A DNA stretch of 64,000 nt from Raja brachyura (lineage: Eukaryota): contig OY740787.1 in NCBI GenBank assembly GCA_963514005.1, forward strand, positions 38,254,001-38,318,000, in the 5' to 3' direction. A program made the position numbers and the translations under genes. Below, piece after piece: positions 1 through 64,000 of this stretch; position 1 is the first letter of the stretch, and each line of letters opens with the position of its first letter. The notes beneath the pieces are model-generated. The model searched no databases and was not told the origin of the DNA. It worked only from the letters and a program-made list of their open reading frames with translations.

Positions 1-170
1 GCCACAGGGAAGACGGATCTCCTGTGGTGCACTGTGCTGCATCTTGGCAGAACCAGTCTGTTGCTGAAGGTGCTCCTCAGGTTTACCAGTGTGTCATGGA
101 GCGGGTGAACAGTATTGTCCAGGATTCTCCACAATTTGATGAGCGTCCTCCCCTCCAAGACCACCTCCCA
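1..170 (-). mobile_element. Rex1/Babar-type LINE fragment (RT ORF C-terminus)
   Basis: Minus strand reads ...ILDNTVHPLHDTLVNLRSTFSNRLVLPRCSTVHHRRSVFPVA, matching the HPLH...FSxRL..PRC...SF.P.A C-terminal pattern of Rex1/Babar LINEs. Confidence 0.65.
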
Positions 171-339
171 TGATCACAGACTGGAAAGTAGTTACATGCA
201 TCTCGAATGATATTCAGCTGTAATACTTCCATTAGTTAACGAATCTGCCAACAATCTCTGTGCAAGGTTCCATTAATGTGAATAGTCTCAAATGGAAGAA
301 GCAAAGAGGAGACGGAAATCTCAGATATCAAGACTGACT

Positions 340-495
340 CAAGCTTGATTGATTAGTACGGATGTCAGGGGTTATGGGGAGAGGGCAGGAGAATGCGGTT
401 GAGAGGGAATGATAGATGAGCCATGATTGAATGATGGGGTAAGCTTGATGGGCCGAATGGTCTAATTCTGCTCCTATATCTTATGAACTTATGAA
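340..495 (+). mobile_element. CR1 LINE 3' tail fragment
   Basis: ggggttatggggagagggcagg...gggccgaatggtctaattctgctcctatatcttatgaacttatga resembles the other CR1 3' ends in the window. Confidence 0.75.
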
Positions 496-1659
496 GAATG
501 AGTGACAAACAACAGCTTGCCAAGTTTGTTATTGGCTAAAAAATGAAACATCTGCACAAATCAGCAGATGAATAAAGAAATCAGGGTGAGAATGGTGGGG
601 CATGTTTCAAAAGGGTTAACATTGTGGAAGGTTGTCCTTGCCTATAATTATTCACCAGAGAAAGCCCATGGAAGGCTAAGATATCTAACTCTTTATTATT
701 CTAATATATTTAACCCTGCGCTGCCAATATGCTGAGGCAATGAAAGTTGCTAAAGATGTACGTTTTTCTTCATATGAACCCAAATTGGCTACTATTCCCA
801 CATGGAAATGGTATGTTAAAGCAGTGGGCCACAGGGCCTGGGAAGAGGAGATCTTGGGGTAAAGTCGCTAATGCAGTGTGACAGGAATTTGACTCCAGCT
901 CCTTTCGTGCCCTATCCCCTTCTGGTGATGATTTGCAGGCACTACAATGCGCTTGGATCTGATATCCATCACATCCACCTGCTGAGAATTCTACCAAAAC
1001 ACAAACCACCAAGAAAGAGCATTTTCTCTTTAGATTGGATGCGGAGGAAACATTCTGCATGGTTTCTCTAGAAAATGACACACGAATTGTTTCTTCGGCC
1101 ATGCGATATTTTCAGGCCATTATTGGTCAATGATTGGAAACTAATGCTGATTACAGGATGAAATAAGATTCCCAAACACGCACATTCCTGATGCATCTAC
1201 ATAACATTCCTTTTAGCTGTGCCTGTGTGTTCAATTGAAAACAAAGCCGGTAATTGTGAGCCTTTGTGCGATTAAATGTAATGTGATGAGCATATCACTG
1301 CCAGAATTCAAGACTTTTTTACAATTTTCCAGGTACCTTGGCGAAGAGGCTAGGGAAAGTCTGCTGCAAGAAATGTGTGCACTTGTTGGGACCTGTCAGG
1401 ATGATGAGGGTAACGACCATACTCACACACACTGAGGATTTGAAATGTGAGCAGTTTCAAGCTAGGTGGTGAAAAAATGCAGCACAGCGAAGTGTGATGT
1501 GAACTCTCTTTGCCCCTCCCCATTCCTAAATAAGCAGGGGAATGTAATGGGATTGTCCATCTGTTTTTAAACAAGGGGATTGTTCATCTGCTGAGCAGTT
1601 TTCCCCAGATTAAAGATGATGTGCATCTCTTCCAGTTTTATGAGTATCAGAAAACTGAT

Positions 1660-2515
1660 GAGACCAGTGAGGGACCCTCAGGCTGAGGCACTGATGGTCC
1701 ATAGTGAGACGTCAGATTATGGCACTGATGCCTTTGTGCGTTATCCATAGACTGAGACATCAATGCGAGATCTTCAAACTGTAGCAATGATACACAGGTG
1801 TGAAACGCTCTGACTGTAGCACAGGCCAACCGACTGATGAACGGATGGATCAGTGTTGGGCCCTATATGGATGGACCAGTGTGGGTCCCTCAAACTATAG
1901 CAGAGTCAGACCTGCAGTAGATTGCCAGATTGTAGCACAATCCATCCAGAGGGACCAGTGTGGGATCTTCAAACTGTCACACACACAGACAAATGTGGGA
2001 CGCTGAGTCTACCATTGACAGACCAGTGTGGGAGCTTGAAACTGTAGAGCAGATGGAGCAGTGTAGGATGCACAGATAGCAGCACAAATGGACAGGTGTG
2101 AAATCTTCAGACTGTAGTAAAGACAGACTAGTGTGAGACCCTCAGGCTGAGTTGCAGACACACATGTGTGAGACCCTCAGACTGGGGAGCATGCAGTCCA
2201 GTGTGAAACCCTGCCTCTGTACCAATAGATGGATCAGTGTGTGACCCTAACACTGTAGCACAGACTGACCAGTGCAGGCCTCACAGTGTGTAGCATAGCC
2301 AGACTCTCAATATGTAGAATGGATGGACCAGTGTGGGAACCTCAGACTAAGGCACAGATCATCCAGACTGGAACAGCAGACTGTAGCCCAGACAGACCAG
2401 TGTAGGGCCATCAGACTGAGGTGCAGACAGACCAGTATGGTACCCGCAGATTAGCACAGGCAGACAATTGTAGGACCCTCAGGCTGCAGCACAGATGGAC
2501 CAATGTAGGACCCTC
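1660..2515. repeat. Degenerate minisatellite, ~35-38-bp unit (gaccagtgtgggaccctcagactgtagcacaga-like)
   Basis: The motifs accagtgtg(g/a)gacc and actgtagcac recur with regular spacing and many substitutions. Confidence 0.75.
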
Positions 2516-2780
2516 GGGTGCATTTTGTAAGGTGGTATGCTTCTTGTTCCATTAATGCTGGACCAGTACTCCTGCTGGTTTTCAGTGTTATCTCCTTCTC
2601 CACTGTACGATATTTGAAAATATTGGTGAATCGTTTCTTCTAACTACCTAATAACCTCTTCTTGCGACACAGCTCAGAACAGAGTGTTCATTTTGGATGT
2701 TTGACATTGAGCCTGTGAGTGTTGTGGTTGTCCACTGGAGTTAACAGCATGTAACTTGGGCCTCAGTGCTGGGAATATTG

Positions 2781-3812
2781 TAGCAATGTTACAAAATTTT
2801 GAGATTTTAAAAATCAAGTCTGCAATTTATCCCATCAGATAAAGCATAAAAAGAAGTTTAATTTGACACCTAATTTACTTTCATATCTTCAGTATTAAGA
2901 AAGTTATAGCCATTTTCATACTCGGAAATTAGCATCTTGCTCCCCATTGCCTTTCAATTGACAACTCAAAAGCTGTGATCTGGAAAAGTTAAAAGCCCAT
3001 AACTTTCTTAAAAATTAAGAGAACTCAACGAAATTTTCAGTTATTATAGATTGAAGCATTCTGAAACAAATATGAAACAATCTTACTTGGATGACCTGAA
3101 ATTAAAGCATATAATTAGTTAGTTATCTAATTGTAGCTAATTACAAAATTCAATTAGTAGATCTAAACATCTATCCATTTCTTAAGAAAAGATAAACTTT
3201 TTTTTAATTGCCTAAGTGGCCAAATAACATTCACACAATAATCCACAATATAACATAATTTTTAAATCTCATTTTCATGAATTTCTGGGCCAAATGGAAG
3301 GAATTTAGTGTTTGATTCCTGTAAATTAATGGCCATTTAAATCAACTAGCGAGTGAGTTTTAGTGGAATGCGGTGGATTGGAACGCTGCGGTTAGCGGTG
3401 AAGTTGGGAGGAAAAATACTGTTTGTTCATAGATTTTTTGGGACCCCATTTCGCAACATAAAAATATTATTAAAGCCTCCCGAAAAACCAACTTTTAATA
3501 TAAAAATAAACTATTTACCTTTTCTTCTCCCCTAAGCAAAATCCTTCCGGTTGTCGGTGCTCACGGCTTTTGAAGGTGATTTTTAAATTACTCTAGTTAA
3601 TAAATAATTTAGAGTAATTTAAAAATACCTTAATTGATGAAATGTCGGAGCGATTTTTCTTCCGCAACGAAATCGCCCGACATTCATCGATTTGGCCTGC
3701 CTGTTGAAAAACGGCACTTTAAGCCCGCCCCCCTCTGAAAAGCGCCAAACTCGCGCACACGGGGAGCGGCAGAACTGCAGCGCTGCTCAAGGTAAGTTTT
3801 GCAACATACCTA
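2781..3812. mobile_element. Non-autonomous DNA transposon, copy 1 of 3 (TAG..CTA ends, 7-bp TSD; hATw-like)
   Basis: Imperfect TIRs TAGCAATGTTACAAAA / TAGGTATGTTGCAAAA; TSD AATATTG at 2774-2780 and 3813-3819; nearly identical to 6868-7899 and 9391-10414. Confidence 0.9.
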
Positions 3813-3819
3813 AATATTG

Positions 3820-4932
3820 CCCTTCGAGAAGACATTCACATTTGGTCCCTTCTCCTGACCGTGAATTTGCAGGGTTGCAAGTAATTCTCCAGCAGCTTGA
3901 GTATCTGCTGTCTATGGTCTAGATCACAGAAACATGAGAAAAACCAGGACCACTGTGAGCTGGAAGACCAGGAACCTCTTTGCACACTGTGGGATTTACG
4001 TCCAAACACCCTTTTTCACAGATGGGCAAAGACTGTGCTGATGCACTGAAAGTGATGGTGAATTTCCTCATGTTTAACACCAAAACATGGGAAGTGGTCC
4101 ATGTTCTCCAGTATTTCGTCATGAATCACTTTTATCAGAACGTGGTGGTATACAAAATGCCCCCACTGTTCATATGAAGGGTGACAATCCCAGAGAGTGG
4201 GCATGTTGAGGTTGATAAAGAGCCAGTGATTCTGGTGCATAGTTCCTCGATCATGCTGTCCAAGTCATTTGGTAGAACACCTCATCACCAGAACTTTAAA
4301 TCAAACACCAAGATTTTGCCATTCATGAGAAGGACTCTCCATGTCAGAATCTTTCCGCACAGATGGAATCTTAATCCCGCTGGATTCTACCCTTGAGGTG
4401 ACTGTGGTGTGGGGGAAGCTATTTGGAGTGCATGTTTATCAGGAAGGTTTGGAACAGGATGCAACGGTCTTTGTTGAGGTTCTTCCTGAACAGCTGTGCA
4501 ATACAGGACTCTGAGCTCTGCAGGCTGTATGCAGGAACACATGCTGATCACTGCTGAAAGATCATTTACTCCATGTAAGGCAAATGTTGATCTGACTACA
4601 ATTTGTTGGTATTCCAGTATCAGGAGTTATGCACAGTCGGATCCTGCTGACTGGCACACCCTGGGGTGGAAGAGTATGTACTGACAAATACACTGAAGCT
4701 CGGTGCAGTCAATGCAAAGGACAGTCCTGGACCTTCTGCCAGTGGACAGAGAGATGTGCCCTGTATATTGAGCTCTCATTGCTGATGGAAGGTTTGTTTC
4801 TGAAAAATAGATATCATGTTGACATAACATAAATATTACAAGTGAATGCAAAATGAATGCCAGCTATAGTGAATTAATGTAATACAAAGTGTGTATCACT
4901 GTTTATTTTATGAATAAAGTATATTTTAGGAA
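3820..4932 (+). mobile_element. Degenerate Tx1-like LINE remnant
   Basis: About 4270-4730 aligns by eye with 54820-55300 of the younger Tx1 copy (ctcatcaccagaact...; gctcggtgcagtcaatgcaaagg); ends aataaagtatattttagg. The identity of 3820-4270 is uncertain. Confidence 0.65.
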
Positions 4933-5614
4933 ACAGAACTGCCAAAGTTCTATCAACATCCCTTGACATGTTCTTTAATGAGGGACTGTAATCAGGAGAA
5001 CTTGTGTGCTTGATTTAAAGTTCTGATTTATTCCACAATCTGATGTGGGCCTGATTTCTCTGGAGATTGACTCTCAGGCACTAATGTGTATTTAGCTGGC
5101 GCAGTAGTTGCCACTGCTGCTTAACATATCCAGTGACTTGATTTTGCCCAGATCTTGTGAGGACTTTGAACATTCTCCCAGTGATTACATGAGTTTCCTA
5201 CAGGTGCTCCTGTATACCCCTACATCCCCAAGGCAGCTGATTGCTGGGTTAATTGTCCACAGTGAATTATTCCATCATCTAGTTAAGGGGCAAAAGTATC
5301 AAAAGGGTTGGTGGAAATATGGGACAGAATCAATTTTAGGAACTGAGGAAATAAAGGAGAAGGTGGGACTGATGGGATTACTTCCCATGATCAGTGGACC
5401 TAATGGCCTGCCGTGTTGTAATACTGTAGGTAAGTAAATAATGTATGCAACTCTATAAAAAATTTAGCGCCTAACAACATTACTTTTATATTTCTAGAAG
5501 CAAGACTATTTATGGGACAGTCAAGATGTGAACAGTTACTTATAAAGTATTTGTAAATATATGGAAATGCTAAATGGCCTACCAGCACTTATACCACAGT
5601 GATTCAGTGGACAC

Positions 5615-6137
5615 TTGGATTGCCAACTGTCCCGTAATAGCCGGGACATCCTGTTTTTTTGGCTAAATTAGTTTGTTCCGTATGGGACCACCCTGGTCCC
5701 ATATTTTGACTGCTGGTACTCAGGTCGAGGGGACTGTTGGGTCGGAGCACCGCATCCGGCCCCCCGCCTTATCCATCCTGATGTAGTGCAGCCCATGGAG
5801 TGCAGCAGCAGCGCCTCGCCCGTGGCCCCATCAGTCTGCAGCCTGGCCAGCTGTCCGACCTTCGGACCTTTGCTTACTGCCGACACCACCACCTACCCTT
5901 CTCATGGCCAATCATCGGTTCATGAGTTGGATGGGGTGGCGGACTATGCGTGTGATGTTGCGTGAACCAAAATTCCTCAGTTGGCCTGCTGCCTGTGCTT
6001 TGTGTGCAGTTCAGCACCCAGGCCAACTCATCATTCACCCAGCCATGGCCGAGTCAGTCAATACATTGCCGTTGGGAATTTGTCCCGTATTTTGACCCTT
6101 TGTCCCTTATATGGTAGTGTGAAAGTTGGCAACCCGA
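5615..6137. mobile_element. hAT-family MITE (TAGGGTTGCCAAC-type TIR)
   Basis: Ends ttggattgccaact / agttggcaacccga; 8-bp TSD GTGGACAC (5607-5614) and GTGGCCAC (6138-6145) with one mismatch. Confidence 0.75.
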
Positions 6138-6164
6138 GTGGCCACTCACCTTGCAAAGAGTCAT

Positions 6165-6296
6165 TGAAGACACAAGAGACTGCATATGTTGGGATCTTCA
6201 ACAAAAAACATACTGCTGGAGCCAATAGTTCAGGCAGCATCTGTGCAGAAAATAGACAGACCAGGACCCTTTTAGGTCAGGACCCTTCTTCAGACC
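6165..6296 (-). mobile_element. Degenerate Penelope terminal (pLTR-like) fragment
   Basis: caggcagcatctgtg...ggtcaggacccttcttcagac is similar to the arms of the fold-back elements at 28030 and 57547. Confidence 0.6.
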
Positions 6297-6799
6297 TAAG
6301 AAATTATTCCCGGGTGGAAGTGAGAAATTCCCTGAAACTTTGGTTAGGATTAAGGAAGTTAAGACCTACTGTACATTCTGCATAGTATTTATTTGTCCAT
6401 GAACACTGAAAACAGTTTATCTGATATTACCACATCACCGTGAGATAAAAACAGAAGATGTTAGAAACCTTCAGCAAGTCAGCAAGTCAGGCAGCATCCA
6501 AGCAGGGAGAAACAGTGAACATTTTGACTTGATGGCATTTCATCGCAGTGATGCAAACTTTATGTATGAAATTGCAGAGAAATGGGAGTGACAACTTGCT
6601 TCATTGGCTGTTCAAATCTTTAGGGATGTCTTGAAGTTGTGAAAGGTAACAAACATTTTTTTTCCTTTCAAGCAACTAACACCCCTCATTTCCAAATCAG
6701 AGAGTTGTTTAGGACAGGGGCAGGGGATCAGCTAACATTTGAAGCAACATGTTCCAGACTTGATGTTGTTCAATGAAATGAACAACATTTAAGGAATCA

Positions 6800-7970
6800 C
6801 TTAAGGAATCAAGAGATATGGGGAAAAAGCCGGAACTGATTTTGGATGATCAGCCACGATCATATTGTAGCAATGTTACAAAATTTTGAGATTTTAAAAA
6901 TCAAGTCTGCAATTTATCCCATCAGATAAAGCATAAAAAGAAGTTTAATTTGACACCTAATTTACTTTCATATCTTCAGTATTAAGAAAGTTATGGCCAT
7001 TTTCATACTCGGAAATTAGCATCTTGTTCCCCATTGCCTTTCAATTGACTTAACTTAAAAGCTGTGATCTGGAAAAGTTAAAAGTCCATAACTTTCTTAA
7101 AAATTAAGAGAACTCAATGAAATTTTCAGTTATTATAGATTGAAGCATTCTGAAACAAATATGAAACAATCTTACTTGGATGACCTGAAATTAAAGCATA
7201 TAATTAGTTAGTTATCTAATTGTAGCTAATTACAAAATTCAATGAGTAGATCTAAACATCTATCCATTTCTTAAGAAAAGATAAACTTTTTTAAAATTGC
7301 CTAAGTATCCAAATAACATTCACACAATAATCCACAATATAACATAATTTTTAAATCTCATTTTCATGAATTTCTGGGCCAAATGGAAGGAATTTAGTTT
7401 TTGATTCCTGTAAATTAATGGCCATTTAAATCAACTAGCGAGTGGGTTTTAGTGGAATGCGGTGGATTGGAACGTTGCGGTTAGCGGTGAAGTCGGGGTG
7501 AAAAATACTGTTTGTTCATACATTTCTTGGGAGCCCATTTCGCAACATAAAAATATTATTAAAGCCTCCCGAAAAACCAACTTTTAATATAAAAATAAAC
7601 TATTTACCTTTTCTTCTCCCCTACGCAAAATCCTTCCGGTTGTCGGTGCTCACGGCTTTTGAAGGTGATTTTTAAATTACTCTAGCTAATAAATAACAGA
7701 GTAATTTAAAAATACCTTCATTGATGAAATGTCGGAGCGATTTTTCTTCCGCAACCAAATCGCCCAACATTCATCGATTTGTCCTGCCTATTGAAAAACG
7801 GCACTTTAAGCCCGCCCCCCTCTGAAAGGCGCCAAAGTCGCGCACACGGGGAGCGGCAGAAGTGCAGCGCTGCTCAAGGTAAGTTTTGCAACATACTTAC
7901 ATATTGAATGGTGGTGCTGGCTCGAAGGGCTGAATGGCCTACTCCTGTGCCTATTTTCTATGTTTCTATG
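6800..7970 (+). mobile_element. CR1 3' tail split by DNA transposon copy 2
   Basis: gatcagccacgatcatattg | aatggtggtgctggctcgaagggc...ttttctatgtttctatg is continuous once 6868-7906 is removed. Confidence 0.85.
6868..7899. mobile_element. Non-autonomous DNA transposon, copy 2 of 3 (7-bp TSD)
   Basis: Same termini as copy 1; TSD CATATTG at 6861-6867 and 7900-7906, confirmed by the interrupted CR1 tail. Confidence 0.92.
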
Positions 7971-8569
7971 TGTGTAACTTAAATTATCCTATTAGACAGT
8001 CACAAGTGGTTGAATTTAAAAGCAGTAGTATACATGTGGCTAGCTCTTCAAAGCTAATTGTCAAATGTATTCTTCACATGGGTGTTGCTAAAGGGAGTTC
8101 TTATATAAAATTCAAAAATAGGAGAAAAAAAAACTTTTTTTACTTTTTGCTCTTTGAATAGAACATCGGGCAGTCCAACATCAGGCAGTTGGCATGATTA
8201 CTGACAGCGGTAACATGACTCTGTGAACAATCTTGCTCAAAATATGAAGGCAATTCAACTTCAATGCAGGTCACATAGCTCTCAGGGGAAGTACGCAATA
8301 CTCATGATGCAGACAGCACGACAGAAACATGTTCCAGGAAGCACCGTTCTTTTCTGGGCATTGTGGAAAGATCACATTCTTGACACAAAATAATAATTTG
8401 ATGCTTGTTGTTTGACATACCTGTGGCTTATTAAGTCCTGCAATACCTGTTCATTCACATCTGTTGTACCTCGACTTCAGATTTGAAAACTTTCATCAAA
8501 ACGTTGACAATTAAATTACAGTACAGTACAATGAAATACAGTATTTCCCATTCAGAGTGAAGGATGTCC

Positions 8570-9015
8570 ATTAGTTTAGTTTAGTTTACTTCAGTTTAGT
8601 TTATTGTCGCGCACAGGTACAGTGAAAAGCTTTTTGTTGTGTGCTAACCAGTCAGCAGACAGACTATACATGATTACAGTCAAGCCGTCCACAGTGTATA
8701 AATACATAATAAAGGGAATAATGTTTAGTGCATGATAAAGTCCAGTAAAGTTCAATTAAAGATAGTCCGAGGATCTCCAACGACGTAGATGGGAGCTCAG
8801 GACCACTCTCCAGTTCAGTTGCTTGATAATAGCTGGGAAGAAACTGTCCCTGAAGCTGGAGGTATGTACACGTTTTTTCACACTTGTACTTTTGCTTAAT
8901 GAGAGAGGGGAGAAGAGGGAGAGACCAGTGTGAGACTCATCCTTGATTATGCTGGCGGCCTTGCCGAGGCAACGTGAAGTGCAGATGGAGTCAATGGAAG
9001 GGAAGCTGCTTTGGG
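8570..9015 (-). mobile_element. Rex1/Babar-like LINE 3' fragment
   Basis: ORF 8756-9043 contains PSIDSICTSRCLGKAASIIKDESH...SFFPAIIKQLN; (ctaaa)n tail on the minus strand at 8570-8600. Confidence 0.7.
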
Positions 9016-9390
9016 TCTCTGCTTCAAAATGTAAGGTCAGCACTTCATCAGCGCTGCTTCATTTTTATATTCATTTGCACAGAGGCTTGTTCTCCCCATG
9101 AGGCTAACATCCAGACTCGAATTGTGCTCCTTAATCCAATGCGATGGTGGCAAAGACTGCAATTTTCTGTGCTGGCAATGCACTGTACCCATCTAATCAC
9201 ACTTTCCACTTCACTGAACTAATCTCTATCTTGTCAAGTATATTTACCAATGGGCAATGAATGGATGCCCCAAAAAACTAAGGTGCAGCCGGAAATACAT
9301 TCAAAGGAAAGGAAAACCTGCTCTTAACGAATCAGGGGTGAATTATGTTAATTTCATGTCCCTGCCTCTTCAGCTCTGTGATGTAAAGAG

Positions 9391-10414
9391 TAGCAATGTT
9401 ACAAAATTTTGAGATTTAAAAAATCAAGTCTGCAATTTATCCCATCAGATAAAGCATACAAAGAAGTTTAATTTGACACCTAATTCACTTTCATATCTTC
9501 AGTATTAAGAAAGTTATGACCATTTTCATACTCGGAAATTAGCATCTTGTTCCCCATTGCTTTCAATTGACTTAACTCAAAAGCTGTGATCTAGAACCGT
9601 TAAAAGCCCATAAAATTAAGAGAACTCAATGAAATTTTCAGTTATTGTAGATGGAAGCATTCTGAAACAAATATGAAACAATCTTACTTGGATGACCTGA
9701 AATTAAAGCATATAATTAGTTGGTTATCTAATTGTAGCTAATTACAAAATTCAATGAGTAGATCTAAACATCTATCAATTTCTTAAGAAAAGATAAACTT
9801 TTTTTTAATTGCCTAAGTGTCCAAATAACATTCACACAATAACCCACAATATAACATAATTTTTAAATCTAATTTTTATGAATTTCTGGGCCAAATGGAA
9901 GGAATTTAGTGTTTAATGCCTGTAAATTAATGGCCATTTAAGTCAACTAGCGAGTGGGTTTTAGTGGAATGCAGTGGATTGGAACGTTGTGGTTTGCGGT
10001 GAAGTCGGGAGGAAAAATACTGTTGGTTCATACATTTTTTTTGGACCCCATTTCGCAACATGAAAATATTATTAAAGCCTCCATAAAAACCAACTTTTAA
10101 TATAAAAATAAACTGTGTACCTTTTTTTCTCCCCTACACAAAATCCTTCCCATTGTCGGCGCTCACGGCTTCTGAAGGTGATTTTTAAATTACTCTAGAT
10201 AATAAATAATCTAGTGTAATTTAAAAATACCTTCATTAATGAAATGTCGGAGCAATTTTACTTCCGCAACAAAATCGCCCGACATGGATCGATTTGCCCA
10301 GTCTGTAGAAAAACGGCACTTTAAGCCCGCCCCCCTCTGAAAGGCGCCAAAGCCACGCACACAGGGAGCGGCAGAACTGCAGCGCTGCTCAAGGTAATGT
10401 TTGTAACATACCTA
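9391..10414. mobile_element. Non-autonomous DNA transposon, copy 3 of 3 (7-bp TSD)
   Basis: Same termini; TSD TAAAGAG at 9384-9390 and 10415-10421; somewhat more diverged than copies 1 and 2. Confidence 0.9.
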
Positions 10415-10532
10415 TAAAGAGCAGAAACTTTTTGCTTCCCAGTGGAAATGGTTGGAATGCTGTCCAGAGCGTTCCTGTAGTGAACAATTTGATGTCTCAG
10501 TGTATTTTTAAGGAAGCTGCTTGCATTTTTGT

Positions 10533-10838
10533 AGTTTAGTTTGGATATACAGTGCGGAAACATGCCTTCGGCACACTGAGTCCACGCTGACCAGTGATCC
10601 CCACATACTAACACTATCCTACACACACTAGGGACAATTTAAAATTTTACCAAGCCAATTAGCCTACAAACCTGTATGTTTTTGGAGTGTGGGAGGAAAC
10701 TGGAGCATGTGGAGAAAATTCACACAGGTCATGGGGAGAATGTACAAACTCCATACAGACAGCACCCATAATCAGGAATCAACCCAGGTGTCTGGCACTG
10801 TGAGGCAGCAACGCTACCATTGCGACACGGTTCCACCC
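10533..10838 (-). mobile_element. tRNA-derived SINE (HE1-like)
   Basis: Reverse complement of the 13595-13904 copy: tRNA-like head, body and (ctaaa)n tail. Confidence 0.85.
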
Positions 10839-11339
10839 TTCAATCAGTTCATCCGATTACTCCTCTCCCCGGCAACATACCCAGTCCCACCACCTGACAA
10901 ATTCAAAACCAAATTTGTAAACGAAGGTACATTCCAGGCATTGCCCAAACCCAGGAGCTTTCAGTAAGGTTTATGAGTGACCATCCGTGAATAAAACCTT
11001 TGTGCAACACGTTGGCCTCAAGTAAGGATTAGAATCGGTCAGGCAGAGCTGACTTGTGCTCACCAGCAAATGACACAATGTAGCATGGAATGCAATTCTT
11101 CTCTCCCATGTCAACATACCCACCATCTTCTGGAAAATAACAACATTTCAAGTTGAGATGAGAGTAATATTTAGTGATTCATTTATCCGCAGAATAGGAA
11201 ATAAGTAGCGATGAATGGGAATGTATCCGAGGACGTCTGTCAGGTGACACCAGCCAAGTTGAACCGTATACTCCAGCAACTGGAGACAGCCAAGACTAAA
11301 TTCAACAGCAACTAGAAGCTGAGGGATTTTGACTTTTTA

Positions 11340-11690
11340 TAAGATCATAAGATCATAAGACCATGTGATAGGAGCAGAATTAGACCATTTGACCCATCAA
11401 ATCTATTCTGCCATTCAATCATGGCTGATTTATCTCTCCCTCCTAACCCCATTCTCCTGCATTCTGCCCATAACCTCTGACACCTGTACTAATCAGGTAT
11501 CTATCTACCTCTGCTTTAAATATATCCACTGACTTTGCCTCCATAGCCTTCTGCGGCAAATAATTCCACAGATTCACCACCCTCTAAAGAAATTCCTCCT
11601 CATCTCCTTCCTAAAAGAACATCCTTTAATTCTGAGGGTATGACCACTAGTGGAAACATCCTCTCCACATCCTCTCTATCCAAACCGGGG
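11340..11690 (-). mobile_element. CR1 LINE 3' fragment
   Basis: Reverse complement of the CR1 tail (tcataagatcataag...ggagcagaattagaccatt...ccattcaatcatggctgat) plus ORF2 end (DVERMFPLV). Confidence 0.8.
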
Positions 11691-11756
11691 CTGAAAGGAA
11701 TAACATTTCGAGCCCTCTCTAGAGTGTCCAAATGAATAGCGCTGACAATAACGTTA

Positions 11757-12334
11757 AGGGCCTGTCCCACCAGCATGCAACTGTATGCGATGAACGCGAT
11801 CAAACTAGAAGCGGGGGCCGCGCGGAGGTCGGGTGATCCCCTGTACAGGTCCGTTCCCACCAGCATGCACGTGCATGCGGCAAGCGCAACCAAACCGGCA
11901 GTAGAGGCCGCGCGGAGGTCGGGTGAGTGGCGCTACGCGGCGCAAAGTGAGGCGAACTTGGAGCGAAGTCCAAGGTAAGTTCGCCAGGCCAGAGAGGGGC
12001 ACACAGAGAGGGGCACCGAGGCACACACACACACAGGGCCACGGAGCCACACACATAGAGGGTCACGGAGGCACTTACAAATAGGTTCACGGAGGCACGA
12101 TGTCGGGGCGGTGTGTAAATGTCGAGGCGACTGTGAGCCGACAAGCCGTTGCCGCGCGGAATTTTTGGACATAGTCGGTTTTTCGGAGCCCCGCGCGGTG
12201 TCGGGACGAACTCCGCACAATTCCGCACGGCTCCGGCAATCGAAATGGGACCGGCCCCGCGACGCCGGACGGCTCAAGCGACCACGTTAGGTCGCGCTAA
12301 TCGCATAGAGTTGCATGCTGGTGGGACAGGCCCT
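11757..12334. mobile_element. PIF/Harbinger MITE, family A
   Basis: TIR AGGGCCTGTCCCACCAGCATGCAACT at both ends; 3-bp TTA TSD (11754-11756, 12335-12337); CpG-rich interior. Confidence 0.88.
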
Positions 12335-13042
12335 TTACTTAGTTTTAGCTTTATCAGGTCTTGGGAACATTAAGCATATTAGAATGTTTCAGTAATTCAA
12401 ATTCAGACTCACTAAAGACACACTTTGGCCAACGCTAGCAATCAGCAATGAAGCAGTGGCACTGTCAGCTAACGACAAGACTTGGCAATCTTTAGTGCAA
12501 GAACATCCTCTTTTTGCATATTAGGCAGCTGTTAAGAGTCATTTCAGTGGAGATATCTGGTGATGTAATCAGTTGCTTAAGCAGCAAGACACAATAAAAG
12601 CATTCCCACAGACAGGAAACTAGAGGCATGAAGTACAGCATTTAACATTGTTTTAGACATTATACAGAATGAAAGTTTTCGATGTATAAGGTTGAGATAT
12701 AAATGTTTTAATTTATTTTAATATGATTCCTCATGTTTTTAAAGAATTATATAAAAATTCTGCTGCCTATTAATGTAATTAGTTGCTCAGGGCCAGATAA
12801 TTTGCTCAGTATTAATTATTGTTTGGTACACTGCTATCACAGAATCAGTACTGAAGTTATTGTCTTTTTCACAGAATATGGATCTACTCCAACTGTTTCC
12901 TCAGTTCATATGTTTGTTCCTCATTTGCTTGGGCCTAGTGTATGATCACACTCGTTTGCCATATCCCCTGACTAAGCACAGACCAGTGATCAAAACTTGT
13001 AACATTTTGATCTGCACAGTTAGTTAATTGCACCCAGAACAA

Positions 13043-13362
13043 TTTAGTTTAGAGATACGTCATGGAAACAGGCCCTTTGCCCCACTGAGTCCATGACAAC
13101 CATCGATCATCCGTTCACGCTAGTTCTACGTTATGCCACTTTCTCGACCCTTCCCTACACGCGAGGCGTTTTATATAGGCCAATTAACCCGCCAACTCAC
13201 ACATCTTTGCGACATGGGAAGAAACTGGAGCACCCGGAGGAAACCCAGGTTGCCACAGAGAGAATGTGAAAACTCCACATAGACAGTACCCAAGGTCAGG
13301 ATCGAATCCGGATCTCTGGTGTGGTGAGGCTGCAGCTCTAGCAGGTGCACCACACTGCCGCT
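13043..13362 (-). mobile_element. tRNA-derived SINE (HE1-like)
   Basis: Homologous to 10533-10838 and 13595-13904. Confidence 0.85.
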
Positions 13363-13594
13363 CTTGTGAGTAAAATTAGTACCACTTTCATTGGGAAAAA
13401 TTGAGTCATTTGTCAGAGGCATCAAAATAATAATGATGGGCTACAAGCAGACTGTCCCAGTGTAAAGACTGAGAATGAATAACTATAGAATTAAAGTTTA
13501 ATAATGAGATCAGTAAAGATTGATCCATGCAGAGGGCTGCATGCTTGCAAAATGCACAGTTTGTGGTTTTAGTGAAAGTGCTGTCAACATTGTT

Positions 13595-13904
13595 GGGGCG
13601 GCACGGTGGCGCAACGGTGCAGTTGCCGCCTTACAGTGCTAGAGACCCAGGTTCAATCCTGACTATGGGTGCTGCCAGCATGGGGTTTGTATGTTCTCCC
13701 CGTGACCGCGTGGGTTTTCTCAGAGACCATCGGTTTCCTCCAACACTCCAAAGATGTACAGGTTTGTAGATTAATTGGCTTGGTATAAATGAAAAATGTC
13801 CCTACTGTGTGTATGATAGCGTCAATGTGTGAGGATTGCTGGTCTACGCGGACTCCGTGGGCCGAAGGGTCTGTTTCCTCACTGTATTTCTAAACTAAAC
13901 TAAA
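13595..13904 (+). mobile_element. tRNA-derived SINE (HE1-like), full length
   Basis: A-box-like tggcgcaacgg, B-box-like ggttcaatcc, CR1-like 3' end gggccgaagggtctgtttc and (ctaaa)n tail. Confidence 0.88.
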
Positions 13905-14227
13905 TATTAACAATAGGACAGCTTGTGGGGAAAAGGAACTGTGATTTGAGAACAGTGTGGGTATATGGATAAGGACACTGCTTGTGTAGAGGATGAACAG
14001 TATTACAGATGATCTAGGCAGAACATGCAACTTGTACGTTGTCGATTATATATAATTTGTAATTACTAAAGTTCTCCATCTCCTTTTACATTTAAGTACT
14101 TTAACTTAATGGTCATGTTACTGTCCTACCAAAAGGTAATTAAATCCTCGCAAATGCATTGACTCCCTCTTTATTGAACTCATGCTTACATCCAGGTTCA
14201 TGGTAATTACCTTGCTTTGCCCCCGAA

Positions 14228-14575
14228 TGAGAGGTCATGGGGTTAAGCGTGACTCCAGAGACTTGAACACATCATTGAGGCTACTATTTCAATGCACTAC
14301 TGACAGACAGCCACACAGCCAGAGGTACCACAACACTGTCCCTAGTCACACTGCATCAAAGATACAGTGAAAAAAGATCCACAAGACTCTGAGTTTCTTC
14401 AGTAACATTTATTCCTTAATCAACTCACTAAACCAGACTGTCGAGTCATTAATCACATTGCAATCTGTGAGAGCTTGCTATGCCTAATTTGGCTGCTGCG
14501 GGTTTTTATATCACAATGACGGGCACATTTTGAAAGCGCTTTCCTGGCTGTGTAGTGCAAATATCAGTTTCTATT
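14228..14575 (+). mobile_element. Ancient Deu-domain SINE remnant (DeuSINE/SacSINE1-like)
   Basis: gtcattaatcacattgcaatctgtgagagcttgctatgcctaatttggctgctgcg...aaagcgcttt resembles the 3' part of Deu-SINEs as I recall them. Confidence 0.55.
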
Positions 14576-14764
14576 TCCTGTGAATCAAATCACATTTATT
14601 CTGTCTACATTGTGCTCCTGAGGAATTGTGCATGAATACTCCCTTGATATCTGCAGTAATTGTCCTTGTAATAATGTTGACAAAGTACCAAGGTGATGGT
14701 GTTATGCAGTATCAGTCTAATTCAGAAGGATGGTGGGGGGGTTGGGGGGGGGGGGGGTGTATGA

Positions 14765-14980
14765 ATTTCAGTTTAGTTCAGTTCAACTTCAGTTCAGTTT
14801 TAGTTTATTGTCAAGTGTACTGAGGTACAGTGAAAATCAGCGGAAAGACAATACAAGATGGCAATTGAGCCAGTCACAGTATACAGATACATGATAAGGG
14901 AATAACGTTTAGTGCAAGTAAAGCCAGTAAAGTCCGATCAAAGATAATTCGAAGGTCACCAAAGAGGTATCATAGTTAAA
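14765..14980 (-). mobile_element. Rex1/Babar-like 3' UTR fragment
   Basis: tagtttattgtcaagtgtactgaggtacagtgaaaa...gataagggaataacgtttagtgcaag is homologous to 8595-8790. Confidence 0.7.
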
Positions 14981-15050
14981 ATAAGAAATGTTTTTGTAGT
15001 AGTAGAGATTTAAAAGTACGCAGTGATTGTAATGTGAGATTGCAGATCTG

Positions 15051-15268
15051 TGGCCAGTCATGGTGGCGCAGCGGTAGAGTTGCGTCTTACAGCAAAATGC
15101 AGAGCCAGAGACCTGGGTTCAATCCCAACTACGGGCGCAGTCTGTACGGAGTTTGTACATTCCCCCCGTGACTTGCGTTGGGTTTCTCAAAGATATTCGT
15201 TTTCCTCCCACATCCCAAAGATGTACAAGTTTGTAGGTTAATTGTCTTGATAAATGTAAAGTCCCTGG
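15051..15268 (+). mobile_element. tRNA-derived SINE (HE1-like), 3'-truncated
   Basis: tggtggcgcagcggtagagttg...gggttcaatccc head; homologous to the 13595 copy. Confidence 0.8.
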
Positions 15269-15676
15269 TGGACTCTTTGGAACGAATTACCACGAGGTAC
15301 TAGGTACAAGCACACAAATAGCTGCCTGGGTTGGGCACATCTCACCTTTCCCTTTGCTTGGGTTTGAGTGGTGTAGGGAGAGTGGGAGTGTGAGAAACAG
15401 GTCTAAACTGATGATATAAACTAACACGCTTCTTCAGCTTTACAAGTTTATGTTCAGATGCTTGTTCTTTGACACTGTGACTCCCATAAATGGCATGACA
15501 GACTTCATTTGGTGAAGGCAAATGCGGAGAGAGTCACATCTCCTGAGAAACCTGGCACCCTGACAAGGGGGCTTCCTGTGTTTTTCATTCTTATGAGTGC
15601 AAAATAATGCCTGGTGCAACTGTAACATTTTTGCCTTCTGGAAACAGAGATGACAACTTTCCACATCTGGTTAGAG

Positions 15677-16195
15677 CAGCGTTCCGCAACCTTTTTGCCC
15701 TTGCGGAACCCTTGAAATAATTTTCATGTCTCAGGGAACCCCTACATAAAAAATATTATATATCTTTATTAATCTCTTTCTTTTTCTTTTATAAACAAAG
15801 TTCAATAGGCAAACATAATGTATTTGTCTGGAAACACAGACAGGACTGATGGAGGCCGTGCGTGCGTCGGTACACGAGTGAGTCATTTGATGATACACAA
15901 ATCCGTCATTTTCAGCTCCTGTCCACTAACCACAAAAGGCGCCGTATAGAAGTTCCTAAATATATTCCCTATGATTATTATAATTTTAAATGATATAACA
16001 GGTTGAAGATTTTATTATAACCCCAAGAATATGCCAACATGTATAATAAAATTAAGAATATAAAATTAAACACAAAAATTACCAAAAACAAAATGCATTT
16101 ACATATGATTAGCCTATTTATCACTATTTCTCTTGGAACCCCTAGCGACCTCGCGGAACCCTAGCGTGCCAGGGAACCCCGGTTCAGAAACACTG
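15677..16195. mobile_element. hAT-Charlie-type MITE
   Basis: Ends cagcgttccgcaacc / ggttcagaaacactg; perfect 8-bp TSD GGTTAGAG (15669-15676, 16196-16203); repeated subterminal ggaaccc motifs. Confidence 0.85.
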
Positions 16196-16849
16196 GGTTA
16201 GAGTGGAAGGCTGGACTTGCTGCTGGCAAGACATCAACTGATCTCATTAAATGAGGGGAATGAATGAAATTAAACATGTCATGTTATGGCCAAGGGGTTA
16301 GTCCAGCAGCAGACTCCACTTTCAGAATCTGATTATTACCGCTCACTGACACAGGTCTCGCTCTCTTGGGGTCATCGAGAATGGTGAGTTGTTTCAAACT
16401 GCAATGATTGTTACTTTTTACAAGTGAATACCTGGAAACTCAAGACACTATTGATAGCACTGTCTGTCCTGGGAATCTAAGCCTGGCGTTTCTAATCAAT
16501 TAGAGTGAAAGGAGTAAACCATGGCAAAACCTACATAAAAACTGAGAGGATATTCGGCAAAGCAGGCATCATCCGTGGAGTGAGGATCAGTTATCATTCC
16601 TAGTTAATACCTATAATCACAACTGAGAACATTGGAATTCAAACACAGTGTAAACTGCAGAAATGTTGCAAGGTCCATTTCTGTGAAAGGATGGAGAACC
16701 TTTCACGTGACACAAGTGGTGGGGATACTCAGTACATCCATTGCTGGCTCCATCCACCACATCCTTTCTTTCAGCAGCATGCACATACTTTAGTACCTCG
16801 GTCGCCTGTACTGATTGTTGCCGGGGTGACGTTTGACTCTGGGCAGAGG

Positions 16850-17125
16850 CGTTGCCACTGATCTGAGTGTATGTGAGTACATTTTCCACTCCAGATCACT
16901 GAACGCTGGAATCTAGTTTTGGATGAGGAGCAACATTCTGCTGGATAATGAGAAGTGATGTTAACTGAGTCCTGGTGTCTGCCTCTGATGGACATGGAAA
17001 TCTATTACTATTTGAAAGGAAGGCCACTTGAGTTATCCCAAGCTGTATCCATTGTGAAAAGTTACAACAAGCAGATTTTTATTACAGCAATTTTTGTGAG
17101 AGATTTTTTGTGTGCACGGGACATG
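16850..17125 (+). mobile_element. Highly degenerate Deu-type SINE remnant
   Basis: Weak similarity to 14228-14575 (ccactccaga...; tttgtgagagattttttgtgtgcac). Confidence 0.35.
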
Positions 17126-18754
17126 TAGAACCACTGTGATTTATTTGGTGGAGGGTTTCGACACAAGGTTCATACTTCAGGAATGAGATCAACCAGATTC
17201 ATTCAACCGATAGCACATTGAATTTGGCAATCGGCATGCAAATGTCTCACAGATTCAAAATATCAATTGTTTAAGGAAATGAGCTCCCTAGAGCTTAAAT
17301 AGATGTAATGTTCCCCTGGGAGTCAGCTACATCCTTCCAAATCACATTTGATTTCAAGTAATTTAATCCTGTAGTTACTCACTGCAACCAGTTTGTTCTG
17401 GTTTCAAAAGGAATCAGCGGCAGACAGTCATATTAAGAGTCCGATTTGTTCCAAGTGGCTGCATTATTCCATTGGCAGGTTCAGAGAGCATGAACGGTGA
17501 CTGAAGAGCCCTGTTACAGCTCTACCATCAGACTCTCAATGGCAAGGCATTAGCACCGATGGAGTGATCCTTCCGAAGCAATTTGTGATTTGCAGTCGCT
17601 TGTCATTAAAACCTCAGAAAGCAGACGTCTCATTACAGACACAATCAATGCTGATTATTCCATTAAAATATTCACTCTAACAAGCCCCACCACTCACCGT
17701 GGGTTTCAAATACGACTTTACTAGCTGTGTCAGCTGAATGGCATCATTTGACATCTGCTCTACTGTAATGTATGACAAATCTGGAGAAGTGCGTTTTGAA
17801 ACATTAGGCAGTTCAAGACCCACACTCTTCATCGTGCATATGCTGATGTTGTTAGCAACGGACAAAACTCTACTGTTGCCACGGGGAGTATATTCTGCCT
17901 TCAATCAATAAACCAGCAAGAAGTGTCTTCAAGGTGCTTACGTAATGGCAGCTTCAGGGGAGGCTGTATTTTTAAGCCCTGTATCTCAGTGTAAAATATG
18001 TTTAAGATTCCCCTGTGTTGTTGGCCGTCAACCACTTGCACATTCTGCGCTCTGCAGAGCTGAATTTCTGACGCCTCTCAGCCTGTGGTGTGGTAGACGG
18101 ACATGCTCACGGTGAACCAATCAGTCACGTTGTCATAAAATTTGTCTGGGAAATAGAGTTTAATCCTCTGTGAGATACCGACCATTCAGCAATGTAATTA
18201 TTCAACTGTGCATAATTTATTCTACTGCATTTATTGTGCATGAAGACAAATAACAAAATATTTGCTGGTCTTTCATTCGTACCATAATTTCTTCTGTCAC
18301 CAAATCTATGGTCCATATTTTTATCACTCCCTTTTTCCTCCTTCTCCTCCAGCAGTTGCTCAGGATTGACAATGACTTGCTACCACGCTCATATTGCAGG
18401 TTCCAAGATGGCTGATGACACTCAGGTAGTCTTCTGCAGGTGGGTAGATAGTCCCTGACTGAAACCGAAGGATCGTTCCTGGTTCAATGGGGAGGGAATA
18501 TTGGGAGATGCCCAATACCTCAAGACGAAAAGCAATGATGAGACTAAAAGGATGAAGGACAATGATGGAGGCTGAGCTAGGTTCAGCCAGTAAGTAATAT
18601 GCTCCTGATTATGTGTTATTCCATTACGATTATGTATAAATTATTTTATTCCTTAGTTTTCATAGGAAATAAAAATTATTTTATGCATAATGGAACTGAT
18701 TCCCCATAAATTCCAGACTTCTATTCCAGCAATTATAGAGAAAACTATTTGATA

Positions 18755-19935
18755 TCAGAAAACATGTAGCAGCACAGCACAGGAATAGACCCTTCAGCCC
18801 ACAATGTCTGTGCTGAACATGATGCCAAGTTAAACTAATCTCCTTTGCCTGCACGTGATCTATATCCCTCCATTGCTTGCATATCCATGTGCCTAAAAAG
18901 CTCTAAAATGCTACTATATCTGCCTTCATCACCACTTTTCACAACACATTCCAGACACCCACCATTCTCTGTGCAAAAAAAATGCCCAGCACATGTGCTT
19001 TAAACTTTTCTGTCCTAACATAAAGCTATGCCCTCTAGTGTTTAATATGTTAGCTTTCATAGCAAAAGGATTTGAGTATAGGAGCAGGGAGGTTCTACTT
19101 CAGTTGTATAGGGTCTTGGTGAGGCCACACCTGGAGTATTGCGTACAGTTCTGGTCTCCAAATCTGAGGAAGGACATTATTGCCATAGAGGGAGTGCAGC
19201 GAAGGTTCACCAGACTGATTCCTGGGATGTCAGGACTGTCTTATGAACAAAGACTGCATAGACTCGGTTTATACTCTCTAGAATTTAGGAGATTGAGAGG
19301 GGATCTTATAGAAACTTACAAGATTCTTAACGGGTTGGACAGGCTAGATGCAGGAAGATTGTTCCCGATGTTGGGGACGTCCAGGACAAGGGGTCACAGC
19401 TTAAGGATAAGGGGGAAATCCTTTAGGACCGAGATGAGAAGGAATTTTTTCACACAGAGAGTGGTGGGTCTCTGGAATTCTCTGCCACTGAGGGTAGTTG
19501 AGGCCAGTTCATTGGATATATTTAAGAGGGAGTTAGATGTGGCCCTTGTGGCTAAGGGGATCAGAGGGTATGGAGAGAAGGCAGGTACGGGATACTGAGT
19601 TGGATGATCAGCCATGATCATATTGAATGGCGGTGCAGGCTCGAAGGGCCGAATGGCCTATTCCTGCACCTAATTTCTATGTTTCTATGTTTCTATATTT
19701 CCACCCTATCTATGCCATTCATAATTTTATATACTTCTATCTGGTCTCTGCTCAACCTCCAATGCTCCAGAGGAAACAATCCATATTTGTTCATCTTTCC
19801 TAATAGCTAATACCATGTAATCCAGGCAGCATTCCGGTAAGCCGAATTTGCCCCCTCTTCAAAGCCTCCACATCATTCCTATATTCGGACAACCAGAACT
19901 GCACGTTGTACTCCAAATGTGGCCTGACCAAAGTC
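18755..19935 (-). mobile_element. Older CR1 3' fragment, interrupted by a younger CR1 at 19043-19695
   Basis: Minus strand encodes LVRPHLEYNVQFW...RNDVEALKRGQIRLTGMLPGL; tail at ~18760. Confidence 0.75.
19043..19695 (+). mobile_element. Young 5'-truncated CR1 with intact ORF2 C-terminus
   Basis: ORF 18993-19598 contains MLAFIAKGFEYRSREVLLQLYRVLVRPHLEYCVQFWSP...GYGEKAGTGY*; same family as the full-length copy; (tttctatg)n tail. Confidence 0.93.
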
Positions 19936-19947
19936 ACAATTATTTTA

Positions 19948-20102
19948 TAGGCAATAGACAATAGACAATAGGTGCAGGAGTAGGCCATTCGGCCCTTCAA
20001 GACAGCACCGCCATTCAATGTGATCATGGCTGATCATCCCCAATCAGTACCCCATTCCTGCCTTCTCTCCATATCCCCTGACACCGCTATCTTTAAGAGC
20101 TG
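19948..20102 (-). mobile_element. CR1 3' tail
   Basis: (caataga)n followed by the reverse complement of the CR1 tail. Confidence 0.8.
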
Positions 20103-21054
20103 ACTCTTATACTCAATACCTGATTCTTTTCTGACTCTTATACTCAATACCTCCGACCAATGCAGTCAAGCATGCCATAAGCCTTATTTACAACTCTCTC
20201 TGGACTGCACAATGATTGGGAGTTTCTCCCTGCTGCGGCTTTCTCCCATCTTATCAGCTGTTGTGGTGCTCCACCTACTGGCCAGCCACTATTCTCCTCC
20301 GCCTGTTTCACCTTTTGTGCAAAGTACTATTGATACAGAGTCATTATATATCATAACAAGTACTTTAATTAGAATACATACAGAGACCATCAAAATGAGT
20401 ACTGTAGGCACGGAGTCATAAGTTGAACTAACTAACATGACTGCCCGCATGCCACGAGGTGGTAGTGTGGAAACCTGACGTGGATTATGAATCAGGTCGG
20501 ATGCAGCAAAACCAGACATGGAACTAATCAGCAATACTGTTAATTTGTCTACACTGAGGTATTTTTCTTGGGCCACTCTTTGTCAGGAAACTACCCCTCG
20601 ACCTGCCCACAATGAGAGACCCTGCCAGAAACAGCTCCAGACTGATTAGCTTTTGGTATCTTAGGGACAGCCATGCTTCTCCACACAAAGTGGAGATCCT
20701 TGGAGAATCACCCCCAGATACACATTAATCTTTGATTCTTCAAGTGCTCCAGCCTTTCATAAACCACCAAGCTCTTCCTTTAGATTTAAGTCTGTATCCC
20801 GTTTCTAAATACCCATTATCTGTTTGTAAACAATGTGATTCTCTTGAGCAGTCCCACATTTGCTGACCTGCATACCTGAACTGATAGATTTTGAGACATG
20901 ACACCTATCAATGGGCCTGTTTGTGAATAGGCAGAAAATGCCAAAGAGATCAGAGCGATATTGTAACATGGTAGGTTCTCTATGAAAGTACCCTGATGTT
21001 CAAATGAGTAGAAGATGCACTGTAAACAACCCTGGGCGATTTCCAAAAAGTTAA

Positions 21055-21705
21055 TTTGCAAGTCGAATCTGTAGCAAGGAAGGCAAATGCAATGCTAGCA
21101 TTTATTTTGAGAGAATTAGAGTATAAAAACAGTGATGTAATGCTGAGACTTTGTAAGGCACTGGTCAGACTGCATTTGGATTATTGTCAATAGTTTTGGA
21201 CCCCATGGATGGATGTGCCTACATTGGAGAAGGTCCAGAGGACATTCACGAGAATGATCCCAGGAATTAGTGGGTTAACATATTATGATTATTCAACAGC
21301 ACTGTGACTGTACTCGCTGGAGTTTGGAAGGATGAGGGGGTGACCTCATTGAAACTTTCCGAATAGTGAAAGGCCTGGGTAGAATGTATGTGGAGAGGAT
21401 GTTTCCACTAGTGTGAGAGTCTAGGACCGGAGGCCAAAACTCAGAATAAAAGCAGGTACCTTAAGAAAGGAGATGGGGAGGAATTTATTTAGAGTGTGGT
21501 GAATCTGAAGAATTCATTGCCAAGCACAGCTTTGGAGGCCAAGTCAATGGCTATTTTTAAGGTGGCAATTGATAGATTCTTGATTAGTAAGGGTGTCAGG
21601 GGAGAAGGTATGACAATGGGGTTGAGAGGGAAAGATAGATAGCCATGATTGATCAGATTTGATGGGCCGAATGGCCTAATTCTGCTCATCACTTTTGAAC
21701 ATGAG
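21055..21705 (+). mobile_element. Degenerate CR1 ORF2 3' region and tail
   Basis: aaggcaaatgcaatgctagcattt...ctggtcagactgcatttggattattg...gggccgaatggcctaattctgctc. Confidence 0.8.
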
Positions 21706-22272
21706 CATTCCTTGTAACTCCATCGAATGCTGCCATTTACAAATGAAGTGCAGAAGTCTGCTTTGCCTGATTTCAGCATCATGTGGCCATCTTACACAAT
21801 CAAAGCATTTCCAAGAAACCGTCTTTAAGGTTTGGGTAGAATTCCTGGTGTAATATAAATTACAGTTGCTTTCCATAATTCTCAAAAGTTGCTGTTTTAA
21901 CTCTTCAGTAACCATGGTTACTATCTGTGGATATGCTGACTAATGTACATTTTGCTCTAAAGCATGCCACAAGCACGTCCTGTTTGCCTCAACCCTGGGT
22001 TACTCACTATATTTCTATTTTCCCAGTTGAAGAGGTTCTTTTTTGGTTGACAAATTGTGAACATTAGCTTATTGAGAAGACAGAAGTGCTACCATTTTAC
22101 CATAAATCAGAGTGTCCAACAGTAACTGAGTCATTGTTCTTCCTTGCTTGGGCCACTATCAATTTTATAAATTAGCAGATGAATGCTTCTCTCCCTTGGA
22201 AGACACTTCTCTCTTCAGGTGGCTCACCAAATGCCACCAGCTGTTCCTCTGTTCCTCTCTGTTGGAAGGTTA

Positions 22273-22749
22273 AGGGCCTGTCCCACTTGGGTGTCATTGG
22301 TGCCTCATTTACGCGTCATATGTAAAATAGGTCGACGTGTCGTTACGCGCAATGTCACGCGCAAATCACGCATCATCATGCCGCCTGGTGTGCGTGACAT
22401 CATTAGAATACCATGCGGCGCGCGGCGACGCATGGTGACGTAACCATGCGTCACCACGGGATACACATGAGACGTCGGGATGCCAGCATGCGACGCCAAT
22501 GCGACAGCGTGCGTACCCAATGTGTCAGCGTGCGTATGGGATATGTCACGGAGGTGGTGCATGAGGATTTCGTGCAACACGAAATCCTGGAGCACCGCAC
22601 GATACCGCGTGCAATTACACACTCCTCCATGCCTCTCCATGCACCCGTCCCGCGCTACCCATACACTACCCGTGCGTCACAACGTGACAACCACATTTTT
22701 GGAGGTTGCGTAAATGGCACGCAAATGACGGCCAAGTGGAACAGGCCCT
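22273..22749. mobile_element. PIF/Harbinger MITE, family B
   Basis: TIR AGGGCCTGT(C/T)CCACTTGG; TTA TSD (22270-22272, 22750-22752); CpG-rich interior unrelated to family A. Confidence 0.88.
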
Positions 22750-23425
22750 TTAAGTACTGATGTGTCTTTTGGGGAACTCAGTGCTCCTAACCAGTTGTCA
22801 TTCTTAGAGTAACCCCAAACTCTGTTATAGCTCAACTCTGTAAATTAGTAAGATTAAACGAGAACTTACCTGTTCGAAGTTTGATCTTTATTTTATGAGG
22901 AGTTACGATGAGGGATTACGTGAAGAAGCCCCGCCTGGTGCTTGATCAGCATACTTCAAAGCAGCGGCATGAAAAACACAGAACCAATAGCCGGAGTAAT
23001 ATAGTAAGGCTCAACATAGACTAGAACTACCAGATGAACATTTATATTATGAGGGCTGGGAGCGGAGGGAATGTAATCCCTCATCGTAACTCCTCATAAA
23101 ATAAAGATCAAACTTCGAACAGGTAAGTTCTCGTTTAATCCTACTATTTTACTTCGGAATCACGTGAGTGACTACGTGAAGATTTTAAAGCTCTGTTTTT
23201 TATGTCGTAGATTCATTCCATACGACACTCTGTTTAGTCAATACAGTAGTGAGTAAATAATATTTTTTTAAACATTGTTTCAATTTATGTAATAAGTCTT
23301 TTAATCATAAAAAGAACATTTTTTAAAATAATAACCCCTGTATCCCAGGGGAAAAAATTTACAACAAAAGTGATAATGATATTAATTTTATAACATAAAT
23401 CGATAATATAAAACAAAGCAAGCAT

Positions 23426-24335
23426 TTAAAGCGAACCCAACACTGCATGTCCAAATCCTGGCACCGTGACAACAGGTTTATCGTAGAACTTTGGAAAAGT
23501 TTCTTCTTTACACCACCCTGCGGCCTCTAAAATTTGATCGAGTGGTATGTCCTGTACCTTCGCCGTGGACGCAGCTGCAGCCCTAGTGGAGTGATACTTA
23601 AACACATCAGTGTCCACTCCTGCTAAATCCAAAACCTGTTCTAACCATCTAGAAATGGTTTGAACTGCAACTTTTGTATGTGGTTTTTTGTGCGTTATCA
23701 GTAACGCTGTCTCAGCACCTCGGAGATTTTTGGTTACGTCAATATATTTAGTTAAATGCTTAACTACACACAATGTTTCATCGACAGGGTTTCCTATAAA
23801 CATTACCTGGGGTCTAGTTTTTCCTAGTCTGCTTTGTTTGATCAGATCATAAACATAAAACACAATGTTACCTGAAGCCACATGCATGCAATCTAACCGT
23901 AACAATTGCAAAGTTTGAGCAGCTCTTTGAGCTGAAACTAATGCCATTACATTACTACCTTGAATGTTAACCTTTGCAAAGACATTGAAGTAATTGGAGT
24001 CCATTGCCTAAGCAAAGTGAGAACAATGCTAACATCCCAAATTTCTGTATCTCTGGGCTTGGGAGGATTTTTATTAAAAATTCCTTTCATGAACCGGGAT
24101 ATTAATGGGTGAAACCCAATTGAATCTCGATCAGAAATTTGTCCTAAGTAGGACGACAATGCACTATAACTTAAGTGCTCATCAAAATGCAACCCAGCAA
24201 GGAACTCCAATACATTTGATATGTTCGCAGTATGATAAGATATCTTTGACTGTCTACAGAAGACTTCCCATTTCTTTATATGCGACACATATTGTTTTTA
24301 GTGCTATTTCTCCAAGCTGCAGCTATAACATCCAT
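23426..24335 (-). pseudogene. DIRS tyrosine recombinase (frameshifted)
   Basis: ORFs 23947-24288 and 23426-24004: ...ALVSAQRAQTL..., HSTRAAAAS (HxxR), AAGW, FPKFYDK (catalytic Tyr region). Confidence 0.9.
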
Positions 24336-24374
24336 GGTCCTATCTGACAGTCTAAGCTCTTGCAATGGTCTGGT

Positions 24375-24940
24375 CAGAACCTGCAGATTAACAAATTCAT
24401 ATGATCATGCAATGGATGAATTTATTTTGTTACTGGTTGTATCAACAATCGTTGCAACTAGGAATCGTCATACATGGTTCAATAATCATTTTAAGCATCA
24501 ACGGGAACCATGATTGTGTAGGCCAATTTGGCCCCACCAAAACGCCCTTGGCAGCGTCTTGCGCTATTTTCTTGAGACATTGCCCAATCAGACAGAATGG
24601 GGGAAAGGCATAAAAGAAAGTATTCCCCCAGTGTAGCGAGAAAGCATCCACCGCTACTGCCCCTGGATCGTGTTCTCATGACACGTATTTGGGCAATAGG
24701 TGATTTAATCTAGATGCAAACAGATCAATGTCTGGTACTCCAACCGACTGACAATATTTTTGAAAATTTGTGGATTTAACATCCATTCTGTACTGTCTTT
24801 ACATTTTCGTGATCTTTGGTCTGCCACAATATTGTCTCTCCCTGGAGACAAATAGCTGAAAACCGAATATTCTTACCAATACACCAATGCGACACCTGGT
24901 TAACCAGATGATCACATGATAATGATCTTACTCCACTCAT
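24375..24940 (-). pseudogene. DIRS RNase H end and DNA N6-adenine methyltransferase-like domain (frameshifted)
   Basis: IDLFASRLNH at ~24700-24730 and DAFSLHWGNTFFYAFPPF...PNWPTQSWFP in ORF 24442-24651. Confidence 0.8.
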
Positions 24941-26267
24941 GTGATTGATATATATGCCACAGCTGTGGTATTGTCTACTTGTAATTGGACATGCAAATCC
25001 TTCATAGTAGAACAATAAACTTTTAATCCATAAAATGCTCCCAGTAACTCCAAAGAATTTATACCATATGTTTGGAGCAATAAATCCTCTTGGACAGTCC
25101 ATCTGCCCCCACAGCTGGAATCATTATCCGTAACACCCCATCTGAGAGAACTTGCACCAGTTTGCAAAATCACTGCTGGCTGCTGAACCAAAATGTTTTT
25201 AACAGCTTGTGGAACATTCTCAATCCACCAATGCAATTCTAATAAAGCTTCCTTTGGTAATTGCATGGGCCTATCAAAATGGCCTGCTCGCTCTATAAGC
25301 GCTTGTGTTTTTGCCCTTTTGAGATTTTGGTAATGCTGTGGACCAAATTCTACTGCAGGGAATGCTGCTACTAACTTACCAATAACCTTAGCAACTTCTC
25401 GGATGGAGGGATAAGGTTTGTCAATAAGGCACTGACATACATTTGTAATATCAACAATCTTGTCTATTTGTAAAGTTACTAACATGGTAACTGAATTAAT
25501 CACAAACCCCAAATATTCAACAGTTTGGGATGGCTGTAACTTAGATTTTGTTGGATGAATCAGGAAACCTAGCCTTACAAACAGGCTTGTAGTCACCGAG
25601 ACTGATTTTTCAGCTGACTCCTGATTAGCATTGACAATTAAAATGTCATCTAGATAAGCCATAACGATGTGTTTTTGTGCCCTTAGCAGTGCAAGTGCTG
25701 GTTTCAACAATTAGTGAACAACCTAGTGAACAACCTAGGAGCTGAGCTTAATCCATTAGGTAATGTTTTGTATTACCACAGCTGTCCCATCCAATTAAAT
25801 TTCAATACCTGCGAAAGTGGCGATGAATTTGCACTGAATAATATGCATCCTTCAAATCTATTGTAGCCATGTCACAATCTGTTGAAACCAGCTGCATTGC
25901 AGTGTTGAAGGTATCCATTTTTAAATGTTTATACTGGACAAATGTATTAAAATGTGTGAGGTCTAAAATGATTCTACAACCCCCATTCCCCCTAAAATGA
26001 TTCTATAACCATCTTTATTTGGTCTGGGGAAAATATTTGATACAAATTGTTGTGGATCCTCACTTGATTTCTCGATAACTCCTTTTTTACACCAATTCTT
26101 AACTTCTTTAACAATTTGAATTTTTTCAAATACAGAAAACACCAAATACGATTAGGCTTATTCTGTCCTGATGGATCAATACCTTCTATAAAATCAATGG
26201 TAGATCCTAAGACAGTACCGAATATAACACGGTCAGATGTTATACAGTCCCTTTTAACATAACACAT
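24937..26267 (-). pseudogene. DIRS reverse transcriptase / RNase H (disrupted)
   Basis: FVSNIFPRPNKDGYRIIL, AYLDDILI, VEYLGFVINS, INSLELLG, VDNTTAVAYI motifs; several frameshifts and small duplications. Confidence 0.9.
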
Positions 26268-26299
26268 TTATAGACTACCACCAATCTGAGGTTCATCCA

Positions 26300-27540
26300 A
26301 AGATTCTTCTGTAATAGGATAAAGTTTTTGTGCCCCTCCAACCGGACATGGTGGTCTCCTTCTCCCAACATATGGGTAACATTCGGCTGTGCTGGTTGGT
26401 AATATTTCCTTACCATACTCCTGCCTCGGCTTATTCCAGCTCCAAATCAAAATCCCCTTCTCGTTTGACCAGCCGTTCTTTGGCCAAAACGAAGGGTTTC
26501 ATGAGGTCAATAGTCTTTGCCTCTTTATCAATCTCTTTATTTATTTAAACAGATTTTCTCCGAACAAATAACCAGGAGCTTGAACATTGCTTGATCTGCA
26601 CAAACCTGCAAATCTTGGATGTAAAATAGGCCGAATGGAAATCTTCCTCATACAATTAATCTCAAATATTGAGTTGCAGAACAATGCCAACATATCCTTC
26701 TGAACCTTGGTCATTCCACAATCTTCCACTTGCCTTCCAAAAGCAGTAGTCCCAGCCGAAATCATATTTCCTGCGCCCGCATCATTGATGACATTGGCGC
26801 CAAATAGCCAAATTTACCGTAGGTACCTTCAGTGAGGTATAATAATTCTGCTGTATCAACCATAACAGCTTCTTGAAGCTGGTGAGTGACCAAATAATTT
26901 ATGTTGGCCGCCAGGTTTTCTTCCATGGCCTCACCACCTCCTCCAGGTATAGAAACTTTGTGCCACTTCAGACACAGCTGGAGCAATATTTTTGCATTGT
27001 GGTGGGTACTCATTACCGAAATCACCACCTTCAGGATCAGTCTCATGCAGCCCTGGTACTCCTGAGACTTTGCTCAAGGACTTTCTCCTGCCCAATCCCG
27101 GCCTCTGGAGTTTCAAATTCCCAATTCAAACTGGCACCAAATTCATGATATAGAACCCCCTCAGGGGCTGCCTGGGAATATTCTGGGTTTTTTAGACCCT
27201 TGGTTGATTTTTGTCTGGATCATTTTCCATTTGATCCATTCTAAGCCATAAGGCTTTTCTATCTGGAGGACTTTCATTATCAGATTCATCAGAAACCACG
27301 GGCCTCTCAGATTTTCTTTAACATTTTCTAGGCACTGGATTTTCCTCCGTGGCTTCTGCTTGTGGAGCAACCAAAGGCTCACTAACGGGTATTTCAACGG
27401 CCACCGGTATCGGAACCTGCTCCACAATAATCTGCTGTCCCCCCCCGGGACGCTCGTTTTACCCGCGATTTTTTTGGAGCTTTCTCCATTTTTATTTTTA
27501 AACTCCTCCTGGTCTTTTCCCACCAGCCTCACGGAGTTTG
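26300..27540 (-). pseudogene. DIRS gag-like ORF1 remnants
   Basis: Fragmented ORFs (27161-27532, 26762-27046, 26541-26765 ending ...RPILHPRFAGLC...LFGENL) lie upstream of RT within the element termini. Confidence 0.6.
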
Positions 27541-27997
27541 AAATGCCCTGGAAGTGAAAATAATTTACTTACCTGCGGGCCTGTTCCTTACCGCTGGTGG
27601 AGCTGCACTCTGCAGCTCTTCTACCGACAGCGTCGACGTAATGCCGATCAAGAGCCAGATGGGGCTTCTTCACGTAGTCATTCATGTGATTCTGAAGTAA
27701 AATTGGCCATCAATAGAATGGGCAGTCCATTTTACCTGTGACTGCATCAAAGTGCTGCCTAAGTATTTTTGGCTCTGAGGGGAAGAGTGTTCTCCCCAGT
27801 CTCCAACATAAAAGGATTTACAACCTTTCTCGAGCAGGTATTCCCAGCTATGACATTAAATGCCTCCGGGTTATCATCCTGTTGAAGGTAACAAGGGATT
27901 TTCTCCTAACTCCAAGGTCAGGATGAAACCCGGTTCGCTGGCACTGTGAAACAGCAGCTCTACCAGCTGCACCACGATACTATTATTAGTCACTTGC

Positions 27998-28221
27998 AGA
28001 AACAAAGAACTGCAGATGTTGGTTTATAATAAAGATGAACACAAAGTGCTGGAGTAACTCAGTGGATCAGGCAGCATCTCTGGAGATAAAGGATGAGTGA
28101 TGTTTCGGGTCAGGACCCTTCTTCACAAGAAGTGTCCTGTCCAGATACATTACCCATTTTTATTCTCTAGAGATGCTACCTGACCCGCTGAGTTACTCCA
28201 GCACTTTGTGTCTATCTTTAG
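27998..28221. mobile_element. Penelope-derived fold-back element (degenerate)
   Basis: Inverted arms taaagatgaacacaaagtgctggagtaactcag... / ...ctgagttactccagcactttgtgtctatcttta with centre gacccttcttca. Confidence 0.8.
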
Positions 28222-29184
28222 TTGTGCTTTCAAGTGTTTTGACAGTTACTTTGTGCCTCAGAAATGTGTTTAAGGCATTGAAAATGTCATGCTTGCAGAA
28301 CGTGGGGGGGCATAATTTTACATTTGAAATTTTACTTCAACGTGCATTGAGCATAACATTTTCTGCAGCTGATTCCCCTCTAAACAATACAGCTTGTGTA
28401 CACATATGACTGCGTCATCGCCTCTGGTTGCCTTTCACTTTCAAGGAGCTGACACAACATGAAGGAGCATTTCTCTTGCATAAATTAACGGGTCGAACAA
28501 TGAGACTACGTGCAGGCCGGAGCATGTGCTTGCTGCTCGGCCAACCTTGCTGAAGGAGCACGAGCACTGAATGAGTTATCCACCTGTGAAAGTAATATCA
28601 GGCTGTCAATGCAGCGACCTCCAGCCCATTGTCTTCACCCCTTGTGATCTCCTGCATGTAACACTGCAGCCTCTGTCTTATCCTGTCCATATTGTAATCC
28701 AGCTGTATGTTAATCACTGCGTCTTATCCTTTACGGAACTCACATTTGTCCATGTGATAATATTATTCCACTGTATAAACACCAGATTGATCCCATGAAA
28801 TTATGCCACAGCTCCTTATTTGACTCTTTCTCTCTCCTCATTCTGCCTGTTGGCTGCAGCCATAGGAAATTATTTCCTTCTTTCACTTGAATTACAATGC
28901 AATCGTCAAATTACGTCAGGTCAAGTTTATTGTCATACGCACCAATACATTGAGAACTCAAACTTTCCTCCTCTCACAACAAATAGTGTGAAGAAGAGTT
29001 ATGACCCAAAACGTCATCTGACCATTTGCCCCCATGAATCTTGCCTGACCTGTTGAGTTTATCCAGCACTTTTATTAAACACCTTATACATGTGGCTGTG
29101 GTGAAAGCGAAGAGACAAGGAGTGGGTGGAGGGCAGTGTGGGTGGTCAAAAGGATTGCTTGGCAAATCTTCATTTATATACTCC

Positions 29185-29915
29185 TTTCTCAGGATGTGAT
29201 CGTTGCTGGCAAGGACAGCATTTATTATACCTTGCCAGTTGTTCATGAGGAGGTTGGGACAATAGTGAACCATTCCCAGAGTAAAGAGTAGGAGAGAGTT
29301 CCAGGATTTAAACTCAACACTGAAAAAAGTGTTATGTGTCTTAAGTCAGGATGAAACTCGGATTGGAAGGGAACCTGAAGATGTTGGAGGCTCCGTGCAG
29401 TTTTTAGTTTTGGTGGAAGAGAAGGGGGATTGGGAAATGCTGTTAGAGAGGCTGGGGTGAATAACTACTGTACATTTTATAGATGGTGCTGCCATTGTGT
29501 GATAATGGTGGAGAAGACAATGTGCGGGTGAAGGGAGACGTTTCATCCTGCATGGTGTGAGCTCCTAGAGGGTTGATGGAGGCTCTCTCATCTCGGGAAG
29601 AGGAGAGAATTCAATCACGCTCCTAATTCGAGTCTTGTTGATGGTGGAAAGGCCTTTAGATGTCAACAGTAGAGTCAGCTGCTGCTGCAGGATGCCCTGC
29701 CTTTGTCCTGTTTATATAGCCACTGTATTTATATGAATGTGACACCCAATTGAGTTTCCACTCCATGCCGGCCACCAGACTGAGTAGGTTACTCTAAACA
29801 ATGAAATTGTAATTCTATTGAAAATCAGACCTGTTGTTGTAGATCGTCATTGCCTGCCACTCATGAGCTCATTCCTGACTGATATCCAGATCTTGCTGCA
29901 TACAAGTGTGGGCAA
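29185..29915 (-). mobile_element. Old CR1/L2-like LINE 3' remnant
   Basis: ggatgtgatcgttgctggcaaggacagcatttatt... is similar to 56770-56965; heavily decayed. Confidence 0.45.
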
Positions 29916-29922
29916 CTTAATT

Positions 29923-30235
29923 TTTAGTTTAGTTTAGAGATACAGCACCAAAACAGGCCCTTCCGCCCACCGAGTCCACGCCAACCAGTGATGCTCGCAC
30001 ACTTACACTATCCTACACACACTAGGGGCAATTTACAATTATACCATGCCAATTAGCCTACAAACGGGGTGGAAGATTGCAACCTTCACGTGGTCCGCCC
30101 TGTTTCGACTAATGCAATTAACTCGACGTGCAGAAACGGAAGATCAAATAGAACAAGTTGTCCAACAACTTAAGGCTGTGCACGCCACACGAAAGAAGAA
30201 GAAGAAGAAGCCTACAAACCAGTACATGTTTGGAA
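29923..30235 (-). mobile_element. HE1-like SINE 3' part, interrupted at 30066-30208
   Basis: tttagtttagagatacagc...gccaattagcctacaaac | cagtacatgtttgga. Confidence 0.8.
30066..30208 (+). mobile_element. Short retroposon with (GAA)n tail (possibly Ingi/Vingi-type 3' end)
   Basis: TSD AGCCTACAAAC at 30055-30065 and 30209-30219; ends gcacgccacacg-aaagaagaagaagaag. The family call is tentative. Confidence 0.65.
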
Positions 30236-32024
30236 AGCTGAAGAGTTGCAAACAGAATTGCACATGTGTCTTCATCCTCACTTTTTGAATTATTAAATGA
30301 GCGTGGAAACAGGCCCTTCAGCCCAAGTTGTCATTCAGGGCTTCATTTGCCTGCTTTTTACCAATATCTCTCTCAATCTGTGCTATCACTATATCTGTCC
30401 AAATATATTGCTTTGACTGTACAATTGTAAGAAAGTAATTGGTCAAGCAGCTGAAAATGGTTAGATGGAGGATATTGCTGAGTAACTTCTGCAATGATGT
30501 CCTGTGGCCGGGATACTTGACCTCCAACAACTATCTTTCAATCTGTGAGACTTACTCCAATTGCTGAAGTGTTTGTATTTAATGCCCATTGACATCAGTT
30601 TGATCAGGGCTCTTTGATGCTGCACTGGTTGATGTTGAGGGCAGATGCCTTCACCCCATCTGAAGCGGTGTCGTGTGTACAGTTCACAAGCAATCTGTGA
30701 TTGCAGCTACCTCCGATTTTTTTGCTATCAGGCACTGCCGTCACCGCCCCACAGCTGATAGGGCAATTGCTCACTCTGGCCATCAAAGAAATGTGAAAAG
30801 AAAACAAGGAAAATATGTGAAATCCTGGAGCAAAATCAACAAACACCTAACATATCAAGTAACCGCAATGTTAAACCTACAATTACTAATACAAATGTCA
30901 TTCACCCAAAGGGCCATGGGTTAACTTAATAGATTTTTATTTTGAGTATTGCCTGTAATTGTTCACACCCACAGAAGATGTTATCGATGTATTATATTTC
31001 TTTAGTGTAAGCTCCCCTTATGAGGCTTGATTGTGTCTTTCCACTGTTTAATCTTCCACAGACCACAGGCTGCCCTTCACCAGTGAGACTTCAGTAAGTA
31101 TTCAGGATGTGTGGGTGTGTTGAGATAAACTCACAGCTGCCGTATCTTCCCATCTTACTACTTCCAACAACTCCACTCCACATGTCTTCCAAACCTGCCC
31201 ATAGCAGCCCTGTCTATCGCCTGTACCACGTTCCTTAAACACAGACTCAAATCCCAACAGTCGGTGGTAAAATGACACTTCAGCTGTGAGCTCTGGTCTT
31301 CATTCAGGCTCGGGTTCTGTCTCTACCCTGGCACAGTCTTATTATTAATACATTTTTGCTCAATGTTTCTAAGTATTTTGGAAAAGCTGGGGGATGTTTT
31401 GTGCTGAATGACATTCCAAGAAAAGCAAATAGGCTAACATTAAAACCTATCATGATCCCAGGTTGTTCCAAACATTTTACAGCAAAATAAGTGGTCACTA
31501 TTGTGCTCATCAGACCTTAAAACTCACAGCCTGAAAACTGAGTTTTTGTCATGTTGGTGGAGGGATACACACTGGCCAGGAGATCTCTTTTCTCGTTCTC
31601 TCAAATACGATCAAACAAGATTGTCTATGAAATTGTAGAATGGCAGGGAATAATACTGGCATGTCTAATGCAAGCAAGGAACATTTCAGGTTGCATGAGA
31701 ATGAGATTGTAGATTCACAATAAAAATAGCTTTTGAAGACAGCTTTACTTTCATATTGTGTAGTTCACCTTTTGCCCACTTGAGGGCAAGATTACCCAGT
31801 GTTTAAAGATGTCTTCAGCCTGGTAATATAATCACAAAACTTTTTTTTCTCTACAATTTAAAATCTGAATTTTTTCTCTGAAGGAGATACAGTAACTTCA
31901 AGCAGGAATTTCTTGTTGACTTCAATACGATGTCCATGTTGGTTCAGCACAAGAATACCTTGTGGAAGAAAGCTTTGGTGAATGTTTGCGTTGGATCTTA
32001 TTGTGTGTTCTTTTTTAAGTGTAT

Positions 32025-33529
32025 CGCTGTGGGGGAGGGGGCGTGTGAGGGTGGGGGGGCTGTTTATGTGGGGGAGGGGTGTGTGGGGGTGGTTTGGGTG
32101 GGGGAGGTGGTGGTGTGGGCGGGGGGCGGAGTGGTGTGGGGGGGAGAGGGTGGTGTGGGCGGGGGATGGGGTGATGTGGGGGGGAGAGGGAGTGGCGTGT
32201 GGGGGGGACGGAGTGGCCTGTGGGGGGGAGGGAGTGTTGTGGGGGGGAAGGAGTGGCGCGTGGGGGTGATGGAGTGGCGTGGGGAGGAGTGGCATAGGGG
32301 GGGAAGGAGTGGCATGGGGGGGAAGGAGTGGCATGGGGGCGTGATGGAGCGGCGTGGGGGGAAGGAGTGGCATGTGGGGGTGATGGAGTGGCATGGGGGG
32401 GAAGGAGTGGCGTGGGGGGATGGAGTGGCGTGGGGGGAAGGAGTGGCGTGTGGGGGGAGGGAGTTCCATGTGGGGGTGATGGAGTGGCGTGGGGGGTGAT
32501 GGAGTGGTGTGGGGGGTGATGGGGTGGCGTGGGGGGTGATGGAGTGGCGTGGGGGGTGATGGAGTGGCGTGGGGGGGAAAGAGTGGCATGGGGGGGTGAT
32601 GGAGTGGCGTGGGGGGAGGGAGTTCCGTGTGGGGGGAGGGAGTTCTGTGTGAGGGGAGTGAGTTCCGTGTGGGGGGAGGGAGTGGCATGTGGGGGGAAGG
32701 AGTTCCGTGTGGGGGTAATGGAGTGGTGTGGGGGGGTGATGGAGTGGCGTGGGGGGTGATGGAGTGGCGTGGGGGGTGATGGAGTGGCGTGGGGGGTGAT
32801 GGAGTGGCGTGGGGGGTGATGGAGTGGCGTGGGGGGTGATGGAGTGGCGTGGGGGGGGATGGAGTGGCGTGGGGGGGGATGGAGTGGCGTGGGGGGGGAT
32901 GGAGTGGCGTGGGGGGGGATGGAGTGGCGTGGGGGGGATGGAGTGGCGTGGGGGGGGATGGAGTGGCGTGGGGGGGGATGGAGTGGCGTGGGGGGGGATG
33001 GAGTGGCGTGGGGGGTGATGGAGTGGCGTGGGGGGTGATGGAGTGGTGTGGGGGGAGGAATGGGGGTGGGGAAAAGAGGGAGTATGGGTGTGTGGGGGTG
33101 TGTGGGGTGGGGGGGGACCACTCAGCGGCCACCGGCATGGCACCACACTGCACCTCCCAATTCCACACAGCGGCTTTCCCGACTCCACACAGCAGATTTC
33201 CCGACTCCACTCTTGCGGACCCAATCAGCACGGCTTGCTTACTCAGCCCCGCCTCCGGGTCTTTATTCTCCAGCAGGTGCCGGAAGGGACATTACCTTCA
33301 TGGTGACAGACAGGCAAGAAGTCCAATCTCTGCTGATCTCATAACTTTTTAAACCTTCATAATTTTTCCCATATTCACTGATCGGAACAAATCTTGGTGG
33401 GTTGGACCAGAGAAGAACGGTGAGTAAGATGGCAAAATAATCCTAGTGATATAGGGTAGCATTTGTGTGCAAATTTAATTAAACGCAGACCAGAAGTGGT
33501 CAAGATGAGAGTTTTAGTAATAGTATAGA
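32025..33529 (-). mobile_element. Non-autonomous Helitron-like element (3' end not found)
   Basis: Minus strand begins A|TCTATACTATTACT at 33530/33529; 33240-33525 is homologous to 48195-48470, which belongs to an element ending in hairpin+CTAG. Confidence 0.65.
32028..33115. repeat. G-rich minisatellite, 20-bp unit GGGGGGTGATGGAGTGGCGT
   Basis: Near-perfect tandem units at 32720-33045, more degenerate toward the left. Confidence 0.95.
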
Positions 33530-33644
33530 TAGATGTCCCAGATAGAACAATGAAATTCTTGCTTGCTGCAGCACAACAGAATATATACACATAGTACACT
33601 GTAAATAATGTGATTATTGAGAGAAAGAGAAAAGAAGTTCATTA

Positions 33645-33750
33645 TGTATATAGTCACACACACACACACATATATATATATACATACACACATATATACA
33701 TATACACTATATACACACATTTATATATACACACACATACACACATATAC
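33645..33750. repeat. (CA/TA)n microsatellite
   Basis: Directly visible in the sequence. Confidence 0.95.
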
Positions 33751-33751
33751 A

Positions 33752-34395
33752 TCTATATTACTGAAAGCCTGATCTTGACCACTTCCTGTTGTTCTGTATA
33801 TTAATTTTAGAAAAAAACACTGCCACTTACGGCTGTGATTTTTGGCCATCTTAGAGTCCCCCTCCGCTGCGCAGGGCACGAGGATTTTTCCAATCGATTA
33901 AAATAAAAGAGTTATTAGTGATTAAAAAATGTTGAGATTCTCTCTCCTGAAGGCCACGCCCCTTCTGGAGGGACTATAAAACCCAGAAGTGATGAGTGCC
34001 TCAGTCAGTCACTGCCTGATGGGGGAGCGAGAGGGTCTGTCTGAGCTGTGAATAACACTGAACACATGTCTACATAACTGTGAGTGGTTTTATTGACCTG
34101 TCAGTGCCCTTAATGTGGTTTGAAAATATAGTTTGGAAATGCTAAAGCTGTGTTGCCTTTGGTTTGGAAAGCCTAAAGCTGTGTTTCCTTTGGTTTAAAA
34201 AGCCTAAAGCTGTGTTGCCTGTGGTTTGGAAATGCTAAAGCTGTGTTGCTTGTGGTTTGGAATTTATTCGTGTTTAAAACATTTTGAGATTCTCTCTCCT
34301 GTCAATCATGACATGAAGGCCATGCCCCTTCTGATGGGAGGAGGGAGGGACTGTAAAACGCAGAAGTGTGGGTGTGGCTCAGTCTCTGCAATGTC
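33752..34395 (+). mobile_element. Helitron-like 5' portion (second family) with internal 31-bp tandem repeats
   Basis: Begins A|TCTATATTACTGAAAGCCTGATCTTGACCACTTC, similar to the minus-strand start at 33529; about 4 copies of aaagctgtgttgcctttggtttggaaa at 34130-34265; no CTAG 3' end seen. Confidence 0.6.
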
Positions 34396-34529
34396 ACTGA
34401 TCACAGGGCATGGGGAATCCCCATACTTCATTGGTAACACCCAAAGCTGCCTCCTTTTTTGTCTCCCACCAATTGCTTGCCATCTGCACCTACCGAATGT
34501 GTTGTAAACCACAGAATACAATAATTGAA

Positions 34530-34665
34530 TCTGTGTAGGAATGAACTGCAAATGCTGGGTTACACCGAAGAGAGACACAAAATGTTGGAGTAAGCAGTCG
34601 GTCAGGCAGCATCCCTGGAGAAAAGGAGTAGGTGATGCTTTGGGTTGAGACCCTTCTACATTGAA
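34530..34665 (-). mobile_element. Penelope terminal fragment, single arm
   Basis: tgtgtaggaatgaactgcaaatgctgg...gacacaaaatgttggagtaa...gagacccttct. Confidence 0.7.
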
Positions 34666-35550
34666 TCTCGCAGTACATGAAGAAGTGAATGGAACCAGCA
34701 TTGTCTGTCAGATCTAAACTGCATTATCAAGGTCTTCTGCTGCACAATTCTCCCGTGTAATTATATATTTCCTTGACATCACCACTGAATGATTCTCAAG
34801 CCACTTCAGACTAATTGTTTTACCCCATTTTCCCACTTGGTTCTTTTGCCACTTACTTAAATTCTATGTATTCCATTAACATCTCTCATACTTATGATCA
34901 TCTCTCTTAAATCACCGGTCGACACAAAATACTGGAGTACTCAGCGGGACAGACCGCATCTCTGGAGACGTCTTGGGTCAAGATCTTTCTTCAAACTGAT
35001 GTCAAGGGAATGGACGGGACAGAGATAGAATGTAGTCGGAGATAGTCAGACAGGTGGAAGAACTGAGAAGGGGGATGGGATGGAGAGAGAGGGAAAGCAA
35101 GGGCTATTTGAAGTTAGAGAAGTCAATGTTCCTACCGCTGGGTTTTAAGCAACCCCAAAGGAAATACGAGGTGCTGTTCCTCCAATTTGTGTTGGGTCAG
35201 ATTGGGAATGGGAGGTGTCTTGGACATGGGTAGGGAGGGATTGGACCGGAGTTGAGGTATGTCTAAATTAATTTGATGGGACATGAACAAGCGGAAACAA
35301 TGGGTCTGCCAGGACAGTTGTGTTTGGGGATTTTGGGGAGAAGATAAAATCGGGCCGTGTGGGCCTGGGGAATGATAAGGTTGGAAGCTTTAGAGGGCAG
35401 AGAACCGGAAGTAGTTAAAATCAGAAATGGTGTGTGATATTAAGGTCTGGTACTGGGGCCATGGTCCAAGGATAAGTAGGAGGAGGTGTCAGAGTTGTCG
35501 CCTGGCCTCAGCCCGGTAGCTGTCGGTGGGTTTGATTATCAAGTCTTATC

Positions 35551-36264
35551 ACTCAGTCTTCCCGTGGATTTTGAAGCAACAGCAACAAAGAGAAGCAGGA
35601 GAAAGCACTGATTGGCTCTAGCCCAAGTGGGAGGAGAGTTCTCAGTGAGTCAGAGGGGGAGAGCAGTTAAAAAGGAGAGGCAAAGCACAGGCAGACTTCA
35701 CTCAGTCTTCCCGTGGATTTTGAAGCAACAGCAACAAAGAGAAGCAGGAGAAAGCACTGATTGGCTCTAGCCCAAGTGGGAGGAGAGTTCTCAGTGAGTC
35801 AGAGGGGGAGAGCAGTTAAAAAGGAGAGGCAAAGCACAGGCAGACTTCACTCAGTCTTCCCGTGGATTTTGAAGCAACAGCAACAAAGAGAAGCAGGAGA
35901 AAGCACTGATTGGCTCTAGCCCAAGTGGGAGGAGAGTTCTCAGTGAGTCAGAGGGGGAGAGCAGTTAAAAAGGAGAGGCAAAGCACAGGCAGACTTCACT
36001 CAGTCTTCCCGTGGATTTTGAAGCAACAGCAACAAAGAGAAGCAGGAGAAAGCACTGATTGGCTCTAGCCCAAGTGGGAGGAGAGTTCTCAGTGAGTCAG
36101 AGGGGGAGAGCAGTTAAAAAGGAGAGGCAAAGCACAGGCAGACTTCACTCAGTCTTCCCGTGGATTTTGAAGCAACAGCAACAAAGAGAAGCAGGAGAAA
36201 GCACTGATTGGCTCTAGCCCAAGTGGGAGGAGAGTTCTCAGTGAGTCAGAGGGGGAAAGCAGTT
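35551..36264 (+). repeat. 149-bp tandem monomers (~4.8 copies) forming the CR1 5' UTR
   Basis: Unit starts at 35551, 35700, 35849, 35998 and 36147; the full units look identical; each carries ATTGG (reverse CCAAT) and TGAGTCA. Confidence 0.95.
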
Positions 36265-36463
36265 CCTCAAAACTGAGGAATTTGGTTTGTAAATTAGGCA
36301 ATTGAACAGTCAATATAAGCAAGGCAGCTCTTGGGGAGAGGCAGTGAGGGAGTGGTCTTGTGAGGGAAGTGCCCTGTGAGTAAAGTGTGAGTCTTTGGCT
36401 CGAGAGTCTTCGGCGAGGAGGCTGCGCAAAATACTGGATAGGGCGAGACCGAGGCAAAAGAAG

Positions 36464-37390
36464 ATGTCAAGCAAGCTGATGCAGTGTGATGCTTGCAGTA
36501 TGTGGGAGGTCAAGGACACTGCTGGTGCCTCTGGATGCTACAAATGTGAGAAGTGCATCCAGGTACAGCTCCTGAAGGACCGTGTTGGGGAACTGGAGAA
36601 ACAAGTGGATGACCTCAGGTTCATTCGAGAAACTGAGTCGTTTCTCGACAAGTCCTTCAGTGAGATTGTTACACCCAAGGCACTAGAAGAGAGAAGGTGG
36701 GTGACGGTGAGAAAGGGAGGAAAACATGGGATGCAAAGGTCCCCGGGTGTTGTACCTCTTGTGAACAGGTTCACCCACGTGGAAGCTGCCGGGACAGAAG
36801 ACGGTATCCCACTGAGCGGCGGACTGGCTTGCCAAACAAAAAGGGCTGATGAGCCAAACCCACAGAGGCCAAAGTCGGGCAACGCCATTGTAGTTGGAGA
36901 CTCCATTGTGAGAGGTACGGACAGGGGTTTTTGCGGCAACAGACGGGATTCCAGGATGGTGTGCTGCCTTCCTGGTGCCAGGATCCAGGATGTTACGGAC
37001 AGAGTGCAGACAATCCTCAAGGGCGAAGGTGACCAGCCGGAAGTGGTCGTGCATGTTGGCACAAATGATGTTGGAAAGAAGGAGATTAATTTTTTGCAGC
37101 GGGACTTCAGAGAGCTCGGAAAAATGCTGAAAAGCAGGACTTCCAGGGTTGTTATCTCCGGTTTGCTTCCAGTTCCTCGTGCTGGCGAGAGCAGGAACAG
37201 GGTGATATGGGACCTGAATGTGTGGCTGAGGAACTGGTGCAGGGGGCAGGGATTTAGATTCTTAGATCACTGGGATTTTTTTTATAGTAAGGGGGAACTG
37301 TACAAAAGGGATGGATTGCATCTTAACAGGTGGGGGACCAGCATTCTGGCCGGCAGGTTTGCCACTGCTACACGGATGGTTTTAAACTGA
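36464..37390 (+). CDS. CR1 ORF1p: zinc finger/coiled coil plus SGNH (GDSL-like) esterase domain
   Basis: CDAC...CEKC followed by heptad LLKDRVGELEKQVDDL; GDSIVR, HVGTND and DGLHLN blocks; first ATG at 36464 (ORF track starts 36395). Confidence 0.93.
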   Translation: MSSKLMQCDACSMWEVKDTAGASGCYKCEKCIQVQLLKDRVGELEKQVDDLRFIRETESFLDKSFSEIVTPKALEERRWVTVRKGGKHGMQRSPGVVPLVNRFTHVEAAGTEDGIPLSGGLACQTKRADEPNPQRPKSGNAIVVGDSIVRGTDRGFCGNRRDSRMVCCLPGARIQDVTDRVQTILKGEGDQPEVVVHVGTNDVGKKEINFLQRDFRELGKMLKSRTSRVVISGLLPVPRAGESRNRVIWDLNVWLRNWCRGQGFRFLDHWDFFYSKGELYKRDGLHLNRWGTSILAGRFATATRMVLN

Positions 37391-40305
37391 ATAAGGGGGG
37401 TGGGGTATCAAATGGGATAGTCGAGGACGGAGTTAGAGGGAAAGAGAGTAAAGCGATGGTTAATGACCCCAGAATTAACGGGGAAGAAAGCTCACAAAGA
37501 GATAGGAGAGTATGGCCAAGTGTAATAGGGATCGATGTGAAAGGGGCCACTTGTCAACATAATTGTATAAGGAGTAAGAGTGTTGTAAAAACAAGCCTGA
37601 AGGCTTTGTGTCTCAATGCGAGGAGCATTCGTAATAAGGTGGATGAGTTGAAGGTGCAGATAGCGATTAATGACTATGCTATAGTTGGAATCACGGAGAC
37701 TTGGCTCCAGGATGACCAAGGCTGGGAGCTGAACATCCAGGGATATTCAATATTCAGGAGAGATAGACGAAAAGGAAAAGGAGGTGGGGTAGCGTTGCTG
37801 GTGAGAGAGGAGATTAATGCAATAGAAAGGAAGGACATTAGCGTGGAGGATGTGGAATCGATATGGGTAGAGCTGCGAAACTCTAAGGGGCAGAAAACGC
37901 TAGTGGGAACTGTGTACAGGCCACCTAACAGTAGTATTGGAGTTGGGGATGGCATCAAACGGGAAATTAGAAATGCGTGCAACAAGGGTAACACGGTTAT
38001 AATGGGTGACTTCAATCTGCATGTAGATTGGGTGAATCAAATTGGCAGGGGTGCTGAGGAAGAGGATTTCCTGGAATGTATGCGGGATAGTTTTCTCAAC
38101 CAACATGTGGAGGAACCAACGAGAGAGCAGGCTATTCTAGACTGGGTATTGAGTAATGAGGAAGGGTTAGTTAGCAGTCTTGTTGTGCGTGGCCCCTTGG
38201 GCAAGAGTGACCATAATATGGTTGAGTTCTTCATTAGGATGGAGAGTGACAAAATTAAGTCAGAAACAAGGGTTCTGAACTTGAACAAAGGTAACTTTGA
38301 AGGTATGAGATGTGAATTGGCCAAGATAGACTGGCAGGTGATTCTTAAAGGGTTGACAGTGGATGTGCAATGGAAGGTATTTAAAGACTGCATGGATGAA
38401 GTACAAAAGTTGTTCATACCAGTTTGGCAAAAGAATAAATCGGGGAAGGTGGTGCATCCATGGATAACAAGGGAAATCAGGGATAGTATAAAAACAAAAG
38501 ATGAGGCATACAAATTTGCCAGAAAAAGCAGCCTACCGGAGGACTGGGAGAAATTCAGAATCCAGCAGAGGAGGACAAAGGGCTTAATTAGGAAAGGGAA
38601 AATAGATTATGAAAGGAAACTGGCAGGGAACATAAAAACTGACTGCAAAAGTTTTTATAGATATGTAAAGAGAAAGAGACTAGTTAAAACAAATGTTGGT
38701 CCCTTGCAGTCAGAAACAGGTGAATTGATCATGGGGAACAAGGACATGGCAGACCAATTGAATAACTACTTTGGTTCTGTCTTCACTAAGGAAGACATAA
38801 ATAATCTGCCGGAAATAGCAGTGGAACGGGGGTCAAATAAGATGGAGGAACTGAGTGAAATCCAGGTTAGCCGGGAGGTGGTGTTGGGTAAATTGAACGG
38901 ATTGAAGGCCGATAAATCCCCAGGGCCAGATAGTCTGCATCCCAGAGTACTCAAGGAGGTAGCCACAGAAATAGTGGATGCATTAGTGATAATTTTTCAA
39001 AATTCCTTAGATTCTGGAGTAGTTCCTGAGGATTGGAGGGTAGCTAATGTAACCCCACTTTTTAAAAAAGGAGGGAGAGAGAAAGCGGGGAATTACAGAC
39101 CAGTTAGTCTAACATCGGTAGTGGGGAAACTGCTAGAGTCAGTTATTAAAGATGGGATAGCAGCGCATTTGGAAAGTGGTGAAATCATTGGACAAAGTCA
39201 GCATGGATTTACGAAAGGTAAATCATGTCTGACAAATCTGATAGAATTTTTCGAGGATGTAACTAGTAGAGTGGATAAGGGAGAACCAGTGGATGTGTTA
39301 TATCTAGACTTTCAGAAGGCTTTCGACAAGGTCCCGCATAAGAGATTAGCATACAAACTTAAAGCACACGGTATTGCGGGTTCAGTATTGATGTGGATAG
39401 AGAACTGGCTAGCAGACAGGAGGCAAAGGGTAGGAGTAAACGGGCCCTTTTCAGAATGGCAGGCAGTGACTAGTGGGGTGCCGCAAGGCTCAGTGCTGGG
39501 ACCCCAGCTATTTACAATATATATTAATGATTTGGACGAGGGAATTCAATGCAACATCTCCAAATTTGCAGATGATACCAAGCTGGGGGGTATAGTTAGG
39601 TGTGAGGAGGATGCTTGGAGGCTGCAGGGTGATTTGGATAGGCTGAGTGAATGGGCAGATGCATGGCAGATGCAGTACAATGTGGATAAATGTGAGGTTA
39701 TCCACTTTGGTGGCAAAAACATGAGGGTAGACTATTATCTGAATGGTGGCAGATTAGGTAAGGGGGAGATGCAACGAAACCTGGGTGTCATGGTACACCA
39801 GTCATTGAAAGTAGGCATGCAGGTGCAGCAGGCAGTGAAGAAAGCAAATGGTATGTTAGCATTCATAGCGAAAGGATTTGAGTTTAGGAGCAGGGAGGTT
39901 CTACTGCAGTTGTACAGGGTTTTGGTGAGGCCACACCTGGAGTACTGCGTACAGTTTTGGTCTCCAAATCTGAGGAAAGACATCCTTGCCATAGAGGGGG
40001 TACAGAGAAGATTCACCAGACTGATTCCTGGGATGTCAGGACTTTCATATGAGGAAAGATTGGATAGACTCGGTTTGTACTCGATGGAATTTAGAAGATT
40101 GAGGGGGGATCTTATAGAAACCTACAAAATTCTTAAGGGGTTGGACAAGCTAGATGCTGGGAGATTGTTCCCGATGTTGGGGGAGTCCAGAACAAGGGGT
40201 CACAGTCTAAGGATAAGGGGGAATTCCTTTAGGACCGAAATGAGGAAAACATTCTTTACAGAGAGTGGTGAGTCTCTGGAATTCTCTGCCACAGAAGGTA
40301 GTTGA
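37330..40305 (+). CDS. CR1 ORF2p: APE endonuclease plus reverse transcriptase (C-terminal frameshift near 40260)
   Basis: LNARS, GITETW, YRPP, GDFN, SDH endonuclease motifs; NYRPVSL, QHGF, DFQKAFD, GVPQGSVLGP, FADD RT motifs. Versus the 19043 copy it lacks 2 nt at ~40260; the family stop would be 40400-40402. Confidence 0.95.
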   Translation: MGDQHSGRQVCHCYTDGFKLNKGGGVSNGIVEDGVRGKESKAMVNDPRINGEESSQRDRRVWPSVIGIDVKGATCQHNCIRSKSVVKTSLKALCLNARSIRNKVDELKVQIAINDYAIVGITETWLQDDQGWELNIQGYSIFRRDRRKGKGGGVALLVREEINAIERKDISVEDVESIWVELRNSKGQKTLVGTVYRPPNSSIGVGDGIKREIRNACNKGNTVIMGDFNLHVDWVNQIGRGAEEEDFLECMRDSFLNQHVEEPTREQAILDWVLSNEEGLVSSLVVRGPLGKSDHNMVEFFIRMESDKIKSETRVLNLNKGNFEGMRCELAKIDWQVILKGLTVDVQWKVFKDCMDEVQKLFIPVWQKNKSGKVVHPWITREIRDSIKTKDEAYKFARKSSLPEDWEKFRIQQRRTKGLIRKGKIDYERKLAGNIKTDCKSFYRYVKRKRLVKTNVGPLQSETGELIMGNKDMADQLNNYFGSVFTKEDINNLPEIAVERGSNKMEELSEIQVSREVVLGKLNGLKADKSPGPDSLHPRVLKEVATEIVDALVIIFQNSLDSGVVPEDWRVANVTPLFKKGGREKAGNYRPVSLTSVVGKLLESVIKDGIAAHLESGEIIGQSQHGFTKGKSCLTNLIEFFEDVTSRVDKGEPVDVLYLDFQKAFDKVPHKRLAYKLKAHGIAGSVLMWIENWLADRRQRVGVNGPFSEWQAVTSGVPQGSVLGPQLFTIYINDLDEGIQCNISKFADDTKLGGIVRCEEDAWRLQGDLDRLSEWADAWQMQYNVDKCEVIHFGGKNMRVDYYLNGGRLGKGEMQRNLGVMVHQSLKVGMQVQQAVKKANGMLAFIAKGFEFRSREVLLQLYRVLVRPHLEYCVQFWSPNLRKDILAIEGVQRRFTRLIPGMSGLSYEERLDRLGLYSMEFRRLRGDLIETYKILKGLDKLDAGRLFPMLGESRTRGHSLRIRGNSFRTEMRKTFFTESGESLEFSATEGS

Positions 40306-41031
40306 GGCCAGTTCATTGGCTATATTTAAGAGGGCGTTAGATGTGGCACTTGTGGCTAAAGGGATCAGGGGGTATGGAGAGAAGGCAGGTACGGGATACT
40401 GAGTTGGATGATCAGCCATGATCACATTGAATGGCGGTGCAGGCTCGAAGGGCCGAATGGCCTACTCCTGCACCTATTTTCTATGTTTCTATGTTTCTAA
40501 GTCAGGGTTGCTGCAGAGTGAGCGGAGGGCTGTACATTCATGGGGGAGAGGTTAGAGTAAGTAAGGCGAGTAGAAAGGTTGAGGCAGTTGATGTCCCACC
40601 GGTAGTCGGAAATGAAAAGGTCTAAAGTAGGTAGAGAGCCATTCGGGAGAGTCTAAGAGGAGGGGGTCTGGTGGAGACAGGAGAAGGGGTCATCGCTGGG
40701 TGGTGAGGACCTCTTCCCATAGAAATAGGCATGGAGGCGGAGGTGACGGAAGAAGAACTTTAGATCATGGCAGACCTGGAACTCGTTGAGGTAGGGGCGG
40801 AGGGGAACAAAGGTGAGGCCTCTGCTGAGGACAGATCGTTCCGTATCAGAAAGGGGGAAGTCAGAGGGGATGGTGAATGCACGGCAAATGGTAAATCCCT
40901 TTTACTTTCTCCATGCTAAAAAGAGAAAACCAGGTCTGCTTAATGGATAACATGGGTTACAACTTAAATCTTATTCTGGGCCTACTGTGTTCCTCTTCTG
41001 ACAGATCAGAACATTAGTATGAAACTAAGGT

Positions 41032-41237
41032 AGACTAAAATGCTGGAGAAACTCAGCGGGTGCGGCCGCGTCTATGGAGCGAAGGAAATAGGCAACGTTT
41101 CGGACCAAAACCCTTCTTTAGGGTTTTGGCCCGAAACGTTGCCAATTTCCTTCGCTCCATAGATGCTGCCGCACCCGCTGAGTTTCTCCAGCAATTTTGT
41201 CTACCTTTGATTTTCCAGCAACTGCAGTTCCTTCCTC
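41032..41237. mobile_element. Penelope-derived fold-back element with TSD
   Basis: Inverted arms of ~85 bp meeting at cccttcttta|gggtttt; direct repeat AGTATGAAACTAAGGT at 41016-41031 and 41238-41253. Confidence 0.88.
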
Positions 41238-41289
41238 AGTATGAAACTAAGGTTTCCTGAGGAAACTCCGCAGACTTCAGGTTCACCAG

Positions 41290-41808
41290 TCAGTCCTGAC
41301 AGCTTTTTACAAATGTTTTATTGAATCAGTAATAACCTTCAATATGTCAGCCTGGTTTGGATAACTATCCAACATCCATCGCAACCCACTAAACAAAATC
41401 ATATCAGTGAGCAGTAAAACAATCGGGCTGGAGCAGGAACCACTGATCAGTATTTACAATAGAAGGACTAAACTAAAAGGAACACAAATATCCTCAGACA
41501 CCGCTCACTCACTCACTGCACCAATACAGTCGTCTACCCACAGGCCAGAGATACAGGTCACTCACATTCAGGACTAAGAGAGCCATGTCGAGTTTCGTGC
41601 CTCATCCATTAGACTCGTGAATAGTTGATTTATTTATTTATTTATTTATACATTTTTAACATTATTTTAATGTTTTTATTGCCTGGACCACTGGTATGTG
41701 ATGCGTGTGGTATATTGTGTTGTGCTGCTGGGTATGTGAACTGTACACACACTGATGTTCTGCACAAATGAAGTTCCTAACGGATAAATAAAGTTGATTG
41801 AAATTGAG
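41290..41808 (+). mobile_element. Rex1/Babar LINE 3' fragment
   Basis: FYKCFIESVITFNMSAWFG at ~41305-41362; ends aataaagttgattgaaattga. Confidence 0.7.
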
Positions 41809-42934
41809 ATATCAGGATCCTTTCGGAGAGTGAAATTGTCTTTCAAGTGCAGCAATAGATCAATTGAACAATCATCTAGTGAGGGTCCATTATTACAGAG
41901 AAATTGTTGGAATGAATCATCTTTTAGTTACATTGCCTCTAGTGCTTCGGGGAGATGAGTGTAGGCTGTGATGATTCTCAATGAGTTCCTGTCACTTTCT
42001 CCTGTGGGGAGTTTGTCCACCTGTCCGCTGTGTCTGACCTTACTTGTTAAAGATTGGGAGTACTTTGTTGTCAATAAGTGCAGCCAGTAATCACCTTAGA
42101 GGTGGCAGTGGCACCCTGAAAATGAAGCCGAGTTTAAAAAAAGACAAGTAGCTGGATTCTCGGACCTTGGCTTTCTGGCCAAGCAAGAATCTTCAGCTAG
42201 GTGACAGTTGTTGCAGGATATTTTATTACAATTGTAGGCTGTGAATTAATGAAGGAATGTAAAATACAGTATAATTCTAAACCTAATGTACGGCAGGGAA
42301 TGAGTTACAGACTAGTCTAATCAAGGACTTTATATAATGTGTAGTAATAAAGATATGGAGCTGTACAGCACGGAAACAGGCCCTTAGGGCTACCTTTCCC
42401 ATGCCAACGTTTAGCATGCTGGGCTGATCCCATTTACCTGCATTTGGCCTATGGCCCTCGAAAACTTATGTATCCATATAGCTGTTCAAGGCTGGTGGAT
42501 ACCAGAGAATGAATTACAGGCAGAAATGTAATTTTACTTCGGAGTCACGCGAGTGACTAGGTGAAGAAGCCCCACCAGGCGGATGCTCGGCATTACGTCG
42601 ACGCATGTCGGTAAGGAATGGGCTGCAGATCGCAGCTCCACCAGCGGTGAGTAACAGGCCCGCAGGTAAGTGGGTTGAAATTACTTCCTGGGTAGAAACT
42701 CCGTGACGCTGGCTGGAATAGCCAAGGTGAGTTGGGAAGTTTAAAAAAATAATAATTTTTAAAAATGGACACGGTAAAAAAAATCGGTGCGGGGAAAGCG
42801 CGTCCCGGCTGGAAACACATTTAAGATCGGGACCACAGATTAGTACGGAGCCGGTTCCAATACCGGTAGCCGTTGACCCTGCCGTAGTTCAGCCTTTAGA
42901 TGCTCCACAGCCACAGGCCACGAAGGGTACTCCA

Positions 42935-43562
42935 GTGGAGGACTTGCATGTTCAATTACAAGTAGACAATACCACAGCTGTAGCATATATCAATTACATG
43001 GGTGGAGTAAGATCAGTATCATGTGATCATCTGGTCAACCTGATGTGGAATTGGTGTGTATCTAGGAATATCTGGCTTTCAGCTATCTATCTCCCAGGGA
43101 AAGACAATGTTGTGGCAGACAACAGATCACGGGAGTTTAAACACAATACAAAATGGATGTTAAATCCACAAATTTTCCAAAAAATTGTCAATCGGTATGG
43201 TGTACCAGACATTGATCTGTTTGCGTCCAGATTAAATCACCAATTGCCTAAATACGTGTCATGGGAGCCTGACCCAGGAGCTGTAGCATTGGAAGCATTC
43301 TCGCTACATTGGGGAATTTTCTATGCTTTTCCCCCATTTTTGCCTGATTGGGCAATACCTCAGTAAAATAGAGCAAGACTCTGCCACGAGTGTTTTGGTG
43401 GTTCCAAACTGGCCTACACAGCCATGGTTCCCATTGATGCTTAGAATGATAATTGAACCATTTATGACGATTCCCAGCTCCAGGGATTTGTTGGTACAAC
43501 CAGTGACCGAACAAGTTCATCCATTGCATGATCATATGAATTTGTTCATCTGCAGGTTCTGA
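42935..43562 (+). pseudogene. DIRS RNase H end plus methyltransferase-like domain (frameshifted)
   Basis: ORFs 42935-43366 and 43323-43562: NVVADNRSR, IDLFASRLN, EAFSLHWG.FYAFPP, VPNWPTQPWFP. Confidence 0.85.
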
Positions 43563-43600
43563 CCAGACCATTACAAGGGCTTGGACTGTCGGATAGGACC

Positions 43601-44524
43601 ATGGATGTCATAACGTCAGCTTGGAGAGACAGCACTAAGAAACAATATGTCTCACATAAAGAAATGGTAAGTTTTTTGTACTGTCAGATATATCTTATCA
43701 TACTGCAAACATATCGGATGTATTGGTGTTCCTTGCTATGTTACATTTTGATGAGCACCTTAGTTATAGTGCCATTAATAGCGCTCGTAGTGCTTTGTAT
43801 TCCTATTGACGACAATTTTCAGAACATCTATCTATCGGGTCTCATCCATTAATATCACGATTTATGAGAGGGATTTTAATTAAAAAAATCCTCCCAAACC
43901 CAGATATAAAGAAATTTGGGATGTTAGTATAGTTCTCACATTGCTTCAGCAATGGGCTCCAATTACGTCACTGTCTTTTCAGAAATTAACATTTAAAGTA
44001 GTAATGCTTATGGCATTAGTGTCAGCACAAAGAATACAAACATTGCGAATGTTACGTTTAGATTGTATGCATTTGTCTGCAGATAACATTACTTTTTATG
44101 TTTATGATCTAATCAAACAAAGCAGACTGGGGAAGTCTGGAACCAAGACTCTTTAGAGCATATCCAGTCGACCAAACATTGTGTGTGGTTAAGCATCTGA
44201 CTCAATATATTGAAGTAACCAAGAGTCTCAGAGGTTGTGAGACAACAATGCTTATTGCCCATAAAAAACCATACAAAAAAGTATCAGTACAAACTATTTC
44301 TAGATGGTTAAACAGGTTTGGATTTGGCTGGAGTAGACACTGATGTGTTTAAATCCCACGCCACCAGGGCAGCGTCCACGTCCGCGGCGATGGCACAGGA
44401 CGTGCCGCTCGACCAAATTTTAGAGGCCGCAGGGTGGTGTAAAGAAGAAACTTTTTCCAAGTTTTACAATAAACCTGTTATCATGGTGCCAGAGTTTGGA
44501 CATGCAGTGTTGGGTTCTGTTTGA
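43601..44524 (+). pseudogene. DIRS tyrosine recombinase (frameshifted)
   Basis: AWRDSTKKQY, LVSAQRIQTL, HATRAASTS, AAGW, FSKFYNK. Confidence 0.88.
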
Positions 44525-45302
44525 TTATTTGTTTTCTTTTATGTAATGATTCATATCTTTTGTTGTAATTTCCCCTATGATAGAGGGGTATTACTTTTCT
44601 TTCTTTTATTATTATTAAAATACTTATTGCATTATTCAAGCAATGTTCAATAATATTATTTACTCACTACTGTGTCAACTGAAGCAGTGTGTCGTATGGA
44701 CTGAATCTACAGCATGAAAATCACAGAGCTTCAAAATCTTCACATAGTCACTCACGTGACTCCGAAGTAAAATAGTAAGATTAAACGAGAACTGACCTGT
44801 TCGAAGTTTGATCTTTATTTTATGAGGAGTTACGATGAGGGATTACATGCCCTCCGCTCCCGACCCTCATAATCTAAACTATCATCTGGTAGTTCTAGTC
44901 TTGTGTGAGCCTTACTATCTTACTTCAGCTATTGGTTCTGTGATTTTCACGCCGCTGCTATGAAGTATGCCGAGCATGCGCCTGGCGGGGCTTCTTCACG
45001 TAATCCCTCATCGTAACTCCTCATAAAATAAAGATCAAACTTCGAACAGGTAAGTTCTCGTTTAATCTTACTATTAAATCTTAGTATGCTATATATACAC
45101 CAGTTGATAATGCAATCTGAGATTTGTGTTAATCAAGAGGCTTTGATGGTCTTTGATAACTTGCACCTTTGAGATTTAAGGGCAGCCGACCTTTGGTGGT
45201 GCTGGTGACCTGGCCTGTCATTTGGTACGATCCAGATTGAGAAGTGTGACCTGACTGTTTTCAGAGCACTCAGAGGCAAGAAAGAGATACCTCACTTTAG
45301 GA

Positions 45303-45438
45303 TGTGTAGGAAGGAACTACAGATGCTGATTTACATCAAAGATAGACTAGTGTAGCTGGCAGGAGCAGAAATTGCTATCAAAACATGGGGGGGGGGACAC
45401 ACAATGTCTTGATGGCCGCACGTGCACACACACACGCA

Positions 45439-45491
<53 letters not shown>

Positions 45492-46278
45492 CTTCGGCCG
45501 TGGACGGTAACATCGGGGGCTGACCTGGTTGGTGACCGACTCCAAATTCCAGCAACAGCAGCTTCATCCACCCCGAATCGTGGGGCTTGAATCGGCCCAT
45601 TCGCAGGGCCTTTCATCGCCCGGCGCGGCTTAAAATCGGCCGTGGGATCTTCCATCGCCCAGCGGGGGCTTCAACATCGGGAGCCTCGATCGCATCGACG
45701 CAGCAATTTGACCGCGGGGCGATGGAAAGGCCCCGGGAAGTGGCCAAAACAAGCTCTGCTCTATGATCATTGCTCCACCAGGACATCTCCCTCCTCCAAT
45801 CATCGCGCTCTGTCCTCAGTCCAACCTCCCACTTCCGCCTCTGACCAATACCTCCCTCCTCCAATCATCGCGCTAAATCATCATGCCCACCCCCGCTGGT
45901 GACTGGTGTCTCTCTCGTCCAATTGCCACCCTCAGTCATCAGTCACACCCCCACTGTCTCGCGGAAAGCGGAGATTTTTTAATAGATTTTTTTCACCGAA
46001 TTTAAAAATTCCGATTACAAAACATGGGGGGGGGGGGGGGGGGTTATCCCCACCTCTCAAAACATGGAGGGGACGTGTCACCTTGTCCACACTCCTGGGA
46101 TTTCCACTCATGGTAGCTGGGACATATTGGCCGGTGTGGGCAAGATAGGCCGAAGGGCCTGTTCCCACACTGTATCACTATGATGCTATAGACACAAAAT
46201 GCTGGAGTAAATCAGCGGGTCAGGTTGTATCTCTGGAGGAATAGGTGACATTTCAGGTTGAGACCCTTCTTCAGATTG
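45303..46278 (-). mobile_element. Penelope terminal arm split by a CR1 tail (45348-46187), itself split by a hAT MITE
   Basis: tgtgtaggaaggaactacagatgctg...gatagac | acaaaatgctggagtaa...gagacccttcttcag; ATAGAC duplicated at 45342-45347 and 46188-46193. Confidence 0.75.
45360..46112. mobile_element. hAT-type non-autonomous transposon containing (CA)n and poly-G tracts
   Basis: Imperfect TIR CAGGAGCAGAAAT / CATGAGTGGAAAT; perfect 8-bp TSD GTAGCTGG (45352-45359, 46113-46120). Confidence 0.8.
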
Positions 46279-47159
46279 TGCCCTTGTATATATTTTAGAT
46301 ACTCTGGATCACAATTAAATTAAGAGCAGCAAGGAAAACTGCCCTCTCACTCTGGGGTAATCTCTCAATGAATAAAGCTTCTCACTGTTGCACCTGCAGA
46401 TGGTTGCCAAGGTAATCTTTCACGACGACAATAATTTCCATGTTGCCAAGGCTACGCTGCACATTCTTGATATGAGATTTCTGTATTCCATTGTTGGTTC
46501 CAGGATACTGGTGACACGTGACCAGGGCTGGATGGATTTGGAATAAACCTTGAAATAAGGTAATCAGAATGGATTTCAGCTTTAAAAAGGTGAGGAAATG
46601 GTCCAAATATCGAGGGTTCAGTGGAGTTGTAAGGAATTATATTCCTGCTGAGTTTGACAGCATGTCAATCTGCCTTGGCAATAAATTACTGTCCGAAGAG
46701 ACAAGAGTGTATGAAAGCACTGGGTAAAAAGAAACCAAAGGAAAGGCAGTCAAATATACAGTATGTCACACTTCATAATGCCTGGCTGGGCTGTCTAGAT
46801 ACTGTAGTAAACTAAATCTCTCCTATTATATACAAACTGAGCCCTGTGTATTATAGAATGAGTTGCAGTCTGGAATCTCATCATGGGAAACAAATGATCT
46901 GGGCAAGGAAATGGATATCAGAGAATGATTATCCCAGCAAGTTAGAGCACGCCGATAAATCTGCCACGCATGTGGTGCTGTAATCCCACAGGGGTGTGTG
47001 AGGCAGAGGTGTGCAGATGTGTGAAATTAGAATCAGTTAGGAGCTTCACAGGTGCCCAGCCAGCGCCAGGCTCTGTCAGGGGCAAACATCGAGCAATTAA
47101 CATAATGATCACACTTAAAGCTCATTGGAGCAGACAGATGTGGGGAGGAGGCTCGGAAA

Positions 47160-47535
47160 CCAGGAGCTTGCCTTCTTCAGTTGGGGCATTGAGTATAAGA
47201 GTCAGGTAGTCATGATGCAGCTTTATAGGTCTTTGGTTCAACCACATTTGAAGTATTGCATGCAGTTCTGGTCGCCCCAGTACAGGAAGGATGTTGGAGG
47301 CTTTGGTAAAGGTGCAGAGGAGGTTTACCAAATTGCTACCAGGATTAGTTTTTAGCTACTGGGAGAGGTTGGACAGGCTTGGATTGTTTTCTCTGGAAGG
47401 CTGGAGGTGGATGAGTGCCACATAAAAGTACATTAAATTATGAGAGGCATAGATAGGGTAGACAGTCAGAACCTTTATCCCAGGATGAAAAAAATCAAAT
47501 AATATCGGGTGACAGGGGGCAAAGTTTAAAGGAGA
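47160..47535 (+). mobile_element. Degenerate CR1 ORF2 3' fragment (host of the Helitron)
   Basis: LAFFSWGIEYKSQVVMMQLYRSLVQPHLKYCMQFWSPQYRKDV. Confidence 0.8.
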
Positions 47536-48474
47536 CTAGACTAAGTAGGAACCATTGGGTCCCAGTTACATGGGTGGCCTGGTCCCCCAACGCAACCCAT
47601 TCGCCAATGTGGGTGTGGGGGAAGGGGGAGTGGTGTGGGGAAGGGGGAGTGGTGTGGGGAAGGGGGAGTGGTGTGGGGAAGGGGGAGTGGTGTGGGGAAG
47701 GGGGAGTGGTGTGGGGGAAGGGGGGGTAATGGGCAGGAGGGTGATGGGGAGGGGGGGTGATGGGGAGGCCTGGTGGGGGGGGGAGGCCTGGTGGGGGGGG
47801 GGAGGCCTGGTGGGGGGGGGGAGGCCTGGTGGGGGGAGGCCTGGGGGGGGGGAGGCCTGGGGGGGGCGGGGGGGGGAAGGCCTGGGGGGGAGGCCTGGGG
47901 GGGGGGGAAGGCCTGGGGGGGACGGAGGGGGGGACGAGGGGGGTGGGTGAAGGGGGGGAGGTGAAAGGGGGGAGGTGAAAGGGGGGAGATGAAAGGGGGG
48001 AATGGAGGTGAAGGGGGGTGTCAGTGGTCACAGCAGATGCAGCTCACACTGCTCACCCTGCACTCTGCTCACCCAGTACCTTCAGCTTTCAGCCTCATGC
48101 AGTAGCTTCCGGTCCCACTCCGACTTCACTCAGAGCCTCGTTGTGCTTGTCACCACAGAAGCAGCCCGCTGCTCTCTGCCCGCACACTGCTCACGGACTC
48201 AGCTCCGCCTCTGGGGTTTTATTGTCCGCGTGTGCCAGGATGCGCATTACCTTCATGGTGACAGACAGGGGAGAAGACCAATCTGCTGATCTCACTATTT
48301 TTTAAACCTTCAAAACTTAAGTAATATTCCACTGATCGGAACAAAACTTGGTGTGCTTGGAGCAGAGAATGGTGAGTAAGGTGGTGAAAAAATACTATCT
48401 ATATATGGTCCCGTTTGTGCACAAATTTAAAAAAAATGCAAACGGGAAGATGAAAGTTTCAGTAATAGTATAAG
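47536..48474 (-). mobile_element. Non-autonomous Helitron-like element with G-rich minisatellite (47610-48020)
   Basis: Minus-strand 3' end gggacccaatggttcct (imperfect hairpin) acttagt CTAG|T at 47536; no TSD; 5' region homologous to 33240-33529. Confidence 0.72.
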
Positions 48475-49417
48475 TAATCCAGGGTCAATTCTTCACTTGT
48501 GGATGAGTGTCCCAGGTATCTAACATGTTAATAGACATGTTCTTGCATTCCTGTGAGAGTTAGCTCCAGTTGAGATATTTTGCACTCGACATTCAACCAG
48601 CAGAAATAATTTGTCTCCCTCCGCACTGTCATTTCAGCTAACAGCTTCAAATCTTTGATATAATCGTCCATTAACCATTTAACCTTAAGGGAATATGCCC
48701 TGCTTTGTGTAATCTTTCCTTGTGATTTAATTCTTAGATATTGAGTGTTATATTGGCCCATAGATCCCTTCTGAAGGGTTGGTCCCCAGAACTGTTCACA
48801 CGATGCTCTGTGCAATCTCACTGGGCCTTGTATAACTTTAACCACTTCTGCTTTCTGTCCTTTACCATAGGTTTCTCAGTTTCTTTGAACATCCACTCTG
48901 TACACTCTTCTATCATTTTTAGGTCCGAAATGGATAATAAATTTGTATCAAATGCAATTCACTCCATACTTCTTTACCTATCTGTTTAATCTGTTAACAG
49001 CATTCTAATTCCTTTGTTTACACTGTTTGGGACACCACATATTTTTGTGTTATCGGAGAACATGGATATATGGCCTTTTTAATCACATCATCTACTCATT
49101 TACATGAAAAAAAACAATTGACGGCTCCACACAAGTCCTTGTGGAAAACCACTAGAGACATTGCCAAATTGAAAGTACACCCATTATTACTGCTCTGTTT
49201 CCTGCTGATCAACTAATTCTCCAATCAGGCTGACAATCTGCCTCATTTGCATGTGTTTCAACTTCAGCTGATAATCTATGATGTAATTTATCAAATGCTG
49301 TCTGGAAATCTATTTAAGTTAGACATAGACATTCTATGTCAAAAAAAGACACCAAGTGCTGTAGGAGACAGCACTGTCTGGAGGACAACGATGGGTGACT
49401 TCAAAAGGGTCCCAACG

Positions 49418-49552
49418 CTGATGAAGGGTCCCGACCAAAAACATTATCTATGCTTGTTCTCCAGAGATGCTGTCTGACCTGCAGAGTTACTCTAGCAGTT
49501 TGTGCTTTTTTCTGTAATTTTTTTGTAAATCAGCACCTGCAATTTCTTGTGA
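49418..49552 (+). mobile_element. Penelope terminal arm with decayed hammerhead-like core
   Basis: ctgatgaagggtcccgaccaaaaac...ctccagagatgctgtctgacctgcagagttactctagca. Confidence 0.65.
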
Positions 49553-50195
49553 CAACATTCTGTTGTCTATTATTTTGCTTTATTTCATTCATCAAAAAAA
49601 TCAATTGCATTTGCCGTGTAAGGGGCAGAATTAGACCATTTTGCCCATTGAGTCTGCTCTGCCATATGATCATTTTTCCCTCTCAACCCATTTCTCAATT
49701 CATTCTATCTCAATCTGATCAGAGAAAGGTGTTCTTGATGTCAAGCCAGTCTCTAGTAATTTCCTGACTGAAGATATTAGATCCATAATTCATTGGTTTG
49801 TCTCCTTAAACTTTTTGAAAGATCAGAATAGCACATGTAATTTATGAAAGGGCAGCTACAAAGGAAGTTTGGAAAGTAATAACCTATATTCTGAGAGCTG
49901 GTCTAAAGTTATTTTAGATAATGCAATGATTGCATCTTTCCACAAAAATAATATACATCTATTTGGAATCCAATCTAGTTCACTTGAAAATGAAAAGGGT
50001 TTGGACTAGAAACATAATTAGTTGGCCCTCATCTCTGTAAGCAGACCATAGTGTGCTACCAGCTCTCATCATGGCTCAATCTTCCAAACATGTGCACACA
50101 AAACAATTGACTGCCCACCCTGTTACTGCACTGACTGTCCACTCTGTCACCACATGGATCATTAAACGTGACAATCCACTCTGTCACTGCACTGA

Positions 50196-50435
50196 CATAG
50201 AAACATTAGAAACAGAAAATAGGTGCAGGAGTAGGCCATTCAGCCCTTCAAGCCAGCACCACCATTTAATATGATCAAGGCTGATCATCTAAAATCAGTA
50301 CCCCGCTCCTGATATCCCTTGATTTCCCCATATTCCTTGATTCCTTTAGCCCTAAGAGCTAAATCTCTCTCTTGAAAACATCCAATGAATTGGCCTCCAC
50401 TGCCTTATGTGACAGAGAATTCCACAGATTCACAA
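50196..50435 (-). mobile_element. CR1 3' tail fragment
   Basis: catagaaacattagaaac...aggtgcaggagtaggccattcagccc...cagagaattccacagattcacaac. Confidence 0.82.
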
Positions 50436-50448
50436 CACAACAAGCTAA

Positions 50449-52025
50449 CCCCAATAATCACCAGACGAAAAACACCAGGAACAACTACAAAATCAGATCT
50501 GATAAATATCAGCTGCTCCCAAGCACTCAATTGCAGTGGTGCTTAAGTCAACAGAGAGAGTGGACTCCAAAATTGTAATGATCTCTCCAAACAGAGACTA
50601 GATTATCTGCACAGGAGGAACCAGGGATACAGCTTTTCTTTTAAGAGAAAGTTGCTGCCATTGGTTTGGTGGAAGGTCAGGGGCAGAGAAGTAATTAAGA
50701 GGCAAGAGTCAATGTAAGGAATGGCAAGTAACACAATGATGGTCTCCAGCAGAAACACTCTCTTCACATTGTTCATTTTGACAATCAAGTAAAGAAACCT
50801 GGCAGGGTTTATAGCCTCTTGATATTCTTTTCATCTAGTTCCATTTATGAGAAAAAATAAGATTAATGTCTGTATGCCAGATGGCTAAAATGTCTTGTCT
50901 AATGCACAGAGGAGTTGGTGAAAGCGCTCTGGATAAAACCAGCCTGATTACCCAGTCCTCGTACATAAGAAGCTATATTCTAAAATCCCTCTACCTTACG
51001 TCAGTCAATTTAGTCACTGTGTACGGAGCCTGATTTCACATTCTGCACAGACCATGCCTGCAATTTTCATCAGACCTAAAAAATGTCCATGTGCACAGGG
51101 GCACACATGATCCAGAAATGCATTAATTATTACATGGAGTCACTTCACAGCAGGTAGAGGGCAATGTTATTGTGAATCTTGTTGTGAAAGCAAGGCTTAA
51201 TAAATTAACAAACCATTTATAAATAATAAATTTATAATATGAGATATTATTTGCCATTAAAGTGTAAAACCTGCAGCTGGAATTCTTTAGAAACCTCTGT
51301 GGGGAACTGATAGCACCACTTTCTCCAGAGTTAAAGCCAACCCTAATGGAAAAAACGATCATAGGAATGAGTTAACACTTTGTAGTTATGTGGTACATTT
51401 GAAGGAGCATATTCCCCCAAAGTGTGTTATTGAAACAATACAAAAAGTGTGACCAGAGGGATAGTTTTTAAATGGAGAAATGTAATGTTTAGAAGCAGAG
51501 AGAGAGATAACGAGGAAATTCTAGAACTCGGGTATGCAGTTGAAGGCATGATGGAGAAGTATTCCATGAAATATATTTAAAATAAATCTGATGGAGTTTA
51601 AATGGAAGCACCAAAGAATATTTGTAAGAACCTATCTCAGTATGCAATCAAGGAGATTATGGTATTATTATGGTATGATATTATGGTTTGATATGACATT
51701 ATTATGGTAATATTCTGATAAAATTTGGTGAACAATTGACTTTGCCTCTTAATTGCTTATCCACTGGTCATTGCCTCTCACCTTCCACCAAAGCAATAGC
51801 AGCAACTTTCTCTGAGGAAAAGCTGTATCGCTGGTCCCTCCTGTGCAGATAATCTAGTCTCTGTTCAGAGAGATTACTGACATTTCAGAGTCCACTCTCT
51901 CTGTTGACTTAAGCACCACTGCAACTGAAGTTTGAGGGCTTGGGAGCAGCTGATGTTTATCACTTCTGATAATTACTTTTGCAGAATTGTTCCTGATGTG
52001 GGTCCTCTCTGGTGATTGCTGGGGA
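50449..52025. repeat. Long inverted repeat: arms ~50449-50712 and ~51733-52025, ~1.0-kb spacer
   Basis: ttgcagtggtgcttaagtcaacagagagagtggactc pairs with gagtccactctctctgttgacttaagcaccactgcaa; aacagagactagattatctgcacagga pairs with tcctgtgcagataatctagtctctgtt. Confidence 0.9.
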
Positions 52026-52426
52026 GGAAGTAACTAATGTGGATGTGCATAAGAGTCTGTGGGACTTGGTTGAATGTGCTCCTGGAAGGCATGAGGCAAC
52101 TCTTGACATCCACAGAGTTTAGTTTAGAGATACAGCATGGAAACAAGGCCTTTGGCCTACCAAGCTCGCAATTATAATGGTAATATGATAAAATTTGGGA
52201 AACAGCAAATACATGCTGCAGATGTGTTAAAATGACCCTTGTGAATTGGTTAAAGTGCGGACTAAAAATTAAAATGGTTGATAGAAAAACCACATACTTT
52301 GTTTCAGTAAGAAAAAAAGGCAATGATTTCAATACAGTAGAGCAGGGTACATGCAATAGCGTTATCCCACCCAGTAATGACCTTTAATTATTATCAATAA
52401 TAAGGCACTGAGCAGCAAATGATGTA

Positions 52427-52541
52427 TGTGTAGGAAGGAACTGCAGATGCTGGTTATACACTGAAGATAGACACAAAATGCAGGAGTAACTCAGGGGGAC
52501 AGTCCTGCTGAATTACTCCAGCAGTTTGTGTCTATCTTCAG
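52427..52541. mobile_element. Short Penelope-derived fold-back element
   Basis: ctgaagatagacacaaaatgcaggagtaactcag / ctgaattactccagcagtttgtgtctatcttcag arms; hammerhead core absent. Confidence 0.75.
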
Positions 52542-52932
52542 CAAATCAAGTATGGGTATTTATCATCAAATTAACAGCCACGGGAGAAGTCTCAGAAACC
52601 CAAAACTAAGGTAGACCGTGGAGAAGGTACAAATGCAGACCAGACCCACACATGCATACACACACATTTACCCTCCCACACATATGCAAATATTATATTA
52701 TGCACATCTAAAGATACTTTTGTTTTTGTTTCTTGCTGAAAGATAATTAAAGCCATTGATGTCAGATCCTGGTGTTTTGAAGTTAATGAGCTAGGAAGAT
52801 GAAAGCAACATGAAAAGAAGTTGAGAGCTTTAGACGGGTAATGACTCATCTTCCTATATTTTAAGTATCAAGGTACATCAGTCTGTGTACAATGGTAGGG
52901 GAGCTTTAATGAACTGCAGATCTGAACTCTTT

Positions 52933-55555
52933 ACCTCGGCTCGGCTCTTTACCTCGGAATCCTCCAAGATCATCTTCTGATCCAGGGTTCGCCATGTGGA
53001 GCAGGATGAGACGTGCTCACGTTTCTTCTTCCATAAGGTTCACAGGGGGAGCTCTGTGATGAACAGCCTTAGGGAGGAGGACGGCTCGGTAGCATTCTCA
53101 CAGACAGACATGCTGAGGATCTGCAAATCCTTTTACACAGATTTATATGACCAAAAGGCCACAGACAGTACCTCCTCCCAGAACTTCCTGTCCTTGATCA
53201 CGGAGGTCTTGGAGGACAGCAAGCGGGAGAGTCTGGACCAACCACTGACCCTAGAGGAGCTGACTGGCTCCATCCGTTCCTTTGACTCGAGTAAAACTCC
53301 CGGAAGCGATGGCTTACCGGCCGAGTTGTATTCGGCTCTGTGGGACTTGATGGGCCCGGACCTGCTAGAAGTGTACAACGACATGCTTCTAGCTGGTAGC
53401 ATGTCAGACTCCATGAGGAAGGGCAACATCACCCTAATCTACAAGCAGAAGGGGGAGATGAAGGACATAAAGAATTGGAGACCCATAACACTCCTGAATG
53501 TAGACTACAAGATCCTGTCTAAGGCCATCGCCAACCGGGTCAAGTCTGCTCTGGGACAGGTGATCCACCCGGACCAAACTTGTGCTGTACCTGGCAGGAA
53601 AATCTCAGACAGCCTAGCGCTGCTGAGAGATACCATCGCCTACGTGCAGGACAGACGGGTGGATGCCTGCCTAGTCAGCTTGGACCAGGAGAAGGCCTTC
53701 GACAGGATATCGCACACATACATGAGGGACGTGCTCTCTGAAATGGGTTTTGGGGAGGGAATCCGGAATTGGATCAAACTGCTCTACACCGACATCCGTA
53801 GTGCAGTCCAAATCAATGTGTGGAACTCAGACAGCTTCTCTGTAAGGTTTGGAGTCAGGCAGGGTTGCCTTCTCTCTCCTGTCTTGTTTGTCTGCTGTAT
53901 TAAACCCTTTGCCGAATCCATCAGGAAGGATGCGAGCATAGGAGGAGTGACACTGCCTGGCAATGGGGGCATTCAGGTAAAAACCTCCCTGTACATGGAC
54001 GATGTCGCCGTCATCTGCTCGGATCCAGGGTCGGTCCGCAGACTGATTAGGATCTGCGACCAGTTTGAGTCGGCCACGGGAGCCAGGGTGAACCACAGGA
54101 AGAGCGAGGCCATGCTCTATGGCAACTGGCCCGACAGATCTTCCGTCCCCTTCACCATCAAGCCTGACTTCTTGAAGGTGCTGAGGATCTGGTTCGGGGG
54201 GGCTGAGGCATGTAACTTGAATTGGCTGGAGCGGATAGCCAGGGTGGGGAGGAAGCTGGAGCTGTGGAGGCAACGCTCCCTCTCCATAACGGGAAAGAAT
54301 TTGGTCATCAGGTGTGAGGTGCTCTCGGGTCTGCTGTACTTGGCACAAGTGTGGCCTGTCCCTCCCTCCTACGCCACAGGGATCACCCGGGCCATTTTCC
54401 AGTTCATCTGGGGGTCGAGGATGGACCGGGTGCGACGGGCCACAATGTACAAGTCAGCGGACAACGGGGGTAAAAGCGTGCCCAACGTCGCTCTCATCCT
54501 GATGGCCACCTTTGTGTGTGGCTGCATCAGGCGGACTGTAGAGCCAAGGCACGTGAGCACCAAGTGTCACTACCTGCTGAGGTTCTACCTGTCCCCGGTG
54601 TTGCGAAGGATGGGCCTGGCGCAGATGCCACGCAAGGTGCCAGTCAGCTGGACACTGCCACCCCATCTGTCGTCTGTGGAAAGGTTCTTCCGGACCAACA
54701 CCTTTGACCACATGTCCATTGGGCGGTGGTCAGCACAGAATGTCCTGCAGGCACTGCAGGGAAAGGACTCGATGGTGGCGTGGTTCCCTGAGCAGACTGC
54801 CCAGCTTGTCTGGCAAAATGCCTCATCGCCAGAACTCACCAACAAGCACCAAGACCTGGCTTGGCTGGCGGTGAGGGGAGCCCTCCCAGTCAGATCCTTC
54901 CTGCACCGTCGGAACCTCACTGCCAGCACACGCTGCCCTCGGGACGGCTGCTATGGAGAGGAGACGGTTGCCCACCTCTTTGCAGTGTGGATTTGCTCAA
55001 AGAGTCTGGAGAAAAATGCAAGGGTCCCTGGTGCGCTTTATTCGAAACAGCTCCGTCACAGAGGACTCTGTGATTTACGGACTGTTCCCAGGGACACATT
55101 CAGAGACTGACATCGAGTGCTGCTGGAGGGTCATCAACTCGGTGAAAGACGCTCTTTGGTCTGCCCGAGCGTTGTTCACCACCCAGCAGAGCGAGATGTC
55201 CGTCGGGGAATGTTGCCGACTGGCCCACTACAGACTGCAGGAGTACGTGCTGAGGGACCCACTGAAGCTCGGTGCAGCCAACGCCAAGGCTCGGTGGGGG
55301 AGGGCCACAGCCTAAAGTCCTTCCGCTGCTGGACACGGGGGGCACGGTATGGTGGAGACACCCCTCAAAATAAGGGAAGGTATCACATACCAGGGGGCGC
55401 GGGTGGGGGATAGATTCGTGAAATTTGAGCAATGTATATAGATTGTACGGAACAATTTGTATAGCCTCCGAAAATGTCGGATGAATTTTTAGCACGGTTC
55501 ATGCATTGTATATATTTATTATTTGAATAAAGTCTATTTCGAAATTTAAAAAAAA
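52933..55555 (+). mobile_element. 5'-truncated Tx1-clade LINE with poly(A) tail and TSD
   Basis: TSD TCTGAACTCTTT at 52921-52932 and 55556-55567; AATAAA at ~55526 followed by an A-tract. Confidence 0.92.
52996..55315 (+). pseudogene. Tx1 ORF2 RT plus C-terminal zinc-knuckle region (truncated, frameshift near 54985)
   Basis: KTPGSDGLPAE, NWRPITLLNVDYKILSK, LDQEKAFDR, GVRQGC, YMDD, CPRDGC...ETVAHL; continues in ORF 54953-55315. Confidence 0.92.
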
Positions 55556-55849
55556 TCTGAACTCTTTGAACACTCCTCAGCTTGAAAACAAATTGATAAG
55601 ACAGTATTTGCAGAGGTTCGAGAGGTACATTTGGACAATGGAGAGAGGGGATCACACATTCCAAGATCCCAGAGATACATGTGGACAATGGGGAGAGAGA
55701 ACATGGGGTAAAGCTTGGTGAAGCAGAAAACAGAAATATCAATGGTCAGTAATCAAACATCTTGCCATTCTTTACCTCCACTGCCAGTTGTCCAGTGCTC
55801 CTGGACATCGACTCATTTGAGTTTACACTCTGGACCAACTGTTCACTGA

Positions 55850-56620
55850 GTCACAGATAATAGTCCTACATACCAGAAACAAGGTCTTCGGCCCACCACA
55901 TCCATGCCAACCCCTCTGTCCATCTACACCAATCCCATTTGTCTGCCTAAGACTGCAACCTTTTTACCTTGCCCTATTTTAGCATCTGTCTAATATATCT
56001 CTTAAATGCAGTAATTGTATTTGATTCCACCATTCCTCTGGCAGCACGTACCAGATGTCAACCATATTGGTAAAACAGATCCTTCCAGTCCCCTTTAAGA
56101 ATCCTTTCTCTCAACTTAAACTGACACCTTTTGTTTATCATTCCACTGTCAAGGGAAAAGATTTTGGTTACCTTCTGATGTATGCCTTTCATCATTTTTT
56201 GTACCTCTGTCAGGTCACCCGTCACTCACCTTTGCTCCAGGAAAAACAAATATAGCGTATCCAACCTTGGGGAGTCCAGAACCAGGGGCCACAGTTTAAG
56301 AATAAGGAGTAAGCCATTTAAACAGAGACGAGGAAACACTTTTTCTCACAGAGTGGCGAATCTGTGGAATTCTCTGCCTCGGAGGGCAGTGGAGGCAGGT
56401 TCTCTGGATGCTTTCAAGAGAGAGCTAGATAGGGTTCTTAAAAATAGCGGTGTCGGGGGATATGGGGAGAAGGCAGGAACGGGGTACTGATTGGGGATGA
56501 TCAGCCATGATCACATTGAATGATGGTGCTGGTTCGAAGGACCGAATGGCCTACTCCTGCGTCTATTGCCTATTGTCTCCCCATAACTAAAGACCTCCAA
56601 TCCAAGTGAATCTCCTTCCC
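55850..56620. mobile_element. Old minus-strand CR1 fragment with a younger plus-strand CR1 tail inserted (~56266-56578)
   Basis: The inner piece encodes LGESRTRGHSLRI...GYGEKAGTGY* plus tail. Confidence 0.75.
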
Positions 56621-57510
56621 TGTCCATTAATTTCAGGTGTTCTGAACTGCTTCCCATTAGTTGATCCCAGATTTAAAAGGGCAGTCTAATCCCACTACCC
56701 CACTTTACTCTGTCCATCACTATTGCATCCCTGCTTTTTTGCTTTTTGACTTTTCTTTTGCTTTTATTTGTTGGATGTGAATGTTGTCAAGATCAGCATT
56801 TATTGCCCATACTAATTATGGGATTACTGGTGGAGGTGAGTCACCTTCTTGAATTACTCCAGTTCTTCTGCACCCACAGTACTGTTGGGGAGGGGATTCC
56901 AGAATTTAGACCCACCAACAATAAAGAAAATGTGACTTGGGGAAGAGCCTGCAGGTGGCAGTGTTTCCGGCATAGAGTCGAAGAGTCATGCAGCACAGAA
57001 ACAGGCCCTTTGGCCATGCCACCCAATTTGACCATGCCGATCAAGATGCTCCATCTAAACTAGTCCCATTTGCATGCATTTGGCCTATGTCCCTCTAAAC
57101 ATTTCCTATCCATGTACCTGTCTTTTAAATCCTGTTACAATTATAATACCAGCCTCAACTACTTCACCTGGCAACCTGTTCCATATACCCACCACTCTCT
57201 GAGTGAAAAGGTTGCCACTGAGGTTCCTATTAAATAGCGCCCCTTTCATCTTAAACCTGTGGCCTCTGGTACTTGATTCCCTACATTGGATAAAATACTG
57301 TGTGGATTCACCCTATCTATTCCACCCAAGATTTTATATACCTCTATAAAATCCCCCCTTCAGCCTTCTATACTCCAAGGAATAGTCCTAGTTTGCCCAA
57401 CTATTTCCTATAGCTCAGGCCCTCGGGTCCTGGCACTATCTTCATAAATCTTCTCTGCATTTTTTCTAGCTTAATGGCAGGATGACCAAAACTGGACACA
57501 ATACTCCAAT

Positions 57511-57717
57511 GTTATAAAGAAGGAACTGCAGATGCTGGAGAATCGAGGGTTACACAAAAAGCTGGAGAAACTCAGCGGGTGCAGCAGCATCTAAGGAGCG
57601 AAGGAGATAGGCGACGTTTCGGGTCGAGACCCTTCTTCAGACCCGAAACGTCGCCTATCTCCTTCGCTCCTTAGATGCTGCTGCACCCGCTGAGTTTCTC
57701 CAGCTTTTTGTGTAACC
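57511..57717. mobile_element. Young Penelope-derived fold-back element with TSD
   Basis: Perfect ~79-bp inverted arms (57547-57625, 57640-57718); TSD (C)ACAATACTCCAAT at 57497-57510 and 57718-57731. Confidence 0.92.
57613..57640 (-). ncRNA. Minimal type-I hammerhead ribozyme motif (Penelope-type)
   Basis: Minus strand CUGAAGA-A-GGGUC-UC-GACCC-GAAA-CG-UC: catalytic boxes, 5-bp helix II and palindromic ACGU in place of helix III. Activity untested. Confidence 0.65.
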
Positions 57718-58564
57718 CACAATACTCCAATTGTGGCCTTGCCATAGCAAACCAGGTAAGGAGCCTGTAATGAAGGACAACTCAGTGGTATAAGGCAGAA
57801 GGATTAGTGTCACTTCTGTATAAAGAGTCGTCACTATTCAGCGGCAAGCTCCAAGCTTTGGATGCCCTTTAAATGTCAGAGCTTAGAAGAGAAATACGTT
57901 TGCACAACTTTGCATTGTACTTTCCAGAACAAGCAGGCTCCAATTGGTTTTAATTGACTTTGAATTTCAAGCCAGGAACAGCAGTCTGAAACATTAATTT
58001 GAGTTGTTACTGGAACAGAAGCGCTGCTTCCATTAATGATGATAACAAACATGAAAGTGGAGCCAAGAGGAAACAAATAGGAGCTGTGTTGTCACGGGAG
58101 AAATAGTTTCATAACAGTGACCTGGATTACCCCTGACTATTGTCAGACACTCACCATTTTACAAAATACAGTAGGGATTGATCCCAATGTATCAGATTGC
58201 AGACTAACAGCAAAATGATTTATTAGAAGTCAAACCTCTGTTGCCCTGCCCTATGCTGCTGACTCTGGACTGGAAATGTTTCCATTTTAAAATCTTTTCT
58301 CTCATTCACAAATGCATTGCTCTCCTAATCTGTGAAATATCAGATCAGGAGAGCAATGATATGTGAGAGCAATGGGAGCTCTGCTACTTTCCAGGTAGCT
58401 TCCTGTACATCCTGATTTGGACTCAAGACTTTATTTTAGAAATGCAACGTGGAAAAGGCCCTTCGGCCCACCGACTCCACGCTGACCAGCGATCACCCCG
58501 TACACTGGCACTACCCTACACGCTAGGGACAATTACAGACAAACCTGTACGTCTTTGGAGTGTG

Positions 58565-60777
58565 ATCCTTGTGATTGAGGCAGTGCAGCGTAGGTTCACA
58601 AGATTGATCTCTGGGATGGCGGGACTGTCGTATGAGGAAAGATTGAAAAGACTAGGCTTGTATTCACTGGAGTTTAGAAGGGTGAGGGGGGATCTTATAG
58701 AAACACATAAAATTATAAAAGGACTGCACAGGCTAGATGCAGGAAAAATGTTCCCAATGTTGGGCGAGTCCAGAACCAGGGGCCACAGTCTTAGAATAAA
58801 GGGGAGGTCATTTAAGACTGAGGTGAGAAAAACATTTTCACCCAGAGAGTTGTGAATTTGTGGAATTCCCTGCCACAGAGGGCAGTGGAGGCCAAGTCAC
58901 TGGATGGATTTAAGAGAGAGTTAGATAGAGCTCTAGGGGCTAGTGGAGTCAATGGATATGGGGAGAAGGCAGGTACGGTTTATAACCATATAATATAATA
59001 TAACCATATAACAATTACAGCACGGAAACAGGCTTCTCGGCCCTTCCAGTCCGTGCCGACCATTTATTTTCCCCTAGTCCCATCTACCTGCACTCAGACC
59101 ATACACCTCCATTCCCTTGCCGTCCATCTACCTATCCACTTCACTTTTAAATGTTAAAATCGATCCTGCCTCCACCACTTCTGCTAGAAGATCATTCCAC
59201 ACAGCCACCACTCTCCGAGTAAAGAAGTTCCCCCTCATGTTACCCCTAAACGTCTGTCCCTTAATTCTCAAGTCATGCCCTCTTGTTTGAATCTTCCCTA
59301 CCCTCAATGGGAAAAGCTTATCCACGTCAACTCTGTCTATCCCTTTCATCATTTTAAAGATCTCAATCAAGTCCCCCCTTAACCTTCTGCGCTCCAAAGA
59401 ATAAAGACCTAACTTGTGCAACCTTTCTCTGTAACTTAGTTGCTGGAACCCAGGCAACATTCTAGTAAATCTCCTCTGTACTCTCTCTATTTTGTTGACA
59501 TCCTTCCTATAATTAGGCAACCAAAATTGTACACCATACTCCAGAATTGGTCTCACCAATGCCTTGTACAATTTTAACATTACTTCCCTACTCCTATATT
59601 CAATGCTCTGATTTATAAAGGCCAGCACACCAAAAGCTTTCTTTACCACCCTATCTACATGCGATTCCACCTTCAGGGAACTATGCACAGTTATTCCTAG
59701 ATCCCTCTGTTTCACAGCATTCCTCAATTCCCTACCATTTACCATGTACGTCCTATTTTGATTTGTCCTGCCAAGATGTAGCACCTCACACTTATCAGCA
59801 TTAAACTCCATCTGCCATCTTTCAGCCCACTCTTCCAAATGGCCCAAATCTCTCTGTAGACTTTGAAAATCTACTTCATTATCCACAGCACCACCTATCT
59901 TAGTATCATCTGCATACTTACTTATCCAATTTTCCACCCCATCATCTAAATCATTGATGTACATGACAAACAACAGTGGACCCAACACAGATCCCTGAGG
60001 CACCCCACTGGTCACCGGCTTCCACCCTGACAAACAGCCATCCACCATTACTCTCTGGCATCTCCCATTCAGCCACTGTTGAATCCATCTTGCTACTCCG
60101 CCATTAACACCCAAAGATTGAACCTTCTTAACCAACGTTCCATGTGGAACCTTGTCAAAGGCCTTACTGAAATCCATATAGACAACATCCACTGCTTTAC
60201 CCTCATCAATTTCCTCTTCTAGTAACCTCTTCAAAAAATTCAAGAAGGTTTGTCAAACATGACCTTCCAGGCACAAATCCATGTTGACTGTTCTTGATCA
60301 GGCCCTGTTTATCCAGATGCTTATATATATTATCTCTAAGTATCCTTTCCATTAATTTGTCCACCACTGACGTTAAACTAACTCGTCTATAATTGCTAGG
60401 TTTATTCTTTGAACCCTTTTTAAACAATGGAACAACATGCGCAGCACGCCAATCCTCCGGCACTATTCCCGTTTCTAATGCATTTGAAATATTTCTGTCA
60501 TAGCTCCTGCTATTTCTACACTAACTTCCCTCAATGTCCTAGGGAATATCCTGTCGGGACCTGGAGACTTATCCACTTTTATATTTTTCAAAAGTGTCAG
60601 TACTTCCTCCTCTTTGAATCTCATAGTTGCCATAACTACTCTACTTTTTTCCCTTACCTCACAGAGTTCAATATCTTTCTCCTTGATAGGGGACGATCAG
60701 CCATGATCACAATGAATGGCGGTGCTGGTTCGAAGGGCCGAATGGCCTCCTCCTGCACCTATTTTCTATGTTTCTAT
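58565..60777 (+). mobile_element. 5'-truncated CR1 (outer), split at ~58982/60683
   Basis: ORF2 end IEAVQRRFTRLISGM... to aggtacggttta, resuming ttgataggggacgatcagcc...tttctatg. Confidence 0.85.
58982..60682 (-). mobile_element. 5'-truncated CR1 (inner, different family) with RT region
   Basis: ORFs 60206-60463 and 59128-60243: NYRRVSLTS, QHGF, DFSKAFD, GVPQGSVLGP, YADD; (tatggtta)-like tail. Confidence 0.92.
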
Positions 60778-61029
60778 GAGTGTGGGTGGAAACCGGAACA
60801 CCCCGAGTAAAAGCCACATGGTCATGCGGGGAATGTACAAACTCCATACACACGGCACCCGTGGTCAGGATTGAACCTGGGTCCCTGGCGCTGTAAGGTA
60901 ACAACTCTACCACTGTGCCACTCTGCCTTTATCAGGTTCCCTGATAACCTCCTTGGCTAGGTCCAGTGAAATGCTTTGTTTTGCATACAACCCGATAAAG
61001 TCGTGCAGCAGACGTCAGTGACAAGTCTC

Positions 61030-61460
61030 AAAGGCTACAGGTGAGAAGGAGACAAAAGGGTGTCAGATAAGAAAAAGAGGTGGAGTGACATGCAATGCCA
61101 TAGGGGGGAATGTGGGCTGGAATGGGACAGTGGGGAGGGGAATAAAAGGGTGGCAAAGGGGACTGGGATCGGCGATGAGCATTTAAAGGATATGAAAGAA
61201 ACAGCATGAATGGGTTGGTGAGAAATGGTGGGAGAAATATGTGTGCCTGGGTATTGGTGCGGGGGGGGGTGGAGTATGGTGTATTATTTGGAATTGGTCA
61301 ATTCATACTGTCGCTACCCTAAGCTAACCCAAGTATACTACGCCACCCAAGTGAAACAGAAATTACTGTTCTTTCAATTTGTGTGTGGCCTCACTCTAAA
61401 ATCTTAACATGTCACAGATGCTGCCTGACCCGCAGAGTATTTCAGCATTTACTATTTTCT
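61030..61460. mobile_element. Degenerate Penelope 3' remnants
   Basis: 61280-61400 resembles 35100-35200 (GIY-YIG ORF end); 61416-61460 is a pLTR-arm piece. Confidence 0.5.
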
Positions 61461-61573
61461 TTCTGTATATCATGCTGTCTCAGTTTTTCTTATTCTACCT
61501 GCATAGTCTGACCTGTTGGGCAGGTCCCACAACCTTGCCGTTAACAACTCATTACACAGATCAACAACCTTAA

Positions 61574-61675
61574 TGTGTTAAAGAAGGAACTGCAGATGCT
61601 GGAGAATCGAGGGTTACACAAAAAGCTGGAGAAACTCAACGGGTGCAGCAGCATCTAAGGAGCGAAGGAGATAGA
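61574..61675 (-). mobile_element. Single-arm copy of the 57511 Penelope-derived element
   Basis: Nearly identical to 57515-57610; truncated before the hammerhead core. Confidence 0.85.
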
Positions 61676-62199
61676 TGTAACTGGCCCAATTAGGCCATTT
61701 TGTTTCACCTTAACAAAGACATTCGCTGTGTTCAACACGTCCCTCCCCAATCTTCTCTCTGACTTGTATTTCTCTCTCCCCCCTGCTCTGATGAAAGGTC
61801 ACAGACCCAACACTTTGACTTATTTTCTTTCCACAGTCGCTGCCTGATCTGTTGAGTGTTTCCAGCATTTTCTGTTATTTCAGGGAAAATTCCATACGTC
61901 CTTGAGCACTGCCACATGGGATCATTAACAACCCACAAAAAGATCCTGCAACAGGAAACAGGAATGGCCTCAATGCTTGAATTAATCAGCCACCACCCTG
62001 TCTCCAGCAACAGCTTTTATTTATAGCATTTAGCAAAATGCTTTGAGAGGCTTCAAAGGAGTGTTATGAAACCAAATTTGGCTCTGGGCCATATAAGTGA
62101 TTACAAAAGATAGCTAGAAACCAAGCTACAGCGTTTTAAATACTTTGAAAGAGAGGAGAAGTAGGGAGGGTTCTGAAGGGAGGACCATGAACTTCAGCC

Positions 62200-62575
62200 G
62201 AGATTGTGTGTACAAAATCATAAAAGGAATAGATCGGGTAGATGCACAGAATCTCTTGCCCAGAGTAGGGGGAATCGAGACCCTGAATGCATAGGTTTAA
62301 AGTGAGGGGGGAAAGATTTAATAGGAACCTGAGGCGTAACCTTTTCACACAAAGGGTGGTGATTATATGGAACGAACTGCCGAAGGAGGTCGTGGGGGCA
62401 GGTACAATTGCAATATTTGAAAAACATTTAGACAAGTACATGGATAGGACAGGTTTGGAGTGATGTGGGCCAAATGCAGGCAGGTGGGACTGGAGTGGTT
62501 GGGATACATTGGCCGGTGTGGGCATGTTGGGCAGAAGGGCCTGTTTGCTTGCTGCAAGATGCTATGACTCTATGA
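62200..62575 (+). mobile_element. CR1 3' fragment
   Basis: gtgtacaaaatcataaaaggaatagatcgggtagatgcac...gggcagaagggcctgttt...ctatgactctatga. Confidence 0.8.
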
Positions 62576-63191
62576 TTGCCAACACAGGAGCAATAACAAT
62601 TATGGTGCACAAGAGGATAGAATTGGAAAAGGAAGATCTCAAAGGTCTGGAGGGGTTAGGATGCAGCTTGAAGAAGGAGATTCTGGAACAGGCTTTGAAG
62701 CCAGTATCTGCAATCTGTGATGGAAAAGCCATTGGACCCGAATGACATTTTCTCCTTGATTGGGGCTGCTCCAGGCCTACTGCAGGGAACAAACAAGATT
62801 GAAATTAAACATTAATGAGCTCCCTAGCCATGTGGAACAAATGCACTAACTTTCTAATGTCCCTTGTGCACTGCAGCTCAGCGCCCCTGACCAGACTGCT
62901 ATATTTCACAAAACAGCTGACTTTCTGTCGACTTTCTCATGGAGTAACTATTTTTAATTCTATTGCTGAACAGGGCCATCAATGGAATGGAAACATCTGA
63001 ACGATTGTGATATTTTGGAAGTTGGCCCTATAAAATGCAAACATTCCTGATGTGAAAGCCAGAGGCTGAACAAATGAATCATCACATTTAACTGTGGTAG
63101 AAACACATCTTCCCCTTTTAACCCACTCAGCACCGAAAGAATGCAGCATTTTAAGGCAGCACAGTGGTCCAAAATCAACCTTTGAACAGAG

Positions 63192-64000
63192 TTTCTTATT
63201 TAAATCTTTTTATTTGAACTTCACAGCAATTTGCATACATACAATGATACCAGACAGTGATAATCAGGACATAATTGTGCAACAGTATGTAAGCGACCCT
63301 CAAAGCCCTTACCCTTATCCCTCCTCAATCCACCCGAATCAGGTCGGAACCAAACGGGGACAAACAACACTCCACATCCACACAAATACGATAAGATAAA
63401 CTAAACAAATGTACAAAAAAAAATGGGGGGGGAGGGTTGAGGGGAGAGCAGCTGCAATAAGACAGAGCAGTGATAGGAGGCACTCAGTCCTATTCCGAGT
63501 CCGTAAACAAGTTGAGAGAGTTAACAAGTTCCAGGAAAGGGTTCCATGAATCTAGGAATGTCTTGGTAGAGCCTTTGAGATAAAACCTAAGTTTTTCAAG
63601 CTTTAAATTGTAGAGCACCTCCTTGATCCAGCGGGCGTGTGTCGGGGGACAGGTAAGCCTCCAGTTAAGCAAGATCAGTCTCCGGGCTAACAAGGTTGTA
63701 ATAGCCAGGACCCGCTTCAACGCAACAGAGAGGTTGGTGTTGGGAGGAGTACCAAAAATAGCTGACAGTGGGTTTGAAGGAATAGTCTGGCCATAGGCTC
63801 TGCTTATCACGTCGAAACCACTCCTCCAAAAGGCTGGCAGCTTAGGGCAAGACCAAAACATATGGCTATGGTTGGCAGGGGATTGATTACATCTGTTGCA
63901 GGTGTCCTGCAGCGGGGTATATTCTAGAAAATCTTGCATTTGTGTAGTGGACTTTGTGAAGGGCTTTGCATTGGATTAGGCCATGACGGGCACATATGGA
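63192..64000 (-). mobile_element. L1-clade LINE 3' end (runs off the window)
   Basis: ORF 63490-63939 has CNRCNQSPANHSHMFWSC (CCHC), LARRLILLNW and W.PF motifs; AATAAA and A-rich end at ~63192-63214 on the minus strand. Confidence 0.85.

Follow-up and report, generated by a model that had tools for sequence, protein, structure and literature searches.

Tandem 149-bp monomers at the 5' end of an ORF1-bearing CR1 element of the skate Raja brachyura: a putative promoter array

The locus studied here, a stretch of 64,000 nt of the Raja brachyura genome (GCA_963514005.1, contig OY740787.1, positions 38,254,001 to 38,318,000 of the forward strand; hereafter the window), contains a CR1-type LINE headed by a tandem array with a period of 149 bp, and raises the question of whether an element of this clade may carry its promoter as a series of monomers. 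Tandem monomer promoters are known from mouse and rat L1 (PMC5381506, PMC7778262, PMC6454616, PMC9022269), and an original prediction made from the sequence of the window had proposed an arrangement of that kind for this CR1. The element behind the array is composed as follows:

35541..35545, plus strand: left copy (AAGTC) of the target-site duplication (TSD), matching 40499-40503; the flanking frame resumes across it
36265..36463, plus strand: tether, 199 nt of unique sequence without ATG and with two GTGAGT hexamers
36464..37390, plus strand: ORF1, 308 aa, with N-terminal cysteines, a leucine-rich stretch and an SGNH/GDSL esterase domain
37456..40402, plus strand: ORF2, endonuclease and reverse transcriptase (RT), its frame shifted once near 40259-40263, some 47 codons short of the end
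40425..40498, plus strand: 3' UTR stem-loop and short tail of 8-nt period
40499..40503, plus strand: right copy (AAGTC) of the TSD

A TSD just before the start of the CR1 had been proposed, and AAGTC is indeed present on both sides, with the frame of the flanking element interrupted in between: on the minus strand, this frame continues as far as the right junction and is taken up again at the left one. The interrupted element is a decayed retroelement (around 35050-35545 and 40499-40900, minus strand), which we take to be Penelope-like from the appearance of its RT motifs. The product of ORF1 matched the profile PF13472 above its cut-off (E=2.8e-12), and its best relative of solved structure was an ORF1 protein (PDB 4c1b, E=3.7e-30). 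Among the named ones of its 166 relatives, a protein of Leucoraja erinacea (little skate; 83%) comes first, ahead of those from other skates, rays and sharks and, further down, from turtles, lizards and birds. One relative, 55% identical (P0020), bears the label of a Pseudomonas aeruginosa hydrolase and sits on a 4-kb contig; a bacterial assembly containing some shark or ray DNA is the probable reason. In ORF2, an APE endonuclease (PF03372 and PF14529, both above cut-off) and an RT (PF00078, E=6.5e-32) were recognized. The 3' stem-loop folds with z = -2.70, 2 of 200 shuffles being equally good, and the canonical 3' end of CR1, for which we looked, partly on the basis of general knowledge of the clade, for a stem-loop, a short tandem tail and no poly(A), is present. 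These features, from the esterase ORF1 and the APE-RT ORF2 to the 3' stem-loop with its tandem tail and the 5-bp TSD, bear out the claim that the array heads a CR1-type LINE; judged from its sequence, the element is young, full-length and near-intact. Its assignment to CR1 rather than L2 rests on the relatives of ORF1, on the tail and on the statement in PMC13343379 that chondrichthyan L2 elements have no ORF1.

Other repeats are found in the window. Fragments of CR1 3' ends, 63-94% alike to this CR1, lie at 19046-19695, 58565-58978, 56269-56573 and 59449-60493, along with shorter pieces, and those in the window all stop short of ORF1 and of the monomer. A pair of decayed elements related to each other (22846-25710, minus strand, and 42731-45073, plus strand) lies in opposite orientation at a distance of some 20 kb; they are DIRS-like, with an RT and a weak tyrosine-recombinase match. 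The element at 52981-55110, with a 709-aa ORF carrying RT and zf-RVT domains, is presumably of the L1/Tx1 type. Three copies of a non-coding element of about 1 kb (2775-3810, 6862-7900 and from 9385), 86-99% alike in parts and with similar ends, possibly represent a non-autonomous DNA transposon. A degenerate array with a period of about 35 nt (1655-2515), G-rich minisatellites at 32040-33100 (20-nt period) and 47612-48001 (19-nt period), and two related palindromes of about 190 nt (41022-41212 and 57536-57729; arms of 90-93 nt, 91-97% complementary) are also present.

The tandem array itself occupies 35549-36264, with 4.8 copies of a 149-nt period and 99% matches (TRF). The exact period thus stands as originally described, and so does the right end of the array, while its left end lies two bases further out than the 35551 given at first. 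As for the identity of the roughly 4.8 monomers, the units beginning at 35549, 35698, 35847 and 35996 are identical to the letter, but the fifth is a partial unit of 120 nt (36145-36264) and carries a single difference, at 36257. No copy of the unit was found by blastn elsewhere in the 64 kb. It contains one CpG (observed/expected 0.11). A head derived from a structured RNA or an snRNA was considered and discarded, as the unit gave no Rfam matches up to E=1 and its folding was no better than that of shuffled sequences (z = 1.18, 1.40 and -0.46). Counting from the tether outwards, as mouse monomers are numbered in PMC9022269, the array is divided as follows:

35549..35668, plus strand: monomer M5, farthest from the tether, without its initial 29 nt and starting at an initiator-like motif
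35669..35817, plus strand: monomer M4, consisting of a 29-nt spacer and a 120-nt core
35818..35966, plus strand: monomer M3
35967..36115, plus strand: monomer M2
36116..36264, plus strand: monomer M1, adjoining the tether, with one difference at 36257

The phase of the unit matters for the claim that the CR1 starts at a unit boundary, which is weakened by the analysis: the argument is circular, because the 5' end itself had been used to define that boundary. Taken from the 3' end of the array, the boundary falls after unit position 120 and before 121, which is 29 nt before the CR1 starts; numbered outwards from the tether, the outermost monomer is truncated at about position 30-33. The exact start is blurred by the following junction:

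35546..35551, plus strand: 5' junction, three bases unlike the repeat and three matching it, all six identical to the flank at 35536-35541

These six bases (TTATCA) repeat the flank, the first three (35546-35548) being mismatched to the array unit, so that the CR1's own sequence starts somewhere within 35549-35552. They are likely a short templated patch left by the joining, a reading for which our literature search on the chemistry of LINE junctions found no supporting paper. The interval of the start covers the A of an initiator-like motif; there are five such motifs per unit, and a random cut would meet one about once in eight times (5 x 4 nt / 149), which makes the 5' end weak evidence.

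In each unit, the reverse CCAAT box (ATTGG, position 63), the AP-1 consensus TGAGTCA (position 98) and the A/T run (7 nt, position 119) named in the original prediction are present, together with GGGAGG at position 81. The two best-defined are:

35608..35617, minus strand: predicted NF-Y site (reverse CCAAT), full consensus, recurring every 149 nt
35646..35652, strand undefined: predicted AP-1 site, overlapping a GTGAGT splice-donor-like hexamer, recurring every 149 nt

Their expectation by chance was evaluated with the commonly known NF-Y and AP-1 consensus sequences in 20,000 dinucleotide shuffles per unit and in 423 tiles of the window. The full NF-Y consensus appeared in 0.007 of the shuffles and 5 of the 423 tiles, that of AP-1 in 0.047 and 8, GGG(A/C)GG in 0.17 and 53, an A/T run of at least 7 in 0.055 of the shuffles, and a CCAAT core together with AP-1 in 0.003 of the shuffles and a single tile, values that overstate significance because the motifs were chosen after looking at the sequence. 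No YY1-like match was found in the 149-bp unit. Relative to the next start, the NF-Y site would lie at about -87, which is the usual distance for CCAAT boxes, the GC-like motif at -69 and AP-1 at -52; this spacing fits an upstream-type promoter, in which the sites of one monomer would serve the start in the next. The A/T run, placed about 30 nt before the next unit start in the original description, does not hold as a TATA-like element, for a search of the unit found no TATA consensus, and the family joints listed below carry a G at the first A of the run.

The same spacing can be read in another manner, since in a tandem every motif also lies downstream of a start (NF-Y at +60, AP-1 at +96). 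Each monomer might then be a self-contained internal promoter, formed by an initiator and downstream activators, in which case one unit would suffice and the extra ones would only raise output and insure against 5' truncation. LINEs as a rule have internal promoters (PMC6454616), and the outermost start of the present copy has no motifs upstream of it. We nevertheless regard this alternative as rather unlikely. The position of the NF-Y site, judged by the distance usual for CCAAT boxes, suits an upstream location better. In addition, activity in mouse is 3- to 30-fold higher when an M2 monomer precedes M1 (PMC9022269), so that upstream units matter even there.

The leader of 918 nt that precedes ORF1 is devoid of any ATG, as expected if transcripts starting in any monomer need scanning to reach ORF1. 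For one period plus the tether (348 nt), the absence of ATG was observed in 0.017 of dinucleotide shuffles and in none of 180 window tiles. The hexamer GTGAGT is present once per monomer (35645, 35794, 35943, 36092 and 36241) and twice in the tether (36376 and 36387), and some of the relatives of ORF1 are annotated as isoforms of host genes, which hints at exonisation.

To what extent the tandem layout is shared by other copies was examined in public sequencing runs. With 35546-36500 as query, 24 runs were listed, 15 of them with at least half of its words and under eight organism labels. The contigs of four of the 24 (X1, X3, X4 and X15) were compared with 36116-37300, which comprises one period, the tether and most of ORF1, with a likeness threshold of 85, a level at which, being under 95, some joints may derive from other repeats. 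A joint that returns to 36117 was read as a tandem junction. Among the listed joints, those of X1 came from 36264 (3 contigs, short side 25), 36258 (3 contigs, short side 19) and 36236 (1 contig, short side 47), those of X3 from 36264 (6 contigs, short side 49) and 36258 (2 contigs, short side 37), and that of X4 from 36258 (1 contig, short side 70). In X15 there was no such joint among those listed, and one contig carried 20 letters of the core end before 36117 as a loose end. Twelve contigs of X3 leave the compared stretch at 36264 with spacer-like letters, and contigs bridging core and tether, with small indels at 36265-36268, were found in X1, X3 and X15.

That the array might be an artefact of the assembly was a concern from the outset, and as far as the tandem junction goes it is answered by the head-to-tail junction in three of the four runs compared and the loose end in the fourth. 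The head-to-tail layout is common to other, diverged copies of the family, outside this assembly; X1 may be the assembly's own sample, X4, with 28 contigs at low depth, may be a non-skate library, and X15 is perhaps an RNA library. Contigs carrying the joint differ from the window at 20 of 147 letters (X1) and 11 of 102 (X4), i.e. they are about 10-14% diverged, and hence the tandem layout is older than this CR1 copy. The monomer array is thus a real, family-level feature of the ORF1-bearing skate CR1. As contigs collapse arrays, they show the junction and give no reading of monomer number or transcript starts; the summed contig depth of the monomer was 2.4-3.9 times that of the tether in X1, X3 and X15, which is not a copy number. 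Regarding the clustering of 5' ends anticipated in the original prediction, no place of many molecule starts appeared among the listed contig ends, which cannot show starts.

The number of units in the present copy is a separate matter. The A-run opens with an A at all four junctions of this copy, a position held by G in the listed family joints. From the letters compared, this suggests that a single unit gave rise to the array by expansion or homogenisation, although the exact form may exist among further matches. It could also be that the family usually has about two units and that the 4.8 seen here reflect expansion after insertion, or an error of assembly or polishing. In line with this, the four identical units share letters unlike those of unit 5 or of the listed joints, and the collapsed contigs give the junction and not the count. 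We hold such an inflated count to be very improbable: a single difference in 716 nt is expected of a young copy whose ORFs are almost intact, and the idea concerns copy number only, the junction existing outside this assembly. Among the matches listed, family members vary at positions 9-11, 77 and 115 of the unit and at no position inside the NF-Y or AP-1 sites; in X1, X3 and X4 the variation affects the second initiator-like motif (unit positions 5-11).

Other family members also show, at 36376-36410 of the tether, a tandem duplication of 35-44 nt (3 contigs of X1 and 4 of X3), the single version being present here. The family therefore duplicates pieces of its 5' UTR readily, and tandem duplications of 70-100 bp have been described in the 5' UTRs of several mammalian L1 elements (PMC5381506). 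From this perspective the array would be a neutral, satellite-like duplication carried along by the element, with the real promoter in a single unit or in the tether, and a free satellite made of the 149-bp unit could still exist. This account appears improbable to us, given the persistence of tandem junctions in contigs that are 10-14% diverged and the promoter-type motifs and ATG avoidance in the unit.

Wider contig collections were searched as well. A 22-nt motif of the monomer had no matches in the genome-contig and viral-contig collections. ORF1, used as a single protein, had none of 82 candidates confirmed in metagenome contigs, and as an alignment none of 44 in genome contigs and none of 86 in viral contigs. 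The alignment did identify 48 distant loci (24-52% identity) in metagenome contigs, in three of which TRF found arrays with a period of at least 30, located downstream of the match in L029 and degenerate in L036 and L048. No monomer-like array was detected by TRF in these 48 loci, many of which may lack the 5' end, and for this reason the result says nothing on the extent of the layout.

The CR1 monomer array probably serves as a promoter. For the more specific proposal that this skate CR1 family is transcribed from the array, in a layout of monomers, tether and ORF1 as in mouse L1 and in the upstream-type mode, we see an even chance. Under this upstream-type reading, Pol II would start at an initiator-like motif about 30 nt into each monomer, with help from the sites that lie 50-90 nt before it in the preceding period (NF-Y, GC-like and AP-1), which presumably act in that direction. 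The transcript would retain the activator sites of the monomer in which it started, so that the daughter copy could fire from the next start down, and each round of retrotransposition would tend to cost one unit. The array could be refilled by duplication, either through unequal crossing-over or through slippage at second-strand priming, in keeping with the models put forward for monomer gain in mouse, i.e. unequal crossing-over and expansion at second-strand priming (PMC6454616). A bolder version, which we offer as speculation of rather doubtful standing, is that a CpG-poor NF-Y/AP-1 promoter of the upstream type has arisen independently in an ORF1-bearing CR1 that is widespread in skates, and is kept there only through tandem repetition, each retrotransposition spending one monomer and duplication refilling the array, so that monomer number would be a clock of the generations remaining.

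What is given here is a structural description of tandem 5' monomers in an ORF1-bearing CR1, with a putative role as promoter. If this role is true, the same layout would have been reached, with other factors, in another vertebrate lineage and another LINE clade, that is, by convergence. How a LINE retains its promoter from one retrotransposition to the next, and how its monomers are replenished, are questions still discussed for mouse (PMC6454616), and the skate CR1 monomers would provide a natural test set for the upkeep of LINE promoters, in a group in which CR1 accounts for 22.7% of the genome of the little skate (PMC13343379, Table S4). A unit with a single CpG also raises the question of the route by which the host would silence it.

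With respect to known systems, the likeness to Drosophila HeT-A invoked in the original prediction fits poorly. In HeT-A, which is telomeric, a whole element standing next in tandem on the upstream side provides the promoter from its 3' UTR, whereas the repeats of the skate CR1 lie inside one dispersed element. The coding part and the 3' end resemble those of turtle PsCR1 and shark/ray HER1 (named in PMC3747384), with an esterase ORF1, an APE-RT ORF2, a 3' stem-loop with a tandem tail and a short TSD; no 5' monomer array was described for them in the literature found, a set outside which Repbase and the original papers fall. Closer to the array itself, a 2026 survey that included the little skate reports that some ORF1-less elements of the CR1 group have 1-5 species-specific subunits of 100-500 bp near the 5' UTR (PMC13343379, legend to Fig. 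4; the same sentence is found in the preprint 10.64898/2026.01.13.699120). The view that monomer promoters were undescribed for CR1 is thereby qualified as far as repeated 5' subunits are concerned, but it keeps its ground for the promoter: the main article does not use the words 'promoter', 'monomer' or 'tandem', nor the supplements the word 'subunit'. Those subunits are stated for ORF1-less elements only, and the skate CR1 has an intact esterase ORF1. No description of an array in an ORF1-bearing CR1, or of a promoter role for one, was found in a search that missed most subscription papers and Repbase.

The closest parallel is offered by the A, Tf and Gf types of mouse L1Md, in which a tether of about 200-250 nt stands between the tandem monomers and ORF1 (PMC7778262, PMC6454616, PMC9022269), the outermost monomer is cut part-way and there are a few units per copy; type A monomers have AP-1 sites, as the CR1 unit does. 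The proposed rodent-L1-style modular 5' UTR is consequently upheld in its layout of monomers, tether and ORF1, which is shared within the family, but not in its CpG-rich and YY1 features, which are absent. The mouse elements belong to the L1 clade and have CpG-containing monomers of about 200 bp, with YY1 in Tf and Gf, while the skate CR1 unit is of 149 bp, with one CpG, no YY1 match and a full NF-Y box. Mouse monomers are promoters by demonstration, and those of the skate CR1 are likened to them by layout and motifs.

Follow-up and report, generated by a model that had tools for sequence, protein, structure and literature searches.

How is the second reading frame of a LINE translated when it lies one base back from the first? 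The question is raised by a young, nearly full-length CR1 LINE in a stretch of 64,000 nucleotides from Raja brachyura, a cartilaginous fish (the window), in which ORF1 ends in a slippery heptamer and a stop codon, and the endonuclease and reverse transcriptase follow in the −1 frame. The heptamer, U_UUA_AAC, is the frameshift site of coronaviruses. From the comparison of copies, families and published consensuses described below, we consider it highly probable that programmed −1 frameshifting at this site makes an ORF1–ORF2 fusion in the esterase-type CR1 LINEs of vertebrates.

The features of the window copy are collected in Table 1. Its assignment to CR1 appears sound on the grounds of its domains, its tail and a junction resembling that of published CR1 consensuses. 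Homologues of the ORF1 esterase were found in sharks, rays, coelacanth and turtle, the esterase ORF1 of CR1 being treated in PMC13343379 (section 15), and ORF2 contains an APE endonuclease and a reverse transcriptase. The same section reports 5′ arrays in CR1-group elements comparable to the one seen here, which we take to be the 5′ UTR and which may have a promoter role. A 2-nt deletion near position 40258 leaves the window copy with an ORF2 of 972 codons, compared with 1005 in three sister copies. A Pfam scan of the window's CR1 proteins gave no protease domain to cut a fusion.

Table 1. Features of the CR1 element in the window (positions are those of the whole stretch).
Feature	Position	Strand	Remarks
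5′ array	35549..36264	+	149-bp unit, 4.8 copies, 99% matches
ORF1 of 308 aa, with Cys motifs at the N-terminus, an SGNH/GDSL esterase and the C-terminus ..RMVLN-stop	36464..37390	+	PF13472, E 3e-12
In-phase slippery heptamer, T TTA AAC	37381..37387	+	
ORF1 stop TGA, immediately 3′ of the heptamer	37388..37390	+	
Conserved G-run GGGGGG-T-GGGG, candidate stimulator	37395..37405	+	begins at +8 here
Linker without stops in the −1 frame	37387..37608	+	74 codons to the first endonuclease motif
Earliest in-frame ATG in ORF2	37456..37458	+	codon 23 past the heptamer; family-specific
ORF2 endonuclease and reverse transcriptase, −1 frame	37609..40305	+	Pfam PF03372, PF14529, PF00078
(TTTCTATG)n repeat at the 3′ terminus	40478..40499	+	poly(A) absent

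The junction proved to be as the first-pass annotation of this DNA had described it. ORF1 ends ATG GTT TTA AAC TGA, with the heptamer phased as X XXY YYZ; the −1 frame is open from 37327 to 40305 and reads ..FK/LNKGGGV.. through the site, and the G-run starts 7 nt past the heptamer. The linker of the window copy contains 0, 8 and 9 stops in frames −1, 0 and +1, respectively, and none of 500 shuffles was open. Taken singly, the motif in this copy is not beyond chance, because one TTTAAACTRR is seen in the window where 1.05 would be expected, and ORF1 has three in-phase canonical heptamers among its 308 codons.

We compared 128 distinct intact ORF1 ends from five CR1 families (A–E) of one genome. 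TTTAAAC followed by a stop was present in 124 of them, a figure drawn from copies that are not independent, the genome representing about three deep lineages, to which one contig is added. The stops of the 128 ends are TAG (66), TAA (50) and TGA (12), and a G-run lies at +8 (window family) or +11 (other families) in 123. ORF2 follows in the −1 frame in 106; in 13 it is in other frames, every one with intervening stops, and in the remaining nine no motif was found. In nine representative elements the linkers, which are 31–77 codons long and poorly alignable, are without exception free of stops in the −1 frame, with one to nine stops in the remaining two frames. These are the patterns that the first-pass annotation had expected of a frameshift site, and its further expectation, that the first ATG of ORF2 would not be conserved, was also borne out: this ATG is codon 23, 1, 8 or 7 depending on the family, and families D and E have none before the endonuclease.

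The position of the AUG codons bears directly on the foremost alternative, termination followed by reinitiation with no fusion, in which ORF2 would be started at UAAUG in family B, at an AUG close by in families A and C, and by an AUG-less restart in families D and E. We judge this unlikely. An AUG overlapping the stop (UAAUG) is indeed present in 41 of the 44 open family B copies, and some of the published consensuses of sharks show it too; an early AUG of their own is found in families A and C; and the literature offers precedents, in the UAAUG coupling employed by SART1 (PMC3894237 and PMC10275272) and in the initiation of L1 ORF2, termed AUG-independent in PMC5009743. However, reinitiation predicts neither a fixed −1 frame, nor a fixed T-TTA-AAC spelling, nor a stop-free linker 5′ of the AUG. 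An AUG overlapping or adjoining the ORF1 stop is absent in the window family, in families C, D and E and in the metagenome contig L031, occurring only in most of family B, where a subfamily (L226) with an ORF2 open for 972 codons has TAGTG in its place. In family D, 24 of whose 25 copies could be aligned, the majority state is open for 984 codons from the heptamer and the first Met is codon 266, beyond all four endonuclease motifs (codons 55, 82, 187 and 255), so that reinitiation at an AUG cannot explain this family. For the window copy, the first-pass annotation had itself suggested reinitiation at the in-frame ATG at 37456. The strong context of this ATG (a G at both −3 and +4) was confirmed, but the ATG is specific to its family and the first AUG past the stop is an out-of-frame one at 37412 (Met-Gly-stop), which that annotation had missed. 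Counting against a slip, no variant of the ATG at 37456 was seen among the 40 listed of 113 matches in four related runs; the contigs of these runs gave no informative ORF1–ORF2 joint, and such contigs cannot test expression.

Outside this genome, TTTAAAC with a stop is likewise carried by L031, the only CR1 among the 16 loci of a metagenome scan, the other 15 being set aside as unrelated esterases that no endonuclease follows. The motif also stands at the ORF1 end in 18 CR1-group consensuses from the literature, ranging from sharks to crocodiles and taken as 400-nt pieces with deletions in which the junctions were judged by eye and the frames left unscored, and none of 12 alternative heptamer spellings was found at a CR1 ORF1 end. 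Some of the DNA queries included the heptamer, and profile A1 was made from LN-ending proteins; of the consensuses selected by the catalytic motif, all six that could be evaluated carry TTTAAAC. As for the DNA of distant and amniote relatives, viral contigs gave no loci and genome contigs one weak 20-residue match, which was dropped. Some distant relatives have an ORF1 ending in Q-G-N or S-K-N, a hint at the protein level only. A search of longer proteins for natural in-frame ORF1–ORF2 fusions gave six gene-model-like matches, none of them clean, which is weak either way, and F-K-L was visible in only one of 33 ORF2 homologues (P0241), the only one to reach far enough upstream.

An AT-rich 7-mer and a G-run conserved at the nucleotide level would suit any nucleic-acid signal, and the motif might accordingly be read as a TATA-like internal promoter, as a signal for splicing or as a site of transcriptional slippage putting ORF2 in frame. 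This seems very improbable: no AG or GT is conserved at the site, as the stop varies between TAG, TAA and TGA; a transcript from an internal promoter would still require the AUG that family D is missing; the runs extend over only 3–4 nt; and editing or splicing would leave changed copies, whereas in none of the families retrieved do ORF1 and ORF2 share a frame.

Judged from the aligned elements, the heptamer is conserved beyond the constraint on the protein, at the level of codons. In all five, the terminal codons are NNT-TTA-AAC, the first encoding V, D, T, A or H, and the terminal Leu is TTA, while the codons of upstream conserved leucines vary (5/5); a single codon is kept at only four of 18 upstream conserved residues and at none of five leucines. 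Given Leu-Asn-stop, the chance of the TTTAAAC spelling is about 0.012 per lineage. Identities, computed against family A, were 50–68% over the last 50 ORF1 residues and 29–49% over the linker. Among 85 esterase protein clusters, 37 end in LN and, counting against the frameshift reading, 34 do not end in N; a −3 residue whose codons are unable to end in T occurs in none of the 37 LN-ending clusters (background 16.5%, P 0.001) nor, at stricter clustering, in any of 20 (P 0.017). The idea that Leu-Asn is retained for the last helix of the esterase, the frame relation and codons being merely inherited, could draw on those 37 clusters and on the common ancestry of the CR1 families, but it is the least probable of the readings, and the codon-level data already go most of the way to refuting it. 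Synonymous codons are fixed only at the ORF1 terminus, the −1 frame is always open through linkers that can scarcely be aligned, and family D would be given no route to its endonuclease.

Stimulators of frameshifting usually lie at a distance of 5–9 nt. The G-run begins 7 nt past the stop in most families and so falls at the usual distance if the stop is in the A site. The G-quadruplex suggested for it is at most a candidate stimulator: the run is conserved, but ViennaRNA predicts a quadruplex in six of nine elements, the exceptions being A, C and L031; none is predicted for the window's own family. Against the frameshift reading, neither a conserved stem-loop nor a pseudoknot was found by nested folding and duplex scans in the nine elements (z −1.6 to +0.8), 100 nt of the window giving a z of 0.0; the region scanned contains 4–11 C in 70 nt. 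Duplex scans gave no conserved long-range partner; a recurring match 435 nt upstream was rejected as a coding-constrained CCLPG stretch. According to a 2016 review, no natural use of G-quadruplexes in frameshifting was then known.

The copying enzyme is thus most likely obtained through a −1 slip, because heptamer and stop are fixed, ORF2 lies one base back and some families have no start codon; the gag-pol-like fusion first proposed for this locus is supported by phase, conservation, the open −1 linker and the AUG-less family D. In the slip that we infer, the site would be the last two codons of ORF1. The majority of ribosomes would terminate, releasing ORF1p, and a minority would pause, probably through the adjacent stop and the G-run rather than a pseudoknot, with tRNA-Leu and tRNA-Asn re-pairing from UUA/AAC to UUU/AAA. 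Reading would restart at CUR to give an ORF1–linker–EN–RT fusion of about 1,313 amino acids in the intact sisters, with ..RMVLN-LNKGGG.. at the junction, presumably at a low ratio to ORF1p.

A −1 shift has been reported for TRE5-A and TRE3-A of Dictyostelium, APE-type non-LTR elements with the same ORF1/APE-RT layout; they differ from CR1 in clade, host and ORF1, the CR1 signal being a fixed heptamer–stop–G-run at the close of an esterase ORF1 throughout the jawed vertebrates. Penelope-like elements, for which a −1 shift has likewise been published and whose ORF1 may be split by a frameshift with a pseudoknot (legend to Fig. 1 of PMC8557442), belong to another retroelement order, with a GIY-YIG endonuclease; the pseudoknot drawn for them was not found in CR1. 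Retroviral gag-pol and coronavirus ORF1a/1b share with CR1 an in-phase X XXY YYZ ending the first ORF and an enzyme ORF in −1, but CR1 differs in that no downstream pseudoknot or stable hairpin and no protease domain were found and the stop adjoins the heptamer. SART1 and human L1 are, like CR1, bicistronic LINE RNAs, and SART1 has UAAUG in common with family B; they yield a separate ORF2p, however, and need neither a slippery site nor a fixed frame. The C-rich motif of arteriviruses has a spacing of roughly 10 nt. There, a bound protein replaces RNA structure as the stimulator, as set out for PCBP/nsp1-beta in PMC5009743; the CR1 motif is G-rich and has no known binding protein, and the likeness is one of analogy only.

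A wider scheme is conceivable, though on balance doubtful, in which a single recoding module would be common to esterase-ORF1 retroelements across animals and its heptamer could be exchanged: U_UUA_AAC for vertebrate CR1, G_GGA_AAC or A_AAA_AAC for the distant relatives with Q-G-N or S-K-N ends. The G-run would stimulate as a natural G-quadruplex or as the site of a G-binding protein while the stop occupies the A site, and the fusion would tether the esterase ORF1p, which has no folded RNA-binding domain, to RNA-bound reverse transcriptase.

In most vertebrates the dominant retrotransposons are elements of the CR1 group, which make up 22–34% of shark and ray genomes (PMC13343379). The translation of LINE ORF2 is called an open question in PMC3894237, and PMC3905857 (section 13) asks how an esterase ORF1p with no RNA-binding domain comes to be part of the RNP. 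Our literature search, which did not reach the older CR1 papers, found no report of −1 frameshifting for CR1. If the proposal is true, CR1 ORF2 would be translated as part of a Gag-Pol-like fusion and the annotated starts of CR1 ORF2 would be wrong. The fusion would offer the esterase ORF1p a route into the RNP that needs no RNA-binding domain, and the CR1 site may also be a natural case of frameshifting stimulated by a G-run.

In the window copy of CR1, ORF1 ends ATG GTT TTA AAC TGA, which places the heptamer TTTAAAC (37381–37387) in X XXY YYZ phase directly before the stop, and the −1 frame reads L-N-K-G-G-G past it, as the first-pass annotation had claimed; that frame is open from 37327. 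The single-copy observation is weak, because the 10-mer of motif plus stop is expected by chance once per window and ORF1 contains two further canonical in-phase heptamers (37276–37282 and 36925–36931; a U-run and G GGT TTT). The case rests on comparison. Relatives vary within the U-run, at which a −1 slip would meet a stop before 37327; the 972 codons of the window ORF2 contain no canonical in-phase heptamer.

Components of the CR1 element in the window
Feature	Position	Strand	Content or basis
Near-full-length CR1 LINE	35549–40499	+	5′ array, ORF1, ORF2, tail
5′ array, 149-bp unit	5′ part of the CR1 element	+	Repeat analysis
Esterase ORF1	36464–37390	+	
ORF2, endonuclease-RT	Downstream of ORF1, −1 frame	+	
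3′ tail, (TTTCTATG)n	End of CR1 element	+	

The best named homologues of the window ORF1 are skate, ray and shark proteins, in keeping with its source, a 2.7-Gb cartilaginous fish genome. The family of the window element (A) is young, given 1,802 first-look candidates and 99–100% junction identity in the 40 that were scored. Two nucleotides are missing from the window copy near 40258; in three sister copies the reading frame stays open over 1,005 codons, counted from the heptamer. The element is bracketed by AAGTC (35539–35543 and 40499–40503), which could be a 5-bp target-site duplication, a few additional bases lying on the 5′ side. Among other repeats, a G-rich 20-bp tandem array with strong GC skew (32110–33055, 47.7 copies) lies 2.5 kb upstream of CR1; a 1-kb repeat occurs three times (2775–3819, 6862–7906 and 9390–10414; 92–97% alike); and 22846–25004 and 42936–45073 are inverted copies, 82% alike and 20 kb apart. 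An ORF at 42731–43366 (+) has only a weak Pfam match, to PCIF1_WW, and its motifs resemble those of DIRS-type RNase H and methylase domains.

Divergent ORF1 homologues used as protein queries identified five CR1 families (A–E) in the genome, amounting to about three deep lineages, since C and D are closely related, 89% alike across ORF2, and E is, judged by its sequence, apparently recombinant. The family E locus L173 (G000:C21:16171840-16174140) has a C/D-type junction and an A/B-type endonuclease start, with the −1 frame open across a 77-codon linker. Collapsing identical 600-nt stretches left 136 ORF1 ends, and exclusion of eight that were frame-broken before the stop, five of which keep the motif in another frame, left 128. 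TTTAAAC is present in 124 of these and the other four are one base off, counts that speak for stability rather than independence because the copies were the best-scoring matches and the heptamer was included in two of the DNA queries. The following stop varies (TAG 66, TAA 50, TGA 12). In 106/128 it is the −1 frame that holds the first endonuclease motif, 98 of them without an intervening stop; in 13 the motif lies in another frame, always with intervening stops, and in nine it was undetected. A further CR1 lineage, L031 (one of 16 metagenome contigs), has the same junction. Family D lacks three residues of the last ORF1 helix and keeps the heptamer. A second CR1 ORF2 in the window (59218–60633, −) is truncated, broken and 58% identical to the first; a family-D junction is seen in several of its closest genomic matches.

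Codon usage was compared over the last 60 upstream codons of five aligned elements (A, B, C, D′ and L031). Eighteen degenerate upstream residues are conserved as amino acids, with a single codon kept at four of them and at none of five leucines; all five have TTA for the terminal Leu and AAC for the terminal Asn, after a codon that always ends in T yet encodes V, D, T, A or H. From ORF1 codon usage, the probability of the TTTAAAC spelling given Leu-Asn-stop is about 0.012 per lineage. At the protein level, a complete esterase C-terminus was present in 151 of 225 matches, forming 85 clusters when grouped at 70% identity. Of these, 37 end in L-N, which the search favours because its profile was built from LN-ending proteins, and 34 end in a residue other than N. 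Residues lacking a T-ending codon (K, E, Q, M or W) occur at −3 in none of the 37 L-N clusters, against a background of 16.5% (P 0.001), and in 0/20 at 55% clustering (P 0.017). F-K-L, the −1 reading of TTT AAA CT, is found in P0038 and P0121, database proteins of frame-broken copies, and at the same place in one ORF2 model (P0241). Distant esterase ORF1s end in Q-G-N (eight clusters), S-G-N (one) and S-K-N (one), protein-level endings that would fit G GGA AAC and A AAA AAC. P0120, a folliculin-interacting protein model, has a C-terminal CR1 esterase with an RRALN terminus, either through exonisation or as a gene-model artefact; a shark-type CR1 ORF1, P0020, is annotated as an SGNH hydrolase of Pseudomonas aeruginosa, probably through host contamination.

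TTTAAAC-stop also occurs 23 times in the consensuses of the PMC13343379 supplement, the first 400 nt of each being visible. Of the 22 shown, 18 lie, judged by eye, at an ORF1 end (in alligator, crocodile, bearded dragon, bullfrog, coelacanth, bowfin, halosaur, elephant shark, stingray, sawfish, catshark and dogfish) and four elsewhere. When consensuses were chosen by the spelling of the catalytic D-G-L-H, seven CR1 rows resulted, and all six whose end is visible have the motif; 12 alternative heptamer spellings, most with TAG only, occurred at no CR1 ORF1 end in the visible sequence.

The linker between heptamer and first endonuclease motif behaves as a −1 fusion would predict: in nine representative elements its 31–77 codons contain no stop in the −1 frame and one to nine in each other frame, while shuffled linkers are open in 0–25% of cases (0/500 for the window). 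Family B linkers have 43 or 64 codons (L047, L048), a 63-nt in-frame difference. Termination–reinitiation, by which ribosomes would finish ORF1 and begin anew on ORF2, seems unlikely. The AUG is not conserved: counting from the heptamer, the first in-frame one is codon 23 in A (10/10 open copies), codon 1 (41/44) or 8 (three) in B and codon 7 in C (20/21), and is missing in D (22/22) and E (1/1). The majority state of family D, taken from the 24 long copies (of 25) that align, is open for 984 codons from the heptamer, disruptions being mostly private to single copies, and contains no Met before codon 266, by which point the endonuclease motifs (codons 55, 82, 187 and 255) have all been read, so AUG reinitiation cannot provide its endonuclease. 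In family B the stop and the AUG share bases in UAAUG, the SART1 stop-start signal in the available parts of PMC3894237 and PMC10275272, which counts against a single mechanism; however, TAGTG stands there in a B subfamily whose ORF2 is open for 972 codons.

The first-pass annotation pointed to the G-runs as a possible G-quadruplex stimulator. A run of at least four Gs begins at +11 in 112/128 ends and at +8 in 11, its spelling conserved though the −1 residues change, and the window run (37395–37405) is in the top 0.1% of the element's 25-nt windows by a G4Hunter-type score; but ViennaRNA predicts a quadruplex in six of nine elements, with none in A, C or L031. Most rows visible in PMC13343379 show the run; the exceptions, in which it is weak or missing, are halosaur, bowfin and one dogfish row. 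The region 3′ of the heptamer is almost C-free; folding gave no unusual structure there, and no conserved long-range pairing partner of the junction region was found. The G-run probably belongs to the signal, and may act as a quadruplex, through a bound protein or by aiding a pause at the stop.

The junction is real and conserved at depth; programmed −1 frameshifting, on comparative grounds its simplest reading, is very probable. Another nucleic-acid signal is a most improbable reading, and an inherited accident marginally more so. In frameshifting, tRNA-Leu and tRNA-Asn would move from UUA/AAC to UUU/AAA and translation would resume at CUR, a few ribosomes yielding ORF1-linker-EN-RT and the remainder ORF1p.

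Full-text literature searches found no report of CR1 frameshifting, although the 1997–2003 CR1 papers and Repbase entries, outside their coverage, may mention it. The LINE passages available of the review PMC5009743 give mechanisms other than slippery frameshifting, and the accessible main text of PMC13343379 contains neither 'frameshift' nor 'slippery'. The literature available to us describes a −1 shift, as proposed here for CR1, in Dictyostelium TRE5-A and TRE3-A, and for Penelope-like elements the accessible part of PMC8557442 gives a frameshift with a pseudoknot. The fusion could bring free ORF1p, via its coiled coil, onto RT-bound RNA, and such recruitment would bear on the question raised in section 13 of PMC3905857.
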